Source: Minisyncoccota bacterium (lineage in GTDB: Bacteria; Patescibacteriota; Minisyncoccia; Phycocordibacterales; JAQTLZ01). From it: a DNA stretch of 64,000 nt. This document shows positions 1 through 64,000 of the stretch, one piece after another. Where the stretch lies: the NCBI GenBank assembly GCA_028711065.1, contig JAQTSY010000004.1:34522-98521 (forward strand), given 5' to 3'. The notes below the pieces were generated by a model, which saw only the letters and a list, made by a program, of their open reading frames with translations, had not been told where the DNA came from and searched no databases. Positions within the stretch are counted from its first letter, which is position 1; every line of letters starts with the position of its first letter. The position numbers were made by a program, and so were the translations under genes.

Positions 1-99
1 CCGTGCGTTCGAGCTCTTTTCTTCTTTTTCGGCTGGTATGTGATTGACATAGTTGTACTACTCTACCACACAAAATTGATTTCTGGCAAATCAGACGGG

Positions 100-160
100 A
101 TTTTCTACTATCCACATTCTTTCCACAGTCTTTCAACATTTTTAATGACTGTGGACAAGC
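100..160. promoter_or_regulatory. DnaA-box cluster upstream of dnaA (oriC, left part)
   Basis: CTATCCACA at 108-116 (1 mismatch to TTATCCACA), TTTCCACAG at 120-128, TGTGGACAA at 150-158 (revcomp TTGTCCACA); AT-rich context immediately 5' of dnaA. Confidence 0.6.
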
Positions 161-242
161 TTTACTTTTTTCCATTCGGTATATAATGATACTGTTTTTC
201 TTTTTCTATCTTTTCACATCTTAAAAGCATTTTTTTCACTCT

Positions 243-1589
243 ATGGACAACAAAAAACTATGGGGGTCTGTCTTAGCTGAACTGGAATTATCCCTTTCCA
301 AGGCAAATTTTCATACATGGTTCAAAGATACCGCTGTCACCAAACAAGAAGAGGGGATGGTGTATCTGAATGTCCCGAATGCTTTCGTAAAAGATTGGCT
401 CTATAACAAATATCATAGAGATATTCTCAAAGCTCTGCGAACCTACGGAGAAAATGTGCGCTCTTTGGAATATGTTGTCTCGAAAGATGAAGGGAGAAAG
501 AAAGAAGGGGAAGCAACTCGACAAGCCACTCCAATTCAAAGCAACGAGCTTCCTTTGAATGACTACTACATCAACAAAGAAGACAATTTAAATCCAAAAT
601 ATACGTTTGACTCTTTTGTTGTCGGTCCTTTCAACGATCTTGCGTTCGCAGCATCACAGGCGGTCATAAAAAAACCGGGAACTGCTTACAATCCTCTTTT
701 TGTGTATGGAAATACCGGCCACGGGAAAACACATCTTATCCAAGCCATCGGAAACTCTTTGAAAGGCGGAAATCCGGGAAGAAAAATTTTCTACGTCACA
801 TCGGAAACATTCGCAGTGGACTACATCACTTCAGTTCAGAATAATAAACCGAACCAGTTCAAAGAAAAATACAGGAAATATGATGTATTGATCATGGATG
901 ACATCCAGTTCCTTTCCAAAAAAACCCAGACGCAGGAAGAGTTATTTCACCTTTTCAATGCATTGTACGAGAACAATAAGCAGATCGTTTTTTCATCCGA
1001 CAAGCACCCAAACTACATCCCTGACCTCGAGGAACGATTGAAATCTCGATTCAGCGCAGGAATGATTGTGGAAATCCCTCCGCCTGACTACGAATCACGA
1101 GTAGCAATTTTGAAAGCAAAAGCGAAGCAGAATAATTTCACCCTGTCCGATGAAGCGATAGATTATCTTTCATCTTCCATCGAAGGAAACATTCGAGAGC
1201 TTGAGGGAGTCTTGAACTCAATTATCTGCCAAACACAGCTTAAGAATAGCGAACTCGGACTCGCTGATATTAAAAATCTCATCAAAAACACTTCGAAGCC
1301 GAAGAAAAACATCTCTCCGAAAGACATCATTAAAATTATTTCTGATTTCTACAACATTGAAGAGACAAGTATCTACGAAAAAACAAGAAAGAAGGAGATT
1401 GTGAAGCCGCGACAGCTCATCATGTACATACTCCGGGAAGATTTCAATGTCTCATACCCATCAATTGGACAAAAACTTGGCGGACGAGACCACACAACCG
1501 TCATGCACTCGTGCGAAAAAATTAAAAACGACTTAAAAGTCGACCAGCTCCTCGTGCAAGAGTTGAGCAGAATCAGAGCTCTTATTTAG
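243..1589 (+). CDS. dnaA: chromosomal replication initiator DnaA
   Basis: 448 aa; Walker A GNTGHGKTHL, AAA+ core, C-terminal DnaA-box binding HTH (IMYILRE...SYPSIGQKLGGRDHTTVMHS). Confidence 0.95.
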   Translation: MDNKKLWGSVLAELELSLSKANFHTWFKDTAVTKQEEGMVYLNVPNAFVKDWLYNKYHRDILKALRTYGENVRSLEYVVSKDEGRKKEGEATRQATPIQSNELPLNDYYINKEDNLNPKYTFDSFVVGPFNDLAFAASQAVIKKPGTAYNPLFVYGNTGHGKTHLIQAIGNSLKGGNPGRKIFYVTSETFAVDYITSVQNNKPNQFKEKYRKYDVLIMDDIQFLSKKTQTQEELFHLFNALYENNKQIVFSSDKHPNYIPDLEERLKSRFSAGMIVEIPPPDYESRVAILKAKAKQNNFTLSDEAIDYLSSSIEGNIRELEGVLNSIICQTQLKNSELGLADIKNLIKNTSKPKKNISPKDIIKIISDFYNIEETSIYEKTRKKEIVKPRQLIMYILREDFNVSYPSIGQKLGGRDHTTVMHSCEKIKNDLKVDQLLVQELSRIRALI

Positions 1590-1875
1590 TGAGAGTTTGA
1601 TTGAGGGAGGTGATTTGTGGATAATGTGTGGAAAGAGTGTGGAATTTTCGTGGATTTGCTGTTGGCTCATTGTAGAAAAATGGCTCTAAAGAAGGCTAAA
1701 AAGTGGATAGCCCCGAGGAACTGTCTTTTAAATCTACAGCCTAAAAAACATATACACAGAAAGGGGAAAGAGATAAGCTTAAGAAAGGTTGTTACAGAGC
1801 GGTTAAAAATGATATCCACATATACACAAGATTAATAGTAGTAATAGGTATTTATATAAAGAATAGAAATAAACA
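1590..1875. promoter_or_regulatory. dnaA-dnaN intergenic DnaA-box cluster plus AT-rich unwinding element (oriC, right part)
   Basis: perfect box TGTGGATAA at 1616-1624 followed by three more TGTGGA-type boxes within 45 bp in the same orientation (1627-1658), ATATCCACA at ~1812-1820, then a >40-bp AT-only stretch 1830-1875. Confidence 0.6.
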
Positions 1876-2976
1876 ATGAAGATAGAGTGTACAAAAGAAA
1901 AGTTATTCGGAGCTGTATCAAAAGCGGAAAAAATTTCAGGTAAGCATCTTACTCTCCCTGTTTTAAGTTGTATTCTTCTTGAAGCGAAGAAAAATGCTTT
2001 ATATGTACGAGCAACAAATTTAGATGTTGGAGTTGAAATTTCTTTTCCGGTGAAAGTAGATGAGGAGGGAATTGTCGCAGTTTCTGGTTCCGTACTCTCT
2101 GGTTTCCTGTCGAACCTTTATACCGATAAAAATATCAAATTAGAAACAATCAAAGGAAATCTTTCCCTTACCGGCGGAAAAACTTCTATCACTATAAAAT
2201 CTCTCCCTCATGAAGATTTTCCAACCATTCCCAAAATACAAGATGGAACCGTTTTTCATCTCGAATCCACTGACCTTTTAAAGGGACTTACCTCCGTTTG
2301 GTACGCTTCTGGAACTTCGAGTATGAAGCCCGAACTTTCAAGTGTATATATGTATGCAGAGGACGATTCACTTGTTTTTGTGGCTACGGATTCATTCCGT
2401 CTTGCAGAAAAGAGGATAAAAACCAAAAAACCGAAAGATTTTTCACATGTTCTTATTCCCTTTAAAAATGTCTTGGAAATTGTGAGAATTTTTGAGGAAG
2501 TAAAGGGAGAAATCACGGTAGAAGCGAATAAAAACCAGATTTCATTCTCTGCAGAGGGAATCTATCTTACTTCTCGAGTTGTAGACGGAGTATTTCCTGA
2601 TTATAAACAGATCATTCCAAAGAAATTTGGAACAGAAGTTATTCTCTTGAAACAAGACTTGGTGAACACCCTAAAGATTTCAAATATATTTTCAGACTCT
2701 TTTCGGCAAGTTCACATGAAAGCTGACCCAAAGAAAGAGGTTTTTGAAGTACAAACAAAAAATGCGGACGTCGGAGAAAGTATAAGCTCTCCCGAAGCGG
2801 CGCTTACTGGCGAACCCATCGAAATTAATTTTAATTTCAAATACATTATGGACTGTTTCCAGTCCATTGACGCAGACAGCGTTTCTCTCGAGTTTAGCGC
2901 GCTTAATCGGCCCATGGTGATGCGAGGAGTAGCTGATAGGTCATTTACCTATCTTGTGATGCCAATGAATAAGTAA
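1876..2976 (+). CDS. dnaN: DNA polymerase III beta sliding clamp
   Basis: 366 aa, typical DnaN N-terminus MKIECTKEKL...LTLPVLSCILLEA, three-domain length. Confidence 0.92.
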   Translation: MKIECTKEKLFGAVSKAEKISGKHLTLPVLSCILLEAKKNALYVRATNLDVGVEISFPVKVDEEGIVAVSGSVLSGFLSNLYTDKNIKLETIKGNLSLTGGKTSITIKSLPHEDFPTIPKIQDGTVFHLESTDLLKGLTSVWYASGTSSMKPELSSVYMYAEDDSLVFVATDSFRLAEKRIKTKKPKDFSHVLIPFKNVLEIVRIFEEVKGEITVEANKNQISFSAEGIYLTSRVVDGVFPDYKQIIPKKFGTEVILLKQDLVNTLKISNIFSDSFRQVHMKADPKKEVFEVQTKNADVGESISSPEAALTGEPIEINFNFKYIMDCFQSIDADSVSLEFSALNRPMVMRGVADRSFTYLVMPMNK

Positions 2977-3003
2977 GAGCTTTTAAGCTCATAAGATTCT
3001 CCC

Positions 3004-3264
3004 GTGTTCAACATCTCTCAATTTCTCGAGAAATTCAAAGTGGCGGGTCAGAAAAGCGCCCTTACGCGAGAATTAATTGCACAAGGGCTTTCAGAAGGTT
3101 TGGGTGTCACTATTCTTCCTCAAGATTTTAAAATCAAAGACAATGTTGTGGTGTTTCTCCACTCCAGCGGGAGTTTGAAGAGTCAAATTTTCATAAAAAA
3201 ACAGGAACTTCTTAGAATTTTGCGCGAAAAGTGTAAAGAGGAAGCTCCTTCTGATATCCGCTAA
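3004..3264 (+). CDS. small DUF721/DciA-like protein (GTG start)
   Basis: 86 aa immediately after dnaN, hydrophobic-core pattern resembling DUF721 proteins found at dnaA/dnaN loci; weak. Confidence 0.35.
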   Translation: MFNISQFLEKFKVAGQKSALTRELIAQGLSEGLGVTILPQDFKIKDNVVVFLHSSGSLKSQIFIKKQELLRILREKCKEEAPSDIR

Positions 3265-3270
3265 GGGGTA

Positions 3271-5817
3271 TCATTGAATCATGAAGGAAACTGAAGTTTC
3301 CGACTTATTTTGGGCAGCGTCATACGCGACGGCCTTTAGGGTGTTTTGTCCTTGTACGAAATTTGAATCTTTCGGGACAAATGCGAAGGAGAAGGGTTCT
3401 CCCGTGCTCGAACCAAGATAGCCATCATTCAAAAAATACTCTATTTGTGAAAGATCGAAATGCCCAGAGTGCGATACTCCGACAATGATTCGGTCGCTTG
3501 ATTGATGAACACTTCCCTGAAGTGGGCTGGTGATAGTGATTTGAGGTGCAAAAGCCGGGTTGTGGATAGGATCAGTTTCTGTGGGCACAATTCCTCCCTC
3601 GGCAATACCTTGTCCGGTTACCCACTTCCTCACGGCGTATTCCCAGTGTGAAAATTGAGGATCATTGTCTGGATTTGCGGGTCTTCCTCCAGTCGGGTTA
3701 TTTTTATCTATCCAATAGAGAATAGAGTGGATGTCCGGCACAGCGCGTTCCTCTCGAAGTTCTGGCGGAGTAAATTCTGTAGCGACTTTGCCCGAAATTT
3801 TATCTACGAAATACGTTTGACCTCCTTGCCATATCCCCCGCATTGGAGGAGCAAGACCTGAAAGATCCTCAAATGCCGGCTTTTTAAAGTTTTCTACTGG
3901 GAGCTGTTTCAAGGCCTCCGTCATAAATGCGCTCCACATCGGTGCGACAACAAGTCCCGCCACTTTCTTTTCCATCGGACGGTTGTCGTTGTTTCCAGCC
4001 CACGCTCCGACAACTAAATGAGGAGTGTATCCCACTATCCACGTATCTCGGTAGTCGTTTGTAGTACCGGTTTTTGCAGCGACATCTCTTCCTTCAAAAT
4101 AAAGAACAGAATGTTTTCCATAGGTTCCTGAGCGTGCGTCATCGTCCGAGAGGATGCTCGATATTTTAAGCGCGGATTGTTCAGGAAGCGCTTCTGTCGG
4201 TCGCAATTCTTCTTTTTCTAGTACTTGCCCATTATGATCTCTCACCTCAAGAATGCTCTGGTAAGGATTTCTCACTCCGTTATTTGCGAAGACTCCATAA
4301 GCACTTGTCAGTTCGAGTGGAGAAACCTCTGCGCCTCCGAGAACCAAAGTAAGGCCGTAATTATCAGGATTGGTAAGGCTTGTGATACCGAGATCTTGAG
4401 CAGTTTTGATCGAATTCTTAATTCCAGCCAAATACAACGTCTCAATTGAAGGAATGTTTCTTGATTCAGCAAGAGCTCTTCGCAAGCTCAAAGGTCCTTT
4501 GAATTGATCATCGTAGTTTGACGGCTTGTAACAAGCTGAATCAGGATGTTTCGGTGTCCCGTCGGGGTTGCATTCGCTTGAAAATTCAGTCGGAAGATCG
4601 AAAAGGACTGTTTCAGGCTGGTATCCCTCATTGAATGCGGTTGCGTACACAATAGGTTTGAATGCTGATCCTGGCTGACGTAGTGCAGTAGTGACATTGA
4701 AATTGCCGTCGATTTTTTTATCAAAGTAATCTCTGGAACCAACCATTGCGAGAATGTCTCCCGTTGTAGGGTCGATGGCTACCATCGCAGCATTTTCCGC
4801 GTTAAATTTTTTCTGATTTTCAAGCGCGAATTTTTTTACAATTTCTTCCGCTTTCTGTTGAAGACCGTAATCAAGAGTTGTGATAACTTTCAATCCTCCT
4901 GCCTGCAGTGTGTCTGCTCCATATTTTTTCTCGAGAAGATTCGTGACATAAGTGACGAAATGAGGAGCTCTAATTCCTGTTGGTTCTTGGGGGAGAAAAG
5001 TGACCACTTCCGCCTTTGCCTCGTTGTATTCATCTTGGTTTATGAATTTATTTTGGAGCATCTTCTCGAGTACCAAATTTTTCCTCTGTTCAAGCTGATC
5101 CCTGTTCTTTCCATAGGGAGAGAAAAAAGTCGGTGCTTTGAGAAGTGATGCTAGGTAAGCGCCTTGCGCGACAGTTAAATCCGACGCATTTTTTCCAAAA
5201 AAAGTCTGGCTTGCCTCCTCAACTCCATAAATATTGCCTCCAAACGGGCTTTCGTTGAGATAGAGTGTGAGAATGGAATCTTTGTCCATGACTCGCTCGA
5301 GCTTGATCGCAAGCACCCACTCTTTGATCTTGCGGGTGATTGTCTGCTCTGGGGTGAGAATGGAATTTTTAATAACCTGTTGGGTGATAGTTGACCCGCC
5401 TTGGCTTAATTTAAGTGAGGCGATATTTACCAAGAAGGCACGGAGTATTGCCGTAGGCTCAATTCCTCCGTGTTGATAGAATCCGGCATCTTCAATAGCA
5501 ACAACCGCATTTTTTACGTTTTTTGATATTTCACTTGAAGGGACACTGTCTCTCTTTACTCCTTGATGTATGTCATAGAGAAGAATTTTACCCGTGCGGT
5601 CATATATTTTTGTCGATTGGCTTACGGTGCGAGTTTCAAACGTATTTAGATTTGGCATTTCCAAAGTGGAAATCCATATAATAAACGCGCCTGCGCCTAT
5701 GAAGGAAACAGCTAAACAAATAATGAGAATTTCACGAAATCGCTTCTTTTGTGTAAAACGAAGAATTTTTTTCAGGATCTGCATAGAAGCTATAATAGCA
5801 TATACCGGAGAGTTCAA
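3271..5817 (-). CDS. class A penicillin-binding protein (transglycosylase/transpeptidase, PBP1A family)
   Basis: 848 aa; N-terminal TM anchor, GT51 motifs (EDAGFYQHGG, GGSTITQQ), transpeptidase SxxK/SxN/KTG (KTGTTND), C-terminal extra beta-rich domain. Confidence 0.9.
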   Translation of the reverse strand: MNSPVYAIIASMQILKKILRFTQKKRFREILIICLAVSFIGAGAFIIWISTLEMPNLNTFETRTVSQSTKIYDRTGKILLYDIHQGVKRDSVPSSEISKNVKNAVVAIEDAGFYQHGGIEPTAILRAFLVNIASLKLSQGGSTITQQVIKNSILTPEQTITRKIKEWVLAIKLERVMDKDSILTLYLNESPFGGNIYGVEEASQTFFGKNASDLTVAQGAYLASLLKAPTFFSPYGKNRDQLEQRKNLVLEKMLQNKFINQDEYNEAKAEVVTFLPQEPTGIRAPHFVTYVTNLLEKKYGADTLQAGGLKVITTLDYGLQQKAEEIVKKFALENQKKFNAENAAMVAIDPTTGDILAMVGSRDYFDKKIDGNFNVTTALRQPGSAFKPIVYATAFNEGYQPETVLFDLPTEFSSECNPDGTPKHPDSACYKPSNYDDQFKGPLSLRRALAESRNIPSIETLYLAGIKNSIKTAQDLGITSLTNPDNYGLTLVLGGAEVSPLELTSAYGVFANNGVRNPYQSILEVRDHNGQVLEKEELRPTEALPEQSALKISSILSDDDARSGTYGKHSVLYFEGRDVAAKTGTTNDYRDTWIVGYTPHLVVGAWAGNNDNRPMEKKVAGLVVAPMWSAFMTEALKQLPVENFKKPAFEDLSGLAPPMRGIWQGGQTYFVDKISGKVATEFTPPELREERAVPDIHSILYWIDKNNPTGGRPANPDNDPQFSHWEYAVRKWVTGQGIAEGGIVPTETDPIHNPAFAPQITITSPLQGSVHQSSDRIIVGVSHSGHFDLSQIEYFLNDGYLGSSTGEPFSFAFVPKDSNFVQGQNTLKAVAYDAAQNKSETSVSFMIQ

Positions 5818-5838
5818 ATATATGCTAAATTGTTGGGT

Positions 5839-7050
5839 ATGAAACCAGAAGATGCTGCTGATATAGACGAACTCCTTACTCGGAGCATTGCTTCAATTCT
5901 TCCTTCCCGAGAGCTCTTTAAGAAAGCTCTCCTTGCTGAAAAAAAACTTCGAATCTATATCGGAGCAGATGCTACCGGTCCAGATCTTCATATAGGACAC
6001 GCAACTAACTTTATATTTCTCGAAAAATTGAGAAAACTGGGGCATGAAATCATTGTTCTTTTCGGAGATTTTACCGCAATGATAGGGGATCCTACCGATA
6101 AAGACGCTACTCGGGTGGCGCTAACAGAAGAAGAGGTTGAAAAAAATCTCGCTACATGGAAATTGCAGGTCGGCAAAATATTAAGTCTTGATGATAAGAA
6201 AAATCCCGTCAGAATCGTAAAAAACAGCACATGGCTCTCGAAACTTTCGTTTGCGGACGTGGTAAAGCTGGCTTCCAATTTTACGGTTCAACAAATGATG
6301 GAGCGGGATATGTTTGAAAAAAGAATGGTGGAAAATAAACCGATACATTTGCATGAGTTTTTGTACCCGCTTATGCAGGGATATGACAGCGTGGAGCTTG
6401 ATGTGGACGCAGAGGTCGGAGGAAATGACCAAACCTTTAACATGCTTGCAGGCAGAACTTTGCAAAGGAAAATGCATAATAAAGAGAAATTTGTTATCGC
6501 CACGACGCTTTTGGTAAATCCTAAAACGGGACAGAAGCTCATGAGTAAAAGCACAGGAGGGTACATTAGCCTTCAAGATTCTCCAAATGACATGTTTGGC
6601 AAAGCCATGGCTCTCCCCGATGAGGCTATTATTGCTGTTTTTATCGATTGCACGCTTCTTTCACTTCCGGAAATAGAGAGTATAAAAAAGGATTTGGAAG
6701 GTGGGAAAAATCCGAAAGACGCAAAAATTCGTCTTGGAAAGGAACTCGTTGGTCTGTATTACGACGCTACTCAAGCTGATAAGGCAGAGAAAAATTTTAC
6801 TGACACTTTTTCCAAAAAAGGAATATCTGACGATGCTGAAGTTTTTTCCGCCACATCTGGAGAAAAAATTATTGATGTCATCGTTAGGGCAAAATTGGTG
6901 TCTTCGAAAACCGAAGCAAGGCGCCTTTTCGACGAGGGAGCGGTATCTGAAATAGGAGGGGAGAAGATCACTGACCAAGCATTTGGAGTTACCAAAGATA
7001 TAAATGTGAAAGTGGGCAAACACAGATTTCTTAAGATCAAAGTTTCGTAA
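5839..7050 (+). CDS. tyrS: tyrosine--tRNA ligase with C-terminal S4 domain
   Basis: HIGH motif (DLHIGHA), KMSKS (KLMSKS), C-terminal S4-like RNA-binding segment; start moved to ATG 5839 to avoid overlap with PBP. Confidence 0.85.
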   Translation: MKPEDAADIDELLTRSIASILPSRELFKKALLAEKKLRIYIGADATGPDLHIGHATNFIFLEKLRKLGHEIIVLFGDFTAMIGDPTDKDATRVALTEEEVEKNLATWKLQVGKILSLDDKKNPVRIVKNSTWLSKLSFADVVKLASNFTVQQMMERDMFEKRMVENKPIHLHEFLYPLMQGYDSVELDVDAEVGGNDQTFNMLAGRTLQRKMHNKEKFVIATTLLVNPKTGQKLMSKSTGGYISLQDSPNDMFGKAMALPDEAIIAVFIDCTLLSLPEIESIKKDLEGGKNPKDAKIRLGKELVGLYYDATQADKAEKNFTDTFSKKGISDDAEVFSATSGEKIIDVIVRAKLVSSKTEARRLFDEGAVSEIGGEKITDQAFGVTKDINVKVGKHRFLKIKVS

Positions 7051-7051
7051 A

Positions 7052-7080
7052 GAAAAATCCCGCATGTGCGGGATTTTTCT
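7052..7080. terminator. bidirectional intrinsic terminator
   Basis: AAAAATCCCGCATGTGCGGGATTTTT hairpin flanked by A/T runs, between convergent tyrS and acidic ORF. Confidence 0.8.
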
Positions 7081-7097
7081 TTTGAGAAAAAACAATT

Positions 7098-7232
7098 CTA
7101 TTCTGCGTCGTCCATGAGATCGGCATCGAGGACGTCTTCGTCATCTTCTTCACCCTCTTCCAGATCCTTATCCTCGTCCGCATCTTCCTCTTCTTCGTCA
7201 TCCTCTAACTCGTCATCATCTTTTCTTGGCAT
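7098..7232 (-). CDS. ultra-acidic 44-aa protein MPRKDDDELEDDEEEEDADEDKDLEEGEEDDEDVLDADLMDDAE
   Basis: ORF below track threshold; GGGAGA RBS ~16 nt upstream, ends at the bidirectional terminator; >60% Asp/Glu. Confidence 0.4.
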   Translation of the reverse strand: MPRKDDDELEDDEEEEDADEDKDLEEGEEDDEDVLDADLMDDAE

Positions 7233-7412
7233 AATGATTGTATGAAGGTCTCCCTTCAGCAAGTTCATTAAAAATTGTTAAAAACGACTTTTTCCTTCGA
7301 ATTTCTATGAAGATATTCTCTGGACGCCCTATTTGTACCAGATTGTATTTTTTTTGCAACTAGTTTTTAACAAAAATGTCTGTGGAAAAGTTTTTCTCTT
7401 CAAAATCTCGAT

Positions 7413-7889
7413 TTAAGGCCTATACACAGCCAAAAAAGTGAGCCCGACTGCAATAGCATCGTATTCGTCATCATGTCTGATTTCTTTTTTTATTTCGAGA
7501 AGTTTTGGCAACATTTGAATAATTTGGCGCTTGTCCGCTCGTCCTGAACCCGTTGTCGCCACTTTGATTTCCGCTGGGGTAAATTCTCGGATTGTAAGCT
7601 TATTTTGTGCTGCAATCTGCAGGATTGCTCCATAGCATTCTGATACCAGCATAGCCGTTTTTTGATTTTTATTGAAAAAAAGTTTTTCAATAGCAAAAAA
7701 TTTCGGTTTGTATTCCTTTATAATTTTTTCTATTTCCTCTCCGATCTGGCGAAGCCGTTCGGGGAAAGCGAATGCGGCTTTGGTTTGGAAACATTCCGAA
7801 AAAAGAAGTTTTTCTTTTCCTCGATTTTCTTTTTCGATAACAGCAATACCAAGACGTTCATATCCTGGATCAATAGCGAGAACCTTCAT
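7413..7889 (-). CDS. ruvC: crossover junction endodeoxyribonuclease RuvC
   Basis: 158 aa, MKVLAIDPGYERLGIAV N-terminus, RNase H-like fold length. Confidence 0.9.
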   Translation of the reverse strand: MKVLAIDPGYERLGIAVIEKENRGKEKLLFSECFQTKAAFAFPERLRQIGEEIEKIIKEYKPKFFAIEKLFFNKNQKTAMLVSECYGAILQIAAQNKLTIREFTPAEIKVATTGSGRADKRQIIQMLPKLLEIKKEIRHDDEYDAIAVGLTFLAVYRP

Positions 7890-7894
7890 AATTT

Positions 7895-8425
7895 TTATTC
7901 AGCGTTCGTGAACACCTCCTGCACCTCATCATTTTCTTCAAGTTCGTCCACCAATTTTTCAAGCGTAGCGATATCAGCATCTTCAAGGGGAACAGTTGTC
8001 TGCGCCTCCCATCCTGTGCCAACTTTTTTGAATGCCCACGTTGCTGCGCCGATGCCGGCAAGTGATGCGCCGTATTTCGAAAGAATAAATTTTATTTCTT
8101 GCGCCGCTTTGTTTCTATTATCAGTGAGCGCTTCAATGATTATCGCGCATCCGCCCGGTCCATATGATTCATAAGTGATCGAATCCATCGCTGCGCTTTT
8201 ATCTGTCGAGGCTTTCTTCAAAGCGCGGTCAATTGTGTCATTTGGCATATTTGCCGCCTTTGCTCTATCAATAACAGCTTTTAGCGAGGGGGAGCTTAAA
8301 TTTCCCCCAGCCTTTTTGGCTTCAATAACAAGCAAGCGCCCGAATTTTGAAAACATCTTGCTCTTTTTAGCATCTGACACGCCCTTCTGTCTCTTGATTT
8401 GCGACCATTTATTATGTCCCGACAT
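7895..8425 (-). CDS. YebC/PmpR-family DNA-binding regulator (short form)
   Basis: MSGHNKWSQIKRQKG...YESYGPGG signature; 176 aa versus ~240 typical, lacks part of middle domain. Confidence 0.75.
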   Translation of the reverse strand: MSGHNKWSQIKRQKGVSDAKKSKMFSKFGRLLVIEAKKAGGNLSSPSLKAVIDRAKAANMPNDTIDRALKKASTDKSAAMDSITYESYGPGGCAIIIEALTDNRNKAAQEIKFILSKYGASLAGIGAATWAFKKVGTGWEAQTTVPLEDADIATLEKLVDELEENDEVQEVFTNAE

Positions 8426-8437
8426 ATATTTATTTGA

Positions 8438-9466
8438 TTATAATAATTTTTCTTGTAAATGCGACGGCGCTTCTATATTTAAATGTCCATAAGCTTTTAT
8501 TGTTGCTGTGCGTCCTCGCGGAGTTCTTTCAAGAAATCCAAGCTGTATGAGATATGGCTCATTAAATTCTTCGAGCGTCGCTTCTTCTTCTGAAAGTGCG
8601 GCTGCGAGCGTATTGAGTCCTACCGGTCCGCCGGAGAATTTATTGACGATAACATCCAAAAGAGATCTGTCCGATGCGAGAAGTCCTCGTTCGTCTACGC
8701 CAAGAAGAGAGAGAGCTTCCATGACAGTATTTTTATCGAGGGATTTTTTCCCGACTTGGGCAAAGTCCCGGCATCGTTTCAAAAGGTAGTTTGCGGTTCG
8801 TGGGGTGAACCGGCTTCGCTTCGCTATCTCTTTTATGCCGTCTTCATGAATTTCAACGCCGAGAATTTTTGCAGAGCGTTTCAGAATTTCCCCGATTTCT
8901 TTTTCTGTATAAAACTCAAGTCGAAAAATTCCTCCGGAAAAGCGGGAGCGAAGCGGGGAAGAGAGAAGCGCTACGCGAGTGGTAGCGGCAATAAGCGTAA
9001 ATGGAGGCAGATCAAGCTGAATTGTGCGTGCTGAAGGGCCTTTGCCAATAATAATATCGAGTGAGCCCGCCTCCATTGCTGGGTAGAGCATTTCTTCCAC
9101 AGTTTTATTTAAGCGATGAATTTCGTCTATAAAGAGAATATCTCCGGGAGAGAGATTGGTGAGAATTGATGCGAGATCTCCCACTTTTTCGATTGCCGGG
9201 CCGGAGGTGATCTTCATCTGGGCAGAAATTTCTTTCGCGATGAGATGCGCAAGAGTTGTTTTCCCGAGCCCCGGTGGTCCGTAAAAGAGAATGTGTTCAG
9301 GCGGGTGCTTTCTCTCGGCAGCGGCGGAAAGAAGGACCTGCAAATTATCCTTAATATTTTTCTGCCCAATGTATTCTTGCCATCGAGAAGGGCGAAGCGT
9401 CTGGTCCAGAAAGCCACTTTCTTCTTTCGCTTCGCCTTTTTCATTTTTCTTTGGTTCTTTTTTCAT
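8438..9466 (-). CDS. ruvB: Holliday junction branch migration helicase RuvB
   Basis: 342 aa; Walker [12 protein letters not shown], RuvB sensor and winged-helix C-terminus. Confidence 0.93.
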
Positions 9467-9500
9467 TCCTTATCAATAGTGTACCACAGAGCATGAGGCA

Positions 9501-9529
9501 TTGACATTAAAACTAATTCATGCTAGTAT
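9501..9529 (+). promoter_or_regulatory. consensus sigma70-like promoter (TTGACA-17-TAGTAT) with no downstream CDS
   Basis: TTGACA 9501-9506, 17-nt spacer, TAGTAT 9524-9529; fires into a 330-bp gene-free region ending in a palindromic terminator. Confidence 0.45.
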
Positions 9530-9842
9530 GGTGCCAGTTCCGAAAAAAAGAATTCGTTTGAAAATCCGTCAAAAACTCTCAAAAATTAGTCTCGTATCCA
9601 GCGCATAAATCTCTAAGCAATTAAACCTCAACGTTTATTAGTATCCTTCAAGGACTTTCTGGTTATAACTCCGGTTATTTACTGGGAAAATCCTTAGAGG
9701 GTATATTTAACTTTTTATAGCTTGCTATGAAAAGAATTGCTTAGAGATTTATTCTCTGAATACTCTCTGTTTTCAATACTACTCCTCTTTTTCCATTCTT
9801 CCATATTTACAACGCGGAATTTCGATGTCTGGTTGTATGACA

Positions 9843-9874
9843 AAAAATCTTCACATGCATGTGAAGATTTTTTG
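9843..9874. terminator. perfect palindromic bidirectional terminator AAAAAATCTTCACATG/CATGTGAAGATTTTTT
   Basis: 32-bp perfect palindrome directly after pilB stop; A-run and T-run on either side. Confidence 0.85.
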
Positions 9875-11551
9875 TCAAGAAACCATTTTAATTTCGATCA
9901 CCCGCTGTAATTCGTCGAGAGAAGTTACCCCCTGAAGCACTTTGAGAACCCCATCCTGCTCCAGCGTGAGAAGTCCTTGCGGTGCTGCAGCAGCTCGGAT
10001 CTCCCGTTCGCTCGGATTTTCTTCAACCACTTTTTCAATTGCCTGATCGGTAAGTATTGCTTCATAAATTCCGACGCGTCCTTTGTAGCCAGTGCCATTG
10101 CACTTCTCACAGCCGACCGCTTCCCAGATTGTTTTCGCTTCCATTTTATACTCGGGAAGGACAATAGTAGACAAAATATATTTGATAAGTTTTTCGGTCT
10201 CTCCAGTAAGAGGGATTTCTTTTTTGCAATTTTGGCAGAGCGTTCGTACAAGTCTTTGGGCCAGGGCGATGTTGATTGCTGACGTGAGGATCTTTGGATT
10301 CACTCCGAGGTCTATGAGGCGCGGGAACGAACCCGCTGCATCGTTGGTGTGAAGTGTCGAGAAAACAAGGTGCCCTGTGAGAGCGGAATTGATAGCGATC
10401 TCTGCGGTTTCGGAATCTCGAATTTCACCAACCATGATGACATCCGGGTCCTGGCGGAGTGCAGAACGGAGTCCTGTGAGGAACGTATATCCTTTTTCAG
10501 CATCGGTCTGCGTCTGGACGATTCCAGGAAGATGATATTCAATCGGATCTTCAATAGTGATAATTTTTATTTCAGGCGTGTGGATTTTTTTGAGGAATGA
10601 ATAGAGAGTTGTCGTCTTTCCAGAACCTGTCGGACCAGTGGTGAGTATCATTCCGTTCGGCTTTGAAATTTCGTGTTCGAGAAGCTTCAAAAGTTTCGGT
10701 GAAATGCCAAGCTCTTCCATCGGCACATTAATTGTTTTTGGATTCAAGATTCGAAGAACGATAGACTCGCTGTATGCCCCAGGGAGGATTGAGGTTCGAA
10801 TTTCGATATTCTGCGCGTCGATGTGCACGCTAAATCGTCCGTCTTGGGCGTTTGCTTTAATGTTGAGTTTTAATCCGGAGAGAAGCTTTACTCGAGAGAG
10901 TAGGAGAGAGTAGGTATCCCGATCAAAAGTTAAAATGTCGAGAAGCACTCCGTCCAATCGATAGCGAAGTCGCACATACCCTTCTTCCGGTTCGAGATGG
11001 ATATCAGACGCAGAGGTTGCCAGCGCTCCGGCAACGATGATTTCGAGGATCTTTGAAATGCGGTAGCCTTTTTTTTGCACTAGCACGTCTTCAATGAGTT
11101 TCTTTACATCTTCGATCGTTTTGACATTTTTCAGGATTGAAGCAATTTCTTCATTTGAAATATCAAGTGCTCCTGCTTTCGTTTCGTAGGCGAATGAAAT
11201 ATCTTTATATCGCGACCAGGCTTTTTCAAGACTTGCGGTCGAGACGAGGAATGATGTGCATTCGTAGGCCCTGGCCTTAAGTTCACTTATGGTTTCAACA
11301 GTTTTTTCGTTTGCCGGAGTAAGCACGGCGATCTGAAGTTTTTTCCCGACCATATTAAAAATTGCCATCTTTGCTTCTCTAGCTTTTTCTTCCGGAATGA
11401 TGCCTAAAGCGTCGGTATTGATTGAGATTGCAGAGAGATCGAGATACCCTATGCCATATTTTTCTGAGAGTTCCTGTGCCAGTTCCTCTTCCTCTTTTTT
11501 GTAGAGTTCTTTTACTTTCTTTTTTTGTTTGTCGTCATCAAATTGAACCAT
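9875..11551 (-). CDS. pilB: type IV pilus assembly ATPase (GspE/PilB family)
   Basis: 558 aa; Walker A GPTGSGKTTT, Asp box, His box (TGHLVFSTLHTN), C-terminal tetracysteine zinc motif (CQNCKK...CEKCNGTGYKGR). Confidence 0.9.
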   Translation of the reverse strand: MVQFDDDKQKKKVKELYKKEEEELAQELSEKYGIGYLDLSAISINTDALGIIPEEKAREAKMAIFNMVGKKLQIAVLTPANEKTVETISELKARAYECTSFLVSTASLEKAWSRYKDISFAYETKAGALDISNEEIASILKNVKTIEDVKKLIEDVLVQKKGYRISKILEIIVAGALATSASDIHLEPEEGYVRLRYRLDGVLLDILTFDRDTYSLLLSRVKLLSGLKLNIKANAQDGRFSVHIDAQNIEIRTSILPGAYSESIVLRILNPKTINVPMEELGISPKLLKLLEHEISKPNGMILTTGPTGSGKTTTLYSFLKKIHTPEIKIITIEDPIEYHLPGIVQTQTDAEKGYTFLTGLRSALRQDPDVIMVGEIRDSETAEIAINSALTGHLVFSTLHTNDAAGSFPRLIDLGVNPKILTSAINIALAQRLVRTLCQNCKKEIPLTGETEKLIKYILSTIVLPEYKMEAKTIWEAVGCEKCNGTGYKGRVGIYEAILTDQAIEKVVEENPSEREIRAAAAPQGLLTLEQDGVLKVLQGVTSLDELQRVIEIKMVS

Positions 11552-11810
11552 GACAGCTTTAGTGTATCGTTTTTCCTGTCTAAAACAAAGAAAAAGATTC
11601 TCTTGACTTTCTGTTTATTAATGATATAAGATATTCTTAGGACTAGTCATCGAGAAGAATATCTTTTTGCGACATCGTTCGAACGTCATGAAAACCTTCG
11701 GTTTTCGCGTCGCTTCTCACTTGTCGCAATAAATCATCCAGACTAAAAAACCAAGGAGCGAATCCGTGCGGATTCCCTTAAAGCATTTGCACATCACATT
11801 GGAGGCGATC

Positions 11811-12215
11811 ATGTCTGCTCACGGCGGAGGCGGAAGTCACAAATCCTCCGGTGGTGGTGGAGGAGGAGGTGGGGGAAGTGGAGGAAGTCCTGGCATTGGA
11901 CTCGTTGCATTTTTTATCGTGGTCCCGATACTTCTCTTCAGTAGTTGGCGTGGGAAAGGGAAACCTTCTCTCCCACCAACACCAGTTGAAGAAAGTGTTC
12001 AAACTGAAGGGGATGAAGGATCTGAAGTGGCCACTCCAGAGCAGAGTACGCCTGAACCCTCTCAAATCCCGGAAGAATCTCTTGCGCAAGGTGATTTGAG
12101 ATACGGCCGAAATAGTTCGGTGGGCTCGAGGCCTCCGCAGATTACCCTTGAAAATGGGGCGGAAGTAAAAAAGTTCTATAGGCAAGAATTAGAACGGCTG
12201 CGTCAGAGACGATAG
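11811..12215 (+). CDS. glycine-rich single-pass membrane protein (hypothetical)
   Basis: poly-Gly tract (GGGGSHKSSGGGGGGGGGSGGSPG), one TM helix, Pro/Glu-rich tail; GGAGG RBS before ATG 11811; alternative GTG 11766 is inside a GAATCC-GTGC-GGATTC hairpin. Confidence 0.5.
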   Translation: MSAHGGGGSHKSSGGGGGGGGGSGGSPGIGLVAFFIVVPILLFSSWRGKGKPSLPPTPVEESVQTEGDEGSEVATPEQSTPEPSQIPEESLAQGDLRYGRNSSVGSRPPQITLENGAEVKKFYRQELERLRQRR

Positions 12216-12218
12216 CCG

Positions 12219-12246
12219 AAAGGGAGCGATTTCGCTCCTTTTTTCT
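12219..12246 (+). terminator. intrinsic terminator
   Basis: GGAGCGATTTCGCTCC hairpin + TTTTTT. Confidence 0.75.
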
Positions 12247-12283
12247 TGCCCAATGGTGTCATTTTTTGAAAACACAATGCCTA

Positions 12284-12311
12284 TTGACTTTTCCGTACGA
12301 AGTGCTATAAT
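12284..12311 (+). promoter_or_regulatory. sigma70-like promoter TTGACT-16-TATAAT for GC-rich gene
   Basis: near-consensus hexamers; followed by 5'UTR hairpin and AAAAGGAGA RBS before ATG 12406. Confidence 0.55.
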
Positions 12312-12405
12312 TGCACACAGACAGTGAAGAATCCTCAAGGCAGTCTCACTGCGAGATTGTGAGGGCAACTCTTCGTTGATAATCCAGGGAAAAGGAGAAT
12401 GTGTT

Positions 12406-13362
12406 ATGGCGATTTCCGCCGGAGAAAAAGCTCGGCTTCAGGGTCTGCTCGCGACCGCTAATACGCGTCGCGCAGCACTGCCGGGGGAGCTGACGGCCAA
12501 GGCTACGGCCTTTCAGACTGCCGAAAGCAATCTGACGACAGCCGAAGCCGCCGTGGTGACAGCGCAGACCGCGGTCACAGCGGCTGCCGGTTTGCCCGCG
12601 TTGCCGGCCGCTCAGGCCGATTTGACTGCGAAGACGGCCGCTCGCGATACCGCCAGAGCGGCGCGTGATACCGCGAAGACGGAGCACGAAGCCAAGGAGC
12701 GCGAGGTCTTGGACAACGAGACCGAGGTCGCGGGCCTGGAACACCAACTGAAGGCTCCGTGGCGTCAGAAGCTCGAGAAGTACGGCTGGATGGCCGGAGC
12801 CGCTGCGATCGTCCTGCTCATTTTGTTTTTCACGCGCGGCAGTTCGCCGGACGCGAAGGGCAAGGACAACGTGGCGGAGCAGGGCGCAACGACCAACAGC
12901 GCGGCACCGAAGGGCGCTGACGCTTCGACGGTGAACCAGGACATCTCGCTCAAGGTGTCGAAGGACAAGGATGGCCGCACGATTATCGTCGTCGACAATC
13001 CGACCGACAAGGTTCCGTTTCCGCAGCACGGAAAGAAGGACGGCGATCTCATCGTGACTCCGTCGGAGAACAACACGGGCGTCGCACTCCAGGGCCAAAG
13101 CGCTTCAAACGCGACGGCGACCAGGGAAATGGTGCTGACTTTGGACGATCTGTCCCAAGCCAACCAGAGCACCCAAGGCTGGAAGAGTGATGCTGACAAG
13201 AGCATCGAGCGGAGCCGGGACATGTTGCGGTGGATGAAAAACGAATACGATCCGCAGCGGCTCCAGGAGCACAAAAGGATGCTTCAGTTGAAGTATCCGT
13301 CGCCCGGAACGGACGATAGGGACGTCACAATAACCTTCCCAGGAGACAAGCCGGCCAAATAA
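12406..13362 (+). CDS. GC-rich hypothetical membrane protein: Ala-rich coiled-coil N-domain, TM helix, extracytoplasmic C-domain
   Basis: very high GC and GC3 compared with flanks; Ala/Thr-rich heptad-like N-terminus, TM WMAGAAAIVLLILFF; C-terminal motif ATREMVLTLDDLSQANQST shared with next gene. Confidence 0.6.
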   Translation: MAISAGEKARLQGLLATANTRRAALPGELTAKATAFQTAESNLTTAEAAVVTAQTAVTAAAGLPALPAAQADLTAKTAARDTARAARDTAKTEHEAKEREVLDNETEVAGLEHQLKAPWRQKLEKYGWMAGAAAIVLLILFFTRGSSPDAKGKDNVAEQGATTNSAAPKGADASTVNQDISLKVSKDKDGRTIIVVDNPTDKVPFPQHGKKDGDLIVTPSENNTGVALQGQSASNATATREMVLTLDDLSQANQSTQGWKSDADKSIERSRDMLRWMKNEYDPQRLQEHKRMLQLKYPSPGTDDRDVTITFPGDKPAK

Positions 13363-13377
13363 GCGCTGGCACATGGT

Positions 13378-13427
13378 ACAAAGAGGGAGAGAAAAGAGGC
13401 GGGGACACAATCTGGTGTCCCTTTTTT
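13378..13427 (+). repeat. copy 1 of duplicated 3' module (terminator GGGACAC-AATCTG-GTGTCCC + T-run)
   Basis: ACAAAGAGGGAGAGAAAAGAGGCGGGGACACAATCTGGTGTCCCTTTTTT; ~48/50 identical to 14484-14532. Confidence 0.85.
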
Positions 13428-13598
13428 CGTGCCTTTTGTCACTTCCACCCCTTGCTACCGTCTTCTTATGCGGACACTTGAAGCACTTGACAAAGCGGTG
13501 CTTTGTGTGCTATCATTAAGCCCAGCAGTACCTTGTGTTGTAGGAAGTTCAACCGTCAATCAGCCGCTTTGAGGCGGCAAACTTGGGGAGGATAGACG

Positions 13599-14456
13599 AT
13601 GAAAAACATCGTGTTGGTGATCGTGTTGTGCTTCGTGGCCAGTGTGGTCGCGGGCGAAGCCGGTGTGCCCACTCCGCAGCGCCAGAGTGATGAGTCGAAG
13701 TGGCAGGAGGCCACGGAGGCCGCCGCTACGCAGGAGTTGGTGTTGACGTTGAAAGACGTCAAGGACGCCAACGAAAACACCGCGCGGTACAAGCGGGAGC
13801 TTGAAGAGGAGCGGGGAAAGAAAGCCCGCTCCCATCATCATTCGGCCCGAGTGGATTCGGATGAAGGCGAGAGGACGAGTGAGGAGAGTGCGAAGAACAC
13901 TTCCTCCCGTCCGCCGTGCCCGCATCCCGGATACATCTGGGTGGAATCCGATGATGGCGGAAGCTGGCAACGGCCTCCGTGCGATGTTCCGGGCGGCGTC
14001 TGGTATAAAAACGCTGGCCGGTGGGGTTTGCTCCCTAAGGGCGCGACTCTGGGGAATGACGGCGTTTGGGAAAGCGTTCCGCATAAAGCGGCACCTGAAG
14101 GAAATCATACTTCGGTGAAGGTCCAATCACGCTACCCTGCGCTACCGCCCGGCCAATTCTACGGCGAGATTTGCCACAAGTGTGGACATGTCGTAGAAGT
14201 TGGGCAAGCATGCGGGTGCGAAACGGCCCACCACACGGTGAAGAAAGAAGTTGAAATAATCTACACCAACCCGGACCACTGCCCAGTGCCAGGATACTAC
14301 TGGCATCGCAAGCACAATATGTGGGAATGCCCACCCTCTCCAGGACCTGGGTGGGAGTGGAACCCGCGGGGATGGTATCAGACTCGTGATACCAGCCGCG
14401 AAGGGATCTACAGGCGGTGGGGAGTAAACTTCGGCTTCCAATACAACGGACGCTGA
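13599..14456 (+). CDS. GC-rich secreted Cys/Trp-rich hypothetical protein, paralogous motif to upstream gene
   Basis: signal peptide MKNIVLVIVLCFVASVVA; motif ATQELVLTLKDVKDANENT; two tandem CPxPGY(I/Y)W...PPC...PG..W modules; GGGGAGG RBS; TTGACA..TATCAT promoter at ~13486-13520. Confidence 0.6.
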   Translation: MKNIVLVIVLCFVASVVAGEAGVPTPQRQSDESKWQEATEAAATQELVLTLKDVKDANENTARYKRELEEERGKKARSHHHSARVDSDEGERTSEESAKNTSSRPPCPHPGYIWVESDDGGSWQRPPCDVPGGVWYKNAGRWGLLPKGATLGNDGVWESVPHKAAPEGNHTSVKVQSRYPALPPGQFYGEICHKCGHVVEVGQACGCETAHHTVKKEVEIIYTNPDHCPVPGYYWHRKHNMWECPPSPGPGWEWNPRGWYQTRDTSREGIYRRWGVNFGFQYNGR

Positions 14457-14483
14457 AGCGCACAAGGAAATTTGTACAAATAA

Positions 14484-14532
14484 ACAAAGAATGAGAGAAA
14501 AGAGGCGGGGACACAATCTGGTGTCCCTTTTT
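14484..14532 (+). repeat. copy 2 of duplicated 3' terminator module
   Basis: ACAAAGAATGAGAGAAAAGAGGCGGGGACACAATCTGGTGTCCCTTTTT. Confidence 0.85.
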
Positions 14533-14586
14533 CATTGCCAATTTTTTTGTATTGCCCGGCGCTTTTTAAAAGGATAGACTTTCATT

Positions 14587-15027
14587 ATGAAAAAGGAGAG
14601 CAGAAGTTTAAAAGAGACGGAAACAGTGGCGCATGATTTTGTATCGAAGCTACAAGCCACCAACTACAAGCCAAAAGCTACCCTTGTCGGTCTTTATGGA
14701 GATCTCGGCGCAGGCAAAACCACTTTCATGAAAGGCATAGCAAAAGCTTTCGGAATAGAAGAAGATGTAACGAGTCCGACTTTTGTTATAGAAAAGATTT
14801 TTCGATTGAAAGAAAAGTCGTTTGAACATTTGATTCATGTTGATGCATATCGATTGGAAAGCTCTGGCGAGTTACTAAATCTCGGCTGGAAAGAAATTTC
14901 TGAAAATCCGAAAAATATTATTTTCATAGAGTGGCCGGAAAAAGTGTCTGACATTTTGCCCAAAGAAATGCAGCATATTTATTTTAAACACGTAAACGAA
15001 AATGCCCGAGAAATTTCTTTTGAATAA
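14587..15027 (+). CDS. tsaE: tRNA threonylcarbamoyladenosine biosynthesis ATPase TsaE
   Basis: 146 aa; P-loop LYGDLGAGKTTFMKG. Confidence 0.8.
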   Translation: MKKESRSLKETETVAHDFVSKLQATNYKPKATLVGLYGDLGAGKTTFMKGIAKAFGIEEDVTSPTFVIEKIFRLKEKSFEHLIHVDAYRLESSGELLNLGWKEISENPKNIIFIEWPEKVSDILPKEMQHIYFKHVNENAREISFE

Positions 15028-15031
15028 CACG

Positions 15032-17452
15032 ATGCCGAAAAAAACCGAAAAAATAAAAAAAGAGGAGACGAAAGAGGCGCACGAGGCTGGTGGCAAGAAA
15101 AAGCTCGCCTTGCTCGACATGCACGCCATCATTCATCGTGCTTATCACGCACTGCCAGATTTTGCCACACGTGATGGTATTCCTACTGGAGCTCTGTATG
15201 GCCTTATTACCATGCTTCTGAAGCTCATCGGAGACATTAAGCCAGACTATATAATTGCTTGCTACGACTTGCCACAGGCCACCTACCGTCATGAACTCTA
15301 TGAGGATTACAAAGCTGGGCGAGCAAAAACCGATGAAGCGCTCGTGTCGCAGATCAAAAAATCTCGCGATGTATTGAAAGTATTTGGCATTCCCTTTTTT
15401 GAAGTGGGGGGATTTGAGGCGGACGATCTTTTGGGTACGATCGTTGAGAAAGTGAAGGATGATAAAAATATTTCTGTTGTCATTTGTTCGGGGGATATGG
15501 ATACGCTTCAGCTTGTCGATGATAAAAAAGTGCAGGTCTACACTTTGAAAAAGGGGATTAAAGATACGATTATTTACGATGAGGACATGGTACGGGAGCG
15601 ATTTGGATTTGGACCGAAACTTTTGCCTGACTACAAAGGTTTTCGAGGCGATCCTTCTGACAATATTATCGGTATTAAAGGGATTGGGGACAAAACTGCT
15701 TCGATTCTCATTCAGAAATTCGGTTCGGTTGAGCAAATTTATAAAGCACTGAAGAAAAATAAAAAGCAGTTTATCGAAGCTGGGCTTACAGAAAGAATCG
15801 TGGCTTTGCTTTCAGAACACGAAGAAGAGGCTATTTTCTCAAAGATGCTCGCTCTCATCCGCCGGGATGCTCCGATGGATTTTAAATTGCCCGCAAAGAA
15901 TTGGAAAGAAAATGTGGATTTTGATGCGCTTAAAAAACTTTTTCAGGAATTGGAATTTCGAACGCTCGGCGCGCGAGTGGACGAACTTGTGAATGGAAAG
16001 CCAACCCAGGGCGCGTTTCTTTCTTCGCCCACCGTGCAAGAAAATGTCGCACCAGGGCAGCTCAAAAAAGTTTCGGTGGCTCTCTGGCTTTTGGACTCAA
16101 ATATTACAAATCCGTCTCTCGAGGATGTTTTAGAATGGAGCGGAAAAAATACATTTGCGGAAGCACAGGATGTCATCATGAGCGAACTTAAAAAGCAGAA
16201 TTTGGAAAATGTGTACAAAGATATCGAGTTTCCGCTCATTCGTATCACCGAAAAGATGAAAGAGAGGGGAGTGAAAATTGACGCAAAATATTTGGCAGAA
16301 CTTTCGAAGGAGTATCACAAAAAACTTTCAACCCTTGAGGCGAAAATTTGGAAACATGCCGGGCAGGAATTTAATATTAATTCCCCGAAACAGCTCGGTG
16401 AAATCCTTTTCGACAAGATGGGTTTGGCTCCCAAGAATCAGAAAAAGACAGCGGGCGGTGCGAAATCTACAAAAGAATCCGAGCTCGAGAAGATGAAAGA
16501 ACTCCATCCGATTGTTGCCGAAATTTTGAGCTATCGCGAGCTCCAGAAGCTTCTCTCTACCTATATAGACACGATTCCGACCTTGATTGCGGATGATGGG
16601 CGGCTTCACGCTGAATTCATTCAAGCGGGTTCGACTACGGGAAGAATGGCATCGGCTAATCCGAATATGCAGAATATTCCGATCAAAAGCGAGCTTGGGC
16701 GAGTGATTCGAAATGCATTCGTGGCAGAGAAGGGATTTTCACTTGTTGAGCTCGATTATTCGCAGATGGAGCTTCGAGTTTCGGCATTCTTGTCAAAAGA
16801 TAAAAGAATGATAGAGATTTTCAAAAATAATCGGGATATTCACAACGAAGTGGCAGCTGCTGTGTTCGGTGTTTCTGCGAACAAAGTGGATTATGAAATG
16901 CGCCGTAAAGCGAAAGTGATTAATTTCGGCATTATTTACGGAATGGGAGTGAATGCACTTAAGCAGACGACTGGCTCAACGCGCGAAGAAGCGCAAAAGT
17001 TTTATGAAGAATATTTTAAAAATTTCTCCGGGCTTGCGGAATATCTTGAAAATGTGAAAAAAGAAGCAACTGCAAAAGGTTATACAGAAACATTTTTCGG
17101 CCGGCGTCGATTATTTCCTGACCTTCGCTCGCGACTTCCCTTTATTAAAGCGATGGCAGAAAGAATGGCGATCAACGCGCCGATTCAAGGGACTTCGGCG
17201 GATATCGTGAAGCTCGCAATGAAAAATGTTGACGCCTATATCGAAAAAAATAATTTAGACAAAGATGTCTATCTTCTTCTCCAAATCCACGACTCGCTTA
17301 TGTATGAAATTCGAACCGACCTTGTGAAAAAAGTCCTGCCGGAAATCCAGAAAATTATGGAAAATGTCATCCCGCCAGAAAAAATATTTGGGATTGTCTG
17401 CAAGACAAAAGCTTCGGTGGGGGAGAATTGGGACAGGATGAAAGAAGTATAA
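15032..17452 (+). CDS. polA: DNA polymerase I (5'-3' exonuclease + polymerase domains)
   Basis: ~807 aa from ATG 15032; FEN-like N-domain, Pol A motifs (DYSQMELR, QIHDSLMYE); short for a full 3'-5' exo domain. Confidence 0.88.
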   Translation: MPKKTEKIKKEETKEAHEAGGKKKLALLDMHAIIHRAYHALPDFATRDGIPTGALYGLITMLLKLIGDIKPDYIIACYDLPQATYRHELYEDYKAGRAKTDEALVSQIKKSRDVLKVFGIPFFEVGGFEADDLLGTIVEKVKDDKNISVVICSGDMDTLQLVDDKKVQVYTLKKGIKDTIIYDEDMVRERFGFGPKLLPDYKGFRGDPSDNIIGIKGIGDKTASILIQKFGSVEQIYKALKKNKKQFIEAGLTERIVALLSEHEEEAIFSKMLALIRRDAPMDFKLPAKNWKENVDFDALKKLFQELEFRTLGARVDELVNGKPTQGAFLSSPTVQENVAPGQLKKVSVALWLLDSNITNPSLEDVLEWSGKNTFAEAQDVIMSELKKQNLENVYKDIEFPLIRITEKMKERGVKIDAKYLAELSKEYHKKLSTLEAKIWKHAGQEFNINSPKQLGEILFDKMGLAPKNQKKTAGGAKSTKESELEKMKELHPIVAEILSYRELQKLLSTYIDTIPTLIADDGRLHAEFIQAGSTTGRMASANPNMQNIPIKSELGRVIRNAFVAEKGFSLVELDYSQMELRVSAFLSKDKRMIEIFKNNRDIHNEVAAAVFGVSANKVDYEMRRKAKVINFGIIYGMGVNALKQTTGSTREEAQKFYEEYFKNFSGLAEYLENVKKEATAKGYTETFFGRRRLFPDLRSRLPFIKAMAERMAINAPIQGTSADIVKLAMKNVDAYIEKNNLDKDVYLLLQIHDSLMYEIRTDLVKKVLPEIQKIMENVIPPEKIFGIVCKTKASVGENWDRMKEV

Positions 17453-17461
17453 TGAATTACC

Positions 17462-18163
17462 ATGTTTGAGAAACAACCAAATGAAGTGCCTTTTTCTGGG
17501 CTAAAAAAAACAGGAAAGAAAGGAAAATATTTCGAAATTAAATCTGTAGAAACAGATCCTGGTTTCGTTGTGAAAGAGGCAAAAACAAAATGGGGATTAT
17601 TTGAAACTGCTGGTGTACATCCTCTGAATGATATAGATAGAGCAAAAGCCGATCTGGATATTATGAAAGAAGATTTCGGTGAATTTATTCCGGGAACTAG
17701 CCTTGTTGTGGGGAAAAATGAAAAGGGTGAAAAAACATTCTATGCTGTCCAAGAGAAAATTGAGGGACAGGCTTTAGATAAGGTTGGCAATAATGAAGAA
17801 GTCCGTCAGCAATTAGAAAGTTTTTTTGACAAAGTAAGAGAAGCATTCAAGAAACACTTGTTTTATTATAAAAATTCCAGACAACCCCAGTCTATTTTCC
17901 CAGACATGAAAGGCTGGAATTTCATTTTTGGGACTAATCCAAAGAGGGGAGAAACAAAATCAAGATTGTATTTTATTGATACCTACCCCGTTGAGGGGGC
18001 TGATTTCAACGATGATTTTATAAATAGATATATACCGACGATTGTAAAACCAACTTTCCCAAGCGAATACTGGCCTGTCATAGATGACTTCAGAATGAAA
18101 TTAGCTGAAGAAATAAAACAACATATAAAAGCACACTCGGACGAAATACCTCGAGTAAATTAA
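17462..18163 (+). CDS. hypothetical protein with protein-kinase-like catalytic-loop motif
   Basis: 233 aa; DMKGWN (DxKxxN) followed by LYFIDTYP in place of DFG; no other recognisable domain. Confidence 0.3.
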   Translation: MFEKQPNEVPFSGLKKTGKKGKYFEIKSVETDPGFVVKEAKTKWGLFETAGVHPLNDIDRAKADLDIMKEDFGEFIPGTSLVVGKNEKGEKTFYAVQEKIEGQALDKVGNNEEVRQQLESFFDKVREAFKKHLFYYKNSRQPQSIFPDMKGWNFIFGTNPKRGETKSRLYFIDTYPVEGADFNDDFINRYIPTIVKPTFPSEYWPVIDDFRMKLAEEIKQHIKAHSDEIPRVN

Positions 18164-18173
18164 AATACTTTTT

Positions 18174-18827
18174 ATGTTTTATCTTTTTTATGGCATAGAG
18201 AGGGAAAAAGCTCGCGCCAAGAGAAACGCGACACTTTTAGGCGCACAAAAAAAGCGTCCTGACGCGGAAGTTTTCTCTATGGATGCAGAAGATTTTTCGG
18301 CTTCGAGACTTCAAGAATTTATCGGTTCCGCAGGGCTTTTTGAAAAGAAATTTATTGTTTGTATGAATTTTGTTTGTGAAGATAAAGAAAGGCTTTCCAC
18401 TGTTATTGAAAAATTGGAAGAGATGAAAGAAACAGAAAATCTCTTTTTGATTCTCGAAGGGAAACTCGATGCGAAATCTCTGGAGAAATTTAAAAAATAT
18501 GCTTTTAAAGTCGAGCAGTTTGAAGAGGAGAAAACGTTTGAAAAACCAAAATTCAATGTTTTCGCTTTGAGCGATGCATTCGGTCGTCGAGATGCGAAGG
18601 GCCTTTGGGCGCTTTATCTCAAAGCATTGGAAGAGGAATCCGCTCCAGAGGCGATTGCGGGTATGCTTTTCTGGAAGATTAAGTCACTTCTGCTTTCGGG
18701 GAGCAATCGTTACTCGGAGCGTGAGCTTGAAGAGATTTCTTCGAGATTGGTTTCGCTTTACCACGATTCTCATCGGGGTATTCATGAGTTCGAAATCGCA
18801 CTTGAGAGGTTTGTTTTGAGTGTTTGA
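18174..18827 (+). CDS. holA: DNA polymerase III delta subunit-like (HolA, short)
   Basis: N-terminal YLFYGIE...; C-terminal FALSDAFGRRDAKGLWALY resembles HolA C-domain; adjacent to polA. Confidence 0.45.
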   Translation: MFYLFYGIEREKARAKRNATLLGAQKKRPDAEVFSMDAEDFSASRLQEFIGSAGLFEKKFIVCMNFVCEDKERLSTVIEKLEEMKETENLFLILEGKLDAKSLEKFKKYAFKVEQFEEEKTFEKPKFNVFALSDAFGRRDAKGLWALYLKALEEESAPEAIAGMLFWKIKSLLLSGSNRYSERELEEISSRLVSLYHDSHRGIHEFEIALERFVLSV

Positions 18828-19510
18828 GTAGGGTATTCTATAACAAAGGCATGAATCCTTCGTCGCAAAAAGAAAAATTAGATAATCTGGTTGTAACTAT
18901 CGAGCTTACGCTTTTGAGCGTCATCCAAGGCGTCGCATTGTTTTTCCTAGCTGATAATGCTCGCGTCACTCTGCTTTCTCTTGATTATGAACACTTTGTC
19001 TATCTGGTAATCGCATTTCTCTTCCTGATCATTTTTTGGTCTCAGACTATTGTGCACGTTATTAGTTTTATTTCCTGGCCGATCGAATTCGCTCACACAT
19101 TTCTGTACTTTTTGGTCGTTATTCTTGAAATTCTCATGTTCAGCAGTGTCGCTAACCCCTCGAGCTGGTTTGCTGTGAACGTATTCTTTTTCATAAGCAT
19201 CTGGGTTCTCTACTATGCGGACTTGAGGCTTCTCAAGACAAAAAAGCAGGATTTTATGGACACGGAAGCAAAAAAGATTTTCTATGAAGCGACTCTCAAA
19301 GATCAGCGTGCTGGCTTATTTGTATTCACTCCTGTAGGTGCTTTTTTCTCATTTGTGTCTTGGTTTCTTATCGCAATGTATCCTTCCGTTTTCTTGGAGG
19401 GACATTGGCATATACTTCTTGGAGCAATAGAAATGGGAATAGGAATTTTTATTCTTGCCCGCTTCATGTCTGTTTTCAAAAAACGTTTTGCTGTGATTGA
19501 GGGGTTTTAG
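18824..19510 (+). CDS. polytopic membrane protein (hypothetical)
   Basis: 228 aa, 5-6 predicted TM helices. Confidence 0.5.
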   Translation: MSRVFYNKGMNPSSQKEKLDNLVVTIELTLLSVIQGVALFFLADNARVTLLSLDYEHFVYLVIAFLFLIIFWSQTIVHVISFISWPIEFAHTFLYFLVVILEILMFSSVANPSSWFAVNVFFFISIWVLYYADLRLLKTKKQDFMDTEAKKIFYEATLKDQRAGLFVFTPVGAFFSFVSWFLIAMYPSVFLEGHWHILLGAIEMGIGIFILARFMSVFKKRFAVIEGF

Positions 19511-19538
19511 AAGCTACTTGTTTTTTCTCAAAAAAAAT

Positions 19539-19566
19539 GGCCCTTGGAATTTTAATTCCAAGGGCC
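19539..19566. terminator. bidirectional terminator GGCCCTTGGAATTTTAATTCCAAGGGCC
   Basis: 12-bp perfect stem between convergent genes, A-run upstream. Confidence 0.8.
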
Positions 19567-19577
19567 GATGCGTATGT

Positions 19578-20120
19578 CTATTTGTGAGGAATTACAAAGA
19601 GAGTATTTTTCAAATCTTTCCACCAAAATTCGGGTTTGGAAAATCTGGTCAGTTCTAATGTCTGCGACCACCCTCCCGGATTGCCTTCGGGATCATTCTC
19701 ATCGTCATCAAAACAAAACCATGCTGCTTTCGCTATAAAGAGATTTGATTTGTCGCGAAGAATAGTGTCTCCCTCTCGAAAAAGAAAAAGGAGCTCTGGA
19801 GGGCGATCATGATTCTGCAAAAATTCATTCCCATATGTAGAACAAAATAACTGAATTTGTCCAGGAGTGAAACATAAATCATCAAGATTCCCAAGCTTCT
19901 CGAAGACTTCATTTCTATCGCGAGCATGAGATGCTCGATATGTTTTTGTTTGAGTTTTCGGTTGTTTTCCGCCAGCGATTTTGCTCACTGCATCCGAAAC
20001 ATCTTCAAGACGCACACTATACTTAAACACTCCACATGGAGTTGTAAACGTCTCGCCTCCTTGTGTTGCGTCGATTTCCCGAACGCAACCTTCTTTAACA
20101 GACAAAGCGTGTGCTTCCAT
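19578..20120 (-). CDS. hypothetical protein
   Basis: 180 aa, no recognisable motif; divergent from TrmB-like regulator. Confidence 0.45.
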   Translation of the reverse strand: MEAHALSVKEGCVREIDATQGGETFTTPCGVFKYSVRLEDVSDAVSKIAGGKQPKTQTKTYRASHARDRNEVFEKLGNLDDLCFTPGQIQLFCSTYGNEFLQNHDRPPELLFLFREGDTILRDKSNLFIAKAAWFCFDDDENDPEGNPGGWSQTLELTRFSKPEFWWKDLKNTLFVIPHK

Positions 20121-20286
20121 TTGATTCTCCTCCTCTTATGTAGCGGCCAAAGATCTGTCTTTCGAACACGGTGTTCGATCTGGGGTCCATGATAATTTCA
20201 AACTTGAATATAATCTATAAATTTAGTACAATTATCTTATAAAACTCAAATAATGTTGATTTATAAGGATTTAATAGAGATAGAAA

Positions 20287-21051
20287 TTGTCGAAAAATAT
20301 GTACGAATCTGTATTATCAAAATCAGTTCTCACTGAAAAACAAGCACAAGTCTATTGTGCTTGTTTAAGGATTGGGGGTGGAAAAGTGCCTGAAATAGCC
20401 CGGGAGGCTGATATTAAGCGCACAACCGCGTACGGAATTTTGGATGAACTGGTCAAACTTGGCCTAGTCAGCTCTCTTTCTAAAGGAAAGCAGAATGTTT
20501 TCACGGTGAAAGATCCGGAACAGCTTGTCGATCTCTTGGAGGAGAAAAAGAAAACGGTAGAGGGGATTATTCCAGAACTCTCTGAGCTTTTCGTAACTCA
20601 CAACATTCGTCCCCTAATTCAATTTTTTGAAGGGAAGAATGGGCTCAAGCAAGTCTATACCGATGTTTTGAATTGCAAATCAAAAAAAGTCTGTCAGATC
20701 GTGAAAGCCAAGACGCACAGTGACCTTTTGGGCGATTCTTTCGTCCGAGAGTATATTCAGAAAAGAGTTGCTCGAGGTATAACCGCTTATGACCTGCACC
20801 CCAAATCTGGAGATGTGTACGATGAGTATCGCGGTAAAGAAAATATAAAACTGAAACGATACGTCCGATACTTACCGCCCCAGATATTTCATGCGGCTAT
20901 GATTATGATTTACGACCATAAAGTGGCTATGGTTTCGAGTAAAAACGAGAATTTTGGCTTTATTATTGAGAGTAAGGAATTCTCAGCGACTCTCCAGGCA
21001 TACTTTGATTTTATGTGGGGGCTGGGTTCTAAAGAGCCAGAGAGGGAATAA
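20287..21051 (+). CDS. TrmB-family HTH transcriptional regulator
   Basis: N-terminal LTEKQAQVY...IAREADIKRTTAYGILDELVKLGLV winged HTH, TrmB-like C-domain. Confidence 0.6.
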   Translation: MSKNMYESVLSKSVLTEKQAQVYCACLRIGGGKVPEIAREADIKRTTAYGILDELVKLGLVSSLSKGKQNVFTVKDPEQLVDLLEEKKKTVEGIIPELSELFVTHNIRPLIQFFEGKNGLKQVYTDVLNCKSKKVCQIVKAKTHSDLLGDSFVREYIQKRVARGITAYDLHPKSGDVYDEYRGKENIKLKRYVRYLPPQIFHAAMIMIYDHKVAMVSSKNENFGFIIESKEFSATLQAYFDFMWGLGSKEPERE

Positions 21052-21152
21052 AGAGCAGATTTTATTTTGCAGCAGGGGCATCTTTCCTTACAGGAACGGT
21101 ATAGGTTTCCCATTTTTTCGAATGAATACATCCTCAAAAATATGGGAGAACC

Positions 21153-21241
21153 TTTTCGATCCCTGCCCGCATCGTGCTTCGGCACGATGCTTGGGCGCAC
21201 AACAAAAAATCCGCTTTCGCGGAAATTTTTTGTTGTGCGCC
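21153..21241 (-). repeat. tRNA-Lys trailer palindrome element (inverted tRNA 3' fragment + inserted hairpin + central hairpin)
   Basis: TTCGATCCCTGC|hairpin GCATCGTGCTTCGGCACGATGC|TGGGCGCACAAC + AAAAAATCCGCTTTCGCGGAAATTTTTT + GTTGTGCGCC overlapping tRNA 3' end; same architecture as 38887-38976. Confidence 0.7.
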
Positions 21242-21308
21242 CAGCAGGGATCGAACCTGCGACCTTCTCCTTAAAAGGGAGCTGCTCTACCAGCTGAGCT
21301 ATGGGCGC
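21236..21308 (-). tRNA. tRNA-Lys(TTT)
   Basis: GCGCCCATAGCTCAGCTGGTAGAGCAGCTCCCTTTTAAGGAGAAGGTCGCAGGTTCGATCCCTGCTGGGCGCA; cloverleaf, anticodon loop CTTTTAA. Confidence 0.9.
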
Positions 21309-21385
21309 AATTGAAAATACCAGCAAAATATAACAGAGAAAACGATATTTGAAAAGACTTTGGATTTAACGTATGCTTCGGAAAT

Positions 21386-21859
21386 ATGAAGAAAGAAGTA
21401 GCTGTAATCCTCCACAACATAAGAAGCGAGCAAAACGTCGGCTCAATTTTTCGTACCTCGGATGCTGCGGGTGTCTCAAAAATATATCTGACTGGCTATA
21501 CTCCCGCTCCTCTCGATACATTTGGCAGAAAGGTGAAGGGAATTGCGAAGACTGCTCTCGGTGCAGAAACATTTATTGCGTGGGAGAAAATAAAAAACCC
21601 AGCCACGGTTTTTTCCAAACTTAAAAAAACCGGATTTAAAATTATTGCTATCGAGCAAGACAAGAAAGCAGTTGATTATAAAAAAATAAAAATTGTTTCA
21701 AAAATGGCCTTCGTTTTCGGGAATGAAGTAGAAGGAATTTCAAAATCGCTTTTACAAAAAGTGGATGAGATCGCTTTTATTCCAATGAAAGGTAAAAAAG
21801 AATCACTGAACGTTTCTGTATCAGCGGGAATCGCTTTATTTAGAATTCTAAAGATTTGA
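21386..21859 (+). CDS. SpoU/TrmH-family RNA 2'-O-methyltransferase
   Basis: 157 aa SPOUT fold; HNIRSEQNVGSIFRTSDAAG, C-terminal knot motifs. Confidence 0.8.
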   Translation: MKKEVAVILHNIRSEQNVGSIFRTSDAAGVSKIYLTGYTPAPLDTFGRKVKGIAKTALGAETFIAWEKIKNPATVFSKLKKTGFKIIAIEQDKKAVDYKKIKIVSKMAFVFGNEVEGISKSLLQKVDEIAFIPMKGKKESLNVSVSAGIALFRILKI

Positions 21860-22039
21860 TCACTGCACGATATAAATTGTGCTTGTTGCCTCAGTTGAAG
21901 TAGCCGTATTTCCTCCGCGGCTTGCCTTGAAACGGTCGTACCCTCCGCTTACATACCATACGACCGCAAGAAAAAGGAGAATAAGGCCGAAATATTTCAA
22001 GTCATCAATTGCATCAGGTGCCGATTCTTCGTGTGCCAT
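21860..22039 (-). CDS. 59-aa small membrane protein MAHEESAPDAIDDLKYFGLILLFLAVVWYVSGGY...
   Basis: below ORF-track threshold; one TM helix; in gap between trmH and fpg. Confidence 0.3.
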   Translation of the reverse strand: MAHEESAPDAIDDLKYFGLILLFLAVVWYVSGGYDRFKASRGGNTATSTEATSTIYIVQ

Positions 22040-22070
22040 ATGTTTCTATTTTACTACTCATCTTTCCAGA

Positions 22071-22979
22071 TTACCACTTCTTTTGGTGGACGGAACAGAA
22101 ATGCGCGCTTCTTCCTCCAATTGTAAGGCGTTTTATGATTCCTTTGCATCCGTATTTACTACACTTTTTCCCAGTAAGACGATAGGCGTGGTGCTCTGCC
22201 TGGAATCTTCCTCTCTCACCGAAGAGATTGCGATAATCTGACATTGAATCCCCACCGAAGTCGATACCCTTAAGGAGCAATTCTTTCATCGAGGTATACA
22301 TAACTCGCGATTCTTTGACAGGAATTTTGAGAACTTTTGTTTCTGGGTGAATTCCAGAAGTCCACAGAATTTCATCTGAATAGATGTTTCCGATTCCTGC
22401 GATGAGCGTTTGATCCATGAGCGCTTGTTTTATTTTTGCATTCGGTCGTTTTAAAAGTTGCGACAGAAATATACTCAAAGAGAATTTTTCATCGAGCGGT
22501 TCAGGACCGAGATGTGCAAGATCGGGATGATGGGGGAGTCTGTCTTCCTCCGCGAGACAAACTTTTGCGAATTTTCTCATGTCAGAAAGTACGAGCTGTT
22601 TGCCGTTTGAAAGCGAGAAGACGAGATGAATGAATTTATTAAATGGATCTTGCAGAGGTCCTTTTTCGTCGGCGACCCATGTTTTTTGTTTCCGCGAAAA
22701 TTTTCCGTAGAGAAGATGCCCGGTCATTTTCATATGGACGAGGATAACAAGATTTCCGCTCAAATGGATTAAAACATTTTTTCCTCGGCGAGCACCGCCC
22801 TGAATTTTCTTTCCGCCGATTTCCTTCCGGAAGGTTTTGAAATAAGCGGGATTTTTGATGTTTCCTTTTCCGAAATGGAATGAAGAATTGTAATCGGTCC
22901 ACGCGTCGGTAATGGTGAGACCGCGAAGCGTCGTGTCGATTCCATGTGCAGTTGTTTGCACTTCAGGTAGTTCAGGCAT
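22071..22979 (-). CDS. mutM: formamidopyrimidine-DNA glycosylase (Fpg/MutM)
   Basis: start trimmed to MPELPEVQT (catalytic Pro2, Glu3); H2TH region; C-terminal zinc finger CSKYGC...CSVHQ. Confidence 0.85.
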   Translation of the reverse strand: MPELPEVQTTAHGIDTTLRGLTITDAWTDYNSSFHFGKGNIKNPAYFKTFRKEIGGKKIQGGARRGKNVLIHLSGNLVILVHMKMTGHLLYGKFSRKQKTWVADEKGPLQDPFNKFIHLVFSLSNGKQLVLSDMRKFAKVCLAEEDRLPHHPDLAHLGPEPLDEKFSLSIFLSQLLKRPNAKIKQALMDQTLIAGIGNIYSDEILWTSGIHPETKVLKIPVKESRVMYTSMKELLLKGIDFGGDSMSDYRNLFGERGRFQAEHHAYRLTGKKCSKYGCKGIIKRLTIGGRSAHFCSVHQKKW

Positions 22980-23004
22980 GCTAGTATATATAGCACATTT
23001 ATCC

Positions 23005-23955
23005 ATGAGGAACATTCTTCTCATTGTCTGTATCGGAATTGTCCTCTTCATCGGCGTTTCTTTCTTTTTTATTCACGGCGACGGTTCTCGCGGACTGACG
23101 TTTGAATCAGTGCGTCATTTTGTAGCATCCGTATTTTTTGTAGACAGCTCCACTTCTGAAATACTTCATCAGAAGTATGCGGAGGCAGCAAATGCGGCAA
23201 AATTAAAGATCCTCGTTGTGCCAGGACATGATGACGAATACAGCGGGACGCAATTTGGGGGAATAAGGGAAGCAGATATGACAGCGGAACTTGGAGAAGA
23301 ACTCACAAGCCTTCTTTCAAAAGACCCTCGATTTGTTGTGACCCTTTCCCGCACTCGCGAAGGAGGATACAATCCTATTTTCCAAGAATATTTTGCAACA
23401 CAAAGACAGGCTGTGACTGATTTTATACAGAATCAAATCGCGATGATGAATGATTTAAAAGCCAAAGGACTTCTCCAGACCGTCACGGGTGTTCCTCATC
23501 GGACCGCAGTAAGTGAGGTGGCATATCGCCTTTACGCTATAAATAAATGGGCGAATGATAATAAAATTGATCTCGTCATTCATATCCATTTCAACAATTA
23601 TCCCCGGAAAAATGTCGCTACCCCGGGAATATACAAAGGATTCACTATCTATATTCCGGAAGGTCAGTACTCAAATTCAAAAGGAAGCCAAGCTGTGGCG
23701 AATTCTGTTTTCAGCGAACTTTCAAAAGAATATAGCGTAAGTACGCTTTCGCACGAAGATTTGGGGGTTGTACCCGAACAGGATCTCATTGCTATCGGTT
23801 CTCATAACTCTCTCGATTCAGCAGGGATGCTCATCGAGTATGGCTATATTTATGAACCGCAATTTTTGACCCTTCAAAAACGCACGCAAGCGATTTCAAA
23901 TCTTGCGCGTTTGACCTATAAAGGAGTCGAGGATTTTTTTAATCCCGCTCAATAA
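23005..23955 (+). CDS. N-acetylmuramoyl-L-alanine amidase (Amidase_3 family) with N-terminal TM anchor
   Basis: KILVVPGHDDEYSGTQ zinc-site motif, ...IHIHFN; start set at MRNILLIV. Confidence 0.7.
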   Translation: MRNILLIVCIGIVLFIGVSFFFIHGDGSRGLTFESVRHFVASVFFVDSSTSEILHQKYAEAANAAKLKILVVPGHDDEYSGTQFGGIREADMTAELGEELTSLLSKDPRFVVTLSRTREGGYNPIFQEYFATQRQAVTDFIQNQIAMMNDLKAKGLLQTVTGVPHRTAVSEVAYRLYAINKWANDNKIDLVIHIHFNNYPRKNVATPGIYKGFTIYIPEGQYSNSKGSQAVANSVFSELSKEYSVSTLSHEDLGVVPEQDLIAIGSHNSLDSAGMLIEYGYIYEPQFLTLQKRTQAISNLARLTYKGVEDFFNPAQ

Positions 23956-23956
23956 A

Positions 23957-25234
23957 TTAGTTTAATATTTTTGTGAGTTCTTCGCGGACGATGGTTGCAT
24001 CATCCCAAGGTGTTTTCGCTCCATTCGCTTCCATAATATACGGATCAGTACCTTTGCCGGTGATAATCACCACTTCGCCTTTCCGAGCGTCTTTGAGTGC
24101 TGAATGTATCGCTTCTCGCCGGTCCATAATGATCCTCGGATGATGTTTTATCATGCCCTTCGCCATCTCCTTAACGATTCCTTCGGGATCTTCGTCGTAC
24201 GGATCTTCATTGGTCAGAATGATTTGAGAGCAATAGGTGTCGGCGATCTTTCCCATCTCTGGCCGTTTCCATTTGTCTCTTCCTCCTCCGGTGTTGCCGA
24301 GGACGCAGATTTTGTCGGATGCGCCGAATGTTTGATACACTTTTTCCAAAGAATCTGCTGTATGAGCGTAGTCTACTATCACAGTAAAGTCCTGTATTTT
24401 TTTCGTCTTCACATCTCCTGGCAAAGTTACTCTTTCCATTCGGCCTCGCACGAGGCTGACTTTTTCAAGAGCTTTTTTAATTACAGCCGTTTCGATGCCT
24501 TGGCTTCTTGCAAACGTAGCGACGCCGAGCATATTGTAGACATTGAAAAGTCCAGGAAGAGGGGAGGAAATTCTCACTCCATTAAAGCCGAATTCAATTC
24601 CTGCGCCTCCGAGCGTGTGCGAACCTGCGTCTTTCAATGAATACGGATATTTTCGGGGAATATTGAGGGAGAGAAATTTTTCCGCCTCGGCGCTGTCTTT
24701 GTTCACAATGATCGCTCGATTTTTTTTCTCGGAATGTTCAAGGGCGTGTGCGATGGAAAGTTTCGCTTCAACATATTTTTCATATGAGCCATGCGATTCG
24801 ATGTGTTCCGGAGAGATATTGGTAACGATGAGCGCATCGAGGTCTATATATTTGTGTCGGAATTGTTTTGCTCCTTCAGAAGTCATTTCAATCACAGCCC
24901 AATCACAGCCTGCATTTACGGCATCGTGCAAAAATTTCTGAGTGAAAAATCGTCCGGGCATCGTCATTTTATAGAGATTTCGTTTTGTATCTCCTCCGAT
25001 TTTGAATTGAAGCGTGCCCATTGAGGCAACTTTAAATCCCGCTTCCTCGAGGACTTTTGCGGTAAGCTCTGTCGTGGTCGTTTTTCCTTTTGTACCTGTG
25101 ATCCCCACTACTTTAATTTTTCGAGAAGGGAAGCGATAGAGAATTGCTCCAAGCAGAGCGATTTTGTAGTGATATATCGGCTGGAGCTTTTTAAATATGC
25201 TCCGCGGAATAATTTTTCGTAAAAAAGAAATCAT
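23957..25234 (-). CDS. murE: Mur ligase, MurE-like UDP-MurNAc-tripeptide synthetase (short N-domain)
   Basis: VVGITGTKGKTTT P-loop, DYAHTADSLEKV (DYAHxP-like), C-terminal Mur ligase domain. Confidence 0.8.
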   Translation of the reverse strand: MISFLRKIIPRSIFKKLQPIYHYKIALLGAILYRFPSRKIKVVGITGTKGKTTTTELTAKVLEEAGFKVASMGTLQFKIGGDTKRNLYKMTMPGRFFTQKFLHDAVNAGCDWAVIEMTSEGAKQFRHKYIDLDALIVTNISPEHIESHGSYEKYVEAKLSIAHALEHSEKKNRAIIVNKDSAEAEKFLSLNIPRKYPYSLKDAGSHTLGGAGIEFGFNGVRISSPLPGLFNVYNMLGVATFARSQGIETAVIKKALEKVSLVRGRMERVTLPGDVKTKKIQDFTVIVDYAHTADSLEKVYQTFGASDKICVLGNTGGGRDKWKRPEMGKIADTYCSQIILTNEDPYDEDPEGIVKEMAKGMIKHHPRIIMDRREAIHSALKDARKGEVVIITGKGTDPYIMEANGAKTPWDDATIVREELTKILN

Positions 25235-25828
25235 TTATGCGTGCGTCGCTAAAATTTTTAAAGCGTGTTTTACTTTTTCCGATGTACTCTCGATTTTCTT
25301 ATCAATTTTTTTGAGCGCCTCGCGAGCTTCACGTTCAGGATACCCGAGAGACTTCAAAGCTTCAAGCACGTCAGAGGCGCCGCGGAAATCAGTTTTTTCG
25401 CTTTCTTCGACAAGACCGATCTTGTCGCGAAGTTCCAAAATAATTTTGTCGGCATTTTTTCTTCCGATTCCTCCCATTTTAGTAAGAAGGGAAGAATCTC
25501 CTGAGGCAATTGCTTGGCGGAGCGTAGAAACAGTGGCGCCGGAAAGAATCCCCATAGCTGTTTTTGGACCGATGCCAGAAATAGAGATTAAAAGCCCAAA
25601 GAAATTCAACCCTTCTTCTTCAAGAAAACCGTAGAGATCGAGCGCGTCTTCTCTGACAGCCAAATGGGTGAAAAACCTCACTGGTTCAGGCTCCATTTTC
25701 TTCACTTTTTCAAACGTATCACCGGAAATGAATATCTTGTAACCCACGCCATGTACGTCTAAAACGAGCTTTTTCGGGTCTTTGGAGACGATTTTACCTG
25801 TGAGTTCGGAGATCATAGAGTTCATCAT
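25235..25828 (-). CDS. ruvA: Holliday junction DNA helicase subunit RuvA
   Basis: OB-fold N-domain, tandem HhH (ISGIGPKTAMGIL...MGGIGRKNADKI), C-terminal domain III; forms operon ruvA-murE. Confidence 0.9.
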   Translation of the reverse strand: MMNSMISELTGKIVSKDPKKLVLDVHGVGYKIFISGDTFEKVKKMEPEPVRFFTHLAVREDALDLYGFLEEEGLNFFGLLISISGIGPKTAMGILSGATVSTLRQAIASGDSSLLTKMGGIGRKNADKIILELRDKIGLVEESEKTDFRGASDVLEALKSLGYPEREAREALKKIDKKIESTSEKVKHALKILATHA

Positions 25829-25891
25829 ACACCATTCTTTTCGAGGCAGGTATTGCCTTTTTCAGACTTTTACTATAGTATTTCGCGAATG

Positions 25892-26155
25892 GCAATTACG
25901 ACATCCGCAAAAAAGGCTATCCGAGTTTCCGACAGGAAGCGAGTTTTCAATATTCGCCGAAAACGAGTTATGGAAGACCTCATTAAGGAGATCCGGATTA
26001 TGGCTCAAAAGAAAGATAAAAAGGGATTTGAGACAATGCTTCCGCAAACTTTTCAGGCAATTGATAAGGCGGCAAAAACCAAATACATTAAGAAAAATAC
26101 CGCTGCGAGATACAAGTCACGACTCTCGGCGCTTCTCACAAAAATTTCAGCTTAA
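25892..26155 (+). CDS. rpsT: 30S ribosomal protein S20
   Basis: MAITTSAKKAIRVSDRKRVFN...; basic helical protein. Confidence 0.85.
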   Translation, partial: AITTSAKKAIRVSDRKRVFNIRRKRVMEDLIKEIRIMAQKKDKKGFETMLPQTFQAIDKAAKTKYIKKNTAARYKSRLSALLTKISA

Positions 26156-26179
26156 AAAACACTCGAGAGGGTGTTTTTT
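26153..26179 (+). terminator. intrinsic terminator after rpsT
   Basis: AAAAAACAC-TCGAGAGG-GTGTTTTTT. Confidence 0.75.
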
Positions 26180-26192
26180 GCGATTTTATCAA

Positions 26193-26603
26193 TTAAGGTT
26201 TGAAAGGTCCAAACAGTTTTGGGCCCGCATCGCCATATTCAAAAACAAAATAATAATCAGTGCAATCTATGACTGATATACTATTCCACCCTCCCACAGA
26301 TCCTGCTCCCGCGCTGTATGAAAAATAGTCAACAAAATTTGCTTTCCTACCACCGCAGTAAAAATCCTTCTGATAATTTTCCGCTTTAATTTGGGTATTC
26401 ACTTCTGGCACGTTCCATGACATAGGATTGTCGCTTTTTATTAGCTTGCCTCTCCAAGTTTTTTCGTCCAGAAGGACTTTAAATGTAGATGCAACCTTTT
26501 GGTTTAGAAAATGTCTTGGTCTACCTCTAAAATAAAATAAACAAGCCCAAGCCAGTGTCAAGATAACAAAAAAAGCTAGTAGGATTTTAATTGAATTTTT
26601 CAT
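26193..26603 (-). CDS. secreted/membrane-anchored hypothetical protein
   Basis: N-terminal TM/signal KILLAFFVILTLAWACLF; start set at MKNSIKILL so as not to abut tRNA. Confidence 0.45.
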   Translation of the reverse strand: MKNSIKILLAFFVILTLAWACLFYFRGRPRHFLNQKVASTFKVLLDEKTWRGKLIKSDNPMSWNVPEVNTQIKAENYQKDFYCGGRKANFVDYFSYSAGAGSVGGWNSISVIDCTDYYFVFEYGDAGPKLFGPFKP

Positions 26604-26619
26604 TTTTAAAGTATACCAG

Positions 26620-27372
26620 CTATGATGCAACTAGTATCCCCGGGCCGATTTGAACGGCCGACCTCTTCCTTCGCAGGGAAGCGCTCTGATCCGCTGAGCT
26701 ACGGGGACATAAAATTCTGTGCATTTGATCACATATCTCCATAATTTCCTTTCTGATATTACTATCAGAGTAGTAGATAAAGCAAACGCCCATAAAATTC
26801 TTTCTAAATTTTTTTCTTTTACTTCTCTTCTTCCAGTATGTCTTCCAGAATTGAGATTCTGGGATTTCTAAAGTTTTTGACCAGAATTTTTTACACTCTC
26901 TCTCATTGTGATAATAGTGCAAATAAATCCCAAGCCTGAATTTTTTATTGTCTATTGGGAATGATTTTCGAAGAAGTTCGATAAAGAATTGCGCTAATTT
27001 CGGGTCTGAATTTGCGAATTTGAGCCCCGTAACTTTTGAATGTTTTGAACCTTCAGCCCAATACAGAGAAGCGAGAACAGATTTTTGTAAACCTATATTC
27101 CCTAGAGGATATTTTTTTATTTCCCTTTTTACTTTGAGCTTAATAAAGTCATTATTTTTTCTAATTCTTTCTTGAATTGCTGCCAGTGCCTTTGGTCTGG
27201 ATTTTGCAAGATGTTTAAGTCTGGCTTCGGTGTTGTAAATATGCTCGTATTTTTCACTAAACCAGTATGACAGGGTTGACTTAGGCACACCGAATTTCTC
27301 AGTCAGTTTTGAATACGGAACACCTCTTGCTCTCAATTGCTCGGCCTTCTTTTTAGTATCGGCGCTGTACAT
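26620..27372 (-). CDS. HTH-domain protein, possible degenerate LAGLIDADG-type homing-endonuclease-like ORF that reads through tRNA-Arg
   Basis: N-terminal HTH (VPYSKLTEKFGVPKSTLSYWF), LASLYWAEGSK resembling a LAGLIDADG block; last ~30 codons are encoded by the co-directional tRNA sequence. Confidence 0.35.
   Translation of the reverse strand: MYSADTKKKAEQLRARGVPYSKLTEKFGVPKSTLSYWFSEKYEHIYNTEARLKHLAKSRPKALAAIQERIRKNNDFIKLKVKREIKKYPLGNIGLQKSVLASLYWAEGSKHSKVTGLKFANSDPKLAQFFIELLRKSFPIDNKKFRLGIYLHYYHNERECKKFWSKTLEIPESQFWKTYWKKRSKRKKFRKNFMGVCFIYYSDSNIRKEIMEICDQMHRILCPRSSADQSASLRRKRSAVQIGPGILVAS
26635..26708 (-). tRNA. tRNA-Arg(GCG)
   Basis: GTCCCCGTAGCTCAGCGGATCAGAGCGCTTCCCTGCGAAGGAAGAGGTCGGCCGTTCAAATCGGCCCGGGGATA; anticodon stem CTTCC/GGAAG, loop CTGCGAA; GCG anticodon is unusual for bacteria. 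Confidence 0.7.
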
Positions 27373-27454
27373 GGACTTTGTTTATTATTCACTACAGTAT
27401 AACATCTATGTTCAATTTTTACTCATAAAGTTTTCCACAGTTTGGTGGATACGA

Positions 27455-27919
27455 CTAAAATCCCAAGTATTCCATTATTTTTTGAGAAAGGGGTTCCTCG
27501 TGGTCGGCTTCGATGAGATAATACCCGAGATATTTTCTGACAGTCTCTTCATGTATAGTATCGAGGGGAATAATAATGAATGACATCATTTTTTTCTTTG
27601 ATTTGACGATGAGCTTTGGCATCTCCGGCGCATAGCGGTCAATTCCGAAAGATTCGAGCGTTGAGTATGGATACATTGTGTTTCCGATAATAATTCCTCT
27701 TTCATTTATTTCATAACGAAGCAACTGCGGTGCTCTTCCTGCGAAAACAGAGAGGGCGAATGTTCCCACAACCAGTACTCCCGCGAGAAGAATATTTCCG
27801 TAGATTATTGAGATTGCCCCTAGCGAAATCACCACGATCCAAACTGTCCAATACCAATCAGCAGTTTTCTGTCGGTAAGAGTACTCATAGGTTTGCCAAA
27901 TGAGAGGTTTTTGCGTCAT
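27455..27919 (-). CDS. membrane protein (hypothetical)
   Basis: 154 aa, two TM helices near N-terminus. Confidence 0.45.
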   Translation of the reverse strand: MTQKPLIWQTYEYSYRQKTADWYWTVWIVVISLGAISIIYGNILLAGVLVVGTFALSVFAGRAPQLLRYEINERGIIIGNTMYPYSTLESFGIDRYAPEMPKLIVKSKKKMMSFIIIPLDTIHEETVRKYLGYYLIEADHEEPLSQKIMEYLGF

Positions 27920-28150
27920 CGTTATAGTATAACAAATATGTTCGCGAAAGTTGTGTTTGCAATTTGTGATTTGAGGGTAGAATAGGAAAATCGTGTAATA
28001 GAGAATAGGATATTGAGAAAATCTTTACTTAAGGAAGGGCATAAAATGCAAAAAACCGGCGTTGCCGGCTCTTTGCGTGCGACTTAGTGTCCGATCATAA
28101 GAGTTTCGGTTTGCACTGATAAGTCGACCAAAGTTAGTATATCATTTAGA

Positions 28151-29368
28151 ATGAATTTTGTATTTCAGACCATGACAACGAGCCCCTCATCACAACAGAA
28201 TAGATGCCTTTACTGCGGAAATAATCAGACAAATCACCCGATGGACAAGCTCACGGGGCTTTTCAACGGGATGACTGCCTCTTTCAATGAATATGTCCTG
28301 TATTCATACCCCGGAAGAAAGCTCATGCACGTAATTGAAAAGGGCCTTGTTCTTTTGTCCTGGATTTGGTTTCCGCTTCATATTGCTAAGTGGAGCGATG
28401 ACATTTCGAAAACAAAAATTGCTCGCGGGAAAGTACTTTGGGAAGAGGCAGAGAAGCGGGGCATAGCAATGGAACAGCTTATGGTTTTTGGACGCGCCAC
28501 GGATATCTATCGTGTTTATCTTGGCGACAAGTGGCGGCATTTCACAAGTCTTCCTCGTCCGGATTCAATCGAAGTTCCTGCTGCTGCGTGGATAGATGAC
28601 AAGGCGGTGCTCAAAAAGAAACTTTCTAGCGCTGGTGTGCAGGTTTCAAAAGGTGGAGGATTTTTCTTTTTCTGGAGCGCTCGGCGGATGTTTCGAAAAT
28701 TAGAAAAGCCGGTTGTGGTGAAGCCGAGGTTTGGTTCGCGCGGAAGGCATACGACCACATTTGTTTCGACAGAAGAAGAATTTAGGAGAGCATTTAAAGT
28801 CACGAAAACACTTTGTCCATTTGTAATAGTCGAAGAGCATCTTGTGGGGCCGGTTTTTCGCGCGACTGCTATTGATGGAGAAGTCCGAGGGCTTCTTGCC
28901 GGAGAGCCTCCGCGGATTATTGGAGATGGAGTCCATAGCATTCTTGAACTTATCCGGGAAAAAGATGCCCGAAAGACCGGCGAAGTAAAAGATGTGCCGG
29001 TTCATGCTCTTTTAGACGGTTATTTGAAGAGACGTGGGTTTTCTAGGGACAGCGTTTTGCCAAAAGGGAAAGAGATTGATCTGACGGAAAAGATCGGCGT
29101 TTCGTATGGCGGGAAAAGCATTGAGGTGATGGATATCGCTCATCCAAAATTTATTCCGGCCTTAAATAAAGTTGCGCGATTTATCAATGATCCGATCCTT
29201 GGTTTTGATTTTATTGCCGAAGATATTACAAAAGATCCCGACACGCAGAAGTGGGGAATTATCGAATGCAATGCGGTGCCATTCATTAATCTTCATCATG
29301 ATCCGCTCGAAGGGAAGCCTTCGAATGTCGCTTCAGCGGTTTGGGATATGTATTTAAAGAGGATGTAA
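28151..29368 (+). CDS. ATP-grasp ligase, cyanophycin-synthetase/RimK-like
   Basis: VVKPRFGSRGRHTT, IIGDGVHSILELI, ECNAVP; 405 aa with N-terminal Cys motif CLYCGNNQTNHP. Confidence 0.6.
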   Translation: MNFVFQTMTTSPSSQQNRCLYCGNNQTNHPMDKLTGLFNGMTASFNEYVLYSYPGRKLMHVIEKGLVLLSWIWFPLHIAKWSDDISKTKIARGKVLWEEAEKRGIAMEQLMVFGRATDIYRVYLGDKWRHFTSLPRPDSIEVPAAAWIDDKAVLKKKLSSAGVQVSKGGGFFFFWSARRMFRKLEKPVVVKPRFGSRGRHTTTFVSTEEEFRRAFKVTKTLCPFVIVEEHLVGPVFRATAIDGEVRGLLAGEPPRIIGDGVHSILELIREKDARKTGEVKDVPVHALLDGYLKRRGFSRDSVLPKGKEIDLTEKIGVSYGGKSIEVMDIAHPKFIPALNKVARFINDPILGFDFIAEDITKDPDTQKWGIIECNAVPFINLHHDPLEGKPSNVASAVWDMYLKRM

Positions 29369-29372
29369 AAGA

Positions 29373-29404
29373 AAAGGCCCGAGCGCTTTGCGCTCGGGCC
29401 TTTC
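29373..29404. terminator. bidirectional terminator AAAAGGCCCGAGCGCTTTGCGCTCGGGCCTTT
   Basis: 13-bp stem between convergent ATP-grasp and small ORF. Confidence 0.85.
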
Positions 29405-29408
29405 AGTC

Positions 29409-29639
29409 TTAATAGTTGTGTCTCTCTATGTCCGTAAGCATCCGGTCAATTTTCTGATACACATCTTTGAGATAGCGGTGAATTCCTCGGAGATTGCTTT
29501 GCGCCTCTCCCTCGTCTTGCGCCCCGTCAGTGTAATAGTAATTAATGACATCGCGATCCATCTCATCGCGAATGACCCGAAGCTGATCAATCACTTGATT
29601 TTGATATTTTCTCGACTCGTCTAGATTAAAGTCTGCCAT
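29409..29639 (-). CDS. small helical hypothetical protein (76 aa)
   Basis: MADFNLDESRKYQNQVIDQLRVIRDEMDRDVINYYYTDGAQDEGEAQ...; last gene of ABC-HExxH operon. Confidence 0.4.
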   Translation of the reverse strand: MADFNLDESRKYQNQVIDQLRVIRDEMDRDVINYYYTDGAQDEGEAQSNLRGIHRYLKDVYQKIDRMLTDIERHNY

Positions 29640-30202
29640 AAATGAAGTATAGCACTTTTTGTGTGCTCGATTATATTTGGCGTATCCACATACATTGAAA
29701 GCCAAAAACCAAAAGCTAAAGGCAAAAATCCATAGAGAAACCACAAAAACCTTCGATTATTTGCCCATTTCATGGGGTATACGAAGAGAAGTGATGCGTA
29801 GCGAAATACAAAACCGAGAGTTATGAAGTCTTTAAATCGCAGAGCTCTTTTTGAAGCATCAATAATGTTGTCCGTATCCTGATCGCTTGGGAACGCATGT
29901 ATTCCCGCTGAAAAAGAGATCCAAATGAGAAACAATTTCCAATACAAATCGATGTTTCCGTAAAAAGCGAGAAAGCTCGACAGGATTGCGATAAAAGTAT
30001 TTCCAATGAGTGGTCCGACAGAGATCCAAAACACCTGGCGGTATTTTGATGGCTCAGCATGGATAACTTGGCCAACAGGATTTCCAAAACGGAAGTACGA
30101 AACTTTAAAAACGTAGACTCCATGCCAATCGCAAAATTTCTTGTGAGAATATTCGTGGAACACAACGCCCGGGAAGGTGAGGAGAGAGATGAACCATGCC
30201 AT
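29621..30202 (-). CDS. membrane-embedded putative zinc metallopeptidase (HExxH motif, DUF3267-like)
   Basis: HEYSH within first TM region, 4-5 TM helices. Confidence 0.45.
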   Translation of the reverse strand: MAWFISLLTFPGVVFHEYSHKKFCDWHGVYVFKVSYFRFGNPVGQVIHAEPSKYRQVFWISVGPLIGNTFIAILSSFLAFYGNIDLYWKLFLIWISFSAGIHAFPSDQDTDNIIDASKRALRFKDFITLGFVFRYASLLFVYPMKWANNRRFLWFLYGFLPLAFGFWLSMYVDTPNIIEHTKSAILHLWQTLI

Positions 30203-30230
30203 CTCATAATTGTAGCACTTTTAAACTATT

Positions 30231-31994
30231 TCATTCCTGCAAAAATCCGCCTGTCTGATGATTCCATAATTCCGCGTAGACTTTGTTGTCTGCGACAAGC
30301 TCGCTATGGGTTCCCATACCCACAATTTCGCCATCCTCAAGAACAATAATTCTGTCCATTTTCTGAACAGTACTCAATCTGTGAGCGATGACGATGACCG
30401 TTTTGTTTTTCATAAGTTCCGCGAATGCTTCTTGTATATATGATTCGCTTACGCTGTCGAGCGAGCTTGTGGCCTCATCGAGAACGAGGATTGGCGTATT
30501 CTTAAGCATTGCTCTCGCAATCGCTACGCGTTGGCGTTCTCCGCCGGAAAGCTTTACTCCTCTTTCGCCGACCAGGGTATCGTATCCTTTAGGAAGCTTT
30601 GTGATGAACTCGTGAGCGTGAGCTTTTCTCGCTACATTTTGTATTTCCTCATCACTCGCTTCCGGTTTTCCGTAAGCTATATTTTCCCGGATAGTTCGAT
30701 GAAAGAGGATTGAATCTTGCGGTACGTAAGAGATGACAGAGCGCAGATCATTCTGGGTGATTTCTTTTATATCTTGCCCGTCAATCTTCACAGCTCCTTT
30801 TGTCACATCGATAAATCGGAGGAGTAGTTTCGTGATGGTTGATTTTCCCGCTCCGGAATGTCCGACGACGCCGATTCTCTCTCCAGAGCGGATTGCGAGG
30901 GTAAAATGTTCTAGCACATTGATCCCACCTTTATAGATAAAAGAGACATCGTCGAAGTGAATTTCGCCCTTCCCAATTTTCACTGGTTCTGGTTTTTTAG
31001 AATCCATAACATCTATCTCCAAATCAAAAATATCCACTATTTCTTTCATATCCGTAGTGGCTTTTATCGCTTTGGTAAGAGATTTTCCCAAGCTCCAGAG
31101 TATATCGAAGAGATTGAACATATAAAAAACCAAAAGGGCGAAAGTGCCGACAGACAATAATCCCTCATACCACAAATGGATGCTTACGTATATGACAGTA
31201 AACTGAAGTATTGCCATGAGAAAAGCCTGCAGTGCGTTCTGGAAATTTCCCATATACCACGCGTGCCTGCGTCTTTTCTCCTCGTCCGACGTGACGTCTT
31301 TGAACGCTTCGCTCTCCTCTTTATCTCTCGCGAATATTTTTATCGTAAGCACATTTAAAATTGCATCTGAAAGCCGAGCAGTGACGCGCGAATCGGCGGC
31401 CGCTTCTTCTAAGTCGAACGCCATCTTTCTTTTGATGAAGAGGACGGTGATAGTGATATAGAGAAGTGCCCATGCCAAAAATATCCAAGCGAGGAGAGGC
31501 GCCTTTATGAAAAGGATTACAATAATGCCCGATACAGTGACGAGAGAAAAGAATATCTGATAAGAAATGATGTCCGCCAAAGTTTCGAATGATCTGGTAA
31601 AACGTTTTGTTTTGGCGACGATGCTTCCCGAGAAATTATTTGAGAAGAAATAATATGAATGTTTGAGAAGTCTGTCGAAGGTGGAATCATAGAGATCCTT
31701 CATCACTTTGCTTTGAAAATACGAGCTCGCGTAATCACCAACACGAAAGCCCACATTGTGGAGGATGATAGTAATTACCAAAAGTCCCGCAATCGCCATA
31801 AGTGCGGAGAGGATAACATCGGGTGTGGCGCCGGAAGAGACGCTGTCTATGATTTCCTTGTAGAGATAGGGTTTTACGATACTGTCGAAAATAATTCCGA
31901 AAGCGTAGCTGAAAAAAATCAAAAAGAAAGAAACCTTATATTTTTTAATATGAGGCTTGATGTAGAATAAAATTCTAGATAGATACGATTTCAT
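30231..31994 (-). CDS. ABC exporter, fused permease/ATPase (MsbA-like)
   Basis: six TM helices + Walker A GHSGAGKST, signature LSGGERQRVAIARAML, Walker B ILVLDEATS; start trimmed to avoid tRNA-Ser. Confidence 0.88.
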   Translation of the reverse strand: MKSYLSRILFYIKPHIKKYKVSFFLIFFSYAFGIIFDSIVKPYLYKEIIDSVSSGATPDVILSALMAIAGLLVITIILHNVGFRVGDYASSYFQSKVMKDLYDSTFDRLLKHSYYFFSNNFSGSIVAKTKRFTRSFETLADIISYQIFFSLVTVSGIIVILFIKAPLLAWIFLAWALLYITITVLFIKRKMAFDLEEAAADSRVTARLSDAILNVLTIKIFARDKEESEAFKDVTSDEEKRRRHAWYMGNFQNALQAFLMAILQFTVIYVSIHLWYEGLLSVGTFALLVFYMFNLFDILWSLGKSLTKAIKATTDMKEIVDIFDLEIDVMDSKKPEPVKIGKGEIHFDDVSFIYKGGINVLEHFTLAIRSGERIGVVGHSGAGKSTITKLLLRFIDVTKGAVKIDGQDIKEITQNDLRSVISYVPQDSILFHRTIRENIAYGKPEASDEEIQNVARKAHAHEFITKLPKGYDTLVGERGVKLSGGERQRVAIARAMLKNTPILVLDEATSSLDSVSESYIQEAFAELMKNKTVIVIAHRLSTVQKMDRIIVLEDGEIVGMGTHSELVADNKVYAELWNHQTGGFLQE

Positions 31995-31997
31995 TGC

Positions 31998-32083
31998 GGA
32001 GGAGGTGAGATTCGAACTCACGACCCAGTTGCCCAGGTGACGGTTTTCAAGACCGTTGCTTTAGACCGCTCAGCCACTCCTCC
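31998..32083 (-). tRNA. tRNA-Ser(TGA)
   Basis: GGAGGAGTGGCTGAGCGGTCTAAAGCAACGGTCTTGAAAACCGTCACCTGGGCAACTGGGTCGTGAGTTCGAATCTCACCTCCTCCG; long variable arm, discriminator G. Confidence 0.88.
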
Positions 32084-32174
32084 AATAGAGAGGGATAATA
32101 TCAGAAAAGTTGATTTTCGGATACCTCTTGCGATTCTCACTCGCAAGACCTACAATCAATCCAATATTTGCAAA

Positions 32175-33110
32175 ATGAAAGAAAAGAAACCAATTCTCGT
32201 AACCTCATACGTCAACCCTGATCTTGATGGGCTCTCTTGTCTTTTTGCTTACACTGAATTTTTGAAAAGCCAGGGGAAAAATGTCATTGCGGGGATCATT
32301 GGGATACCTCACGAAGAAGCAAGGTATGTTCTTGAGCGTTTCGAGATCTCTTCTCCGAAAGCATTTAAAAATGCGAAAAAATTTGACGAAATCATCCTTC
32401 TTGATGCAAGTGTGGCGAATAATCTTGAGGATACAATTCGTCCAGAACAAGTGATAGAGATCATCGATCATAGGCAGGTTCACGAAGCAGGTAAATTTCC
32501 CAACGCAAAAGCTCAAATAGAACTTGTGGGAGCAGCGGCAACGTTAGTTGCGGAAAAATTTATGAAGGAAAACATCGTTCCTTCAAAAGAATCCACCCTT
32601 CTTCTCTCTTCAGCGATTATTTCTAACACTTTCAATTTTAAAGCTGGAGTTACAACAGATCGGGATAGGGAAGCGGCAAAGTGGCTGCATAAAATTGCAA
32701 AATTGCCCGAGGGTTTCTGGAAAGAACTTTTTATGGCAAAATCAGATATGACAGGAACAAAATTGTGGGAAAAGATTGAGGGAGATTTTTCATGGAATTT
32801 GCTTGGAGGAAAAAAAGTTGGAACCGCGCAAATAGAAATGATTGGAGCTAAAGCTTTAATCCACGAGCGTCTTTCAGAGATTCTTGATTATCTCCATAGA
32901 TTAAAGAAAGAGTTGGTTCTTGATTTTATCTTCTTGAATGCTGTGGATCTTGAGGTGGGTGAAGTGTTTTTAATTACTGATGAACAGGACACTCGAGACC
33001 TTTTAGAAAAAATCCTCGGTATTCATTTTGTCGGTAATATTGCGAGAAAGGGAGAATTTATTATGCGCAAGCAAATCAAACCTCTTATTAAACAAGCTTT
33101 AGAAAAATAA
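32175..33110 (+). CDS. DHH-family phosphoesterase NrnA-like (nanoRNase/pAp phosphatase)
   Basis: NPDLDGLSC, DHR motif (IIDHRQVH), DHHA1-like C-domain; start set downstream of tRNA. Confidence 0.7.
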   Translation: MKEKKPILVTSYVNPDLDGLSCLFAYTEFLKSQGKNVIAGIIGIPHEEARYVLERFEISSPKAFKNAKKFDEIILLDASVANNLEDTIRPEQVIEIIDHRQVHEAGKFPNAKAQIELVGAAATLVAEKFMKENIVPSKESTLLLSSAIISNTFNFKAGVTTDRDREAAKWLHKIAKLPEGFWKELFMAKSDMTGTKLWEKIEGDFSWNLLGGKKVGTAQIEMIGAKALIHERLSEILDYLHRLKKELVLDFIFLNAVDLEVGEVFLITDEQDTRDLLEKILGIHFVGNIARKGEFIMRKQIKPLIKQALEK

Positions 33111-33111
33111 T

Positions 33112-33690
33112 ATGTTTACCGGAATCATCACACATCTTGGGAAATTCGAGCGAAATGAGAAAGAGAAATTTTTCTTCTCTGCCTCGGCATCTTTTCTTGA
33201 TATGCTGCATCCAAGCGACAGTGTGTCGGTAAACGGCGCGTGCCTGACTGTAGTGAAAAAAACAAAGGGAGAATTTTTCGTGAATCTTATGCCTGAAACG
33301 GTAAAGAGGACGATGCTCGGGACTTTGCTCCCGAAGACTGTCGTAAATTTGGAATTGCCCGCAACTCCGCGTTCTTTTCTTGCTGGACACATCGTTCAGG
33401 GGCACATTGATGGAGTGGGAGCTCTCTCGAAAATGGAAAAGAAAGGAAATAGCAAGATTTTGGAAATAGTCGTCGAGAAGAAACTGCTGCGCTATATTGT
33501 GAATCAGGGTTCTGTCGCAGTGAATGGGATCTCGCTTACGGTTATCGAAGCAAAGCAAAAAAGTTTTACCGTCGGTATTATTCCTTATACGTGGCAGCAT
33601 ACGATGCTTCAGGGAATAAAAGTGGGGGACAAGGTGAATACAGAAGTCGATATTCTTGCAAAATATGCTGAAAAAATCTCAAAGTACTAA
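33112..33690 (+). CDS. ribE: riboflavin synthase alpha subunit
   Basis: MFTGIITHLG N-terminus, two lumazine-binding repeats (VSVNGACLTV / VAVNGISLTV). Confidence 0.85.
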   Translation: MFTGIITHLGKFERNEKEKFFFSASASFLDMLHPSDSVSVNGACLTVVKKTKGEFFVNLMPETVKRTMLGTLLPKTVVNLELPATPRSFLAGHIVQGHIDGVGALSKMEKKGNSKILEIVVEKKLLRYIVNQGSVAVNGISLTVIEAKQKSFTVGIIPYTWQHTMLQGIKVGDKVNTEVDILAKYAEKISKY

Positions 33691-34150
33691 AAACATCTCG
33701 CGCGTGTCTACGGGTAAAATAAAAATCGGCATTGTCCGAAGTGTTTTTAATACTGAAATGACCGAGAGTCTCGAGAAAGCTTGCCGAAAGACTTTACTGA
33801 AAGCGGGAGTACTGGAGAAAAATATTGTGACCGCAACTGTGCCAGGAGCGCTTGAGATTCCAATTACCGCGCAAGCTCTCGCAAAGACGAAAAAATACGA
33901 TTGTCTCATTGCTTTTGGAGTGGTGCTGAAAGGTGAGACGTATCATTTCGAGCTAGTCGCGAATGAATCAGCTAGAGGGTGCGCGCAAGTTGCACTGGAG
34001 TATCATATTCCGATAATCATGGAAATTCTCTCTGTCTATACAATAAAGCAGGCAAAAGCCCGGACGGGGAATGACGGCTATAATAAAGGAATTGAAGCGG
34101 CAAATGCCACGCTTCATATTATAGAGACCTTAGCTAGTATAAAGAAATAA
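33656..34150 (+). CDS. ribH: 6,7-dimethyl-8-ribityllumazine synthase
   Basis: IGIVRSVFN...TVPGALEIP...GVVLKGETYHFE signature. Confidence 0.85.
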   Translation: MQNMLKKSQSTKNISRVSTGKIKIGIVRSVFNTEMTESLEKACRKTLLKAGVLEKNIVTATVPGALEIPITAQALAKTKKYDCLIAFGVVLKGETYHFELVANESARGCAQVALEYHIPIIMEILSVYTIKQAKARTGNDGYNKGIEAANATLHIIETLASIKK

Positions 34151-34591
34151 ATGACCAAATTTCTCGGAATTGATTATGGTTCAAAAAGAATTGGCATTGC
34201 GACTTCGGATGAAGGCGGCAAAATCGCTTTTCCGAAAGCGATTTTGCCGCGAGATGCGAAACTTCTCGATGAAATTCAAAAAATCTGTATGGAAGAAGAA
34301 ATCGGCGAAATCGTGATAGGCGAGTCGGTTGATTACAAAGGACAGCCGAACTCAATCATGAAAGATATTTTAATTTTCAAAACCGCTCTTTTGGGGAAAG
34401 TTTCTCTTCCGGTCCATTTCGAACCGGAATTTATGACTTCCCATGAAGCTTCGAAAAACAAAAACAGAATGCAGAGAATGGGGAATGAAAGGGAAGACGG
34501 CAGAGCAGGACGAAAACCACAAGTGAAAGAATCAGTAGATGCATTTGCGGCGGCGCTCATTTTACAAAACTTTTTAGATAAGAAAAAATAA
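34151..34591 (+). CDS. ruvX: Holliday junction resolvase-like RuvX/YqgF
   Basis: MTKFLGIDYGSKRIGIATSD. Confidence 0.85.
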   Translation: MTKFLGIDYGSKRIGIATSDEGGKIAFPKAILPRDAKLLDEIQKICMEEEIGEIVIGESVDYKGQPNSIMKDILIFKTALLGKVSLPVHFEPEFMTSHEASKNKNRMQRMGNEREDGRAGRKPQVKESVDAFAAALILQNFLDKKK

Positions 34592-34592
34592 T

Positions 34593-34976
34593 ATGGAAGA
34601 AAAAAAAGAAGAGAAAAAGATCGAACCAAAACCGGTTGCACCGGCAAAAATTTCTTACGATGATTTTGCAAAAGTGGAAATCCGAGCCGGAAAAATCCTT
34701 TCTGCCGAAAAAATTCCTGATACTGACAAACTTTTGAAGCTCATGGTGGATTTCGCCGAAGGCACGCCTCGCCAAATTGTTTCGGGTATTTCAGCATATT
34801 TTCCTAATCCTGCTGTTTTGGTAGGCAAAACCTGCATGTTTGTGACGAATCTCGAACCAAGAACGATTAAGGGTTTCGAAAGTAACGGAATGCTTTTCGC
34901 GGTAAGTACTCCAGAAGGCGTTTTTTCACTTCTTGAACCGAAAGAGGGTATACCTCCGGGTTGCAAGGCCAAATAA
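34593..34976 (+). CDS. tRNA-binding domain protein (CsaA/Trbp111-like)
   Basis: EIRAGKILSAEKIPDTDKLLKLMVDFAEG...QIVSGI OB-fold signature. Confidence 0.75.
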   Translation: MEEKKEEKKIEPKPVAPAKISYDDFAKVEIRAGKILSAEKIPDTDKLLKLMVDFAEGTPRQIVSGISAYFPNPAVLVGKTCMFVTNLEPRTIKGFESNGMLFAVSTPEGVFSLLEPKEGIPPGCKAK

Positions 34977-35021
34977 GCATTTTCTCTCCGCCTTTCTCTT
35001 GGTATAATAAAAGGACATTCT

Positions 35022-36146
35022 ATGTCCTTTGCTTCTTCAAAACATCCTCACCCGAGTGCCACGAAATTGTTTCCCGTACCGAAATTTCTTGTCATGCCTT
35101 TTGCTTCCGTCGATATTTCGGAAGGAGCTCTCCGAGCGATGAAATTAGAGAGAACTTCGTATGGCTTTCGTGTGGAAAAATATTTCGAGCAAATGCTACC
35201 TCCGGAAACAATCGTGGCTGGCACTATTGAGAAACCCGGCCCTCTCGCTGAAGCTCTGCGTACTATTCGGCGCGAATTTAAAGTCCAATTCGTAAAAGCT
35301 TCTCTTCCTGATGAGAAAACCTATCTCTTTCGGGCGGAGGTTCCGTATGTTCAAGGAGCTGATCTGAAAGAAAGCATCGAGTTTCTTTTAGAGGAAAATG
35401 TGCCGTTAAGTCCTGCTGATTCTTTATTTGAATACGCTGTCATGCCCGGGACCTTACCGCATGAACGCATTCCCGTCATCGTTTCTGTAGTTCCCAAAGA
35501 CGTCGTCTCATCGTATCTTTCCCTTCTTCATTCTGCTGGTTTGGTTCCTTTATCATTTGAAATAAGAAGCCAGGCGCTTGCCAATTCTCTTTTGCAGAGA
35601 GGTGATATGCGGACAACTCTTTTGGTGCATATTGGCCACTCAAAAACGACTCTTGCTGTTGTGGAAGGAGGGGCAGTTCAATTTTCTTCTGTCATTGCGG
35701 TTGGAGGAACGACACTTACCTCGGCGGTCGCGCGAGCATTTTCTGTGTCCGAACAGGAAGCGCGAGAGATGAAAGAGAAAAAGAGTTTTATAAACACGAC
35801 AAGCAATCAGGAATTTTTTTCTTCTCTTTTGAATTCAGTATCTGTTATTAAGGATGAGATGCGGAAGGTGAGCCTGTACTGGGAAGATCAGGGTAATGAT
35901 TCAAAAGGGTCTCCGCGAAAAATCGAAAGAATTGTTTTGTCCGGAAAAAATTCAGCGGTGTCCGGTCTTCGGGAGCACATTGCTCTTGATATGGGTAAAA
36001 AAGTTGATATCGCCAATATCTGGACGAATGTTGCTTCTCAAGATATCTACATCCCGCCAATTTCATATCTGCAATCTCTCTCCTTCGCGCCTGCAGTCGG
36101 TCTCGCGCTTCCTTGGCCAGTTTCTTCCCAGATGTATCATGCTTGA
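35022..36146 (+). CDS. pilM: type IV pilus assembly protein PilM (actin-like ATPase fold)
   Basis: 374 aa; PilM-family pattern, followed by overlapping pilN. Confidence 0.75.
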   Translation: MSFASSKHPHPSATKLFPVPKFLVMPFASVDISEGALRAMKLERTSYGFRVEKYFEQMLPPETIVAGTIEKPGPLAEALRTIRREFKVQFVKASLPDEKTYLFRAEVPYVQGADLKESIEFLLEENVPLSPADSLFEYAVMPGTLPHERIPVIVSVVPKDVVSSYLSLLHSAGLVPLSFEIRSQALANSLLQRGDMRTTLLVHIGHSKTTLAVVEGGAVQFSSVIAVGGTTLTSAVARAFSVSEQEAREMKEKKSFINTTSNQEFFSSLLNSVSVIKDEMRKVSLYWEDQGNDSKGSPRKIERIVLSGKNSAVSGLREHIALDMGKKVDIANIWTNVASQDIYIPPISYLQSLSFAPAVGLALPWPVSSQMYHA

Positions 36147-36684
36147 TTTTCTTCCCAAAGAGATAAAACACCTTCTCAAGGGCGAGTATGCTCTTCGAGT
36201 AGCTACGCTTGGCCTCCTGCTTTCATTTGTACTTTTCCTTTTGTACGCGTCTTTCCTTCTGCCCTCCTTTTTTCTTTCCAGGGTAAAAGAAAATGTAGCG
36301 GTAAGTAGAGCCGAGCCGGTACTTTCATCTGAAGATATGAGGAAGAGCAAATCTTTGCAAGAAGATCTCCTTACTGTGAAGAAAAATCTTGTGTCACTCA
36401 AGGTGAATACAGCAACATCTACTCTTCCACTTCCTATTGATGTTATCGATGCAGTCTTAGTTCGACCTCTCGGTATAAAAATTAATGCGCTTTCTTATGA
36501 TGAAGCAACTTCTGGAACAGGATCATTGAATGTAACAGGAACAGCCTCAAGCCGGGATATTCTTGTTGCATATGTGAAAATGGTTCAAGGACAAAGATTT
36601 TTTACTAAAGTCGATTTCCCAATCTCAAATCTCGCTTCGGAAAAAGATATTAATTTCACCATTCATGCAACCGGAACATTCTGA
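36139..36684 (+). CDS. pilN: type IV pilus assembly protein PilN
   Basis: start ATG 36139 overlapping pilM stop; N-terminal TM LRVATLGLLLSFVLFLLY, coiled region. Confidence 0.65.
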   Translation: MLDFLPKEIKHLLKGEYALRVATLGLLLSFVLFLLYASFLLPSFFLSRVKENVAVSRAEPVLSSEDMRKSKSLQEDLLTVKKNLVSLKVNTATSTLPLPIDVIDAVLVRPLGIKINALSYDEATSGTGSLNVTGTASSRDILVAYVKMVQGQRFFTKVDFPISNLASEKDINFTIHATGTF

Positions 36685-37222
36685 CAATTTTCCCAAGACA
36701 AAGACCGCGTCTCTCTTTGCGCTCGTGGTCATTCTTAATCTCGCTGCGCTTTTTGGAGTCGTCTTTCTCTTTTTGTTGATCCGCAATATGAACGAACATG
36801 CTTTTACAGTGAATAACGATCTGGTGGCGGCGATTGCAGAGAAAGATGCGATTCAGTCGCTTGAAAAAACGGTAAATGCAATGCAGTCGGATACGCAGAC
36901 ACTTAGTTCATTTTTGGTTACCAAAGATAATGTGGTGGATTTTTTGGCCCGCATCGAAGATCTCGGAAAAGCCACTCACTGTACAACAAAAGTAAATACG
37001 GTAGAAGAAGTCAAAAATGGCCAAGTATCGAAAATTCGCCTTTCCGTGTCTATAAGTGGTTCGTGGACGGCGATGCATACTTTTCTCGCGGCCCTTCTCA
37101 ACATGCCATATAAACTGGATCTCAAGAACGTTTCTTTCATATCTTCTCTTGGGGATGATTCGGAAAAGACACAGCGAGTTTGGACGGGAGCTTTTAATTT
37201 TACAGTACTAGAATCTCAATAA
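36665..37222 (+). CDS. pilO: type IV pilus assembly protein PilO-like
   Basis: N-terminal TM, coiled-coil, ferredoxin-like C-domain pattern; overlaps pilN end. Confidence 0.55.
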   Translation: MQPEHSDNFPKTKTASLFALVVILNLAALFGVVFLFLLIRNMNEHAFTVNNDLVAAIAEKDAIQSLEKTVNAMQSDTQTLSSFLVTKDNVVDFLARIEDLGKATHCTTKVNTVEEVKNGQVSKIRLSVSISGSWTAMHTFLAALLNMPYKLDLKNVSFISSLGDDSEKTQRVWTGAFNFTVLESQ

Positions 37223-37227
37223 CACAC

Positions 37228-37557
37228 ATGGGGAAATTGCAACATTTTTTTAGAGGCTTTTTGAAGAAGGGAAACAAAAGACCTGAAAGGCGCGTTTGGC
37301 CTCGTTCAGAAAGAAATTGGGAACTTCTCCTTGCAAGCTTCTTTCTTCTTTTTATTATCGGAGCAGTAGCAAGTGCCTATCTCTTTCGAAGTATTTCGCG
37401 AGGTGAGATTTTCAGAGTTGAGACGCCGACAAATAATCAGACGTCCGTTATTGACCAGGATCTTTTAAAAAATACAATTGATTTCTATCAAAATAAGGCG
37501 CTGAATTTGAAGGAGATTACTACTCATTCTAAGGTTTTGGTGGATCCGTCGATTTAG
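37228..37557 (+). CDS. small membrane protein, last gene of pilMNO operon (PilP-like?)
   Basis: 109 aa, one TM helix. Confidence 0.4.
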   Translation: MGKLQHFFRGFLKKGNKRPERRVWPRSERNWELLLASFFLLFIIGAVASAYLFRSISRGEIFRVETPTNNQTSVIDQDLLKNTIDFYQNKALNLKEITTHSKVLVDPSI

Positions 37558-37571
37558 AGAGGGGGACATAA

Positions 37572-37746
37572 AAAGAAAAACACCAACTGCTTGGTGTTTT
37601 TCTTTTGTGTGGTCAGGAATAATTTTGTTTTCGTCAAAACAAAATTTTCACGACCCTGCCTCGCGGTTTCGCATGTTTGCGAAACATCGCTCCGGCTGGC
37701 ACATATAAGAAAAAGAACCAAGCAGTTGGTTCTTTTTCTTATATGT
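37572..37746. repeat. cluster of four hairpins between pil operon end and tRNA-Arg
   Basis: GAAAAACACCAA-CTGC-TTGGTGTTTTTC (37572-37599); AATTTTGTTTT-CGTC-AAAACAAAATT; TTTCGCA-TGTT-TGCGAAA; 21-bp perfect stem ACATATAAGAAAAAGAACCAA-GCAG-TTGGTTCTTTTTCTTATATGT (37701-37746) abutting tRNA 3' end; first and last hairpins are related (CTGC/GCAG loops). Confidence 0.8.
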
Positions 37747-37817
37747 GCCCCCGGTTGGAATCGAACCAACATTAACGGCTTAGAAGTCCGACGTTCTATC
37801 CATTGAACTACGGGGGC
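37746..37817 (-). tRNA. tRNA-Arg(TCT)
   Basis: GCCCCCGTAGTTCAATGGATAGAACGTCGGACTTCTAAGCCGTTAATGTTGGTTCGATTCCAACCGGGGGCA; anticodon loop CTTCTAA; anticodon stem has only 3 clean pairs. Confidence 0.75.
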
Positions 37818-37923
37818 TCGGGTTTAATAGTACTGAATTTGAAAAGAATTGGAAGGAGAATAATAAAATTCCCGACCGGTGTCCCCCAGTCAGGAATATT
37901 TTTTCTTGCTCGTAATGGCAGTC

Positions 37924-38658
37924 TTACGTATTTAAGACTTGGAGTCCCCAGAAGCAGTGATACTTGAGAGCGCTTCTCTGGAAGAACTCCAGCCGAAGGC
38001 CGTGAGTTGTCCAACGGAGAGCGGGTACTCGGTTGTCTGCAACCCATGAGCCCATAGCGTACATCGAGCACTCTTTCGGTCTTCGTATCCCGCGGAAGTA
38101 AAAGTAAAGCTCCCGTGCGAGAAGTTCAGTGAGTGTCACTTCGTGTCCCTCCGTCATGGATGCGGGCCATGCGTCTGATTCCTTCTGATCCACTTGAATC
38201 ATATAGGTCTTTCCTTCGCGGAACCGATTTCCGCCCAGGGTGCCCTGTGTCGGTTCCGGTTTATACGTCATCGGGAAGAATTTTTTACAGCACTCCTGAA
38301 GATCAGCCTCAAACCGGGTCTGATTTTTCACTTCAGGAATAAAGATCGAATTCTTCGCGTTACAACTGTGTTTCTCCAGACCAGGAAAAGCGACCTGCCT
38401 TTGGAGGAGGAACTTGTAAAACCGGACCCAGTGGGCGACTTCGTTCGCCACTGTCGGCGGATGAAAAAGCACTTTCTGCACCTCGTCTGCAAGGCACTCT
38501 TTTCCTCCCGTATCTTCCACCCACCACGAGGCTGTCTTTTCAGACAGGTTGAGCGGAACCGATCCTGCAAGCGCAGTATTCAGAAGCTTGATGCTTCTTG
38601 CAGTAAGCGTACCGCCTCTTTGAGACACGGCAGATCGGTTCTCCCCATGCGTACTCAT
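37924..38658 (-). CDS. GC-elevated hypothetical protein
   Basis: 244 aa, no recognised motif; composition differs from flanks; lies between two tRNAs. Confidence 0.45.
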   Translation of the reverse strand: MSTHGENRSAVSQRGGTLTARSIKLLNTALAGSVPLNLSEKTASWWVEDTGGKECLADEVQKVLFHPPTVANEVAHWVRFYKFLLQRQVAFPGLEKHSCNAKNSIFIPEVKNQTRFEADLQECCKKFFPMTYKPEPTQGTLGGNRFREGKTYMIQVDQKESDAWPASMTEGHEVTLTELLARELYFYFRGIRRPKECSMYAMGSWVADNRVPALRWTTHGLRLEFFQRSALKYHCFWGLQVLNT

Positions 38659-38776
38659 AGGGTTCTCCTTTCATGCTGAAACGCTAAACGATCCTCCAAG
38701 AGAGCTCTCGGACAAGAATCATTTCCAATTGCACAATAGCATTAAGAGAGAAAATCGCAAGAAAAATTTGGTCGCA

Positions 38777-38797
38777 CATTGTGGTCACGGATATTTG
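38777..38797. repeat. left arm of imperfect inverted repeat bracketing tRNA-Val locus
   Basis: CATTGTGGTCACGGATATTTG; partner at 39163-39188 (revcomp ATTGTGTGATGGTCACGGATATTTTG). Confidence 0.5.
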
Positions 38798-38886
38798 AGA
38801 AACCCTGCGGGAGTTTCGACCCTTACAGGGTCAGTACCCCGATTGGATTTTTTTGCGCGGTCACGCGCTAGAAAAAATGCACAATC

Positions 38887-38976
38887 GGGCTTCGAATCCC
38901 TCACACGATGCGCCCCCGCGCATCGTTAGGGCGCACAATAAAAAATCCGCCTTCGCGGAAATTTTTTATTGTGCGC
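38887..38976 (-). repeat. tRNA-Val trailer palindrome element (same family as tRNA-Lys trailer)
   Basis: GGGCTTCGAATCCCTCA|hairpin CACGATGCGCCCCCGCGCATCGT|TAGGGCGCACAAT + AAAAAATCCGCCTTCGCGGAAATTTTTT + ATTGTGCGCC overlapping tRNA 3' end. Confidence 0.7.
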
Positions 38977-39044
38977 CCTGAGGGATTCGAACCCCCGACC
39001 TTGTCAGTGTAAATGACCTGCTCTACCAACTGAGCTAAGGGCGC
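38972..39044 (-). tRNA. tRNA-Val(TAC)
   Basis: GCGCCCTTAGCTCAGTTGGTAGAGCAGGTCATTTACACTGACAAGGTCGGGGGTTCGAATCCCTCAGGGCGCA. Confidence 0.88.
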
Positions 39045-39162
39045 AAAAGCCCAGAAACTTAAACTGCTTTAAGTTTTTGCGGACTTGTGCGAGCCGGAGC
39101 CATATTTTTCTAACAAGAAAAAAAGGCGAGGCGTGGTCAGGGAATTTTGGTTGCGACGGCAA

Positions 39163-39188
39163 ACAAAATATCCGTGACCATCACACAA
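39163..39188. repeat. right arm of imperfect inverted repeat bracketing tRNA-Val locus
   Basis: CAAAATATCCGTGACCATCACACAAT. Confidence 0.5.
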
Positions 39189-39215
39189 TAATCCATTTTT
39201 ACCTTTCAATCAAGG

Positions 39216-39962
39216 TTACGCCTTCTTTTGAATCCACCTTGCTACTATTTCATTCGCTTCTTTTTGAAGCTCTGGATACTTCGAAAGACTATGCGGGGCA
39301 TTTTTTATAAGCGCGTGTTCGAGTTGTGTCAGATCCGGTACTGCATTTTTGAAGTTAAGAATTGTCTGGTGGGGGACCATTTCATCTTTTTCCGACTCGA
39401 TAATAAGAATTTCTCCGGGAAATGTATGAATGGCTCGCAAAGCGAGTGTGGATTCAGAATCTCTTTTGTGTTCACGCCATTCATTTATTTTCGCTTGCTC
39501 GAAGATCATTCCTTTGGGCTTTTCGAATGTTTCGTCGGGATAATCTGCCGGAGCTCGGAGTATTATGAAATTCAGATTTCTTTTTTGGCTAAGGAGGAGC
39601 GCGAGGTATCCTCCAAAAGAGCTTCCGCTTACTCCAATTTTTTCTGTATCTACTTCAGACCGTTTCGCAAGGAAATCATATCCGAGGATTACATCATCGA
39701 GAAAATCTTTGCGGGAGAGGGAATTTTTATCACCCGCGCTTTTCCCATGCCCTCGTAAATCTAAAGTGAGACAGATGAAGCCGAATTTCTCCGCAAGCAT
39801 TTTTGCAGTATCAAACATCCTCTCTTGGGTGCTGTTCCATCCATGAAGAAGCAAAAGAGCAGGCCTTTTTGTTCCTTTTTCCTTCGGGAGGAAGACATTT
39901 CCTTCAAGTGTGTAGCCATTTCCCTTAATCTCTCTTCTTTCCATATTTTGATTGTAACTCAC
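39216..39962 (-). CDS. alpha/beta hydrolase (dienelactone hydrolase/S9-like)
   Basis: LLLLHGWNST...GVSGSSFGGY (GxSxG), C-terminal His. Confidence 0.7.
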   Translation of the reverse strand: MSYNQNMERREIKGNGYTLEGNVFLPKEKGTKRPALLLLHGWNSTQERMFDTAKMLAEKFGFICLTLDLRGHGKSAGDKNSLSRKDFLDDVILGYDFLAKRSEVDTEKIGVSGSSFGGYLALLLSQKRNLNFIILRAPADYPDETFEKPKGMIFEQAKINEWREHKRDSESTLALRAIHTFPGEILIIESEKDEMVPHQTILNFKNAVPDLTQLEHALIKNAPHSLSKYPELQKEANEIVARWIQKKA

Positions 39963-40170
39963 GAAATAGATTGACCCTAATTTTTCTTTGAAGAAAGTTG
40001 ATTTTAGCTAGTATATAAGCCGTATTTTTCAGCTTTTTATGCTTGACATTTGGGTCATAATATGCTATCATTATACCAGAACCTGCAATCCTTTTTATCT
40101 GTCTGTAGTCGGCCTGCGTGGCTGATGAGGATGATTGGGACCAGGGAGACCTTTGTGAGGAGTGTGAGTT

Positions 40171-41175
40171 ATGGTGCAGCAAATTGCAGTTCGGCCTATC
40201 GATGTCGTTGTGGAAGCCCTCAGGGCTGCCCGCAAAGCCGATGGTGCCGTGAATGAGGTCGGTTCGCCGATCGAAGAGCGGAGCTGGAACACTGATGTGG
40301 AGGGGGGCGCGACGTGGAAATCCATGTTCGGCAACCTCCATTTGCAGGTTTCCGGGTTCCGGCTCGAATTCCCGGAAGCCCAAGCCCAAAACATGTGGGC
40401 GGCGGCGAATATCGACAGGGGCGACAGGCCCTCGGCGGTTCGCGTGTTGCTCAGCATGCAGGCTGTGGAAGGCGCGAAGGTGCTCCACTGCGCCGCAGGT
40501 GAAGTCACTGATGTGACGGCTGGCAGTATGCCGGATCTCGTCGTGCCGGTGGTCTACGATGGTGCGGCGCCCCGCACGCGGGAGAAGGACAAGGACAACA
40601 TCGATATCGTGATTCTGCAACGGAACGGAATGTTCGTTCAGTTGCAGGTCTCGGTCATCACGCGCGGCGGAGTGTTCTACGTCGGAGTCCAGGAGATTTT
40701 CGCGGGTCAGGTCGTTCGGACCAATGCCTCGAAAGTCTTGAAGCTTGGACTCAAGAAGGAGACGATCAACGGCGCACAGGTGGGACTCATCGTCCCGTTG
40801 TTTGAGGGCAACGCCTACCCCGGCGCCGATTACTTGAATGTCTTCCCCCGCATGGGACCGAAGGTGATCAAGTACGCTGTTGCGCACGAGATGTGCGTTC
40901 CGCTCTCCGAGTGCGTCGTTGCCAAGTGGGCGCCGGAAGAGACGCCGTTGCCGCCGAATTTGAAGGCGGAAGACGGCTGGATGAGGGCGGTGGTCCGCTC
41001 CTACAACTTGGTCACTGGTTGCGGCCATCTGTTGTGCGACGACGGCGTGGATTGCTTCCTTCATTTCAGTGTGATCGGCGGGGATTTCCCTTCCGTTCCG
41101 CCCATGAAGGCCGTGGCGGTCCAGCACTGGTTGCGCGACAATCGTCGCAAGGCGCTCAAGTTCCAGAGCCTGTAA
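40171..41175 (+). CDS. GC-rich hypothetical protein with C-terminal cold-shock-like OB domain
   Basis: 334 aa; C-terminal GWMRAVVRSYNLVTGCGHLLCDDGVDCFLHFSVIGGDF resembles CspA core (KGxVKWFN..GFGFI..DG.DVFVHFSAI); TTGACA-17-TATCAT promoter 40053-40087, GAGGAG RBS; own terminator; long antisense ORF 39925-41241 judged artefact. Confidence 0.5.
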   Translation: MVQQIAVRPIDVVVEALRAARKADGAVNEVGSPIEERSWNTDVEGGATWKSMFGNLHLQVSGFRLEFPEAQAQNMWAAANIDRGDRPSAVRVLLSMQAVEGAKVLHCAAGEVTDVTAGSMPDLVVPVVYDGAAPRTREKDKDNIDIVILQRNGMFVQLQVSVITRGGVFYVGVQEIFAGQVVRTNASKVLKLGLKKETINGAQVGLIVPLFEGNAYPGADYLNVFPRMGPKVIKYAVAHEMCVPLSECVVAKWAPEETPLPPNLKAEDGWMRAVVRSYNLVTGCGHLLCDDGVDCFLHFSVIGGDFPSVPPMKAVAVQHWLRDNRRKALKFQSL

Positions 41176-41204
41176 CGCACAGGAAAACATCAGCAAATAA
41201 TATG

Positions 41205-41234
41205 GCGGAAACATGAAAAGGTTATGTTTCCGCC
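41205..41234 (+). terminator. intrinsic terminator GGCGGAAACAT-GAAAAGGTT-ATGTTTCCGCC + TTTT
   Basis: 11-bp stem right after 40171-41175 stop. Confidence 0.8.
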
Positions 41235-41295
41235 TTTTCATTTGTCCGGATTTTTTCGATGTCGAGAAGACAATTATTTGTTACTATTAAACACA

Positions 41296-42765
41296 ATGAA
41301 TCAGAGTCCTTATAATTTTCGTGATTGGAAAGCTCTTGTCCCCGACATTGAATCTGTTGTCAGGCAAATCAATCAAACAGCAATTCTTTCCGTCGGAATC
41401 ACTCCTTATACTCGCATTATTCCGGCGTTTTTTCTGAATAACTATTCAATCTATACCATTCACCGGTCGAGTGATGTCGATGTGATGGAAGAATATTTGC
41501 GAATGCATATTCTTGCAGATCATCACCCGAATATTGCCAAAAAGATACATGGCACCGGATATCTCATCGGCAATCACGTTTTTCAATCATTTCTTAAATC
41601 ATTCCGGCCGATGCCGAAGCTCATGTTCTATACAATGACCGATAAAATCGTACAGGATTTAAATCGTCTTCATATCCCATGGATTGGCAATGATCCGAAA
41701 ACATTTGAGGAAGTGAAGTATAAAGGCACATTTCGCGAACTAACAAAGAAATTAGGACTGCCGACACTTCCTTCAGAACAATATGGTCGTGAAGCATATC
41801 TCGGCTCTTCTTTTGAGGAGCTCTGGGAGAAAAATCAGGGGGCGTTCGTGGTGCAACGGGCGGATAAAGAGACGGGCGGAAATGAGGGAACTTTTTTTAT
41901 TCACAAGAAAGAAGATTTTAGCCGGTGCATTGAAATTCTAAAAGCCGATGCGGATTTTCAGTTTGTTGTGGTCGCTCCTTTTATCCAAGGCCAATCCACT
42001 TCGATGCTTGGTTGTATTATGCCGGAGGGAACGCTTTCAGGACCGCTTCAGCTACAACTTATTGATGTCCCGGAATCTCTTCATGGCGTGCCCGCAAATG
42101 GAATATTTTTCGGTAATGATCTTGGGTTTACCGCCTGGGGACAAGAGATAGAAGCGCAGGCACAGAAAGTGGTAGAGGGAATCGGAGCGCATCTTGCAAA
42201 ACAGGGATACAAAGGAATTTTTGGAATTGATTTTCTGTATGACAAAAAACGAAATCAGATCTATCCAAATGAATGCAATCCTCGATTTACCGGCTCTCTC
42301 ACGGTGCACTCTCTTATGATGCTGGAATTGGGCCTGCCTCCGCTCGAACTTTTTCATCTCATGACACATTTGAATATAAAATCTTCCTATCATTTTGAAA
42401 AAGTGAAGCAGGCTCTCAAGACAAGATTGCCGTGCGCTCACATCGCTTTTTCTCCTCAGAATATTCCTTTCATGAATCTGCCTCTCCTTGCTGGAGTGTA
42501 TTCGTTTGATCCTGCTGGTCCCGCGCTTTCATACAAAGGCCCTGGAATTTCTCTCGGTGATATCAAGGGTGAACACGATTTTCTTCTCATTGATACTGTA
42601 CCGAGCATGAAGACTGCTATTGAGCAGAAGGTGCCACGATTATTTAAATTTATTTTCAAGCGAAGCATTGCTAAATCTTCGTATGAAATAGATAAGGAAG
42701 CGGGCTATCTTCTCGAGCGATTTTCACTCTCTTTGATCGAAGCGGCAAAAGAAAATACGGAATAA
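41296..42765 (+). CDS. ATP-grasp family enzyme (hypothetical carboxylate-amine ligase)
   Basis: ~490 aa; GIFGIDFLYD...ECNPRFTGS (E-x-N-P-R ATP-grasp motif), FVVQRADKETGG. Confidence 0.55.
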   Translation: MNQSPYNFRDWKALVPDIESVVRQINQTAILSVGITPYTRIIPAFFLNNYSIYTIHRSSDVDVMEEYLRMHILADHHPNIAKKIHGTGYLIGNHVFQSFLKSFRPMPKLMFYTMTDKIVQDLNRLHIPWIGNDPKTFEEVKYKGTFRELTKKLGLPTLPSEQYGREAYLGSSFEELWEKNQGAFVVQRADKETGGNEGTFFIHKKEDFSRCIEILKADADFQFVVVAPFIQGQSTSMLGCIMPEGTLSGPLQLQLIDVPESLHGVPANGIFFGNDLGFTAWGQEIEAQAQKVVEGIGAHLAKQGYKGIFGIDFLYDKKRNQIYPNECNPRFTGSLTVHSLMMLELGLPPLELFHLMTHLNIKSSYHFEKVKQALKTRLPCAHIAFSPQNIPFMNLPLLAGVYSFDPAGPALSYKGPGISLGDIKGEHDFLLIDTVPSMKTAIEQKVPRLFKFIFKRSIAKSSYEIDKEAGYLLERFSLSLIEAAKENTE

Positions 42766-42833
42766 AGAGAGGAGTGTTTCTGTCTACCTTTTCTGTCTAA
42801 AATACGCTAGACTAGCGATATTCGTTTCAAATT

Positions 42834-43835
42834 ATGCGAGGCAAGAATCACAATGGAATAAAGGCTGTTGTTATGGGCGGGGGCACCGGTACTTTCATGG
42901 TGCTTTCTTCACTCAAACATTTTGTCAGTGACATTACTGCAATCGTAACTATGGCAGATGACGGCGGTTCGACCGGAGTGCTTCGTGATGAATACGGTGT
43001 ACTTCCTCCCGGAGATATTCGCCAGTCTCTTGTCGCGCTTTCGTCTTCTTCTGAAGTGATGCGTGAACTTTTTAATTATCGCTATTCTACCGGAGTATTT
43101 TCTGGCCATGCGTTCGGCAATCTTTTTCTTTCTGCGCTTGAAAAAATCACGGGAAGTTTCCCGAAAGCAGTGCAGACTGCGGGAGAGATCTTGCAGATCA
43201 CCGGAAATGTTGTACCTGTGACGACTGACGATATCCGTCTCTCTGTTCGCAAAGAAAATGGAGAGGTTGTGAAGGGGCAGAAATATATGATTTCATCCGG
43301 CTTTAAGAAAGGAGAAAATAATACCTTCTATCTCGAGCCAGCGGCGAAAATAAATCCAGCGGCGGAAAAAGCAATCCTCGAAGCCGATATGATAATTCTT
43401 GGTCCCGGAAATCTTCATTCATCGCTCGTACCCATTCTTCTTGTTGCTGGAGTTTCAGAAGCTTTGAAAAGGGCGAGAGCAAAGAAGATATATATCTGCA
43501 ATATGATGACCCAGCCGGGGCAAACAGAACTGTATACTGTGGCGGATTTTGTGGATGAAGTAGAAAAATATGGAGGAAAAGATTTGTTTGATTTTGTGGT
43601 TTTCAATAACAAGAAACCTCCGCAGGAATTTGTGGAAGCATATGCGCGCCAGGGCGAACAGCTTGTTTCATCTGATAAAAAAGATTTTGAAGGAAAAAAA
43701 TATGTGCCGGTGGGAGAAAATCTCGTCTCGTCAAAGGTGATACAGCCGAAAGCGGGGGATAAGATACCTCGTCCGCTCATCCGTCACGATGGGAATAGAG
43801 TTGCGCGTTTGCTCATGAAGATATACTTTTCTTAG
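42834..43835 (+). CDS. YvcK/CofD-family (UPF0052) protein
   Basis: VMGGGTGTFMVL...IVTMADDGGSTG signature. Confidence 0.8.
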   Translation: MRGKNHNGIKAVVMGGGTGTFMVLSSLKHFVSDITAIVTMADDGGSTGVLRDEYGVLPPGDIRQSLVALSSSSEVMRELFNYRYSTGVFSGHAFGNLFLSALEKITGSFPKAVQTAGEILQITGNVVPVTTDDIRLSVRKENGEVVKGQKYMISSGFKKGENNTFYLEPAAKINPAAEKAILEADMIILGPGNLHSSLVPILLVAGVSEALKRARAKKIYICNMMTQPGQTELYTVADFVDEVEKYGGKDLFDFVVFNNKKPPQEFVEAYARQGEQLVSSDKKDFEGKKYVPVGENLVSSKVIQPKAGDKIPRPLIRHDGNRVARLLMKIYFS

Positions 43836-44014
43836 TAGTGCTCAAAATATTCTTTTAAGAAAACAGAATGGTTTTCCCTGCGAGAAAACCTTCTTCTCGC
43901 TCAACTCACGGCTGTCAATGAGCCCCGCTTCTTACAGAGCAGGGTCGTTGACAGACCTTGCCCGTGAGCTTCCGCGATGTTTCTTAAAAGTACATTTCTC
44001 GCTACTATGTAACC

Positions 44015-44302
44015 ATGGTTAAAGAAATTGAAGTGAAAGTAACCGGGAGAGTCCAGATGGTGATGTTTCGCGATTTTACCATGCGGAAAGCCCGCGGACT
44101 CGGTATTGTCGGCACAGTACAAAATATGAAAGATGGCTCGGTGCACATCGTTGCGGTTGGAGAGGAGGCTGTGCTTCAAGAGTTTTTAATGAAAATTCAT
44201 CAAGGCTCGATTTTTTCTCGTGTGGAGGATGTGGCGGTAGAGTGGAGCGACCCCATGCATAATTTCACAAATTTTGTTATCCTCTATGGTTATGGTGAAT
44301 GA
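44015..44302 (+). CDS. acyP: acylphosphatase
   Basis: VTGRVQMVMFRDFT...GTVQNMKDGSVHIVAVGEE. Confidence 0.8.
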   Translation: MVKEIEVKVTGRVQMVMFRDFTMRKARGLGIVGTVQNMKDGSVHIVAVGEEAVLQEFLMKIHQGSIFSRVEDVAVEWSDPMHNFTNFVILYGYGE

Positions 44303-44993
44303 TCAAGGAGATAAGAAGGTGCACTCTGTCGGAATTATTCTCGATGGCAATCGCCGCTGGGCGAAGGCCAATGGCTTTCCTTCTCTCGAAGGACATCGGC
44401 GCGGGTATGAAAAATTGAAAGACTTGGGTGATTGGGCCGAAGAAGCTGGTGTGGAATATGTTACGGTCTATGCCTTTTCGACTGAAAATTGGAATCGAGC
44501 CAAAGAAGAAGTCTCGTATCTTATGGATTTGTTTCGCATTCTTCTCAAAAAAGATCTGCCGGAATTCCATAAGCGAGGGAAGCGGCTTCGATTTATCGGG
44601 GACTTGTCGCGTCTCGCGCCTGATCTACAAGAAGGAATCAAGAAAGCAGAAGAGCTTACTGCGAAAAATACCAGGGGGACGCTTTGCGCTTGCGTTTCGT
44701 ATGGAGGGAGAGGAGAGATTGTAAATGCAACTCGAAAAATGATTGAGAAAGGAATGAAGCCGGAAGAGATCACGGAAGAAAGTTTTGCAAAATTCCTCTA
44801 CGCGTCAGATATCCCTGATCCAGAACTCATTATCCGCACCGGAGGAGAAATGCGGCTTTCGAACTTTCTTACGTGGCAGTCGATCTATAGCGAATTCTTT
44901 TTCCCGAAAAAGTTCTGGCCGGAATTTGAAAAGGAGGATTTTTTCGCAATTCTTGAAGAATTCAAAACTCGGAAAATAAATCACGGAAAATAA
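44274..44993 (+). CDS. uppS: isoprenyl transferase (undecaprenyl diphosphate synthase)
   Basis: VGIILDGNRRWAK, VTVYAFSTENWNR, RTGGEMRLSNFL. Confidence 0.88.
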   Translation: MLSSMVMVNDQGDKKVHSVGIILDGNRRWAKANGFPSLEGHRRGYEKLKDLGDWAEEAGVEYVTVYAFSTENWNRAKEEVSYLMDLFRILLKKDLPEFHKRGKRLRFIGDLSRLAPDLQEGIKKAEELTAKNTRGTLCACVSYGGRGEIVNATRKMIEKGMKPEEITEESFAKFLYASDIPDPELIIRTGGEMRLSNFLTWQSIYSEFFFPKKFWPEFEKEDFFAILEEFKTRKINHGK

Positions 44994-44994
44994 T

Positions 44995-45723
44995 ATGGCT
45001 TTCGCTCCAAAAGTTATCTTTGAAGACAAAGATGTCTTGGTTTTAAACAAGCCTTCAGGGCTTGTTGTACATGCTGATGGGAAGACGAAAGAGACGACAG
45101 TTGCGGATTGGGTTTTGAAAAACTATCCGAAGATAAAAGAGGTAGGGGAGCCAACTGTACTTTCGACTGGCGAGACAATTTTGCGTCCTGGAATTGTCCA
45201 TCGCATTGACCGCGAGACTTCCGGAATTTTAGTTCTCGCCAAAAATCAAAAAGCATTTGAATTCTTGAAAAAGCAATTTCAGGACAGGACGATCGAGAAA
45301 ACCTATCTCGCATTCGTAAGCGGGGAATTGAAAAATAAAAAAGGTGTTATTGATAAGCCAATTGGCAGGAGCTCGACTGATTTCCGCCGATGGACGAGTG
45401 GAAAGGGAGCGCGGGGAACGCTTCGCGATGCAGTAACTGCCTACACAACACTTGAAACAGGGAAGGGATATTCGTATGTGGAAGTGAAACCGAAGACGGG
45501 TAGGACACATCAGATCCGCGTGCATTTCAAATTTATCCAGCATCCGATTCTCGGCGATTCGCTCTATGCGCCGAAGCTCGGCTACGCGCTCGGCTTCGGA
45601 CGCCTCGCGCTTCACGCGTTTCAAATAAAATTTATGCTTCCGAGCGGAAAAGAAATGTCCCTCGAAGCTCCGATACCTGCAGATTTCAAAAAGGCAGTTA
45701 AACTTTTATCTTCTAAAAAATAG
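44995..45723 (+). CDS. RluA-family pseudouridine synthase
   Basis: VLVLNKPSGLVVH, HRIDRETSGILVLAKN catalytic Asp motif. Confidence 0.85.
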   Translation: MAFAPKVIFEDKDVLVLNKPSGLVVHADGKTKETTVADWVLKNYPKIKEVGEPTVLSTGETILRPGIVHRIDRETSGILVLAKNQKAFEFLKKQFQDRTIEKTYLAFVSGELKNKKGVIDKPIGRSSTDFRRWTSGKGARGTLRDAVTAYTTLETGKGYSYVEVKPKTGRTHQIRVHFKFIQHPILGDSLYAPKLGYALGFGRLALHAFQIKFMLPSGKEMSLEAPIPADFKKAVKLLSSKK

Positions 45724-45810
45724 CCGAGAATGAGCCTCAAAGTATTGACATATTAATATTATTATGTATTAATTATCTCGGTTCATCAGTCCAACGCGGA
45801 TTGGTGCTAA

Positions 45811-46407
45811 ATGTTCTCTCGTACAAGCCATTTTCCGTGGCAGGAGGATGTTGTGAGTAACACATGCGTTTTAACGCCGGAGGTGCACGCACTTCCTTGT
45901 TTGCACGATTTTGCAAGGGGGTGGGGATGGTGCAAACTTGGCGCAGTTTGCGAGATTGCACGAGAACTCTTTGGGCAAGTTGCGAAAGGACATCCGTATC
46001 CAGATGTTCGTGAAGAGTTCCTGAAGCTCCAGAGGGAAATCACACCGACGGATTTGGCAAAACGGTTCTGCGGACTTTCGCAATTCGAGTATGCGGAGCC
46101 GATGCAATCAACAGGCGGAACAGTTACCCGTTCGGGGTTTGTCCAAAAGTTCCATGTCCACACTGGCGGTGGTCACCTGATGTTCGATGCCGATGGCCAT
46201 TACCCTGAATTTCCTGCTGAGATTCCGGATTTGCAACCCGATTGGTATGTGCCATCGGACTGGGCAGAAGATGTCGTCAGGGCAATTAAAGAAGAGGCGA
46301 GCTCTGGGGCCTGGCAGGGCGGTGGCATGCACCCTCATTACATTGGCAGGAACGTGCTCTGTTGTTGCTTTTCGCTCTGGGATAGAGAGCGGTGCAAGGT
46401 TGAATAA
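45811..46407 (+). CDS. GC-elevated hypothetical protein (Cys/His/Trp-rich)
   Basis: 198 aa, no recognised motif; composition unlike flanks; promoter-like TTGACA at ~45749; hairpin after stop. Confidence 0.45.
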   Translation: MFSRTSHFPWQEDVVSNTCVLTPEVHALPCLHDFARGWGWCKLGAVCEIARELFGQVAKGHPYPDVREEFLKLQREITPTDLAKRFCGLSQFEYAEPMQSTGGTVTRSGFVQKFHVHTGGGHLMFDADGHYPEFPAEIPDLQPDWYVPSDWAEDVVRAIKEEASSGAWQGGGMHPHYIGRNVLCCCFSLWDRERCKVE

Positions 46408-46537
46408 GTAGCGGCATGGGATGTGGCGAAAGCGACACATCTCGTGCCGCTTTTGCTTTTATCTTGTTTTAGTTGCGGATTTAGGCTCCCTGTGTTAGAT
46501 TGGTATGCGTTCACATTTTGGAAAAACCTCTAAAAAT

Positions 46538-47050
46538 ATGACCATTCATTCCCCGATAAACGTTGAAGAAAGAAAGAATCTCGACATTCGCCCAGGCGAT
46601 ACTATTCGCGTTTGGCAGAAAATTACCGAACGATACAAGGAAAAAGATAAGATCAAAGAAAAGAAACGACTTCAGGCTTTTGAAGGACTTGTGCTTGCTC
46701 GAAAACACGGAACGGAAGCTGGCGGGACATTCATTGTCCGACGAGTTGCGAGCGGGGTAGGGGTGGAGCGAATTTTCCCTTTGTATTCTCCAACGATCGA
46801 TAAGATTGAAATGATTCGCCGAGCAAAGGTGCGACAGGCAAAGCTCTACCATATTCGAGACAAGGCAGCGAAAGAGATTAGCCGAGAGATGCGACGAACA
46901 ATCACGCTCACTCGAGCTGAGACTGAAGCAAAGGTAAAGGCGAAGGAGGCGGCAGAGGCCGAAAAAGCCGATGCTGCGAAGATAAAGGCAAAGGAGATGG
47001 CGATAAAAAGCGAAGCAAAAGAAGAGAAAAAAGAGGAAGTAAAAGCATAA
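46538..47050 (+). CDS. rplS: 50S ribosomal protein L19 with Lys/Glu/Ala-rich C-terminal extension
   Basis: [13 protein letters not shown]...[11 protein letters not shown]...[22 protein letters not shown]...KLYHIRD. Confidence 0.88.
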
Positions 47051-47053
47051 TCA

Positions 47054-47087
47054 AAGGAAAAAAGACCGAAAGGTCTTTTTTCCTTTC
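47054..47087 (+). terminator. intrinsic terminator after rplS
   Basis: AAAGGAAAAAAGACC-GAAA-GGTCTTTTTTCCTTT. Confidence 0.85.
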
Positions 47088-47135
47088 TGTGGTTGAAAAT
47101 TGTCGGCAACTCGTACATAATAGGCGGGTGTTAAC

Positions 47136-47217
47136 GCCCGGGTGGGGAAATTGGTAGACCTACTCCCTTGAGGTGGGAGCGCCGTAAGGCATGCAAGTTC
47201 GAGTCTTGTCCCGGGCA
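47136..47217 (+). tRNA. tRNA-Leu(GAG)
   Basis: GCCCGGGTGGGGAAATTGGTAGACCTACTCCCTTGAGGTGGGAGCGCCGTAAGGCATGCAAGTTCGAGTCTTGTCCCGGGCA; long variable arm; followed by terminator 47221-47247. Confidence 0.88.
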
Positions 47218-47270
47218 CAAAAAGAACGCCGAAAGGCGTTTTTCTTAATTTGTGCTAAAATAGCAGTACT

Positions 47271-48629
47271 ATGAAAAAATACCTTTTCCTCGCATTTCTC
47301 GCTTTTTTCGTCTTTATTTCAGTTGCAAAAGCGGAAAGTTACAATTTTGAAACCAATCTCACCATTGGCTCATCAGGCGCGGATGTGGTGGCCCTCCAAA
47401 CATTTCTCGAAACTCATTCCTATCTCGTGATGCCCGAAGGCGTCCCAAAAGGATACTTTGGATTGCTTACGCAGATGGCGGTTGCAAAATACCAAACTGC
47501 AAAAGGAATTACCCCTGCTGTCGGGTACGTTGGTCCCGTCACTCGAGCGCAGATAACTGCTGATTCGCAAGTGAATCAGTCAAGCATCACGGTTACTTCG
47601 CCGAACGGGGGAGAAAATTGGCAAATTGGAATCAATCGTGCAATTACATGGACCACGCCGACAGTAACCTATGTTGATATTAAACTTATTCCATATCAGC
47701 CTCCTTGTACTACCGAAGTCTGTCCGATGATAGTGACGGCGCATTCTATACGTGCTCCCTTTGTTATCGCGAATCACGTGAGCCTCGATACCCATTCTTA
47801 CACTTGGCGAGCGGGAGATTATAGAGACGAAGCTGCGGATATTCCGAATGCCGGCGCGAGCGCTCCAATCTATCCGGGCCAATACCAAATTCAAATCTGC
47901 GAATCCGATACCAATAATTGCGACTCAAGCGATGCGCCGTTCACGCTTTCCTCAAACGACAAATCTCCGGTGGTAAATGGCATTGATGCACCGACAAAAC
48001 TTTCAATCAACGAAAAAGGAGTATGGACGATTCGCGCATCGGATCCTTCGGAGGGAACACTGAGTTATTTTGCGCATTGGGGAGATGAGCCAGTCTATAT
48101 GACGCCGGCAGGAGAAGCTTCTTCAACGACTGCAACTCAAGCGATACCACAATTTGTGCAGAGCTCCTCATTCCCGCATTCGTATGACAGAGCTGGGACT
48201 TACACAATTACATTCACGATAGAAAATAGTTCGGGACTTATGACGCAGGCCAATACCACAGTCGTCGTTACTGATCCATCCGCGCCACTTATCACTGTGA
48301 CGGCGCCAAATGGGGGAGAGAATTGGAAGATAAATGCCACCCGAGCGATAACGTGGAGAGACAGTAACTATAATTCCAGCGCAAAAATTGATTTGTATTT
48401 AGGTAAACAATTGCCGGTCGTCTGTATAAAAGCTCCGTGCGGGCCGTTCTTCGAGCAGTCTACCTATGTGCTAGATAAAAATATTCCAAATACCGGCGTC
48501 TATAATTGGATTGTGGGAACTGACATTGTCAATAATCCCATTCCGCCAGGCAGTTACGGCCTCCGCATTTGCGTAAGTGGAACTGATAATTGCGACTTGA
48601 GCGATGAGCCGTTTACTCTCGTCCAATAA
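47271..48629 (+). CDS. secreted protein: peptidoglycan-binding domain + two tandem PNGGENW-type repeat modules
   Basis: signal peptide; PG_binding_1-like (GSSGADVVALQTFL...GYFGLLTQMAVAKYQ); module 1 SITVTSPNGGENWQIGINRAITW...NCDSSDAPFTLS, module 2 LITVTAPNGGENWKINATRAITW...NCDLSDEPFTLV. Confidence 0.65.
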   Translation: MKKYLFLAFLAFFVFISVAKAESYNFETNLTIGSSGADVVALQTFLETHSYLVMPEGVPKGYFGLLTQMAVAKYQTAKGITPAVGYVGPVTRAQITADSQVNQSSITVTSPNGGENWQIGINRAITWTTPTVTYVDIKLIPYQPPCTTEVCPMIVTAHSIRAPFVIANHVSLDTHSYTWRAGDYRDEAADIPNAGASAPIYPGQYQIQICESDTNNCDSSDAPFTLSSNDKSPVVNGIDAPTKLSINEKGVWTIRASDPSEGTLSYFAHWGDEPVYMTPAGEASSTTATQAIPQFVQSSSFPHSYDRAGTYTITFTIENSSGLMTQANTTVVVTDPSAPLITVTAPNGGENWKINATRAITWRDSNYNSSAKIDLYLGKQLPVVCIKAPCGPFFEQSTYVLDKNIPNTGVYNWIVGTDIVNNPIPPGSYGLRICVSGTDNCDLSDEPFTLVQ

Positions 48630-48688
48630 TTTTTCTCCTCTCTCTTTTGTAAATTTTTCCAATTTCAGATAAGCTGGAGGAGTTTCAT

Positions 48689-48762
48689 GGTGTCTATGGT
48701 GTAGCGGTAGCACGACTCCCTGTGGAGGAGTAAGTTCGGGTTCGACCCCCGATTGACACCCA
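48689..48762 (+). tRNA. tRNA-His(GTG) with encoded G-1
   Basis: G-GTGTCTATGGTGTAGCGGTAGCACGACTCCCTGTGGAGGAGTAAGTTCGGGTTCGACCCCCGATTGACACC; anticodon loop CTGTGGA; extra 5' G pairs with discriminator C; terminator 48765-48790 follows. Confidence 0.85.
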
Positions 48763-48960
48763 CGAAAAAAGACCGCAAAAGCGGTTTTTTTCCCCATAAA
48801 ACCCCTGTGGAAAACCAATTTTATATTTGTTTTTGGCGGATTTTTAGGCGCGCATATTTCTTTGACTTACTGCAAGCATAGGCATACAATTTTTTTGGGC
48901 GTCCTTGAACAACTGTGTTTAGGGACATAGCGGGGGTAGTTCGAGAAGGAGGGTTCGGCG

Positions 48961-49467
48961 ATGGACAACGGGAGGGCAGGGATTCTGGCAGAGAGAGCTA
49001 AAAGGCTTCTGGAAGGAAGTGGAAGCCGAGTAAGCTTTGTCGAAAGCCAGGGGGCGAATATGAGGATTTTTCGCTTCATTAACGTGCAGGCGAAGTGGGT
49101 GATTGTTGGGATTCACTTCGTGGGCGACCAAATCATCGAGGAGTTGATCGTGGTGAAAGATGGATTCGATCGCTCCCGTGGAGACAATTGCTTGGGGGAT
49201 CGGCTTCTGGCGGCGCGCGAAGTAACAAGCGGCGGCCTCGTCGACCTTTCCTCACTCGTGAAGGTGCCAAAGGCTCTGCGCTACAGGAAGGCGCTTGAGC
49301 TGTTGAACAAGGTCGCCAGGATGATCCACAATTTTCCGCATCTTCTAGCGGGGTGCTTGCGAAAGAACCCGCTCCGGTATGAGTCTGCGGATAATTGCGT
49401 AGCGCGCAAGAGGCGCCACCGTCGGCATGTTGGTCGCATCACCTCGCCGGCTTACGCCACCTGCTAA
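48961..49467 (+). CDS. GC-rich hypothetical protein
   Basis: 168 aa; TTGACT-17-TACAAT promoter 48862-48895, AAGGAGGG RBS; composition unlike flanks. Confidence 0.45.
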   Translation: MDNGRAGILAERAKRLLEGSGSRVSFVESQGANMRIFRFINVQAKWVIVGIHFVGDQIIEELIVVKDGFDRSRGDNCLGDRLLAAREVTSGGLVDLSSLVKVPKALRYRKALELLNKVARMIHNFPHLLAGCLRKNPLRYESADNCVARKRRHRRHVGRITSPAYATC

Positions 49468-49598
49468 ATCGGCGTGTCGGACTGAATTTCGTTTTTTCCG
49501 GTCAATTGGAGGGAATAGCTTTGTTTCAGTTTCCCACGGCGGTCCGCAAGGATTGTCCGTGGGTTTTTATTTTGTTTCGGCTATACTTATTTGCATAT

Positions 49599-50681
49599 AT
49601 GTATCTTCACAGGATTACCCACATTCTCGAAAAATATGAACGCCATATCTCATCGGGGATGCTTGTATTTGGATTTATTTTTGATTCTCTGACTCTTACG
49701 CGAATCGATCGCTCTCGCGACCACATAATTCTCGGAACATACCTTCTCGTCTCCCTTCTCTGTATTTTTTTCGTAAATTTGTTTGAAATCCGTCGGGAGA
49801 GGGGAGGTTTTTTGGAAAAAGCTCAGCCGTGGCTTTTATTCGCAATCCAGTTTTCTTTCGGAGGCCTTTTCAGTAATTTCGTCGTCTTGTACGCCAGAAG
49901 TTCGTCATTTTTAGCCAGCTGGCCATTTCTCGTGCTTCTTCTCGGTCTTCTCATCGGGAATGAATTTTTCAAAAAGCATTATGCTCGTTTTACATTTCAT
50001 ATGAGCATTTTCTTCATCGCTCTTTTCTCATTTCTTATATTTTTCATTCCTGTCGTTTTGCGGGAGATGAGTGGAAGCATTTTCTTTTTGAGCGGCCTTA
50101 CCACCCTCATTCTTTTTTCTCTCGTTATGTACGGCCTTTCGAAATTTTTCCCCGAACGCATTGCGGAGAGCAAACGTGCGCTTGTCTTTAGCATCGGTAT
50201 CATTTTTATCCTGGTTAACGTTCTATATGTAACGAACATCATTCCGCCCATCCCGCTTTCTCTGAAAGATATCGGCGTTTTTCATTCTATTTACAAAAAA
50301 AGCAGTACCGAATTTATTGTGCTCGCTGAAGAACAAAAAGGATACGCGTTTTTACGCTCTTACGATACCGTCAGCCTGAAGGAGGGCGAACCGGCGTATG
50401 TGTTGTCCGCAGTTTTTGCTCCGACCGGATTGTCAGTGAATGTTGTGCATAATTGGCAATATTATGATGAAAAAGCGGGGTGGATCTCTATGGCGAAAAT
50501 TCCTCTCACTATTATCGGCGGGCGGGAGGGCGGATATCGAGTCTATTCGAAAAAGGAAAATGTTGCTTCTGGGCTATGGAGAGTGAGTGTGGAAACAGAG
50601 CGCGGGCAAGTGATCGGAAGCCTGAAATTCTTGGTAGAAAGAGTAAAGGACAGTCCTGCGCTGGAATCTTCTCTGCGCTAA
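49599..50681 (+). CDS. polytopic membrane protein with C-terminal soluble domain (hypothetical)
   Basis: ~7 TM helices then ~130-aa hydrophilic domain; start set at MYLHRITH. Confidence 0.5.
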   Translation: MYLHRITHILEKYERHISSGMLVFGFIFDSLTLTRIDRSRDHIILGTYLLVSLLCIFFVNLFEIRRERGGFLEKAQPWLLFAIQFSFGGLFSNFVVLYARSSSFLASWPFLVLLLGLLIGNEFFKKHYARFTFHMSIFFIALFSFLIFFIPVVLREMSGSIFFLSGLTTLILFSLVMYGLSKFFPERIAESKRALVFSIGIIFILVNVLYVTNIIPPIPLSLKDIGVFHSIYKKSSTEFIVLAEEQKGYAFLRSYDTVSLKEGEPAYVLSAVFAPTGLSVNVVHNWQYYDEKAGWISMAKIPLTIIGGREGGYRVYSKKENVASGLWRVSVETERGQVIGSLKFLVERVKDSPALESSLR

Positions 50682-50698
50682 TTTAGGATTTTCTCTTT

Positions 50699-51886
50699 TT
50701 GCTTGGTATACTTTCTTTTGTGAAAGATCTCATACGCATTCTCAAATCGCTCATCTCGAAAAGAAATATTGCTGGAATGTGCGGATTGTTCGCTCTCGGG
50801 CTGTTTTTTTTCAGTTTCAACCCATTTCATTTTCCGACGGCGCCCAAGAAAGAAGTTGATATTGAAAAAGAAAACCCCATTACTCTCACAAAAGTAATGA
50901 GATCTGCAGAATCCGCTAAAAAAGAGAAATATCTTGTTTCAGCCTCCACTCCGCAGTTTGTCCTTCTCTCTTTTGACGGCTCAAAATCAGTGGATATGCT
51001 GAACGAAATACTGGCCTTTAAGCAAAGATTGAAAGATGAAGGGAAGTCGGTTCATTTCACCTACTTTATTAACGCGGCGTATTTTTTAGGCCAGGGGAGC
51101 GCATATCTCTATCAAGCGCCTGGGGAGCCTCCTGGCAAATCAATGATTGGTTTTTCGGATTATGTGAAAGACATCCCTCTGCGGGTTGAAGGGTTTAATA
51201 AAGCTCTCGAAATGGGAGATGAAGTTGGTTCGCATCTTGCGGGGCATTTCGATGGCACGAATTGGTCAGAGGCAGACTGGAAGCAGGAATTCAATTCTTT
51301 TAATCTGCTTCTTATGAACGTACAGAAAAATAATCCCGCTGTTACGATACCGAAACCGAATTTTGGGCCAGATACCATCGTCGGGCTTCGAGCGCCTGAT
51401 TTGGGGGTGAACAGATCGCTTTATAAAGTGCTGCACGATTACCATTTTCTCTATGATGCGAGCGGGGCGGCGTCCCTTTCGTCTCGGGATAATTGGCCAA
51501 AAAAAGATGTCTACGGGACATGGCTTGTCCCGCTCGGCCGTGTCTCTCTCGGGAAGAGTCACATCTCGACGATTTCTATGGATTATAATTTATGGATGAT
51601 GCAATCTAATGTGCAAGAAGAAGCGGTGAAGGGGACAGCTCTCTGGCAGAAATATTATGACGATGCGGTCGCGGCCTATATGGATTATTTCAATTCGAAT
51701 TTCAATGAGAATCGCGCGCCTATTGTAATCGGGCACCATTTCAATAAATGGAACGACGGAGTCTATTGGGAAGCAATGAAAACATTTGCGGAAAATGTCT
51801 GCGGACGGGAGGATGTTCGCTGTGTCACCTTTAAGGAACTTGTTGGCTATTTGAATACTGAAGGAGTTCCGCCATTAATAAAATGA
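50699..51886 (+). CDS. polysaccharide deacetylase-like (CE4/NodB-like) protein with N-terminal TM anchor
   Basis: LLSFDGS (TFDDG-like), GSHLAGH (HxxxH), LRAPDL (RPP-like). Confidence 0.45.
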   Translation: MLGILSFVKDLIRILKSLISKRNIAGMCGLFALGLFFFSFNPFHFPTAPKKEVDIEKENPITLTKVMRSAESAKKEKYLVSASTPQFVLLSFDGSKSVDMLNEILAFKQRLKDEGKSVHFTYFINAAYFLGQGSAYLYQAPGEPPGKSMIGFSDYVKDIPLRVEGFNKALEMGDEVGSHLAGHFDGTNWSEADWKQEFNSFNLLLMNVQKNNPAVTIPKPNFGPDTIVGLRAPDLGVNRSLYKVLHDYHFLYDASGAASLSSRDNWPKKDVYGTWLVPLGRVSLGKSHISTISMDYNLWMMQSNVQEEAVKGTALWQKYYDDAVAAYMDYFNSNFNENRAPIVIGHHFNKWNDGVYWEAMKTFAENVCGREDVRCVTFKELVGYLNTEGVPPLIK

Positions 51887-53514
51887 CCCAAAATGAAGCT
51901 CTAAAAATCCTTAAAACTGGAGCGAATATTTTTCTCACAGGAGAGCCAGGGAGCGGAAAGACGCATACTATAAATGAATACACGCGCTATCTGCGTCAGT
52001 GTGGCATCGAACCTGCTATTACCGCTTCGACAGGCATTGCTGCTACGCATATCGGAGGAATGACTATTCATTCTTGGAGCGGGATTGGGATTCGGAAATT
52101 TCTGAATGAATATGATTTGGATAAAATTGCGACCAGTGAATATGTCACAAAGCGCGTCCGGAAAGCGAAAGTGCTCGTCATAGATGAAGTTTCAATGCTT
52201 TCTCCCGAGACTTTGTCGATGGTGGATGTGGTCTGCAGGGAAGTGAAAGGGAATACAGATGCATTCGGAGGGATGCAGGTGATTTTTGTCGGGGATTTTT
52301 TCCAGCTTCCGCCGGTTGTGAAAGCGGATATTGAATCTGAAAGCCAGTTATTTGAAGAAGAAGCTCCTCCTCGCTTTGCATACGGTTCTCCTTCTTGGAG
52401 AAATGCGAAAGTCCTGACTTGTTATTTGTCCGAGCAATATCGCCAGGACGATTCTGATTTCTTGTCTTTGCTTTCTGCAATCCGGCAAAATACTTTCGGT
52501 GATGCGCACAAAGAACATCTTGAAGCGAGAAAGATAGGAGAGAAGAAAATTTCAAAGGACGTTCCTCGGCTTTTTTCTCATAACGCGAACGTTGATCTTT
52601 TGAATGATCAGATGCTCGGTGCACTTTCTGAAGAACCGCGTGTGTACCTTATGACCTCAAGCGGAAAGCCATTTCTTGTTGAAGCTTTGAAAAAGGGATG
52701 TCTCTCTCCAGAAAAACTTTCGCTTAAGATTGGCGCGTCGGTGATGTTTACTAAAAATAATCCGAAAGAGGGATTTGTGAATGGAACGCTCGGCACAGTT
52801 TCCGGTTTTGAGTCAAGTTCAAATTTTCCAATCGTCGCTTTGCGAAACGGAAAAAAAATCGTGGTAACTCCGCTTGAATGGTCAGTCGAAGAGAATGGAA
52901 AAGTCCGAGCACAAATTTCACAACTTCCGCTTCGCCTTGCATGGGCGATTACGGTGCATAAAAGCCAGGGGATGAGCCTTGATGAGGCAGTGATGGATCT
53001 TTCGCAGGTATTTGAATATGGTCAGGGATATGTCGCACTTTCTCGCGTACGACGCCTTTCTGGGCTTCATCTCCTCGGTTGGAACGCGAAAACTTTTCAG
53101 GTTCATCCGGAAGTGCTCTCAAAAGATGAATCATTTCGGATCGCATCGGATGAAGCGGCAGAAATTTTCGGGAAAATTTCTGCCGCCGAGCTCGACAAAA
53201 TGCACGATAATTTCGTGAAAGTGTCGGGAGGGAATAGGCGAAAGCCAAAAATCGGCGTGTCCGATGTGAAAGGCGAAAAGAAAACGCTTGAAAAAATGAG
53301 AGAAAAGCATCCGAATGCGTATCGCAAATGGGATGACGGACAAGACCAAAAACTCAAAGATTTATTTGCAGAAAAGAAATCCATTCCTGACCTTATGAAA
53401 ATTCTTGGGAGGAAAAAAGGGGCAATTCAAATGCGTCTATTAAAATTCGGACTCATCGAGGATGATGGTTTTTCTTTGGCCTTCCAGAAGAAAAAAGAAA
53501 AAAAGAATGGATAG
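51883..53514 (+). CDS. PIF1/RecD-family ATP-dependent DNA helicase
   Basis: Walker A GEPGSGKTH, VLVIDEVSML, PIF1 signature, AITVHKSQGMSLD; C-terminal basic/HTH-like tail. Confidence 0.8.
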   Translation: MTQNEALKILKTGANIFLTGEPGSGKTHTINEYTRYLRQCGIEPAITASTGIAATHIGGMTIHSWSGIGIRKFLNEYDLDKIATSEYVTKRVRKAKVLVIDEVSMLSPETLSMVDVVCREVKGNTDAFGGMQVIFVGDFFQLPPVVKADIESESQLFEEEAPPRFAYGSPSWRNAKVLTCYLSEQYRQDDSDFLSLLSAIRQNTFGDAHKEHLEARKIGEKKISKDVPRLFSHNANVDLLNDQMLGALSEEPRVYLMTSSGKPFLVEALKKGCLSPEKLSLKIGASVMFTKNNPKEGFVNGTLGTVSGFESSSNFPIVALRNGKKIVVTPLEWSVEENGKVRAQISQLPLRLAWAITVHKSQGMSLDEAVMDLSQVFEYGQGYVALSRVRRLSGLHLLGWNAKTFQVHPEVLSKDESFRIASDEAAEIFGKISAAELDKMHDNFVKVSGGNRRKPKIGVSDVKGEKKTLEKMREKHPNAYRKWDDGQDQKLKDLFAEKKSIPDLMKILGRKKGAIQMRLLKFGLIEDDGFSLAFQKKKEKKNG

Positions 53515-54565
53515 AGCGCTTATTCAAAGATTGGAACGAGCGGTTGCCGAGAAAGTATTTCCGGGATGTGTCTTGGGAATTGTTTCCCGTGACGGCAAAA
53601 GGAGCATTTTTCCAGTTGGGAATTTTACTTATGAAAAAGATTCTCTGAAAGTTACGGAAAACACGATATACGATCTGGCTTCAATTACGAAATCGATTCC
53701 AACTTCCTGCGTTCTTTTGAAACTTCTTGAAGAAGGGAAAGTAGATATCGACGATAAAGTTTCGGACTTCATTCCCGAATTTGGAAATTTTCCTGAAAAA
53801 AAAGAAGTTACAATCAAAAATCTTCTCACCTATACATTGGAGCTTCAAGTTCCTGGACTTTCGTCGCTTAAAGACAAAACTCCGGACGAAATTGTTGCTC
53901 AAGTTGTGAGCGCTCATCTCAAATCTCGACCTGGTTCAAGATTTTTCTACAACAACGCAACTGCGCTTCTCATTGGCCTTGTCATTCAGAAAATTATAAA
54001 AGAACCGCTCGATGTGTACGCTGAAAGGGAATTTTTCGCGCCACTTGGTATGAATCGAACAACCTTCCATCCGGAGCGATTTCCGAAAACGGAAATCGCT
54101 CCGACGGAGGATGATCTTTGGCGCGGAAGAATCATTCAAGGTGAAGTCCATGATGAAAGTACATTCACTCTCCAGAAAAAATATTTCTTTGGTATCGCGG
54201 GGACTTTTTCAACAGTTCCCGATCTTCTCAATTTTCAAGAGATGCTTTTGACTGGGGGAGTAAAGAATGAAAAAAGATATTTTTCCGAAAGTATCATTGA
54301 AAAAATGCATACTAATATGATGTCGGAAGCTAAGGCCGAGCCAGTGGGTCTCGGCTGGAATATTTACAATCCCTTATATATGGGAACAAAAGTAAGTAAG
54401 GAAGTTTTTGGCAAAACCGGTTTTACCGGCACTCTTGTCCTTACTGATCCATTGAAAGGTATCGGATTTACGCTTCTTTCAAATAGAACATTTCCCAAAC
54501 GTCCAAAAGATTCAAATCTCATCAACGCCGTGAGAGGTGATATTGCAGACATCATTTTTTCGTAA
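53507..54565 (+). CDS. serine hydrolase, beta-lactamase/transpeptidase-like fold
   Basis: ASITKS (SxxK), YxN-like, KTGFTG (KTG) motifs. Confidence 0.7.
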   Translation: MDRALIQRLERAVAEKVFPGCVLGIVSRDGKRSIFPVGNFTYEKDSLKVTENTIYDLASITKSIPTSCVLLKLLEEGKVDIDDKVSDFIPEFGNFPEKKEVTIKNLLTYTLELQVPGLSSLKDKTPDEIVAQVVSAHLKSRPGSRFFYNNATALLIGLVIQKIIKEPLDVYAEREFFAPLGMNRTTFHPERFPKTEIAPTEDDLWRGRIIQGEVHDESTFTLQKKYFFGIAGTFSTVPDLLNFQEMLLTGGVKNEKRYFSESIIEKMHTNMMSEAKAEPVGLGWNIYNPLYMGTKVSKEVFGKTGFTGTLVLTDPLKGIGFTLLSNRTFPKRPKDSNLINAVRGDIADIIFS

Positions 54566-54652
54566 AAAAATCGGCTGAAACTAAACTAGTATCTGGTCGT
54601 GTTATACTAAGAGTCGCTCTGTCCTTTTTGCTGTTTGGCCTAGGAATCTCTC

Positions 54653-55756
54653 TTGAAAGGAGGGGTTGTGAAGAATAAAAGTGTCACACACCCTTCGGGA
54701 AGGGTGATTTTGAAGCGTGTCGCTTCTGTTGTGCTTCATGTTTACGCTCTCATCATGCTTATTGCGGTGGGGCTTAGCATGCAAGCAGTGCTTTCTACTG
54801 TTTCGGCGTATCTTTTCATAAGATGCGTTATCGTCATCGTTCAGTTCGAGCGTGAAATAAGAAGAACTGACGAGGGCAAGGAGCGCAAGCATTTGAAAAA
54901 AGGAGACCGGGCAAAGCTCGCTCCCATTAACTGGCTGCGCAGTATCGGTTTCTTCAGTGTCCACGTTGTTGGAATTGCAGGGCCTTTTGTGGTTGGTTGG
55001 AGTTGGTGGGCGACAGGCCTCGCGGTCTTCCTCTACTATCTTCGAATGTTTTTTATTACCGGTTTCTATCATCGGTATTTCAGCCACAAGAGTTTCAAGT
55101 CATCTCGCCGATTTGTCTGTATTATGGCGTTTTGCGGAGCGACTGCTCTTCAAAGGTCGGCTATTTGGTGGGCGGCAATGCATCGAATCCACCACGCCCA
55201 TTCCGACCAAGACGAGCGAGACAGACATTCTCCCCTTGTCTGGAGTATTATTGAAACGCATTTTCTCTGGCTTAACAGAAAGGGCGCAAAAGTATTTACG
55301 CCTCTGCCAGACGAGTTCATGGATGATCCTACCTTCGTGAGGAGCCAGCAGTATCCATGGGTGTATTTCCCCGCTATCATCATGGCGCTTGGGTGCTACA
55401 TCTTGGGTGCAGTGCTCTCGCACTGGTTCTATGATGTCAGTGGCGGGCAGATGCTTGTCGCGTTCTTCACAAGCACAACGGCTTTGTATCACGGTACAGC
55501 CTTTGTGAACTCTATCACTCACATGATAGGGGAACGCGATCACGATACAAAAGACAATAGCGGAGATGTTTGGTGGCTGGTTCTGTTTGTTCTCGGAGAA
55601 TGGAAACATAATTATCACCACAATGATCCGAGGGCTGCCAAGGAAAGCGAATGTGATCCGACGTATTGGGGGCTTATTGTCCTCAAGAAGTTAGGCCTCG
55701 TTTGGGATTTTGTTCCAGCGAGAGAAGAAAGAAAGAAGTTGATCGAGGTCGCTTGA
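54653..55756 (+). CDS. acyl-CoA/acyl-lipid delta-9-type fatty acid desaturase
   Basis: three His boxes HRYFSH, HRIHHAHSD, HNYHHN; 4 TM segments. Confidence 0.8.
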   Translation: MKGGVVKNKSVTHPSGRVILKRVASVVLHVYALIMLIAVGLSMQAVLSTVSAYLFIRCVIVIVQFEREIRRTDEGKERKHLKKGDRAKLAPINWLRSIGFFSVHVVGIAGPFVVGWSWWATGLAVFLYYLRMFFITGFYHRYFSHKSFKSSRRFVCIMAFCGATALQRSAIWWAAMHRIHHAHSDQDERDRHSPLVWSIIETHFLWLNRKGAKVFTPLPDEFMDDPTFVRSQQYPWVYFPAIIMALGCYILGAVLSHWFYDVSGGQMLVAFFTSTTALYHGTAFVNSITHMIGERDHDTKDNSGDVWWLVLFVLGEWKHNYHHNDPRAAKESECDPTYWGLIVLKKLGLVWDFVPAREERKKLIEVA

Positions 55757-55814
55757 AATACAGCGACCTCTTTTATTTATCTTTATGATATTCTAAATAC
55801 ACATTTTCATTATT

Positions 55815-56435
55815 ATGCCGGAGAAGAAAAAGAAAAAATCGAAACATATTCATGTCAAAGATGTCTATTTTGCGGATATGGGAGGGAAGATGAAAAAGGG
55901 ATTTGGACGCTCTCTCATCAGGAAAATTTTTCATCGGCCTGTTTTTAAGCGTGAAATTCATCACAAAACTTTCTCGGCAGATTTTAGCGCCACAAAACTC
56001 CGATGGTACTCCAATCTTTTGAATATGTTCTACTTGAAGCTCGATGGTGCCGCCTCATGTTTTTTCACCGATGAAGGAACACTCGTGATTATTTTTATGG
56101 TCTGGGGAGATCCTGATGCAGAAGAATTTTTTGAAATGCCACAAATGAAAGATGAATTCGTGGAGGATAGAGAAGCGACGCAGAAAAAAAAGAAAAAAAG
56201 TTTGAAAGTGGACAAGGATTCAGTAAAGGAGGAAGTGAAGGATGACGGGTATCATTTGCAATATGAAGAGACATACAAAGACCACGGCAAGGAAGTGAAG
56301 ATGTTTGAACATATTATTTATTCCGGAATTGATAAGCTGGTTTTCCGAGCGATTGTCCCGCCAAAAGTGTTGCCAGAAACGTTGGATGATATTTTGGCGA
56401 TTGCAAAGTCGCTTCGGATAAAGGTAACTCAATAA
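55815..56435 (+). CDS. hypothetical Lys-rich protein
   Basis: 206 aa, no motif. Confidence 0.4.
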   Translation: MPEKKKKKSKHIHVKDVYFADMGGKMKKGFGRSLIRKIFHRPVFKREIHHKTFSADFSATKLRWYSNLLNMFYLKLDGAASCFFTDEGTLVIIFMVWGDPDAEEFFEMPQMKDEFVEDREATQKKKKKSLKVDKDSVKEEVKDDGYHLQYEETYKDHGKEVKMFEHIIYSGIDKLVFRAIVPPKVLPETLDDILAIAKSLRIKVTQ

Positions 56436-56442
56436 AAGACAG

Positions 56443-56490
56443 AACAGCCCCGCCCGACAAAGTCGGGCGGGGCTGTTGCGTTTTTTTTTC
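56443..56490 (+). terminator. strong intrinsic terminator
   Basis: AACAGCCCCGCCCGAC-AAA-GTCGGGCGGGGCTGTT + T9. Confidence 0.88.
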
Positions 56491-56570
56491 GTAACGAGTA
56501 GGGTAGAGAGCGGAAGGTAAGGCAAAAACCTTGAATTTTGCCAACAGTTTTACTGTGGGAGGGCATTTCA

Positions 56571-57548
56571 ATGTCGGACTGTAAATTCGTAACGCTCCTT
56601 GAAGAGCGTTGGAAGAAGGGCAAATTCGCCTGCGTCGGGCTTGATTCGGAGCTCGGAAAGATCCCGGATTGCCTTAAGATGCAGACGAGTGATTCCACGA
56701 GTGCTGTCGTGAAATTCAATACGGAAATCATTAAAACCACGGCGGAACATGTCTGTTGCTTCAAGCCAAACGGTGCGTTCTATCTCGGTGAAGGTACCGC
56801 TGGAATGACAGCCCTTGATCGCACATTCCGGATAGCGGGGCAGTTGGCACCCTCAATTCCCCTCATCCTTGACCTCAAGGTGGGGGATATCGGCAACACC
56901 AATCGCGGCTACTTGAAGTTGCTGCTCGAACATCTCTGCGGCAACGCGATCACAGTGAACCCTTATGTCGGGGCGCACTGGGATCCTGATCCGACAAAAC
57001 ACGATGGCCTCCAGATTTTTCTCGAGGAGAAAGATATCGGCGTCTTCGTGCTCTGCCGCACATCGAACAAAGGCGCGACAGCCATTCAGGAAAGGCCTGT
57101 CATAGTGGGCGAAGCGGAATTTGAACACATGCAAGCTCTGGCGACTGCTGTTGATTGGAAAGGCACTGCCGGAGGATACATCATGCCGTTCTACCAGTAC
57201 ATCGCGCTCCTTGTGGATCGCGTCTGGAACAGGCACGGCAACTGCGCGCTGGTCGTCGGCGCCAATCATCCCAAACAACTCGCGGCTGTGCGCGAACTGT
57301 GCCCGAAGATACCGATCCTCATTCCTGCTTTTGGCAAACAGATCCAAGGCGAGGAAAACATCGTCAAGCAGACGGTCTTTGCCGGGCTCGATGCTTCCGG
57401 CGGCGGCATCATCTGCAACAATTCGCGCAATATCATCTTCGCCTCTGGCGGGGAAAATTATGCCGAGGCGGCGGGTGAAGCGGCCAAGAAGTTCAACGAT
57501 GAGATCTCAGGCTTCGTTTGCGACTGGCACGATGCGGCGAAGCAGTAA
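56571..57548 (+). CDS. pyrF: orotidine-5'-phosphate decarboxylase (long/type-2 form), GC-rich
   Basis: CVGLDSEL, LILDLKVGDIGNT matches DxKxxDIxxT catalytic motif; GGGAGGG RBS before ATG 56571. Confidence 0.75.
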   Translation: MSDCKFVTLLEERWKKGKFACVGLDSELGKIPDCLKMQTSDSTSAVVKFNTEIIKTTAEHVCCFKPNGAFYLGEGTAGMTALDRTFRIAGQLAPSIPLILDLKVGDIGNTNRGYLKLLLEHLCGNAITVNPYVGAHWDPDPTKHDGLQIFLEEKDIGVFVLCRTSNKGATAIQERPVIVGEAEFEHMQALATAVDWKGTAGGYIMPFYQYIALLVDRVWNRHGNCALVVGANHPKQLAAVRELCPKIPILIPAFGKQIQGEENIVKQTVFAGLDASGGGIICNNSRNIIFASGGENYAEAAGEAAKKFNDEISGFVCDWHDAAKQ

Positions 57549-57622
57549 CCCACTGGCTCACCCCGCCCGCGGCATTGTGCCGACGGGCGGAGGGCCGAAC
57601 ATAGCGAAAGGAGGAAATTCCA

Positions 57623-58303
57623 ATGCCGTCCAATAAGACAGAGGAACAATGGATGAAGGAGTTCACGCAAAGGGGGTCGCTCTGGATCCATGATGGAAAT
57701 CCGAAACGGCCTCATGCTCTTCTCACGAGCGGCGGACACAGCAACGGTTTCTTCAACGCAATCGAGAGCATCAAAGATCCGGATCTACTCGATGAAGCCT
57801 GTGATGACCTGCTCGATCTCCTCGATGAGGAGAAAGTGGTTGATAAGTCCGAAATGGTCATCGGCTCCGCGCTCGGCGCTGTTACCATTGCGTATCAGAC
57901 TGCAAAACAGCTTGTTGGTGTGAGCGCCGGCTGGACGGAAGAAGTGATCCTGGATCCGCCTGAGGATGCACCGGAGGGCGTAAAGGGAATAAAGATCATG
58001 GAGCTGAAACGCTTCGACATTAAGCCCGGAACGAAAATCCTGGTCGTCGAAGACGTGATGACAAGCGGTGCCACCACGGAGAAAACCATCGCCGGCATCA
58101 AGAAGAAGAACGGCATCGTCTTGCCGCAGATCGCCGTGCTTTTCAACAGGTCCGGCAAGACGCATCTCGGCGAGTACGAGATCGTCGCACTCATGACGCA
58201 TCCGCTCGAGAATTGGATGTCGCAGGACTGCCCTCTGTGCAAGAAGGGCTCGGAAGCAGTTCGTCCGAAGGCGAACTGGGCGAAGCTGACGGCAGCCTAC
58301 TAA
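57623..58303 (+). CDS. pyrE: orotate phosphoribosyltransferase, GC-rich
   Basis: LTSGGHSNGFFN (KSG..S.YFFN OPRT signature), PRPP-binding ILVVEDVMTSGATT. Confidence 0.7.
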   Translation: MPSNKTEEQWMKEFTQRGSLWIHDGNPKRPHALLTSGGHSNGFFNAIESIKDPDLLDEACDDLLDLLDEEKVVDKSEMVIGSALGAVTIAYQTAKQLVGVSAGWTEEVILDPPEDAPEGVKGIKIMELKRFDIKPGTKILVVEDVMTSGATTEKTIAGIKKKNGIVLPQIAVLFNRSGKTHLGEYEIVALMTHPLENWMSQDCPLCKKGSEAVRPKANWAKLTAAY

Positions 58304-58330
58304 ATAAGTACAGACAGATAAAGGATAGTG

Positions 58331-58365
58331 GCGCGAGGTGTAGAATCTACATCTTGCGCTTTTTT
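58331..58365 (+). terminator. intrinsic terminator after pyrE
   Basis: GCGCGAGGTGTAGAATCTACATCTTGCGC + TTTTTT. Confidence 0.8.
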
Positions 58366-58388
58366 ATTTGTCTGAATTTTGCTAGGGT
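58356..58388 (+). repeat. copy 1 of duplicated intergenic module GCGCTTTTTTATTTGTCTGAATTTTGCTAGGGT
   Basis: ~30/33 identical to 59157-59189; each follows a different terminator hairpin. Confidence 0.8.
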
Positions 58389-58392
58389 GTGA

Positions 58393-59106
58393 GTGGTGGT
58401 CGCGCCGGTTTCTGTGCTCATTTCGAGTACGCTGGTTCGCCAAACCTTTCACACTGGATTAGAGGGGGTTCATTTGAGAAAACAAATTGCTGAAGACAGA
58501 AGTCCGCCGGCGTCATCGCTACTGCAGATTGGTGCAGGGGATGACGCACTCGACGTTCTCAGCCTTTCTGGCGGGATATCGGGAGATCTCTTCCAGGACT
58601 TCGTCAGGGCAGGGATGTTCCCACACGTCATGAAGCATTTCGCCGCACGCTTGGTAGAGAATTCCGCGTTTGAGGACATTCGCGGGAGTCTCGATTGTCT
58701 CTGTGCCGTGTCTGTGGAGAGCATAAAGTTTGCCACCCACATCAGTGCACTCTGTGACTGTCGCGACATTTATCTCGAGCACGAAGAGAGGGATGTTGAC
58801 ACGAACATACAGCGTGAGGCATCAATGCTCGTGGTCGGACGGCACAAAATAGAGAGGGGAATACGCTACGGACTTGTCGACAACGTGCTCAATTTCTCGA
58901 CTGTCGACGAGGCTGCAAGGCTCATCATGAGTAAGGGTGGCATTGTCGTTGGGTTGTTTGGAATCCTGAATTGTTCGCCACGCTTTATCACCAGCTATGT
59001 GTCGCAAGGTGGCGCCATCAACCTGCCCGTAATCGCGGTGAAGCATGAGCCGAATCCCATAGAGGTGCCGTGGCAGAGTAAAGACAGGAACGTGAGGAGA
59101 ATGTAG
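58393..59106 (+). CDS. GC-rich hypothetical protein, possible type-I phosphoribosyltransferase-like fold
   Basis: YGLVDNVLNFSTVDEAARLI resembles PRPP-binding motif (hydrophobic4-D-D/N-x-x-T/S); possible TTG start at ~58474 after GAGGGGG RBS. Confidence 0.35.
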   Translation: MVVAPVSVLISSTLVRQTFHTGLEGVHLRKQIAEDRSPPASSLLQIGAGDDALDVLSLSGGISGDLFQDFVRAGMFPHVMKHFAARLVENSAFEDIRGSLDCLCAVSVESIKFATHISALCDCRDIYLEHEERDVDTNIQREASMLVVGRHKIERGIRYGLVDNVLNFSTVDEAARLIMSKGGIVVGLFGILNCSPRFITSYVSQGGAINLPVIAVKHEPNPIEVPWQSKDRNVRRM

Positions 59107-59133
59107 AAGAATGTAGTGAAAAGAGAATACAGT

Positions 59134-59189
59134 GCAGAGTCGCTCGCCCGGACTCTGCGCTTTTTTATTTGTTCGAATTTTGCTAGAGT
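59134..59189 (+). repeat. terminator hairpin + copy 2 of duplicated intergenic module
   Basis: GCAGAGTC-GCTCGCCCG-GACTCTGC then GCGCTTTTTTATTTGTTCGAATTTTGCTAGAGT. Confidence 0.8.
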
Positions 59190-59196
59190 TCCCAGT

Positions 59197-60111
59197 ATGA
59201 AATCAAAACTGGTGAGTTTCGAGACTGAAGACGATTTGAGTCTTTCTGGCCTTCTGTATGAACCAAAAAACCGGTCGAAGAAAATCGCCATATTTTTGCA
59301 CGGAAATGGAAACGGGTCTATTTTTAATAACCCAGAATTACAAAATACTATTGGTGACGCGCTCACGAAAAAGGGCATTGCTTATTTCCCATTTAATAAT
59401 CGTGGGTCGGGTTACATAAGAAGTTTTAGTCGGATGGTAAAGGGCAAGAAAGTGAGACGAAATCAGGGTATGGCATTCGAGCTTATTAAGGATTGCGTGA
59501 TCGATATAGACGCCGCGCTTGCGGCCCTGCGCAAGCGCGGCTACTCCGAATTCTATCTCCTCGGTCATTCGACGGGAGCGAACAAAATCTGCGTCTACAA
59601 CTACTACAAACCGAAAAATATTTTCTCAAAATTTGTGCTGCTTGCACCAGGCGATGATGTCGGCGGGTATCTGGATATGTGGGGTCCGCAGAAATTCGGC
59701 GCAATGCTCAAGATGTCGAAAGATAAAATCAAAGCAGGGAAGGGAGATGAGCTTGTTCCACAAAATCTTTCCAGCTACAACTTTATTTCATTTAAATCCC
59801 TGTATGACACGATCAATCCTGATGGGGACTACAATGTTTTTCCGTATTTTGAAGTGTTGCATAATCTTGGTCTGACTAAAAAGAAAAAAATTTGGCGAGA
59901 ATACCAGAGTCTCAAAAAACCAACTCTCGTTCTCATGCCAGGAAAGGACGAGCATTGTTATGGAAAGATAAAAGAAGTAGTAAAAATGCTTCAGCAAAAT
60001 GCTCCCGGCAAAAATTTCGATTTCAAAATTCTTCCTGGTTCATTACACGGCTTTTGGAAAAAAGAAAAAGAACTCTCTAAGCTCCTTGCTGATTGGCTCG
60101 CTTCAAACTAA
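59197..60111 (+). CDS. alpha/beta hydrolase
   Basis: IAIFLHGNGNG, GHSTGAN (GxSxG), C-terminal His; start trimmed to ATG 59197. Confidence 0.7.
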   Translation: MKSKLVSFETEDDLSLSGLLYEPKNRSKKIAIFLHGNGNGSIFNNPELQNTIGDALTKKGIAYFPFNNRGSGYIRSFSRMVKGKKVRRNQGMAFELIKDCVIDIDAALAALRKRGYSEFYLLGHSTGANKICVYNYYKPKNIFSKFVLLAPGDDVGGYLDMWGPQKFGAMLKMSKDKIKAGKGDELVPQNLSSYNFISFKSLYDTINPDGDYNVFPYFEVLHNLGLTKKKKIWREYQSLKKPTLVLMPGKDEHCYGKIKEVVKMLQQNAPGKNFDFKILPGSLHGFWKKEKELSKLLADWLASN

Positions 60112-60120
60112 GATAGAACA

Positions 60121-60711
60121 ATGACAGCCGCAATCCTTCTCTACGTTCTTCATTTTAGTTATCTCGGTATTTTTGTTGTTGTTTTCGCCGAATCAGGATT
60201 TCTTCTCGGGTTTTTCTTGCCTGGAGATTCGCTCCTTTTTACCGCAGGCCTTCTTTCATCGCAGGCAATTTTTAATATTTGGATTCTCGTTCCTCTTATT
60301 GTCATCGGTGCAATTCTCGGCGACAGTTTCGGCTATTATATGGGTAACAAATTAGGCCCAAAGATTTTTGTGCGAAAAGATTCATTTTTCTTCAAACAAG
60401 AAAATGTTGAAAAGACAAATCATTTTTATGAGAAGTATGGAGTGAAAACGATCATCCTCGCGCGTTTTGTCCCAATTGTACGCACTTTCGCTCCCATCTT
60501 TGCCGGTGTTGGGGGAATGAAATACTCAACCTTTCTTTCTTACAACGTGATTGGAGGATTTCTGTGGGGTGCTGGAGTGACTCTTGCCGGCTTTTTCCTT
60601 GGCCGGGCGTTTCCTGGAATCGAACACTACGTCACTTATATTATCATCCTGATTATTCTCGTTTCTTTTGTCCCGATTCTCTTAGAGTATTTCAAGAAGC
60701 GAAAAGCTTGA
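60121..60711 (+). CDS. DedA/SNARE-associated (VTT domain) membrane protein
   Basis: GFFLPGDSLLFTAG motif, 4-5 TM. Confidence 0.8.
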   Translation: MTAAILLYVLHFSYLGIFVVVFAESGFLLGFFLPGDSLLFTAGLLSSQAIFNIWILVPLIVIGAILGDSFGYYMGNKLGPKIFVRKDSFFFKQENVEKTNHFYEKYGVKTIILARFVPIVRTFAPIFAGVGGMKYSTFLSYNVIGGFLWGAGVTLAGFFLGRAFPGIEHYVTYIIILIILVSFVPILLEYFKKRKA

Positions 60712-60772
60712 AAAGTTTTGTAAAAGTTGTATAATAATCGCTTCAAAGAGTCCTTTCAGGAGGGTTTGAGTC

Positions 60773-60988
60773 ATGGCTGTAGATAAGGAGAAGTTAGAAA
60801 GAGATATCCTCTCGGCTCTGCTCTTAAGTCGTTGCATGATGACGCAGGGAGAGCTTCATCAGAGGCTTGGTACTTCTATTCCGATGTCCGACCTTCTCGA
60901 GGTCAAACAAGATCTCATCGAGCGCGGCCTCATCGAAGAAGATCCGGGTGGGAGAAGTCCTACGCTCATCCTTCTCGACGGAAAATAG
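60773..60988 (+). CDS. small hypothetical protein (71 aa), possible winged-helix
   Basis: ends ...PTLILLDGK, echoing FolD N-terminus; weak. Confidence 0.3.
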   Translation: MAVDKEKLERDILSALLLSRCMMTQGELHQRLGTSIPMSDLLEVKQDLIERGLIEEDPGGRSPTLILLDGK

Positions 60989-61058
60989 TTTCCTCGCCAT
61001 TCCAGGGGCCTTACCGCTTCTGGATTTTTGTTTTTAGAGTATAATTTAAGAAATTTAT

Positions 61059-61760
61059 ATGACCACTTTCGGCCTCATTCTTCTTTGTTTCTTTCTTTTT
61101 GTCGGCTACGTCTCTATTTATCGGAGAAAAGATCTGTTCACTCCTACGCAGGATCGCATATTTTTCACGCATCTTGTTATCATCGTCTTATTTATTGCCG
61201 TGAGTGTTGTGAATGCCTTTCATCTTTTTGATCTCGTAAATTCCGGAGTCCACGATTTCCTCCAAACGTTTTGGAATTCGAGCTTCGATACGCCGATGAT
61301 CATGGCGAGCTTCCTCGCGAGTCCTGAAACGCTCGCGATCCTTTCCTGCCTTCTTCTTATCGTCCTTCACTTTAGGCATGAACGTGCACTTTTCTTTTTC
61401 ACTTTCATTTCGTTGGTGGGTGCCTTGGTTTCCAATCTCATCTTGAAAGATCTTTTCAAGCTGGCTCGTCCCACAGTTTCTCTCATCCCTGAAACTTTTT
61501 GGAGTTTCCCAAGCGGGCATTCGACGATGATCGTCGTATTTCTTTCGTGTTTGTATTACTGCTGGACTCGGATGTATCCAAATATGGGGAAATGGAAAAA
61601 GCAGGCCGCGCTCTTTGCCGTTTTTCTCCTCTCTCTTGTTGTTGGCTTCAGCAGGCTTTATCTCGGTGTTCATTGGCTCTCTGACGTCGTCGCTGGATTT
61701 CTCCTCGGTCTTTTCTGGGTGACTTTTGCATATTTGAGTCCTAGGCCAAAGTCTGTATAA
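61059..61760 (+). CDS. PAP2-family lipid phosphatase
   Basis: KxxxxxxRP (KLARPT), PSGH, SRxxxxxHxxxD (SRLYLGVHWLSD). Confidence 0.85.
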   Translation: MTTFGLILLCFFLFVGYVSIYRRKDLFTPTQDRIFFTHLVIIVLFIAVSVVNAFHLFDLVNSGVHDFLQTFWNSSFDTPMIMASFLASPETLAILSCLLLIVLHFRHERALFFFTFISLVGALVSNLILKDLFKLARPTVSLIPETFWSFPSGHSTMIVVFLSCLYYCWTRMYPNMGKWKKQAALFAVFLLSLVVGFSRLYLGVHWLSDVVAGFLLGLFWVTFAYLSPRPKSV

Positions 61761-61769
61761 TCTGGCTTC

Positions 61770-62648
61770 ATGATACTTCTCGACGGAAAAAAAGTGAGTA
61801 AAGACAGGGCTCTTGAGCTGAAAGCGCAAGTTTCGGCTTTTAGAGTTGCGCCGACGCTCGCTATCTTGCAAGTGGGGGACGATGAACGTTCGAGCGCCTA
61901 TATCCGCCAGAAGAAACTTTTCGGCGAGAAGATCGGATGCAAAGTGTTGCATGTTACATTTGAGAATGCGGTTGCTCATTCTGACATTATTGAAAAGGTA
62001 AAAGCACTGAATGCAGATGTGGCTGTTCATGGGATTATTTTGCAATTGCCGATCCCTGCCAATCTCGATTCGCGCTCTATTATTGAGGCAATCGATCCGA
62101 AGAAAGACGTGGATGGGCTCCACAGCGAAAACGCGAAAAAACTCGCGGACGGAGAGGAGAGCGGATTTATTCCTGCGACAGCGAAAGGAGTGATCTCGCT
62201 TCTTGATGCGTACAAAATTCCCATGAGTGGGAAAAAAGCGACGGTAGTGGGGCGCTCGGCTCTTGTGGGTACTCCGACAGCGCTTTGTCTTACAAATCGC
62301 GGCGCGAATGTGACAGTGGTACATCGCGCAACTGTGAATATTCCAACAAAAACAAAACAAGCTGACATCCTTGTGGTTGCGGCAGGACATGCAAAGCTTA
62401 TCGACTCTCGTCACGTTTCGCCAGGCCAGACCGTTATAGATGTAGGAATCAATTTAGTCACGGGGGAAAAGCTTGAGGATGAAATTCCCAAGAAAAAGTT
62501 GGTGGGTGATGTAGATTTTGATGCGGTGAAGGATATCGTTGGAGCTATTTCTCCGGTACCGGGAGGAGTAGGACCGATGACTGTTCTTTCGTTGTTTGAG
62601 AACCTCATTCTCGCATATGATAGAATGAGGACAGGCAATAGGAATTAG
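61770..62648 (+). CDS. folD: bifunctional methylenetetrahydrofolate dehydrogenase/cyclohydrolase FolD
   Basis: ILLDGK, Rossmann GRSALVGTP, PVPGGVGPMT. Confidence 0.9.
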   Translation: MILLDGKKVSKDRALELKAQVSAFRVAPTLAILQVGDDERSSAYIRQKKLFGEKIGCKVLHVTFENAVAHSDIIEKVKALNADVAVHGIILQLPIPANLDSRSIIEAIDPKKDVDGLHSENAKKLADGEESGFIPATAKGVISLLDAYKIPMSGKKATVVGRSALVGTPTALCLTNRGANVTVVHRATVNIPTKTKQADILVVAAGHAKLIDSRHVSPGQTVIDVGINLVTGEKLEDEIPKKKLVGDVDFDAVKDIVGAISPVPGGVGPMTVLSLFENLILAYDRMRTGNRN

Positions 62649-62734
62649 GCTATAGGCAATAGATTGAAAAAGAGAAATATTATTATTTAATTTCTAGTGA
62701 CTAAGGCCTATCGCCTAAAGCCTAGTTTAAAAAT

Positions 62735-63544
62735 ATGGACGAAAATAAAATAGGAGGCGGGACAAGCGTAGATCACTCACGAGTAAAAAAAGCTCTTGCG
62801 CTTTTTTTGGTGATCGTCTCAATATTCTTTGTTATAAAAACAGTCAACGAAGTAAAGAAGGGTGAGCTTATCGGAAGTGGTACAACAGCGACAAATCTCA
62901 TCTCTGTAACTGGGACGGGAGATGTTTCGGCAGTTCCAGATATCGCAACTTTTTCTCTGACAGTGACGAACTCTAATAAGTGGGCGACTCTTGCGCAGGA
63001 TGCTACAACAGAGAAAATGAATTCGGTTCTGAAAGTTTTGAAAGATACGTACAAAATTGATGACAGGGATATAAAGACGACAGGATATGACATTCAGCCG
63101 AATTATGACTATATTCAAAGCGTTTGTTCAGGCATACAGTGCCGACCATCTTCACAAGTGCTTCGAGATTATTCAGTATCGCAAAGCATAACCGTGAAGG
63201 TGCGTGATACTGCAAAGGCGGGCGATATCATTGCAGCTGTGGGGCAGCTTAATGTGAATTATTTGAGCGGCCTTACTTTCAGCATCGATAACCAAGATGC
63301 ACTCAACGAGCAGGCTCGAAAGAAAGCGATTGATCAGGCGAAATCGAAAGCGGAAGTATTGGCTGGAGATTTGGGTGTGAAGCTTGTGCGAATCGTAAAC
63401 TTTAGCGAGAACGGAAATTATCCGATAGCGTATGACAGAGGAATGATGGCTTCAGCGCCGATGGTGGAGAAAGTGGCGCCGGAGATTCCAAAGGGAGAGA
63501 ACAAAATTACTTCAAACGTAACGATTACGTACGAGATACGATAG
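62735..63544 (+). CDS. SIMPL-domain (DUF541) periplasmic protein
   Basis: N-terminal TM, ISVTGTGDVSAVPDIATFSLTVT... SIMPL pattern. Confidence 0.75.
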   Translation: MDENKIGGGTSVDHSRVKKALALFLVIVSIFFVIKTVNEVKKGELIGSGTTATNLISVTGTGDVSAVPDIATFSLTVTNSNKWATLAQDATTEKMNSVLKVLKDTYKIDDRDIKTTGYDIQPNYDYIQSVCSGIQCRPSSQVLRDYSVSQSITVKVRDTAKAGDIIAAVGQLNVNYLSGLTFSIDNQDALNEQARKKAIDQAKSKAEVLAGDLGVKLVRIVNFSENGNYPIAYDRGMMASAPMVEKVAPEIPKGENKITSNVTITYEIR

Positions 63545-63553
63545 GGGAAATGC

Positions 63554-63590
63554 AAAGCCCCGCGCCGATTTCATCGGCGCGGGGCTTCTT
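63554..63590 (+). terminator. intrinsic terminator
   Basis: AAGCCCCGCGCCGAT-TTC-ATCGGCGCGGGGCTT. Confidence 0.85.
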
Positions 63591-63696
63591 GCTTTCTTCT
63601 CCCGTGGATGATTATATGAATCAGGTAGTTTGTTCCATTGTGTTGTTTGTCATTTTTTGAGTTGAAACCCATTTTCCCTACGGGGGAGGAGATGCC

Positions 63697-64000
63697 GTGA
63701 TCAAGCGTTACGAGCAGGAAGATGTGAGAAATCGCTGCAGTAAAGAAACGAAAGTGAAGGGCTGGGACAAGACCGAACTCGCTGTCATCGAAGCAAGGGA
63801 GCATCTCGGAAGGATTTCGCACGAATGTTTCGATACCATTCGGGATGTCCTCAAGGCGCATCCTGTTGATATCGCGAAGTGGGAGGCGCTTGAAAAGGAA
63901 ATGAATCATGATCTGAATGCCTATTCCGAGGAGCGCAAAGGCTACTTGCCGGCGATGTACAAGAACGAGTTTCACCGGCAGATCACTTCCTACGACACCG
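63697..64000 (+). CDS. purB: adenylosuccinate lyase (5' partial, GTG start), GC-elevated
   Basis: N-terminal VIKRYEQEDV...WDKTELAVIEAREHLGRIS...EKEMNHDLNAY...HRQITSYD parallels PurB IERYSRPEM...WLEVE..A.EA.ELG.I...EKDTRHDVVAF...HYGLTSTD; GGAGGAG RBS. Confidence 0.65.
   Translation, partial: MIKRYEQEDVRNRCSKETKVKGWDKTELAVIEAREHLGRISHECFDTIRDVLKAHPVDIAKWEALEKEMNHDLNAYSEERKGYLPAMYKNEFHRQITSYDT

Follow-up and report, generated by a model that had tools for sequence, protein, structure and literature searches.

A Variable Locus of Putative Surface-Protein Genes between pilB and tsaE in a Clade of Paceibacterota

The window (the whole 64,000-nucleotide stretch of GCA_028711065.1 that was analyzed, with positions counted from its first letter) contained, in order, pilB, three open reading frames (ORFs) designated G, A, and B, tsaE, and polA. 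The three-gene block G-A-B sat between the divergently transcribed pilB and tsaE-polA, with the A and B region forming its right-hand two-thirds. The coordinates given for A and B in a preliminary description of this DNA were borne out. The source is a tiny groundwater-type bacterium, "Candidatus Pacebacteria." The annotated features were as follows.

11811..12215, + strand: gene G, small membrane protein, first gene of the variable block
12222..12247, + strand: predicted G terminator, intrinsic type, GGGAGCGATTTCGCTCC and then a T tract (sequence reading)
12284..12311, + strand: predicted A promoter, TTGACT, 16-nt spacer, TG-n-TATAAT (11/12 consensus positions, extended -10 TG)
12322..12378, + strand: two-tier stem-loop near the 5' end of the A leader (MFE fold)
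12406..13362, + strand: gene A, 318 amino acids (aa), GC3 0.75, with syntenic homologs
13096..13200, + strand: segment shared with B, residues 231-265 of A (BLASTP against B)
13378..13433, + strand: module 1, purine-rich leader ACAAAGAGG..AAAGAGGCGGGG, 8-bp hairpin, and T tract (repeat and fold)
13487..13516, + strand: predicted B promoter, TTGACA, 18-nt spacer, TG-n-TATCAT (11/12 consensus positions, extended -10 TG)
13563..13592, + strand: small hairpin of B, GCCGC-TTTGAG-GCGGC, then Shine-Dalgarno sequence GGGGAGGA (sequence and fold)
13599..14456, + strand: gene B, 285 aa, GC3 0.66, of a 7-member family
13704..13808, + strand: segment shared with A, residues 36-70 of B (BLASTP against A)
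14484..14539, + strand: module 2, with the palindrome TTTGTACAAA just ahead (repeat and fold)

The cassette was found in the same place in four other Paceibacterota loci with flanking context, and two further short contigs contributed additional B alleles. Gene order was ruvC-yebC-ruvB-pilB-G-A-B-tsaE-polA in L005 (GCA_028714635.1), pilB-G-A-B-tsaE-polA in L009 (GCA_028710915.1), G-A-B-tsaE in L004, and A-B-tsaE-polA in L007. The cassette-bearing loci belonged to species-level relatives, with TsaE 66 to 83% identical.

GC content across positions 12350 to 14450 was 0.57 to 0.66, up from about 0.43 to 0.47, and GC3 in A and B compared with about 0.42 in the backbone. By codon position (first/second/third), GC was 0.61/0.48/0.75 in A and 0.60/0.49/0.66 in B versus 0.55/0.35/0.44 in pilB, 0.46/0.31/0.36 in tsaE, and 0.53/0.31/0.46 in polA, and A and B ranked second and third in codon-usage distance among 58 ORFs of the window. 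Sliding GC and GC3 and the codon distances thus agreed with a GC-rich island of two ORFs, as had been noted, although the accompanying statement that G or C occupied nearly every third codon position was too strong, the true proportion being 66 to 75%. The antisense ORFs called in this region had TTG starts throughout, lacked Shine-Dalgarno sequences, and were rich in Arg, Leu, and Ser, which fits their earlier dismissal as composition artefacts. GC3 was 0.58 to 0.76 in all A and B alleles (seven loci), with 0.29 to 0.49 in flanking genes. Because every allele of the clade was GC3-rich, the GC-rich codon usage is no sign of recent import; high GC3 is instead a stable trait of the coding DNA of A and B throughout the clade. 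GC3 of G was not raised (0.30 to 0.47), and since G is equally variable, variability and GC3 are not simply coupled. The codon usage of pyrF/pyrE-like and other GC3-rich genes of the window resembled that of A and B, which keeps an old foreign origin in play.

The predicted product of ORF G has a glycine-rich N terminus (MSAHGGGGSHKSSGGGGGGGGG) and a single transmembrane (TM) helix, after which an acidic linker leads to a C-terminal helix of basic character. Its homologs occupied the same position in L005, L009, and L004. That G belongs to the variable block had been overlooked in the preliminary description.

For A, single-sequence AF2 modeling gave helices at residues 5 to 59 and 66 to 143, a helical hairpin (residues 5 to 143) that ran into a hydrophobic helix. 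pLDDT was above 90 over roughly residues 11 to 110, and the ectodomain was modeled with low confidence. The TM helix was placed at about residues 128 to 146, with a C-terminal domain downstream that is probably extracellular. When the A model was compared with the PDB by Foldseek, all matches were to generic helical hairpins, namely, those of Vipp1/PspA, AhlB, colicin, and BAR-like folds; at E values above 0.04, these likenesses were uninformative.

B was predicted to begin with a signal peptide and a long N-terminal helix, followed by a linker, by Cys/Trp/Pro modules, and by a CxxC..CxC knuckle. Two CPxPGYxW...W modules were located at residues 106 to 134 and 228 to 256, and the conserved C terminus read W.VGFGFQY.G. 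The AF2 model of B was of low confidence (pLDDT 49). The earlier characterization of A as a coiled-coil and TM protein and of B as a signal-peptide protein with two Cys/Trp modules was largely consistent with these predictions, in that A had the helical hairpin and hydrophobic helix and both B modules were found. The B family comprised 7 members, recovered only by exhaustive HMMER search, and all retained the signal peptide, so the start of B was placed at the ATG at 13599 and not at the TTG at codon 51 used by NCBI.

Each of A and B was preceded by a predicted sigma-70-type promoter, as judged by its hexamers, a spacer of 16 to 18 nt, and conserved positions among orthologous loci. In alignments, the -35 and -10 hexamers and much of the spacer of the A promoter were invariant in four loci, and the B promoter was kept in six loci with nearly invariant hexamers; it lay inside a block that was 81% identical to L005. 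A palindrome, ACAAAGC-ggt-GCTTTGT, overlapped the -35 element and spacer of the B promoter. The ribosome-binding site of A was AAGGAG, 8 nt ahead of the ATG. Together with the individual terminators described below, the 11/12 promoter matches and strong ribosome-binding sites upheld the earlier reading of two independently signaled transcription units. Neither the promoters nor the leaders of the two genes were related to each other.

The leader of A showed a common architecture of outer and inner stems with differing inner-stem sequences in the window, L005, L009, and L004, a comparison made by folding each sequence separately. A hairpin of differing sequence lay directly 5' of the B Shine-Dalgarno sequence in most loci. 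The 5' untranslated region (5'UTR) hairpins that had been reported for both genes were thus present, and that of A was kept in four loci, but their stability was no better than that of shuffled sequences (z of -0.8 and -0.15 for A and B, respectively). No Rfam covariance model matched the A leader, the B leader, or the 3' module at E values up to 1 in positions 11500 to 14700.

As previously noticed, a near-identical module followed A and B. The two copies shared 40 identical nucleotides (13387 to 13426 versus 14493 to 14532) and matched at 91% over 56 nt. The module stem comprised 8 bp, 5 of them GC pairs, followed by T5-6; a GC-rich hairpin and a T tract after each stop codon are the features by which the modules are predicted to be intrinsic (Rho-independent) terminators. 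The two copies were the only ones within 64 kb, and matches in shuffled sequences numbered 0 of 100. The suggestion that further copies might exist was answered in part: none lay elsewhere in the window, but 11 instances were found in six related loci, in which the leader and T tract were kept and the stems differed in sequence yet still paired, folding at -16 to -32 kcal/mol. Apart from one off-strand match, the leader 12-mer AAAGAGGCGGGG was restricted to the loci of this clade, and no GTDB genome matched when scanned for the exact pattern of the module. A REP- or MITE-like genome-wide repeat was rejected, since the 64 kb contained only two copies, the flanks of related loci contained none, and the 12-mer was confined to cassettes. 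The predicted terminator of G was kept in L005, L009, and L004.

Coding sequences of the block diverged far more than those around them. Between the window and L005, protein identity was 94% for PilB, 97% for PolA, and 83% for TsaE, compared with 37% for G, 28% for A, and 46% for B. Homologs of G were 35 to 47% identical over the aligned part versus 93 to 94% for PilB, and those of A were 28 to 37% identical among the window, L005, L009, and L007, with L004 aligning locally only. In blastn comparison with L005, the backbone was 82 to 87% identical. Within the block, only the N-terminal part of G (11752 to 11902, 74%) and two noncoding stretches aligned, namely, 12215 to 12311 (76%), which includes the G terminator, and 13402 to 13659 (81%), which extends about 60 nt into the signal-peptide codons of B. 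The locus is therefore hypervariable while its regulatory DNA stays conserved. This combination had been overlooked in the preliminary description.

Synonymous divergence was assessed as the use of the same codon at identical residues. The proportions were 51 to 67% for pilB and polA and 44 to 66% for tsaE, with 41 to 49% expected by chance, and those for A and G were at chance (A pooled, 172 of 420, P = 4e-6 versus a backbone-like 0.52), although low-identity alignments dilute this test. Synonymous sites of A were saturated between species.

Similarity between A and B was limited to one segment, with 15 of 35 residues identical (BLASTP, E = 1e-5). The earlier suggestion that the proteins are paralogs or share a domain is thus retained only for a common segment of 35 to 55 aa, aligned at different positions in the two proteins, and does not hold for most of their length. 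A and B were related through this segment also in L005, L009, L007, and L004, and within-genome pairs were the best matches. Within-genome identity of the A and B segments was 33, 54, 44, 27, and 46%, against about 19 to 20% for A-A, B-B, and cross-genome A-B comparisons. In 4 of 5 genomes, the segment was closer to that of its own-genome partner than to that of its ortholog, and the true A/B pairing ranked first of 120 permutations; these pairing statistics rest on only five genomes carrying both A and B. The within-genome covariation was not among the features of the preliminary description. At identical segment residues, 34 of 83 codons were the same versus 31 expected, which is at chance level, so the likeness is maintained at the protein level, and recent gene conversion was rejected as its source. 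The same pattern would be expected if gene conversions had occurred long ago and purifying selection had acted since, or if both segments bound a shared third partner, and keeping two segments identical is not strictly what direct coevolution of a heterodimer predicts.

The locus is thus a variable one of long standing, for putative surface proteins, rather than a recent insertion of foreign DNA. The reading that we favor by a modest degree is that it encodes a clade-specific hypervariable surface complex in which A, as an anchor, and B, as a secreted protein, coassemble through the shared segment. G-A-B occupies a conserved putative "surface-protein slot" within a single genus-level clade of Paceibacterota. 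All three genes are predicted to be separate, strongly signaled transcription units: a promoter close to the sigma-70 consensus precedes a leader with secondary structure, a strong Shine-Dalgarno sequence, and, after the gene, a terminator/3'UTR module, an arrangement suggestive of high expression. These noncoding parts are conserved between species, and the coding sequences between them diverge very fast. A may be bitopic, its single TM helix lying between a helical hairpin in the cytoplasm and a C-terminal domain outside, and B would be secreted, with its segment at the mature N terminus matching that in the outer domain of A. A could then hold B at the cell surface, the two coassembling through a common, self-associating segment. 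The rapid divergence might result from diversifying selection on exposed proteins that interact with hosts, phages, or neighboring cells, or, alternatively, from old alleles exchanged by recombination in the conserved noncoding arms.

A more elaborate version, which we regard as speculative and rather unlikely, is that G-A-B forms a polymorphic surface system of the "lock-and-key" type in an episymbiotic CPR bacterium. The membrane anchor and its secreted partner would assemble solely via a lineage-specific segment that preserves identity, and the pair would set host or kin specificity. Ancient alleles would be swapped as cassettes by recombination in the conserved promoter and terminator arms, and this frequent recombination, acting through GC-biased gene conversion, or another locus-specific force would keep the coding DNA GC-rich in an AT-rich genome.

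The origin of the block was examined in 80 more distant loci. The pilB/tsaE neighborhood was retained in 59 of these, and G, A, and B were found in none; the cassette was missing only in relatives with PilB at most 67% identical. The gap between pilB and tsaE ranged from 18 bp to 4.8 kb (<160 bp in 14 of the 59), and filled slots held mostly unrelated ORFs with signal-peptide or lipoprotein-like N termini. When the 167 distant-slot ORFs were searched with G, A, and B HMMs, nothing convincing was recovered, the best match being A to a coiled-coil ORF of L060 (E = 3e-4 in a tiny database). Because the slot is empty or differently filled in distant relatives, the block must have been inserted at some point. 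Of the earlier proposal of horizontally acquired cargo, insertion relative to an ancestral adjacency of pilB and tsaE is therefore retained, but not recency, given the same site in four related loci.

Homologs outside the clade were sought in several collections. B matched clade members only among 1.84 billion representatives. A word-index search with A and B returned only the query's own record, and with the B-family profile it returned two members; the same profile recovered only L010 (the L009 contig) from GTDB genomes and nothing from JGI metagenomes. No match to the A or B proteins was found in 50,697 phage records (tblastn), scans of IMG/VR viral contigs were negative, and no match was found in plasmids, searched by DNA similarity only (blastn). 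Neither protein had a significant match in Pfam, NCBIfam, PHROG, or PADLOC or a match in a PDB sequence search, in agreement with the earlier view of A and B as membrane-anchored and secreted proteins of new families, and no description of either family was found in the literature.

These results bear on an old horizontal acquisition with incomplete amelioration, in which the clade ancestor took G-A-B or A-B from a very GC-rich donor into a pilB-tsaE hot spot, the base composition of the genes continues to approach that of the host, and the fast divergence reflects later relaxed or diversifying selection. This account is improbable but deserves serious consideration. It accords with the state of the slot in distant relatives, with cargo GC-richer than its own genome in 27 of 33 informative loci, and with A and B being codon-usage outliers that resemble the GC3-rich pyrF/pyrE-like genes, plausibly acquired by CPR genomes. 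It is opposed by the outcome of the homolog searches and by the saturation of synonymous sites in A, which nevertheless kept a GC3 of 0.63 to 0.75 in all species; a rough two-state estimate for a neutral relic at that divergence gave a GC3 of about 0.46. G, in the same block, was not GC3-rich.

Targeted hypermutation, by a diversity-generating retroelement (DGR) or a GC-biased local mutator, could account for the synonymous saturation and high GC3, and both synonymous and nonsynonymous divergence exceeded that of the backbone when that of adjacent noncoding DNA did not. DGRs are common in CPR bacteria. However, a template-repeat/variable-repeat pair or a repeat of A or B coding sequence was absent within 64 kb, no reverse transcriptase was noticed among the scanned part of the window ORFs, variation spanned whole genes and not a region of roughly 100 bp with adenine-specific changes, and G was hypervariable without a shift in GC3. 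We consider this mechanism very unlikely.

Even less credence is given to a recently acquired island or a duplicated cassette in this genome, the reading of the preliminary description. Atypical GC and codon usage and the 40- to 56-nt direct repeats near the ends of A and B would suit it, but the GC jump alone is insufficient to call a recent transfer, and the same block occupied the same site in four related loci with deeply diverged alleles. There was no integrase, transposase, or mobility ORF between pilB and tsaE, the nearest tRNA lay at 21.2 kb, and neither a donor nor mobile-element homologs were found. The repeats were the genes' own terminators, inside the block and conserved across species. 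Duplication was contradicted by the unrelated promoters and leaders and by proteins that share 35 to 55 aa only; the terminator alone is duplicated.

That the block is what remains of a lysis or membrane cassette of a phage, with G holin-like and A and B spanin-like, is scarcely credible, even though three small proteins, membrane-bound or secreted, are encoded consecutively and B residues 3 to 81 have a weak PHROG match to an Rz-like spanin (phrog_1152; E = 0.044, 14.8 bits). B resembles these i-spanins in that a long helix follows its hydrophobic N-terminal segment, but the match is not significant and covers the signal peptide and helix only, the Cys/Trp-rich modules are absent from spanins, and no lysis context, endolysin, or other phage gene was present nearby. 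The phage and viral searches were likewise negative, each gene had its own strong predicted promoter, and the block was stably placed in several species. Assembly chimerism, by which GC-rich reads of another organism were joined into a Pacebacteria contig, has a negligible probability: despite the abrupt composition change and a repeated module that could cause misjoining and at which short-read contigs break exactly, independent assemblies of two sequencing runs matched the pilB-G-A join (Logan contig L001) and the B segment with 100% identity and broke only at the repeated module, the DNA between A and B and the B-tsaE junction were homologous to those of L005, L009, L007, and L004, assembled in the same order, and synteny backed the A/B order across the identical 40-nt module.

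Hypervariable surface loci at fixed positions with conserved flanks include those for the streptococcal M/emm-like coiled-coil proteins, pneumococcal PspA/PspC, and Wolbachia wsp. By analogy, G-A-B appears similar to these in encoding putatively exposed or anchored proteins that outpace genome divergence, in coiled-coil content, in conserved regulatory and flanking DNA that could serve as recombination arms, and in alleles that seem older than the backbone. It differs in having no sequence or domain relation to them, no LPXTG, choline-binding, or other known anchor, two proteins with a covarying segment, and a stable GC3 excess of about 0.2 to 0.3 over the genome. S-layer and major surface-protein genes have consensus promoters, long structured 5' leaders that stabilize mRNA, strong terminators, and poor conservation. 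A and B are comparable as self-contained units with a near-consensus promoter, a 5'-leader stem-loop, a strong Shine-Dalgarno sequence and terminator, and high divergence, but the proteins are small (285 to 318 aa) and have no SLH, other S-layer, or cell-wall-binding domain (Pfam, NCBIfam). Polymorphic recognition pairs with matching variable regions are known from Proteus IdsD/IdsE and Myxococcus TraA; A and B offer a functional analogy in a lineage-specific variable region matched between partners, but they are not homologous to these proteins and differ from them in that A and B are similar to one another in sequence.

CPR bacteria/Patescibacteria are thought to live attached to host cells, and to our knowledge, the surface molecules that decide host attachment are mostly unknown; the locus is a concrete candidate for such molecules. 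The slot beside pilB holds secreted-protein genes across Paceibacteria, and in this clade A and B represent two new families whose rate of evolution exceeds that of the genome by an order of magnitude and which carry a matched segment. Compositionally atypical islands gained by horizontal transfer are described in Patescibacteria (PMC12455944). The cassette shares with these islands an atypical GC content and a slot whose content varies between lineages, but it has no mobility genes or donor, is syntenic clade-wide, and has not ameliorated despite saturated synonymous divergence. It also offers a clean natural case for asking how a gene stays GC-rich within an AT-rich genome despite turnover of its synonymous sites, for which biased gene conversion, mRNA selection, and repeated import are candidates. 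Two database gene models were also corrected, that of B, which is truncated at NCBI, and that of its homolog in GCA_028710915.1, which is likewise truncated.

The window lies on a 99.9-kb contig of a metagenome-assembled genome belonging to Candidatus Pacebacteria (Paceibacterota, CPR), and its GC content over the whole 64 kb is 44%. Between 12.35 and 14.45 kb, GC climbed to 0.57 to 0.66, and the GC-rich jump reported in the preliminary description is therefore real. GC contents at codon positions 1, 2, and 3 were 0.61, 0.48, and 0.75 in gene A (12406-13362; NCBI PHV93_02560) and 0.60, 0.49, and 0.66 in gene B (13599-14456; PHV93_02565), with values of about 0.5, 0.33, and 0.36 to 0.46 in pilB, tsaE, and polA. 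GC3 was thus high, but at 66 to 75% it fell short of the G or C at nearly every third position that had been described. By codon-usage distance, A and B ranked second and third among the 58 ORFs of the window. Across seven loci, GC3 was 0.58 to 0.76 over the full length of each A and B allele and 0.29 to 0.49 in the neighboring tsaE, polA, and pilB. High GC is a stable property of the A and B coding sequences.

A word-index search of 5.8 billion proteins with A and B retrieved only the queries themselves. When B was used in an exhaustive HMMER search of 1.84 billion representatives, six true relatives emerged (25 to 45% identity); a seventh match was rejected as a low-complexity false match. 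The related loci were arranged as follows.

Gene order in related Paceibacterota loci
L005 (GCA_028714635.1): ruvC-yebC-ruvB-pilB-(137 aa)-(311 aa)-(B homolog)-tsaE-polA
L009 (GCA_028710915.1): pilB-(G)-(363-aa A homolog)-(B homolog)-tsaE-polA
L004 and L007: same gene order, partial
L006 and L008: B homologs on short contigs

The block comprises three genes, with a counterpart of G (11811-12215; Gly-rich N terminus, single TM helix, acidic linker, and basic helix) found in every locus extending that far. When the window was compared with L005, the flanking proteins PilB, PolA, and TsaE were 94%, 97%, and 83% identical, versus 37%, 28%, and 46% for G, A, and B. At the DNA level, the backbone was 82 to 87% identical, and the 5' portion of G (11752-11902), which is conserved, was 74% identical; elsewhere in the block, alignment was limited to non-coding DNA, namely, the G terminator with the promoter of A (76%) and the terminator module of A with the promoter, leader, and signal-peptide codons of B (81%). 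The block is syntenic yet hypervariable among relatives. G was as variable as A and B, yet its GC3 was not elevated.

Codon agreement was scored at residues identical between species, for which chance agreement was 41 to 49%. The same codon was used at 51 to 67% of these residues in pilB and polA and at 44 to 66% in tsaE, while A and G were at chance level (A pooled, 172/420; P = 4e-6 against a backbone-like 0.52) and B was at chance or slightly above. With A and G at chance and the backbone above it, synonymous turnover in the block exceeds that of the backbone, and the GC3 of A and B is undecayed despite this turnover. On a rough two-state estimate, GC3 in a neutral relic would be expected near 0.46 by now, even if its donor had a GC3 of 0.95. 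Three readings of the GC3 remain: that it is sustained, whether through biased gene conversion at a locus undergoing recombination or through selection on mRNA, that the alleles lived mostly elsewhere, or that the same-codon comparison overstates divergence.

Comparison of A with B gave a single local similarity (15/35 residues; E = 1e-5), in agreement with the motif previously noted in both proteins. In all five genomes with both genes, the best local A-B alignment hit the same elements, one within the last third of A (residues 231 to 265 in the window protein) and the other at the very start of mature B (residues 36 to 70). Among twelve aligned segments, including the A-B pairs from these five genomes, within-genome A-B identities were 33, 54, 44, 27, and 46%, versus a mean of about 19 to 20% for orthologous A-A, orthologous B-B, and cross-genome A-B comparisons. 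The same-genome partner was the top match in 4/5 genomes, and the true pairing scored highest of all 120 permutations. The segment is among the most variable regions of both proteins between species (20 to 23%). Codons at identical segment residues agreed in 34 of 83 cases, with 31 expected from codon usage (P = 0.007 against a backbone-like 0.55). Because the codons match only as codon usage predicts, the likeness is maintained at the protein level; on the same count, recent gene conversion was rejected as its origin. The segment co-varies within genomes and is preserved at the protein level.

Each ORF was preceded by its own putative promoter (A, 12284-12311; B, 13487-13516), matching 11/12 consensus positions with an extended -10 TG, and by a strong Shine-Dalgarno sequence, as had been proposed. 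The 5'UTR hairpins were also present, but their stability alone was no greater than that of shuffled sequence. Transcription would be expected to start near 12318 for A and near 13523 for B. The regulatory DNA is conserved and looks functional. The -35, -10, TG, and much of the spacer of the A promoter were invariant across four loci, and the B promoter was conserved likewise across six, with a conserved palindrome (ACAAAG-N5-CTTTGT) spanning its -35 and spacer. The A leader formed the same two-tier stem-loop in 4/4 loci despite differing inner-stem sequences, beginning a few nucleotides past the expected transcription start, and a small hairpin lay just 5' of the B Shine-Dalgarno sequence in most loci. 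The long antisense ORFs all had TTG starts, no ribosome-binding site, and Arg/Leu/Ser-rich product strings, consistent with their earlier dismissal as composition artifacts.

The near-identical terminator modules described 3' of each ORF (13378-13433 and 14484-14539) were confirmed, with 40 identical nucleotides (13387-13426 and 14493-14532) and a 91% match across 56 nt; no further copies were detected in the window, and shuffled sequence gave no match. Eleven modules from six loci shared a purine-rich leader (ACAAAGAGG..AAAGAGGCGGGG), a T tract, and a short trailer, with stems that varied in sequence and length and always kept their pairing. The leader 12-mer was confined to loci of the clade, save one off-strand match among 80 other loci, and no Rfam family matched the region. 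On these grounds, the module is a conserved terminator/3'UTR belonging to A and B themselves, and a mobile repeat was rejected. Modules of A and B were identical in the window genome only, plus probably in L006; elsewhere the stems differed, and stem types were shuffled between A and B positions across genomes (in L009, for instance, the A stem was similar to the one at the B position of L004, and the B stem to that of the window). The module was homogenized recently in the window lineage. The hexamer ACAAAG/CTTTGT recurs at three places (13490-13508, 13378-13383, and 14472-14489): it forms the conserved palindrome over the B promoter (ACAAAGCggtGCTTTGT), opens both 3' modules, and adjoins the palindrome TTTGTACAAA downstream of the B stop codon. 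It could be a regulator binding site.

The single-sequence structure prediction of A (318 aa) was a helical hairpin (residues 5 to 59 and 66 to 143; pLDDT above 90 across roughly residues 11 to 110) that continues into a hydrophobic helix (about residues 128 to 146), in keeping with the coiled-coil and TM assignment made earlier. A has no signal peptide, and its charge distribution weakly favors an N-in, C-out topology. A Foldseek search with the model matched only generic helical hairpins. B likewise had the signal peptide and two Cys/Trp modules attributed to it. Every member of the B family retains the signal peptide (..VVAGE), which places the true start at ATG 13599 (285 aa); the 235-aa NCBI model, beginning at TTG at codon 51, is hence truncated (window 13599-13751). 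A B homolog in L009 (JAQTTF010000031.1, 4076-4498) is similarly annotated as 171 aa within an open frame of 312 aa that includes a signal peptide. In B, a long N-terminal helix (residues 29 to 81) including the shared segment is followed by a low-complexity linker and two CPxPGYxW..W..PPxP..W modules (three in some homologs). A CxxC..CxC knuckle was found in four or five of the 7 B-family members, and the C terminus (W.VGFGFQY.G) was conserved. The B model was of low confidence (pLDDT 49).

Gene order, composition, the pattern of divergence, the conserved signals, and the co-variation were observed directly, whereas topology, assembly, expression level, and selective agent are inferred. The most likely mechanism, which is somewhat more probable than not, is the following. 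G, A, and B would be three independently, and probably strongly, expressed genes of one cell-envelope complex, with G and A anchored in the membrane and B secreted. Co-assembly with A through the shared segment would retain B at the surface, and the copies of the segment in A and B would have to stay similar, like those of a pseudo-homo-oligomeric bundle. Being exposed to hosts, phages, or neighbors may either drive the fast divergence or maintain old alleles, which would be exchanged via the conserved arms formed by promoters and terminators. Surface-protein loci that evolve rapidly between conserved flanks are of a known kind. New here are two protein families so far limited to a few Paceibacterota of groundwater or cave type, the identity-preserving co-variation of two proteins that otherwise differ, and the GC3 anomaly with its persistence.

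An old horizontal acquisition with slow amelioration, which is partly compatible with the envelope-complex mechanism, is possible but distinctly less probable. It stays a serious partial rival because other GC3-rich genes of the window share similar codon usage (r = 0.6 to 0.9 with A/B for 40171-41175, 56.5-58.3 kb, 58393-59106, and 48961-49467; the genes at 56.5-58.3 kb are pyrF- and pyrE-like).

Other GC3-rich genes of the window, with cassette signals
56538-57548, +, pyrF-like gene, match to OMP decarboxylase
57623-58303, +, pyrE-like gene, match to phosphoribosyltransferase
58393-59106, +, gene without Pfam match
48961-49467, +, gene without Pfam match
37924-38658, -, gene without Pfam match
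40043-40071, +, cassette promoter TTGACA-17-TATCAT, 11/12 consensus positions
40171-41175, +, cassette ORF, 334 aa, GC3 0.77, without Pfam match
41204-41234, +, 13-bp cassette terminator, 3' of the ORF

The genes at 56538-59106 (+), 48961-49467 (+), and 37924-38658 (-) have GC3 values of 0.57 to 0.69 within an AT-rich backbone, are similar to A and B in codon usage, and may be older horizontal acquisitions. The features at 40043-41234 (+) form a second self-contained GC3-rich ORFan cassette, whose ORF has a leader of ~100 nt and the Shine-Dalgarno sequence GAGGAG, is the strongest codon-usage outlier of the window, and correlates with B in codon usage at r = 0.90. An ORF that overlaps it on the minus strand (39925-41241) is probably an artifact.

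Local hypermutation is improbable; a repeat search of the 64 kb found no DGR signature. A recent island or duplicated cassette, as first proposed, is very improbable: in relatives the block is syntenic and deeply diverged, the modules are the genes' own terminators, and A and B have promoters and leaders unrelated to each other, which also led to rejection of the module as a cassette-duplication scar. Descent from phage lysis genes, for which a PHROG match (E = 0.044) is the sole support, is even harder to credit, with no phage matches found. A chimeric assembly is scarcely credible and was rejected: independent Logan assemblies of two sequencing runs recovered a contig with pilB, G, and A at 100% identity, and homologous loci in other genomes confirmed the gene order. 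Logan contigs carrying B alone were also recovered, their ends lying exactly inside the repeated module, as expected of short-read graphs at a repeat.

PilB was used to retrieve 80 loci from more distant Paceibacteria (PilB 54 to 67% identical), and 59 of these had the divergent pilB/tsaE-polA arrangement. None of these loci had a detectable G, A, or B. The pilB-tsaE gap ranged from 18 bp to 4.8 kb (<160 bp in 14 loci), and filled slots held mostly unrelated small ORFs with signal-peptide or lipoprotein-like N termini. GC of the slot cargo exceeded that of its own genome in 27/33 informative loci (sign test, P = 3e-4). The slot adjacent to pilB has thus long been a site for secreted-protein genes; these observations point to a conserved hot spot, of which G-A-B is the filling particular to one clade. 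In one distant locus (L060), the slot held a lipoprotein-like ORF (insert 9-581) and a coiled-coil ORF (insert 757-1578); the latter weakly matched the HMM of the A family (E = 3e-4, with 167 sequences in the database) and may correspond to A either remotely or just by analogy.

A second variable slot lies only 3 kb downstream, between polA and a holA-like gene, where the window has one 233-aa ORF (17462-18163) and L005 has three different genes (13896-15427; DUF4190, PycTM, and acetyltransferase). The window has two further short repeats. One is T-rich, 34 nt long, and 91% identical (58355-58388 and 59156-59189) and lies on both sides of the GC-rich ORF 58393-59106; the other, 118 nt long and 83% identical (21193-21310 and 38929-39046), corresponds to tRNA-Lys and tRNA-Val, each with an adjoining hairpin.

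Follow-up and report, generated by a model that had tools for sequence, protein, structure and literature searches.

An inverted, hairpin-split copy of the tRNA 3' end behind tRNA-Lys and tRNA-Val genes of a Minisyncoccota bacterium, and its possible origin by insertion

tRNA genes are classic landing sites of large integrative elements. The prophages and genomic islands that target them rely on tyrosine integrases that cross over in the T-loop or the anticodon loop; phage mv4, which reportedly integrates at the 3' end of a tRNA-Ser gene, is an example. Ordinary integration of this kind requires no inverted copy. Among smaller repeats, REP/BIME elements are imperfect palindromes of 20-40 nt that carry a GTAG or CGTC tag, and MITEs have terminal inverted repeats and a 2-10 bp target duplication. 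Intrinsic termination itself does not require complementarity beyond the T-tract. Folded single strands can also serve as attachment sites, as in the attC sites of integrons. The functional attachment site of CTXphi, attP(+), is generated by intra-strand pairing of two inversely oriented dif-like sites, attP1 and attP2, which lie 90 bp apart (PMC4246890). Finally, template switching both creates and maintains perfect hairpins (PMC8794818) and homogenises the arms of inverted repeats (PMC8604942).

The window, a 64,000-nt stretch of DNA from a Minisyncoccota bacterium, contains two tRNA genes, tRNA-Lys and tRNA-Val, each followed by a structured non-coding region that resembles these systems in part. 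A non-coding element of ~175 nt, non-autonomous, targeted to the T-loop of tRNA genes and present in a subset of Paceibacteria (CPR), is given about an even chance of being the correct description; the region originally noticed would be its tRNA-proximal end.

Organisation of the tRNA-Lys and tRNA-Val flanks

Both genes lie on the minus strand, tRNA-Lys(UUU), which has no encoded CCA, at 21235-21308 (ARAGORN; Rfam tRNA, 71.1 bits) and tRNA-Val(UAC) at 38971-39044 (ARAGORN; Rfam tRNA), and the host tRNAs all score as full tRNAs with both programs. Starting 4 nt past the tRNA is a central 28-mer, AAAAAATCCGCTTTCGCGGAAATTTTTT (21204-21231), composed of a 5-bp G+C stem and a tetraloop, with an A-tract on one side and a T-tract on the other. 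A second copy at the Val locus (38940-38967) carries the loop CTTC instead of TTTC, giving two copies in the 64-kb window versus 0.00 expected from shuffles. The two central hairpins had been described as differing at three positions. Only the T/C difference in the loop falls within the 28-mers, and the other two form a compensated pair in their flanks (CAAC/GTTG versus CAAT/ATTG).

A terminator scan called 21210-21223 and 38946-38959, each on both strands, with hairpin folds of -25.6 and -23.3 kcal/mol, and at the Lys locus the 28-mer stands between convergent genes. With its G+C stem, tetraloop, T-tract and opposite A-tract directly after a tRNA, the 28-mer is a bidirectional intrinsic (Rho-independent) terminator of the ordinary kind. 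The remark that the region does not look like a simple terminator is therefore wrong for its centre, which is a textbook case. An identical 30-mer was found between ordinary genes in a Defluviitaleaceae MAG, and a scan of species-representative genomes returned 17 matches, 15 of them without a tRNA nearby; a scan of viral contigs returned 0. Because these 15 are generic terminators, the core is no marker of the element family. Whether copies of the core would be confined to tRNA genes or dispersed thus received a divided answer, the core being generic and the mirror architecture tRNA-specific. The difference from other bidirectional intrinsic terminators is that complementarity here runs past the T-tract, through 12 nt of acceptor and a further 12-17 nt of T-arm.

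This complementarity resides in an inverted copy of the tRNA's own 3' end. At the Lys locus, mirror segment P1, TGGGCGCACAAC on the plus strand (21192-21203), corresponds to the inverted acceptor 3' strand, discriminator and 4-nt trailer, and belongs to a 19-nt inverted repeat without mismatches (21192-21210/21225-21243, 100%). Segment P2, TTCGATCCCTGC (21155-21166), is the inverted T-loop and T-stem 3' strand and forms a second inverted repeat of 12 nt with 21244-21255, also 100%. The mirror copies of tRNA positions 65 and 66 are separated by a hairpin, hp2, GCATCGTGC-TTCG-GCACGATGC (21169-21190), with nine perfect pairs (21169-21177/21182-21190) and a 4-nt loop. The Val mirror block (38887-38939) is organised in the same manner, with P2 at 38887-38903, hp2 ACGATGCGC-CCCC-GCGCATCGT at 38905-38926 (38905-38913/38918-38926), and P1 with its trailer at 38928-38939; its inverted arms measure 19 nt (38928-38946/38961-38979, 100%) and 17 nt (38887-38903/38979-38995, 94%). 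At both loci the mirror reproduces 21 nt of the tRNA end, beginning in the T-loop and ending one base past the discriminator, with 0 mismatches, and a 25-nt insert, made up of the 22-nt hairpin and three linker bases, lies exactly between tRNA positions 65 and 66. The anatomy proposed in the sequence-only reading (a central hairpin, pairing flanks, and an inverted tRNA 3' end split by a hairpin) was thereby confirmed, as was a family common to tRNA-Lys and tRNA-Val. Among ~30 other tRNA genes examined, none combines the two mirror segments, and an acceptor mirror on the upstream side is likewise absent from all of them. As DNA, the region folds with z = -13 to -14 on both strands, and the two strands do so equally well (-52.7 and -53.5 kcal/mol).

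The earlier boundary at 21153 proved too narrow; the structured element continues through two further hairpins to ~21070 at the Lys locus and to ~38803 at the Val locus. The Lys body (21083-21153) is predicted to fold into hpA (21083-21097, loop TTACA), a GGTAT linker and a long hairpin, hp3 (21103-21153), and it aligns with the Val body and a copy in the related genome L018 through compensated stems and conserved CCTTACAGG and GTA motifs. The Val body and its decayed direct copy (38803-38889) include hpA (38818-38832), AGTAC (38833-38837) and hp3 (38838-38889). The sole conserved body motif, RGTAY, sits between the two hairpins. The U-UAC-A loop of hpA resembles the anticodon loop of tRNA-Val. 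An identification of hpA as a tRNA-Val anticodon arm was rejected, as copies behind tRNA-Lys and tRNA-Arg have this loop too.

At its distal end the Lys element borders on what would be a direct copy, now decayed, of the T-loop and T-stem 3' strand of tRNA-Lys (21070-21082, minus strand; GATGCCCCTGCTG versus GATCCCTGCTG in the tRNA). The match is 8/8, 158 nt downstream of the tRNA end, and by itself falls below the shuffle threshold. Its position is equivalent to that of strong direct repeats in the genomes L049, L024 and L026. The corresponding remnant at the Val locus (38803-38822; minus strand GGGTCGAAACTCCCGCAGGG versus GGTTCGAATCCCTCAGGG in the tRNA) shares 15 of 20 positions with the tRNA when aligned with gaps and is borderline against shuffles.

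Recurrence beside tRNA genes of related genomes

The mirror design recurs with a constant 34-nt spacing at the window Lys and Val loci, at tRNA-Lys of L018/L019 and L026, and at tRNA-Arg-GCG of L020. It is thus contiguous with five tRNA loci (Lys, Val and Arg-GCG) in at least four genomes, with one further, interrupted copy; in L024/L045 a block of ~270 nt lies between the mirror design and tRNA-Lys. Because the design is present in independent NCBI and ENA assemblies, it is not an assembly artefact. The comparison as a whole draws on ~9 loci from partial genomes.

Each mirror copy matches its own tRNA with 0-1 mismatches in 21 nt, and at the Arg locus of L020 it copies the tRNA 3' strand, not the G-U-containing 5' strand. 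Across the five loci, 98% of cells are paired and 16 of the 30 pairs have changed on both sides, none on one side only; 0 of 500 shuffles were as extreme, and G-U pairs were absent from all 150 cells. Similarly, all nine pairs of hp2 covary among the five loci, none as G-U, and its geometry (9 bp, 4-nt loop, same position) is constant in distant genomes whose RuvA proteins are ~48% identical.

Presence of the element is patchy. tRNA-Lys lacks an intact copy in L020 (remnant only), L022, L030, L033, L037 and L043, and tRNA-Val lacks one in the sister genome L041 and in L030. The Arg-GCG gene has a copy in L020 and none in the window, L018, L024, L030, L037 or L043. Simple empty sites consist of the tRNA, a palindromic terminator and the next gene. 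Conversely, bodies are shared between different tRNA loci: 38816-38853 of the window Val body is identical at 38/38 positions to the Lys body of L018, a sister genome, and the bodies at L049 Arg, L049 Lys and L024 Lys have a mean column identity of 91%. Between the window and L018, hp2 and the adjoining end of the body are 52% identical, and the tRNA and terminator 100%. In L049 the P1 acceptor mirror is missing, and at one locus hp2 as well, so the family can do without the full mirror.

Direct repeats of the tRNA 3' end stand at the distal boundary of the element in these relatives, starting in the T-loop. They match at 19/19 positions at L049 Ser (~55 nt including the terminator, by reading the sequence), 18/19 and 17/17 at L049 Arg, 18/19 at L049 Lys, 16/18 in L024 and 14/15 in L026, all above the 99th percentile of shuffles; the duplications comprise ~17 to 55 nt of tRNA sequence. 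At L049 Arg, a single base distinguishes the gene copy from the displaced one (CCTGC versus CCTAC). All right junctions follow the CG or CGA of a T-loop-like motif, and the cognate tRNA was the best match for 5/5 window-type distal segments. T-loop sequences are themselves nearly palindromic (GGTTCGAACC), so short inverted T-loop cores are weak evidence when taken alone. The notion that a Lys-type element had overwritten the acceptor of the window tRNA-Val was dropped, as the decayed direct copy already has the AGGG of the present acceptor.

Origin of the inverted tRNA end

One of the readings offered at the outset, a lineage-specific footprint of recombination or insertion, is favoured by the comparative evidence of direct repeats and shared bodies. 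The anatomy, the match of each copy to its own tRNA, the patchy presence, the shared bodies, and the strong direct repeats of relatives with their common T-loop junction are observed features of this family. Read along the tRNA strand, the element would begin within the T-loop and comprise the T-stem 3' strand, acceptor 3' strand, discriminator and 4-nt trailer, which together would form the working tRNA end (at the Lys locus roughly 21235-21252). The bidirectional terminator would follow, then the inverted copy of the same tRNA end split by the 9-bp hairpin, the body with its two hairpins, and a T-loop-like end (..GGGTCGA), beyond which the decayed direct copy, proposed to be the displaced original tRNA end, would remain as an attR-like remnant at 21070-21082. 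Entry would have occurred by site-specific recombination in the T-loop, with mobilisation in trans. Because such an element would replace the tRNA 3' end and supply a terminator, its insertion should cost the host nothing.

In this layout the loci resemble tRNA-targeting integrative elements, which likewise occupy the 3' part of the gene, leave the tRNA intact through a replacement 3' end, displace the original end as a far direct repeat, have T-loop junctions, and build nested arrays by repeated insertion. They differ in being ~175 nt rather than kilobases long, in carrying their own terminator but no integrase or any other gene, for which the element is too small, in having an additional hairpin-split inverted copy of the tRNA end, and in that related copies serve at least three tRNAs. 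The surroundings of the copies contain no integrase, transposase or other recombinase, as judged by Pfam searches of neighbouring ORFs and the annotated neighbours in L018, L020 and L022, and neither a free form nor a same-strain pair of filled and empty sites was seen. For one element family to fit the 3' ends of three or four different tRNAs, and their mirrors, further events such as template switching or gene conversion have to be assumed.

Established classes of small repeats fit less well. Like REP/BIME and MITE repeats (PMC3733652, PMC3184786), the element is short, hairpin-rich, non-coding and intergenic, is associated with a terminator and occurs in several copies. Unlike them, it has no GTAG/CGTC tag, terminal inverted repeats or short target duplication, and was seen only at tRNA gene ends. 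Assignment to REP/BIME was rejected on the missing tag and low copy number (2 in 64 kb versus tens to hundreds), and assignment to MITEs because one end lies inside the tRNA, the other is T-loop-like, and the duplications measure ~17 to 55 nt, not 2-10 bp.

The inverted copies around the terminator may be the fossil of a folded single-strand attachment site. As in CTXphi and attC sites, two inverted target-like sites with a short spacer can form an imperfect hairpin that leaves an insert unpaired; here the arms measure 19 + 12 nt and the tip 14 nt, with z ~ -13.5. By reasoning, integration of such a hairpin would yield the order site, loop, inverted site, body, site, a further point of resemblance. 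The likeness is in layout only; the target is a tRNA T-loop rather than dif or attI, and the element is tiny.

Palindrome growth offers a different account, in which no mobile element is involved: template switching at the terminator hairpin would have reverse-copied the adjacent tRNA end and kept the arms identical, with no function beyond termination. The tRNA arm being under selection, the other arm would follow, and the extra hairpins would be further products of the same process. As a complete explanation this is doubtful. The mechanism is documented (PMC8794818, PMC8604942), and quasi-palindromes formed in this way share with the present loci the reverse-complement copy of a neighbouring sequence, perfect stems, and multi-base compensated differences without G-U intermediates. 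The Watson-Crick pairing in 98% of cells over 30 pairs, with 16 double changes and no single-sided one, is what arms altered on both sides at once should display, and both DNA strands fold equally well. Moreover, terminator palindromes at empty sites already take in the final 4-5 tRNA nucleotides (GCAC...GTGC at L037 Lys and L045 Arg, GTCCG in L033, GTGCC at the window Arg-TCT), and hp2 has been swapped outright between close relatives with flanks that are 100% identical. The Patescibacteria genome UR.bin240 has the same 28-mer behind tRNA-Lys in the opposite orientation, which could be a spacer inversion. However, template switching alone does not predict a fixed insertion point, and it leaves unexplained why distinct tRNA loci and genomes have body sequence in common, why long direct repeats of the tRNA end lie at the distal boundary, and why hp2 keeps a constant geometry in distant genomes. 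It probably contributes to the arms and does not explain the whole structure. Under the insertion reading, DNA-level template switching would have kept, and partly extended, the perfect Watson-Crick arms.

A role as RNA was considered for either strand. On the tRNA strand, the trailer of a read-through transcript would pair with the T-loop, T-stem and acceptor 3' strands and trap the precursor in a 31-bp hairpin with a three-way junction, serving as a processing or decay signal (e.g., for RNase III) or as a control of tRNA output. In silico, such transcripts prefer the hairpin to the cloverleaf (-90.3 and -94.7 kcal/mol, z ~ -10), and the potential pairing of the trailer with the tRNA 3' half, previously put at ~30 bp, is borne out at ~31 nt. 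Compensated changes preserve this pairing across Lys, Val and Arg, and the body contains a few U-G pairs on the tRNA strand only (e.g., columns 123/139, U-G in three copies and C-G in one); overall, G-U counts and folding energies do not point clearly to either strand. In addition, the central hairpin at L020 Arg folds less stably on the tRNA strand (-14.2 kcal/mol) than on the other (-18.4 kcal/mol), and the element as a whole is followed by a strong terminator. Nevertheless, such a device is decidedly unlikely. The terminated tRNA transcript folds as a cloverleaf plus terminator hairpin, and because the mirror arm sits beyond the canonical U-tract of the terminator, a normally terminated transcript never includes it. 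Furthermore, the pairing takes in trailer bases and would destroy the tRNA fold, a cost without benefit, the total lack of G-U among 150 cells is not what we would expect of helices selected only as RNA, and the same tRNA genes in close relatives do without the element. No Rfam family matched; in Rfam 15 at gathering thresholds the tRNAs alone passed, and relaxed scans gave just generic long-hairpin (miRNA-type) matches. The present-day cellular role of the element is most likely that of a two-way terminator only, with the mirror arm predicted to be transcribed solely on read-through.

An RNA from the opposite strand, whether a small RNA or an element in the 3' UTR of the convergent gene, would end at the shared terminator and mimic the T-loop, T-stem and acceptor 3' strand. 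The element begins ~20 nt (window Lys) or a few nt (L018) past the stop codon of the convergent gene and would thus be in its 3' UTR, hp2 of the window Lys locus has a C(UUCG)G tetraloop on this, the plus, strand, and the strand folds with z = -5.7 and -6.2. This is the least probable of the explanations, a very improbable one: the Val copy has no preceding convergent gene, in L020 a terminator abuts the start of the element and leaves no room for a promoter, a search for a conserved upstream promoter motif found none, the acceptor-like strand has no partner, and folding energy shows no strand bias. Several related proposals were rejected. A tRNA or tRNA-like gene, a split or permuted tRNA, or a pseudogene on the plus strand was found by neither ARAGORN nor Infernal and would have no acceptor partner; an analogy to primer-binding sites fails because complementarity covers genomic trailer bases, not CCA; and the neighbouring Y element is off consensus for a K-turn or box C/D.

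Implications for CPR genomes

These loci might represent an undescribed class of miniature, protein-less integrative elements of CPR bacteria, ~175 nt in length, which home to the tRNA T-loop as folded hairpins with a stem that imitates the gene end, replace that end, bring a terminator, accumulate in nested arrays, and are mobilised in trans by a tyrosine recombinase of the host or a phage. This broader proposal is tentative, quite possible but well short of probable; a literature search found nothing specific on a CPR element of tRNA flanks. If true, these would be the smallest passengers of tRNA landing sites known to us, rebuilding the tRNA end in ~175 nt and carrying a hairpin copy of the target, and would imply an uncharacterised recombinase activity in CPR bacteria. 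For annotation, the 3' flanks of tRNA genes in these reduced genomes are better treated as mosaics of modules than as promoters or small-RNA genes. Their perfect, compensated stems free of G-U pairs also illustrate how covariation by itself can give the impression of a selected RNA structure.

The tRNA-Lys and tRNA-Val trailers and their central terminator

The TrmH protein encoded in the window at 21386-21859 is 100% identical to an NCBI protein of a Candidatus Pacebacteria/Paceibacterota (CPR) MAG, the type of genome from which the window derives. The window has a G+C content of 44% and contains seven tRNA genes, none of which encodes CCA (0/7). Sequence inspection and comparison of inverted repeats bore out the anatomy that the sequence-only reading had described at two of them, tRNA-Lys(UUU) (21235-21308, minus strand) and tRNA-Val(UAC) (38971-39044). 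On the tRNA strand, tRNA-Lys is followed directly by CAAC, a hairpin (AAAAAATTTCCGCGAAAGCGGATTTTTT) and GTTG, and then by GTGCGCCCA, which is exactly reverse-complementary to the acceptor 3' strand, the discriminator and C. Next is a 25-nt insert containing a perfect hairpin (hp2; 9-bp stem, 4-nt loop), beyond which GCAGGGATCGAA repeats the T-loop and the T-stem 3' strand as their reverse complement. The tRNA-Val trailer repeats this layout, including the inverted copy, or mirror, using tRNA-Val's own sequence. The two central hairpins, reported to differ at three positions, differ by one loop base within the 28-mer and by a compensated flank pair. The structured region runs on to ~21070 (Lys) and ~38803 (Val) through a body whose two additional hairpins can be aligned between copies. 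Matches to the 28-mer expected by chance number 0.00 and DNA folding of the region gives z ~ -13.5; a chance origin of the trailer structure is excluded.

The central hairpin is an ordinary bidirectional terminator. Contrary to the earlier impression that the trailer does not look like a simple terminator, its centre matches the intrinsic-terminator pattern on the plus and minus strands, and a transcript ended at its U-tract folds in silico into a cloverleaf plus terminator. Nor is the core exclusive to tRNA sites: a looser version found 17 matches in a scan of 185,579 species genomes, and the core is considered generic because 15 of these had no tRNA nearby. Among the 15, the match in a Defluviitaleaceae MAG (an unrelated Firmicute; L002:1916-1945) is identical over 30 nt and sits between ordinary genes. 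The only other tRNA-linked match, behind tRNA-Lys(UUU) of Patescibacteria UR.bin240 (L007:1325-1352 / L003:80-107), has the identical 28-nt sequence in the opposite orientation and lacks the mirror arm. Plain tRNA terminators of the clade are long perfect palindromes whose arms extend into the tRNA by its final 4-5 nt (GCAC...GTGC), as at 37702-37745 and 47219-47262 in the window and at L037:2408-2452 and L045:9539-9585 in relatives.

A patchy family with covarying arms

Related loci were gathered by synteny, via TrmH, hydrolase and RuvA homologues, and by one metagenome pattern scan. The mirror design, with its 34-nt spacing constant, recurs at tRNA-Lys in a sister species (L018/L019; TrmH identity 90%), at tRNA-Arg(GCG) in L020 (TrmH identity 82%), at tRNA-Lys in a Hainich groundwater contig (L026) and at tRNA-Lys in L024/L045, where a block of ~270 nt separates mirror and tRNA; the L024 organism is distant, with a RuvA ~48% identical to that of the window. 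When tRNA end, mirror segments and hp2 were aligned for five contiguous loci, 98% of cells were paired, two-sided changes occurred in 16 of 30 pairs and one-sided changes in none, and all hp2 pairs covaried (9/9); neither shuffles nor slid registers came near these values. Because the mirror alignment contains no G-U pairs and the two DNA strands fold equally well, these data point to arm complementarity being maintained at the DNA level. The L020 Arg mirror is an exact copy of the acceptor 3' strand, not of the G-U-forming 5' strand.

Presence of the element at orthologous tRNA genes is patchy, one of several signs that it is an insertion. It is absent at tRNA-Lys in L022, L030, L033, L037 and L043 and reduced to a remnant in L020; at tRNA-Val, L041 (the sister genome) and L030 lack it, and at tRNA-Arg(GCG) it is present in L020 and absent in the window and L018. 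Empty sites consist of tRNA, palindromic terminator and next gene, with nothing else. A tRNA-Lys at L033:~5680-5747 is visible by eye (..CCCTTTTAAGG..GGTTCGATCCCGAGCGGGCGGAC) and was not called by ARAGORN, so tRNA gene counts in the fetched loci are lower bounds.

The mirror arm lies downstream of the U-tract, outside the normally terminated tRNA transcript. The proposed pairing of the trailer with the tRNA 3' half holds in silico on read-through, when a 31-bp hairpin (folds of -90.3 and -94.7 kcal/mol) is preferred to the cloverleaf. This strong fold, together with a few U-G pairs that occur in the body on the tRNA strand only, would suit an RNA device acting on the tRNA strand; however, the terminator's position, arms without G-U and close relatives without the element argue against such a device. 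An RNA made from the opposite strand would lack a consistent upstream gene or promoter.

As a further sign of insertion, different tRNA loci have bodies in common. Between the window and L018, identity is 98-100% over tRNA, terminator and tRNA promoter, ~85% in coding DNA and just 52% over hp2 and the adjoining body end, while the L018 tRNA-Lys body matches the window's tRNA-Val body at 38/38 positions.

A second repeat family, Y (GTGCGAGCCGGAGC, hairpin, GCGAGGCAGGGTCGTGAAAATTTTGTTTTGACGAAAACAAAATTATTCCTGACCACAA), lies behind tRNA-Arg(TCT) (37570-37702, minus strand) and upstream of tRNA-Val (39085-39190, plus strand), and also in L020, L022, L033, L041, L043 and L049. It occupies the position that the mirror element takes at other tRNAs and opens with 5 nt mirroring the end of the tRNA. 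Y has two well-supported hairpin domains, with compensated changes in 18/34 pairs and one G-U pair conserved on one strand; stretches of at least 46 nt are 100% identical between genomes with TrmH only ~73% identical. The motif CTGC is common to many loops of Y-type terminators, and Rfam gave no match to the family.

The acceptor stem of the window's tRNA-Val (38971-39044) is Lys-like (GCGCCCT/AGGGCGC), and is GGGCGAT/ATCGCCC in the sister species (L041:11512-11585) and a more distant relative (L030:18735-18808). Gene order around tRNA-Val and tRNA-Arg(TCT) is rearranged relative to the sister genome. A 1.2-kb island at 40000-41200 (52-60% G+C versus 44% for the genome) contains long ORFs at 39925-41241 (minus strand) and 40171-41175 (plus strand) with no Pfam match; the ORF found on the island's side of the hydrolase gene carries a cold-shock domain annotation in the sister genome.

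Direct repeats and a proposed mode of insertion

L049, a relative of L024 (RuvA identity 85%), carries related insertions at three tRNAs. In each, the tRNA is followed by a terminator, an inverted T-loop core, a body and a directly repeated copy of the tRNA 3' end. The repeats match at 19/19 positions for Ser (~55 nt including the terminator on reading the sequence), 18/19 for Arg(GCG), with a second copy (17/17) farther out, and 18/19 for Lys; these and the repeats in L024 (16/18) and L026 (14/15) lie without exception above the 99th percentile of the shuffles. Mean column identity among the bodies at L049 Arg, L049 Lys and L024 Lys is 91%. All right junctions follow a T-loop-like motif, after its CG or CGA (..GGGTCGA|, ..GAGGCG|, ..GTGACCG|). 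Window-type elements each keep, at the corresponding position, a direct copy that has decayed and whose best match is the cognate tRNA in 5/5 cases, clearly for the window's Val (23 versus 16) and Lys (17 versus 10) and marginally for the others; taken alone, the window repeats are weak (Lys 8/8; Val 15/20 positions, gapped). The window's Val body and the L018 Lys body are the same up to GGGTCGA, beyond which they are Val-like and Lys-like, respectively. Template switching alone, without a mobile element, leaves the shared bodies and long direct repeats unaccounted for.

The layout, target position, duplication in relatives, shared bodies and nested arrays are established. That they represent a small insertion element associated with tRNA 3' ends, arranged around an ordinary terminator, has about an even chance of being correct. 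Such an element would enter by site-specific recombination in the T-loop, the usual route for large integrative elements that use tRNA genes. No recombinase was found in or near it (Pfam on neighbouring ORFs; annotated neighbours of L018, L020 and L022), so the element would be non-autonomous. Relatives (L049:5633-7058, L049:14043-14942, L041:1-599) encode a DGR-like pair of reverse transcriptase and bAvd, an rve-type transposase located ~1.4 kb away from the tRNA-Lys array and, adjoining tRNA-Leu, a large serine recombinase; none of these adjoins a mirror element.

The inverted copy is superfluous for ordinary integration. In CTXphi, the attachment site forms by the folding of two inverted dif-like sites that lie 90 bp apart (PMC4246890). 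By analogy, integration of a folded hairpin of this kind would yield the order observed: site, short loop, inverted site, body, site. A folded attachment site is the most parsimonious way to read the mirror, albeit a low-confidence one. Template switching during replication produces and preserves perfect hairpins (PMC8794818) and makes the arms of inverted repeats uniform (PMC8604942). This process is compatible with arms that are perfect, with hp2 being exchanged as a whole between close relatives and with empty sites carrying a 4-5-nt GCAC/GTGC mirror, and it probably keeps up and lengthens the arms.

Closest in kind to the proposed insertion element are integrative elements that target tRNA genes and attachment sites formed by folded hairpins. 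It lacks the integrase and the size expected of classical islands, and falls outside both MITEs and REPs. Because the acceptor mirror is missing in L049, as is hp2 at one locus, the full mirror is a lineage elaboration and no requirement. The tRNA would stay functional, because the element brings a replacement 3' end and terminator.

Follow-up and report, generated by a model that had tools for sequence, protein, structure and literature searches.

Four GC-rich open reading frames in the window, a 64,000-nt stretch of a Paceibacteria MAG (candidate phyla radiation, tiny genome), are real protein-coding, single-gene transcription units, and in our assessment they probably constitute neither one phenomenon nor a series of recent imports. 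The explanation that we favour, with some reservation, is that ISL40171 and ISL48961 are inherited genes with maintained GC, and that ISL45811 and ISL37924 are lineage-specific fillers.

Per-gene composition of ISL37924 (37924-38658, minus strand; GC 0.518, GC3 0.567), ISL40171 (40171-41175, plus strand; GC 0.602, GC3 0.767), ISL45811 (45811-46407, plus strand; GC 0.524, GC3 0.523) and ISL48961 (48961-49467, plus strand; GC 0.560, GC3 0.663) spans GC of 0.52-0.60 and GC3 of 0.52-0.77, compared with 0.36-0.49 and 0.29-0.55 (median GC3 0.44), respectively, for about 50 ordinary genes of the window. The contrast with neighbouring genes claimed in the initial annotation is thus real, both per gene and in sliding windows, where the GC steps were abrupt at the ORF or transcript ends; around ISL40171, for example, GC rises from 0.33 (39.9-40.1 kb) to 0.57-0.66 (40.1-41.1 kb) and falls to 0.37 (41.2-41.4 kb). 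The host genome, described there as AT-rich, is not strongly so, at 44% GC. In all four ORFs, GC1 exceeds GC2 alongside the GC3 shift, as in coding DNA, and searches of Pfam, NCBIfam, PHROGs and PADLOC returned no family match for any of the four proteins. The proposal that each ORF has its own promoter and terminator was largely borne out, with sites located by scan or by eye; region-wide, promoter-like sites are not in excess (16 versus 14.5 by chance). Additional GC-rich ORFs lie beyond the studied interval, at 12376-13362, 13599-14456 and 56538-59106.

The promoter of ISL40171 (TTGACA-17-(TG)TATCAT, 40043-40071, plus strand) is the best consensus match in the 37.4-49.8 kb region (11/12, extended -10), and over ~45 nt it is 100% identical in the closest relative, L002, with the UTR and coding sequence diverged. 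Its intrinsic terminator (41204-41234, plus strand), in which a T-run comes after a 13-bp stem, is kept in L002 with compensatory stem changes. In the 334-aa product, a linker joins a beta-rich N-terminal domain (residues ~38-210) to a cold-shock domain at the C-terminus (~268-320); the AF2 model of the protein has pLDDT 76.5 and pTM 0.80. PF00313 matches 5 of the 12 members of the family alignment and the family profile matches Csp chains (E = 3.5e-7), which, together with the AF2 fold, upholds the earlier description of a new N-domain joined to a cold-shock OB fold; the N-domain is novel. Given that the window protein's own cold-shock domain scores under the Pfam and NCBIfam thresholds and that GCGHL replaces KGFGF in its degenerate RNP1-like motif, RNA binding by this protein is uncertain.

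Homologues of ISL40171 were present in all ten relatives examined, at 30-50% amino-acid identity and with GC3 of 0.63-0.88, the top value among ORFs of at least 100 aa in nine of the ten loci. In each of the ten loci, the gene immediately downstream encodes an ATP-grasp-like ligase (41296-42765, plus strand; the ORF is listed from 41224, with conservation beginning at M25, position 41296), which matches PF02655 weakly and NCBIfam PRK06524 with 8e-26 but far under the cutoff of that model. The ATP-grasp gene, 59-88% identical among relatives, is ordinary in composition (GC 0.42) and in mRNA folding (z = +0.5). Pairwise identities of the two genes correlate (Mantel r = 0.70, p = 0.001), with means of 33% for ISL40171 versus 63% for the ATP-grasp gene. 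Between the window and L002, ISL40171 is 50-52% identical and five neighbouring genes are 76-91% identical; codon retention at identical residues is 46-62% in most flanking genes and 74% in rplS, and the GC3 of ISL40171 is near 0.8 in both copies despite heavy synonymous turnover. This pair alone does not prove synonymous saturation, which is clear only in the relatives at 30-37% identity, where it makes a leftover donor signature untenable, so that the GC-richness of ISL40171 would be actively maintained. The occurrence of homologues with the same ATP-grasp neighbour and equal or higher GC3 in all relatives contradicts the reading of ISL40171 as a recent import, and the family is, on balance, best viewed as an old, vertically inherited and fast-evolving one of Paceibacteria. 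An alpha/beta hydrolase gene (39216-39962, minus strand; Pfam Hydrolase_4/Peptidase_S9) is often linked to the pair, its homologue coming after the ATP-grasp gene in L005-L008.

The codon usage of ISL40171 is strongly skewed: A3 is 7%, the codons TTA, CTA, ATA, GTA, CCA, TCA, ACA, AGA and CGA are absent, and NNC is favoured over NNU (TAC 100%, TTC 92%, TGC 100%, ATC 77%). AAG, GAG and CAG are favoured as well, with AAG accounting for 81% of lysine codons although the tRNA-Lys of the window is UUU; G- and C-ending codons are thus both raised, and GC1, GC2 and the amino-acid composition are shifted too. A 438-aa antisense ORF (39925-41241, minus strand) was rejected as a gene, the equivalent frame being interrupted in 7 of 10 homologues; it stays open because ISL40171 is devoid of TTA, CTA and TCA codons. 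The predicted mRNA folding energy of ISL40171 (MFE -460.6) lies well below that of synonymous dicodon shuffles (-424.5 +/- 6.2, z = -5.8), and all ten homologues show z-scores of -2.0 to -6.3 against dicodon shuffles, MFE predictions for 1-kb RNAs being imprecise. The excess survives block-local shuffles (z = -3.6 to -5.5), is greater in the sense than in the antisense direction (z = -5.8 versus -2.9) and does not extend to the first 150 nt around the start codon (z = +0.5). Control genes (n = 20, including six ATP-grasp neighbours) had a mean z of -0.36 and a minimum of -2.4 (Mann-Whitney p = 1e-5). Specific base pairs were not conserved in excess between related homologues (kept-pair fraction 0.24-0.33 versus 0.26-0.39 in shifted controls); in this family, general foldedness is conserved rather than particular pairs, and such conservation counts as weaker evidence.

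ISL48961 follows tRNA-His (48690-48761) and encodes an arginine-rich protein of 168 aa, a start backed by alignment with the orthologue in L002 (9899-10387; 38% identical, E = 5e-19), the one close relative on which the orthology rests. The L002 gene is likewise downstream of tRNA-His and is equally GC-rich (GC 0.562, GC3 0.681), and the -35, -10 and Shine-Dalgarno (SD) sites are conserved in it; in the window, the promoter (TTGACT-17-TACAAT, 48862-48890, plus strand) matches the consensus at 10/12, and a terminator was found by scan at about 49534-49564 (plus strand). No homologue was found in loci more distant than L002. The initial annotation had named similar composition in relatives as evidence against recent acquisition, and the comparison with relatives found just this for ISL48961 and for ISL40171.

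As far as gene order tells, all four islets are additions relative to a conserved Patescibacteria backbone (pilMNO - tRNA-Arg - tRNA-Val - (acyP-uppS) - rluA - rplS - tRNA-Leu - x - tRNA-His), and they occupy the places originally reported, among them the tRNA-Arg/tRNA-Val and rluA-rplS junctions and the site after tRNA-His. Judged by their junctions in relatives, ISL45811 and ISL37924 look like lineage-specific insertions with only moderately raised GC3. Of 52 relatives, most have an rluA-rplS gap of 30-100 nt, and in the closest relative the gap holds an unrelated 218-aa ORF. ISL45811 is preceded by promoter-like TTGACA ... TATTAA (45744-45772, plus strand), seen by eye and missed by the scanner, the last base of the -10 being A, and is followed by a hairpin with a T-run (46411-46452, plus strand), also seen by eye. 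Translation could begin at an ATG with a weak SD (198 aa) or at the GTG at 45853 (184 aa), the more likely predicted start, with GGAGG 5 nt upstream. Against 1.84 billion representatives, ISL45811 matched only itself, apart from weak similarity (E 1e-6 to 1e-3) between residues ~122-170 and the YDPEF..LRPDWF repeat of DUF2683-like proteins.

ISL37924 (244 aa; SD AGGAGA 5 nt ahead of the ATG; 12-bp terminator at 37897-37868, minus strand) is flanked by tRNA-Arg(tct) (37745-37817) and tRNA-Val(tac) (38971-39044). In distant relatives, with which alone the empty site was compared, these tRNAs are spaced by 12-385 nt without an ORF. Just two homologues were found, at 47% identity, on short contigs (51-57% GC) where the neighbours differ and tRNAs are lacking, and the AF2 prediction is too poor to use (pLDDT 37). 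At the same junction, a structured ~180-nt element (38790-38972, minus strand) lies directly 3' of tRNA-Val, with a second copy after tRNA-Lys (21062-21236, minus strand). A covariance model built from three copies finds six further ones, all of them immediately next to the 3' end of a tRNA; paired cells make up 93.6%, and compensatory changes occur in 47 of 59 pairs, versus 0 of 500 shuffles. An Rfam search gave no match, and the element is an undescribed, covariation-supported one.

Recent, independent arrival of all four as foreign cargo from GC-rich donors at tRNA-adjacent or intergenic hot-spots, not yet ameliorated, would account for the deviating composition and sharp boundaries, for the position of three of the four beside tRNAs (the initial annotation was right that several are so placed) and for their addition to a backbone that distant relatives share, as well as for the confinement of ISL37924 homologues to GC-richer contigs with other neighbours and the absence or replacement of ISL45811 in the closest relative; other GC3 outliers of Patescibacteria are plausible imports too (aconitase, isocitrate dehydrogenase, ThyX, and pyrE/pyrF in the window). 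We nevertheless consider it quite unlikely: syntenic orthologues of like composition refute it for ISL40171 and ISL48961, synonymous turnover is heavy, and ISL40171 co-diverges with its ATP-grasp neighbour. Moreover, the flanks contain no integrase or transposase, as had been noted, and no direct repeats were found there; collections of phages, plasmids and viruses yielded no homologues, and no donor-like homologue was found for any of the four. Repeated acquisition, as initially suggested, hence fails for ISL40171 and ISL48961 and stands in part for ISL45811 and ISL37924, whose junctions are empty in relatives. An RNA-independent compositional force is also unlikely: GC-biased gene conversion at fast-evolving recombination hot-spots, with diversifying selection and allele replacement lifting GC3, fits the coincidence of high GC3 with fast protein evolution (33-52% identity versus 63-91% for neighbours), the lack of nucleotide similarity in the N-terminal third of ISL40171 between genomes with 74-85% identical flanks, and the rise of both G- and C-ending codons, which suits such a force better than tRNA matching. 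However, GC has dropped to the background level by 100-200 nt beyond the ORF or transcript ends, the conserved flanks in which tracts would have to end are not elevated, and conversion predicts neither the pairing excess over dicodon and block-local shuffles nor the sense-antisense asymmetry and unstructured start region.

Cold-shock proteins are typically abundant, and ordinary translational selection for optimal C/G-ending codons in very highly expressed genes would agree with this, with the strong, conserved promoters and SD sites and with the NNC preference of ISL40171. It is improbable, however, because rplS, the sole ribosomal-protein gene used, is not elevated (GC3 0.43 in the window; mean difference from neighbours +0.001 in 19 relatives), U-starting anticodons such as that of tRNA-Lys(UUU) do not favour AAG, GAG and CAG, and the shifts in GC1, GC2 and amino-acid composition and the folding excess are left unexplained. 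Least credible is that some islets are non-coding, either structured RNAs or chance ORFs in stop-poor GC-rich DNA; the long antisense ORF illustrates such chance frames, the orphan ISL45811 has a weak SD ahead of its ATG, and several GC-rich ORFs fold with unusual stability, but ISL40171 belongs to a conserved protein family and combines a confident fold with a cold-shock domain, protein homologues of ISL37924 and ISL48961 are 38-47% identical to them and share conserved blocks, all four carry the coding-type GC1 and GC3 pattern, and ISL45811 has a good GGAGG-GTG start and no folding excess.

Under the favoured explanation of two inherited and two lineage-specific genes, no single mechanism accounts for all four, the folding excess not being common to all: z is 0.0 for ISL45811, -0.7 for ISL48961 (-4.3 for its L002 orthologue), and -3.4 and -3.7 for ISL37924. 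ISL45811 and ISL37924 would be acquired or newly arisen fillers of junctions empty in relatives, and ISL48961 would have descended vertically since before the split from L002, its GC3 being kept high while the protein evolved very fast. The abundance of mRNAs in E. coli is correlated with the structure of their coding sequences, and RNase E of this species cleaves at unpaired sites rich in A/U (PMC4619774); CspA is described as promoting translation of the structured mRNA that encodes it (PMC9947658). The GC-richness of ISL40171 is probably an actively maintained transcript property, with synonymous sites selected for G/C (A-ending codons are almost entirely avoided) and also for base pairing, which would yield an mRNA that is hyper-structured but open in its start region. 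Such a message may be nuclease-resistant, long-lived and/or chaperone-dependent; the protein with its cold-shock domain may act on the structured message that encodes it, and the ATP-grasp enzyme may either work together with this protein or act on it. The most extreme islet, ISL40171, would then be an old cold-shock-domain gene whose GC-rich, tightly folding mRNA has been kept in every relative examined.

The window has an overall GC content of 44.3%, and its roughly 50 ordinary genes span GC contents of 0.36-0.49 and GC3 values of 0.29-0.55 (median GC3 0.44). Four single-gene islets, named here by their start coordinates, depart from this background: ISL37924 (37924-38658, minus strand; GC 0.518, GC3 0.567), ISL40171 (40171-41175, plus strand; GC 0.602, GC3 0.767; NCBI protein PHV93_02750), ISL45811 (45811-46407, plus strand; GC 0.524, GC3 0.523) and ISL48961 (48961-49467, plus strand; GC 0.560, GC3 0.663). 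The initial annotation had described them as visibly richer in GC than their neighbours, and the per-gene values (GC 0.52-0.60 and GC3 0.52-0.77 versus the median GC3 of 0.44) bear this out; their placement relative to tRNAs and core genes (tRNA-Arg/tRNA-Val, the rluA-rplS gap, after tRNA-His) is likewise as it stated. GC content steps abruptly at the ends of the islet ORFs or transcripts. No match to Pfam, NCBIfam, PHROGs or PADLOC was obtained for any of the four proteins, in keeping with the noted lack of a housekeeping signature, and rRNA or known ncRNA as the source of the GC peaks was ruled out, the Rfam matches being tRNAs only. Each islet ORF is bracketed by promoter-like and terminator-like sites, promoter-like matches across the region being at chance level in number. 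Locus L002, the closest relative, retains ~45 nt at the ISL40171 promoter (TTGACA-17-TG-TATCAT) with 100% identity while its UTR and coding sequence have diverged, and the terminator is kept there with compensatory changes; the -35, -10 and Shine-Dalgarno elements of ISL48961 are also conserved in L002. These flanking sites, and their conservation at ISL40171 and ISL48961, largely uphold the view that each islet has its own promoter and terminator.

The order common to distant Patescibacteria is pilM-N-O - tRNA-Arg - tRNA-Val - (acyP-uppS) - rluA - rplS - tRNA-Leu(gag) - x - tRNA-His. With this backbone as reference, each of the four islets is an addition at a junction between genes, and so is the block consisting of a hydrolase gene, ISL40171, an ATP-grasp gene and cofD. 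The idea of a series of small-gene additions stands to this extent, but the ages and kinds of the additions differ: ISL40171 is a relocated ancient module, ISL48961 is older than the split from L002, and ISL45811 and ISL37924 are younger single-gene fillers. A reading of the islets as recent imports is refuted for ISL40171 and ISL48961 and plausible for ISL45811 and ISL37924.

A protein search with ISL40171 returned four relatives with 32-50% identity. In the closest MAG (L002/L004; GCA_028710915.1), the orthologue lies at the same position, in the order alpha/beta hydrolase - ISL40171 - ATP-grasp - cofD - acyP - uppS - rluA - x - rplS, with GC of 0.597 and GC3 of 0.751 among surrounding genes with GC of about 0.42-0.46. 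A distant, PF00313-positive homologue (33% identity), from a genome of 51% GC, also adjoins an ATP-grasp gene and reaches a GC3 of 0.864. With the ATP-grasp protein as query, a scan in which each GTDB species was represented by one genome yielded 11 loci labelled Paceibacterota, Nomurabacteria, Adlerbacteria or Minisyncoccia, and an ISL40171 homologue was found directly upstream of the ATP-grasp gene in all ten distinct loci having upstream DNA. The homologues have the highest GC3 among ORFs of at least 100 aa in 9 of the 10 loci (0.63-0.88 versus locus means of 0.42-0.65). Pairwise identities of the two proteins are correlated (Mantel r = 0.70, P = 0.001), with ISL40171 evolving about twice as fast (mean identity 33% versus 63% for the ATP-grasp protein). 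Synonymous turnover between the window and L002 is heavy, because identical residues share the same codon in only 46-62% of cases in most neighbouring genes (74% in rplS), and yet the GC3 of ISL40171 is near 0.8 in both; this pair by itself is not proof of synonymous saturation. The relatives at 30-37% identity, by contrast, exclude a leftover donor signature and show that the GC-rich composition is actively maintained. Equally GC-rich, syntenic homologues in 10 of 10 relatives are incompatible with recent import, and ISL40171 is ancestral rather than imported.

Alignment of 12 members of the ISL40171 family revealed the conserved motifs PHTRxKDxDNxD, QLQVSVxTR, NAYPGADYL and MGP. The C-terminal ~65 residues are predicted to form a five-stranded OB-fold beta-barrel of the cold-shock type and match Csp profiles: PF00313 matches 5 of the 12 members (best E = 6.8e-8), and the family profile retrieves Csp chains from the PDB at E = 3.5e-7. 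The window's own member of the family stays below threshold, having no Pfam match and an NCBIfam CspA match at E = 0.052. Cold-shock domains carry the motifs RNP1 (K/R-G-F/Y-G-F-I) and RNP2 (V-F-V-H-F). An RNP2-like motif, CFLHFS, is kept in the window protein, in which the position of RNP1 reads TGCGHL, against GWGF, GYGF or GFGR in the aligned relatives; the window RNP1 is thus degenerate, so that nucleic-acid binding by this protein is not assured. For the N-terminal ~250 residues, which are rich in beta structure, the PDB and BFVD contain no structural relative. The initial description, in which a novel N-domain is joined to a cold-shock OB fold, is correct.

The neighbouring gene (41296-42765, plus strand) encodes a predicted ATP-grasp-type ligase of unassigned specificity. 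ATP-grasp enzymes can act on a partner encoded next door, examples being RimK, which acts on ribosomal protein S6, and the graspetide ligases. As in such systems, an ATP-grasp ligase gene is strictly adjacent to a gene for a small-to-medium protein in many genomes; unlike in them, the link to ISL40171 is one of gene neighbourhood and no modification site or motif was found, the family alignment showing a C-terminus that is not conserved and no visible conserved C-terminal acceptor motif. A 438-aa ORF antisense to ISL40171 was rejected as a case of dual coding, its frame being broken in 7 of 10 homologues; it is open in the window because ISL40171 has no TTA, CTA or TCA codons.

What maintains this composition can be sought in codon usage or in the message itself. 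The codon usage of ISL40171 reflects general G/C pressure, A-ending codons being nearly excluded (A3 7%; AAG 81%, ACG 60%), and GC1, GC2 and amino-acid composition are shifted too. An expression-linked codon bias is not supported, as rplS has an ordinary GC3 in the window and differs from its neighbours by a mean of +0.001 across 19 relatives. To quantify folding, native mRNA was compared with dicodon shuffles that hold protein, codon usage and dinucleotides constant, negative z values denoting a message more stable than its shuffles. The window ISL40171 mRNA has an MFE of -460.6 versus -424.5 +/- 6.2 for the shuffles (z = -5.8), and all 10 homologues range from z = -2.0 to -6.3 (median -5.3), whereas 20 ordinary genes, among them six ATP-grasp neighbours as well as genes of a 51% GC genome, average -0.36 (sd 1.2, minimum -2.4; Mann-Whitney P = 1e-5). 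The excess persists when synonymous shuffling is confined to local blocks, so that regional composition is unchanged (z = -3.6 to -5.5), which rules out regional GC3 heterogeneity as an artefactual source. It is distributed over the coding sequence, with none in the first 150 nt (z = +0.5), and is larger on the sense strand (z = -5.8) than on the antisense strand (-2.9). Pairs kept between related homologues were no more numerous than in shifted controls, giving no sign of conserved individual helices; what is conserved is that the message is GC-rich and highly folded, rather than any defined RNA fold. Both the sharp GC borders and the base-pairing excess lead us to argue against biased gene conversion as the only cause of the GC-richness.

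That bacterial coding regions are selected for secondary structure in their mRNA was reportedly described by Katz and Burge in 2003. As in this kind of selection, the native ISL40171 coding sequence folds more stably than dicodon shuffles; unlike the known effect, which is a small genome-wide shift, that in ISL40171 is gene-specific and large (z about -5), coupled to a GC3 excess of 20-40 points, conserved family-wide and absent from neighbours. More structured coding sequences are more abundant in E. coli, where RNase E cuts unpaired A/U-rich sites (PMC4619774), and CspA is reported to help ribosomes to traverse its own structured mRNA (PMC9947658). By analogy with E. coli, ISL40171 mRNA may have been selected to be nuclease-resistant or chaperone-dependent. 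With cspA and its self-regulated, structured mRNA (PMC9947658, PMC6386945), ISL40171 shares the cold-shock OB fold and an mRNA that itself seems to carry structural information, being over-structured as a whole with an accessible initiation region, and its product could conceivably aid ribosomes in passing through its own structured message. Unlike cspA, ISL40171 encodes a 334-aa fusion to a domain without structural relatives, has a degenerate RNP1 in the window, and has an obligatory ATP-grasp neighbour; its excess of structure extends over the whole 1-kb coding sequence rather than residing in a defined 5' thermosensor, without individual helices conserved among homologues, and there is no sign of temperature control.

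ISL48961 presents a second case of vertical inheritance. Its orthologue in L002 lies downstream of tRNA-His and is 38% identical (E = 5e-19), with GC of 0.562 and GC3 of 0.681, while the neighbouring genes are about 76-91% identical between the two loci. An equally GC-rich orthologue at this position indicates that the gene has been inherited vertically since before the split and evolves very fast with its GC3 kept, which overturns the proposal of a recent import. No homologue was found in the more distant loci. The folding z is -0.7 in the window and -4.3 in L002. The alignment with L002 supports a start giving 168 aa, where NCBI lists 135 aa.

ISL45811, on the other hand, is an orphan: when 1.84 billion representatives were scored, only the protein itself was recovered, apart from a ~40-residue motif that weakly matches a repeat of DUF2683-like proteins. 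Starting at 45853, with GGAGG ahead of a GTG codon, would give 184 aa instead of the 198 aa listed by NCBI. The rluA-rplS spacing is 30-100 nt in most of 52 metagenomic relatives, and the gap holds an unrelated 218-aa ORF in L002; orthology of ISL45811 with this ORF or with a GC-rich 254-aa orphan in the same gap of L023 was rejected (Smith-Waterman z of -0.3 to -1.1 versus shuffles). Fillers in various lineages include a ~580-aa zinc-ribbon protein, a MazF/PemK-like pair and a P-loop kinase-like gene, as well as three different GC-elevated orphans, that of L023 among them. The occupied junctions are those of the window (45724-46504), L002 (6101-7135), L023 (8699-9895), L034 (8675-11165), L038 (1211-3792), L041 (4242-6696), L051 (2107-5395) and L059 (8660-9576). 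The rluA-rplS junction is thus a recurrent insertion site across Patescibacteria, with unrelated cargo in different lineages. Since ISL45811 is an orphan and the gap is mostly empty or differently filled, the gene represents an insertion specific to its lineage, at a junction that is used repeatedly; acquisition is plausible here, and no donor or mechanism was found.

ISL37924 is probably an insertion as well. Spacing between tRNA-Arg(tct) and tRNA-Val(tac) is 12-385 nt without an ORF in distant relatives and 1153 nt in the window, an empty site seen in long-range comparison only; here too acquisition is plausible, with no donor or mechanism found. Two homologues (47% identity) occur in short contigs of 51-57% GC, where they have other neighbours and no tRNAs and are not GC-richer than their flanks; a metagenome scan for relatives returned none. 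The predicted structure is unusable (pLDDT 37).

Pfam searches of all flanking ORFs at 36.6-50.7 kb revealed no integrase, transposase or recombinase, which, together with islet proteins lacking PHROGs and PADLOC matches, confirms the reported absence of mobility genes. Direct repeats bracketing the islets were found for none of the four, and searches of 5.8 billion and 1.84 billion proteins for a donor lineage returned Paceibacteria or unassigned relatives only. A phage, plasmid or defence origin was rejected, with no match in IMG/VR, INPHARED, PLSDB, PHROGs or PADLOC. The islets resemble acquired islands at tRNA genes in their deviant composition, sharp borders, tRNA-adjacent or intergenic location and cargo without assigned function, and the sites occupied by ISL45811 and ISL37924 are vacant in relatives. 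They differ in that each consists of one gene, in that no integrase or transposase, flanking direct repeats or donor was found, and in that the two most deviant islets are syntenic and equally GC-rich in relatives. Acquired or ORFan bacterial genes are usually AT-richer than their host, whereas the four islets are GC-richer.

The tRNA genes of the region are themselves accompanied by a structured element. Homologous, same-strand elements of ~180 nt begin exactly at the 3' ends of tRNA-Val, -Lys, -Leu(gag) and -Arg(tct) genes. A covariance model was built from three copies, directly 3' of tRNA-Val (window 38790-38972, minus strand, inside the islet interval), tRNA-Lys (window 21062-21236, minus strand) and tRNA-Leu (L002 7825-8000). 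It recovered six further copies in other Patescibacteria, each abutting the 3' end of a tRNA-Arg, -Val or -Leu (L033 4226-4407, L031 649-811, L030 7403-7581, L021 6031-6178, L027 7487-7786 and L036 2797-2993). Paired cells amount to 93.6%, with compensatory changes in 47 of 59 pairs, a level reached by 0 of 500 shuffles and compared with 43-54% in slid controls; G-U outnumber A-C pairs 20 to 8, favouring the tRNA strand. Helix 1 is a bidirectional-terminator-like hairpin built with the tRNA 3' end, and the element holds an inverted copy of the T-arm of its own tRNA; at its end, the 3' part of the tRNA recurs as a degenerate direct copy. The tRNA-Val copy beside ISL37924 ends in this way, and the islet lies outside it. 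Rfam gave no match. Candidate identities for the element are an ncRNA linked to tRNAs, a module for processing or termination, a miniature integrated element, and a MITE or att-like scar. The order of tRNA-Arg(tct) and tRNA-Val(tac) (window 37745-39044) is kept among relatives and their orientation flips independently (+/+, -/-, -/+ and +/-, comparing L033, L027, L021, L049, L030 and L054); the flips and the palindromic trailer elements may be connected. At 37561-37751, two hairpins abut the tRNA-Arg(tct) 3' end, a long imperfect one with 41-nt arms of 80% complementarity and a perfect one of 24 bp (37698-37749). A related 15-17-nt motif, TGTGGTCA(C)GGA(A)TATTT, occurs at 37608 and 38780 and, inverted, at 39166, and brackets tRNA-Val. 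Elsewhere in the window, ARAGORN calls a tRNA-Arg with anticodon GCG (26634-26708, minus strand), unusual for bacteria, which normally read the CGN box with ACG (as ICG).

Outside the islet interval, ORFs 12376-13362 and 13599-14456 (both plus strand) have GC of 0.59-0.61, GC3 of 0.66-0.74 and no family matches; the latter has a folding z of -5.0 to -5.7, as large as that of ISL40171, and the former shows no folding excess (z = -0.75). A GC-rich block of three genes at 56538-59106 (plus strand; GC 0.53-0.55, GC3 0.61-0.69) encodes an OMP-decarboxylase-like protein, a phosphoribosyltransferase and a weakly pyrE-like protein, and is plausibly an imported pyrimidine-salvage or biosynthesis cassette. 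Comparable GC3-outlier metabolic genes (aconitase, isocitrate dehydrogenase, ThyX) are present in the Patescibacteria loci L027 and L048.

A folding signature with z of -3 to -5.7 is shared by several GC-rich orphans, namely 13599-14456, ISL37924, the L002 orthologue of ISL48961 and the rluA-rplS fillers of L002 and L023. We tentatively raise the possibility, which we regard as rather improbable as a whole, that selection for extreme G+C and base pairing acts on the transcripts, and not on the proteins alone, of a small gene class kept by Paceibacteria. The prototype of this class would be the fusion of a novel domain to a cold-shock domain with the adjacent ATP-grasp ligase, an undescribed module, and the hyper-structured ISL40171 mRNA would be long-lived or gated by a chaperone, with its own product possibly opening it. 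The islets and the features of ISL40171 are related to known kinds, namely cold-shock-domain proteins, mRNA-structure selection and compositional islets; a literature search returned no description of a family-wide GC3 and mRNA-folding excess in a cold-shock-domain fusion with an ATP-grasp partner.

Compositional outliers are routinely taken as evidence of HGT, but the strongest outlier here, ISL40171, is ancestral, and its deviant composition has been held throughout the history of a bacterial class, so that composition-based HGT calls in the candidate phyla radiation can mislead. The tRNA-attached structured RNA element adds an undescribed motif, and the conserved, uncharacterised Paceibacteria module of a novel domain-cold-shock fusion and its adjoining ligase provides a functional lead. 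The maintained GC3 and family-wide folding excess are direct evidence that synonymous-site selection for transcript structure can dominate the composition of a gene, making ISL40171 a clean case for mRNA-level selection in organisms with minimal translation machinery. If selection does act on such transcripts as a class, it would offer these ribosome-poor, slow-growing symbionts a means to store or gate expression.
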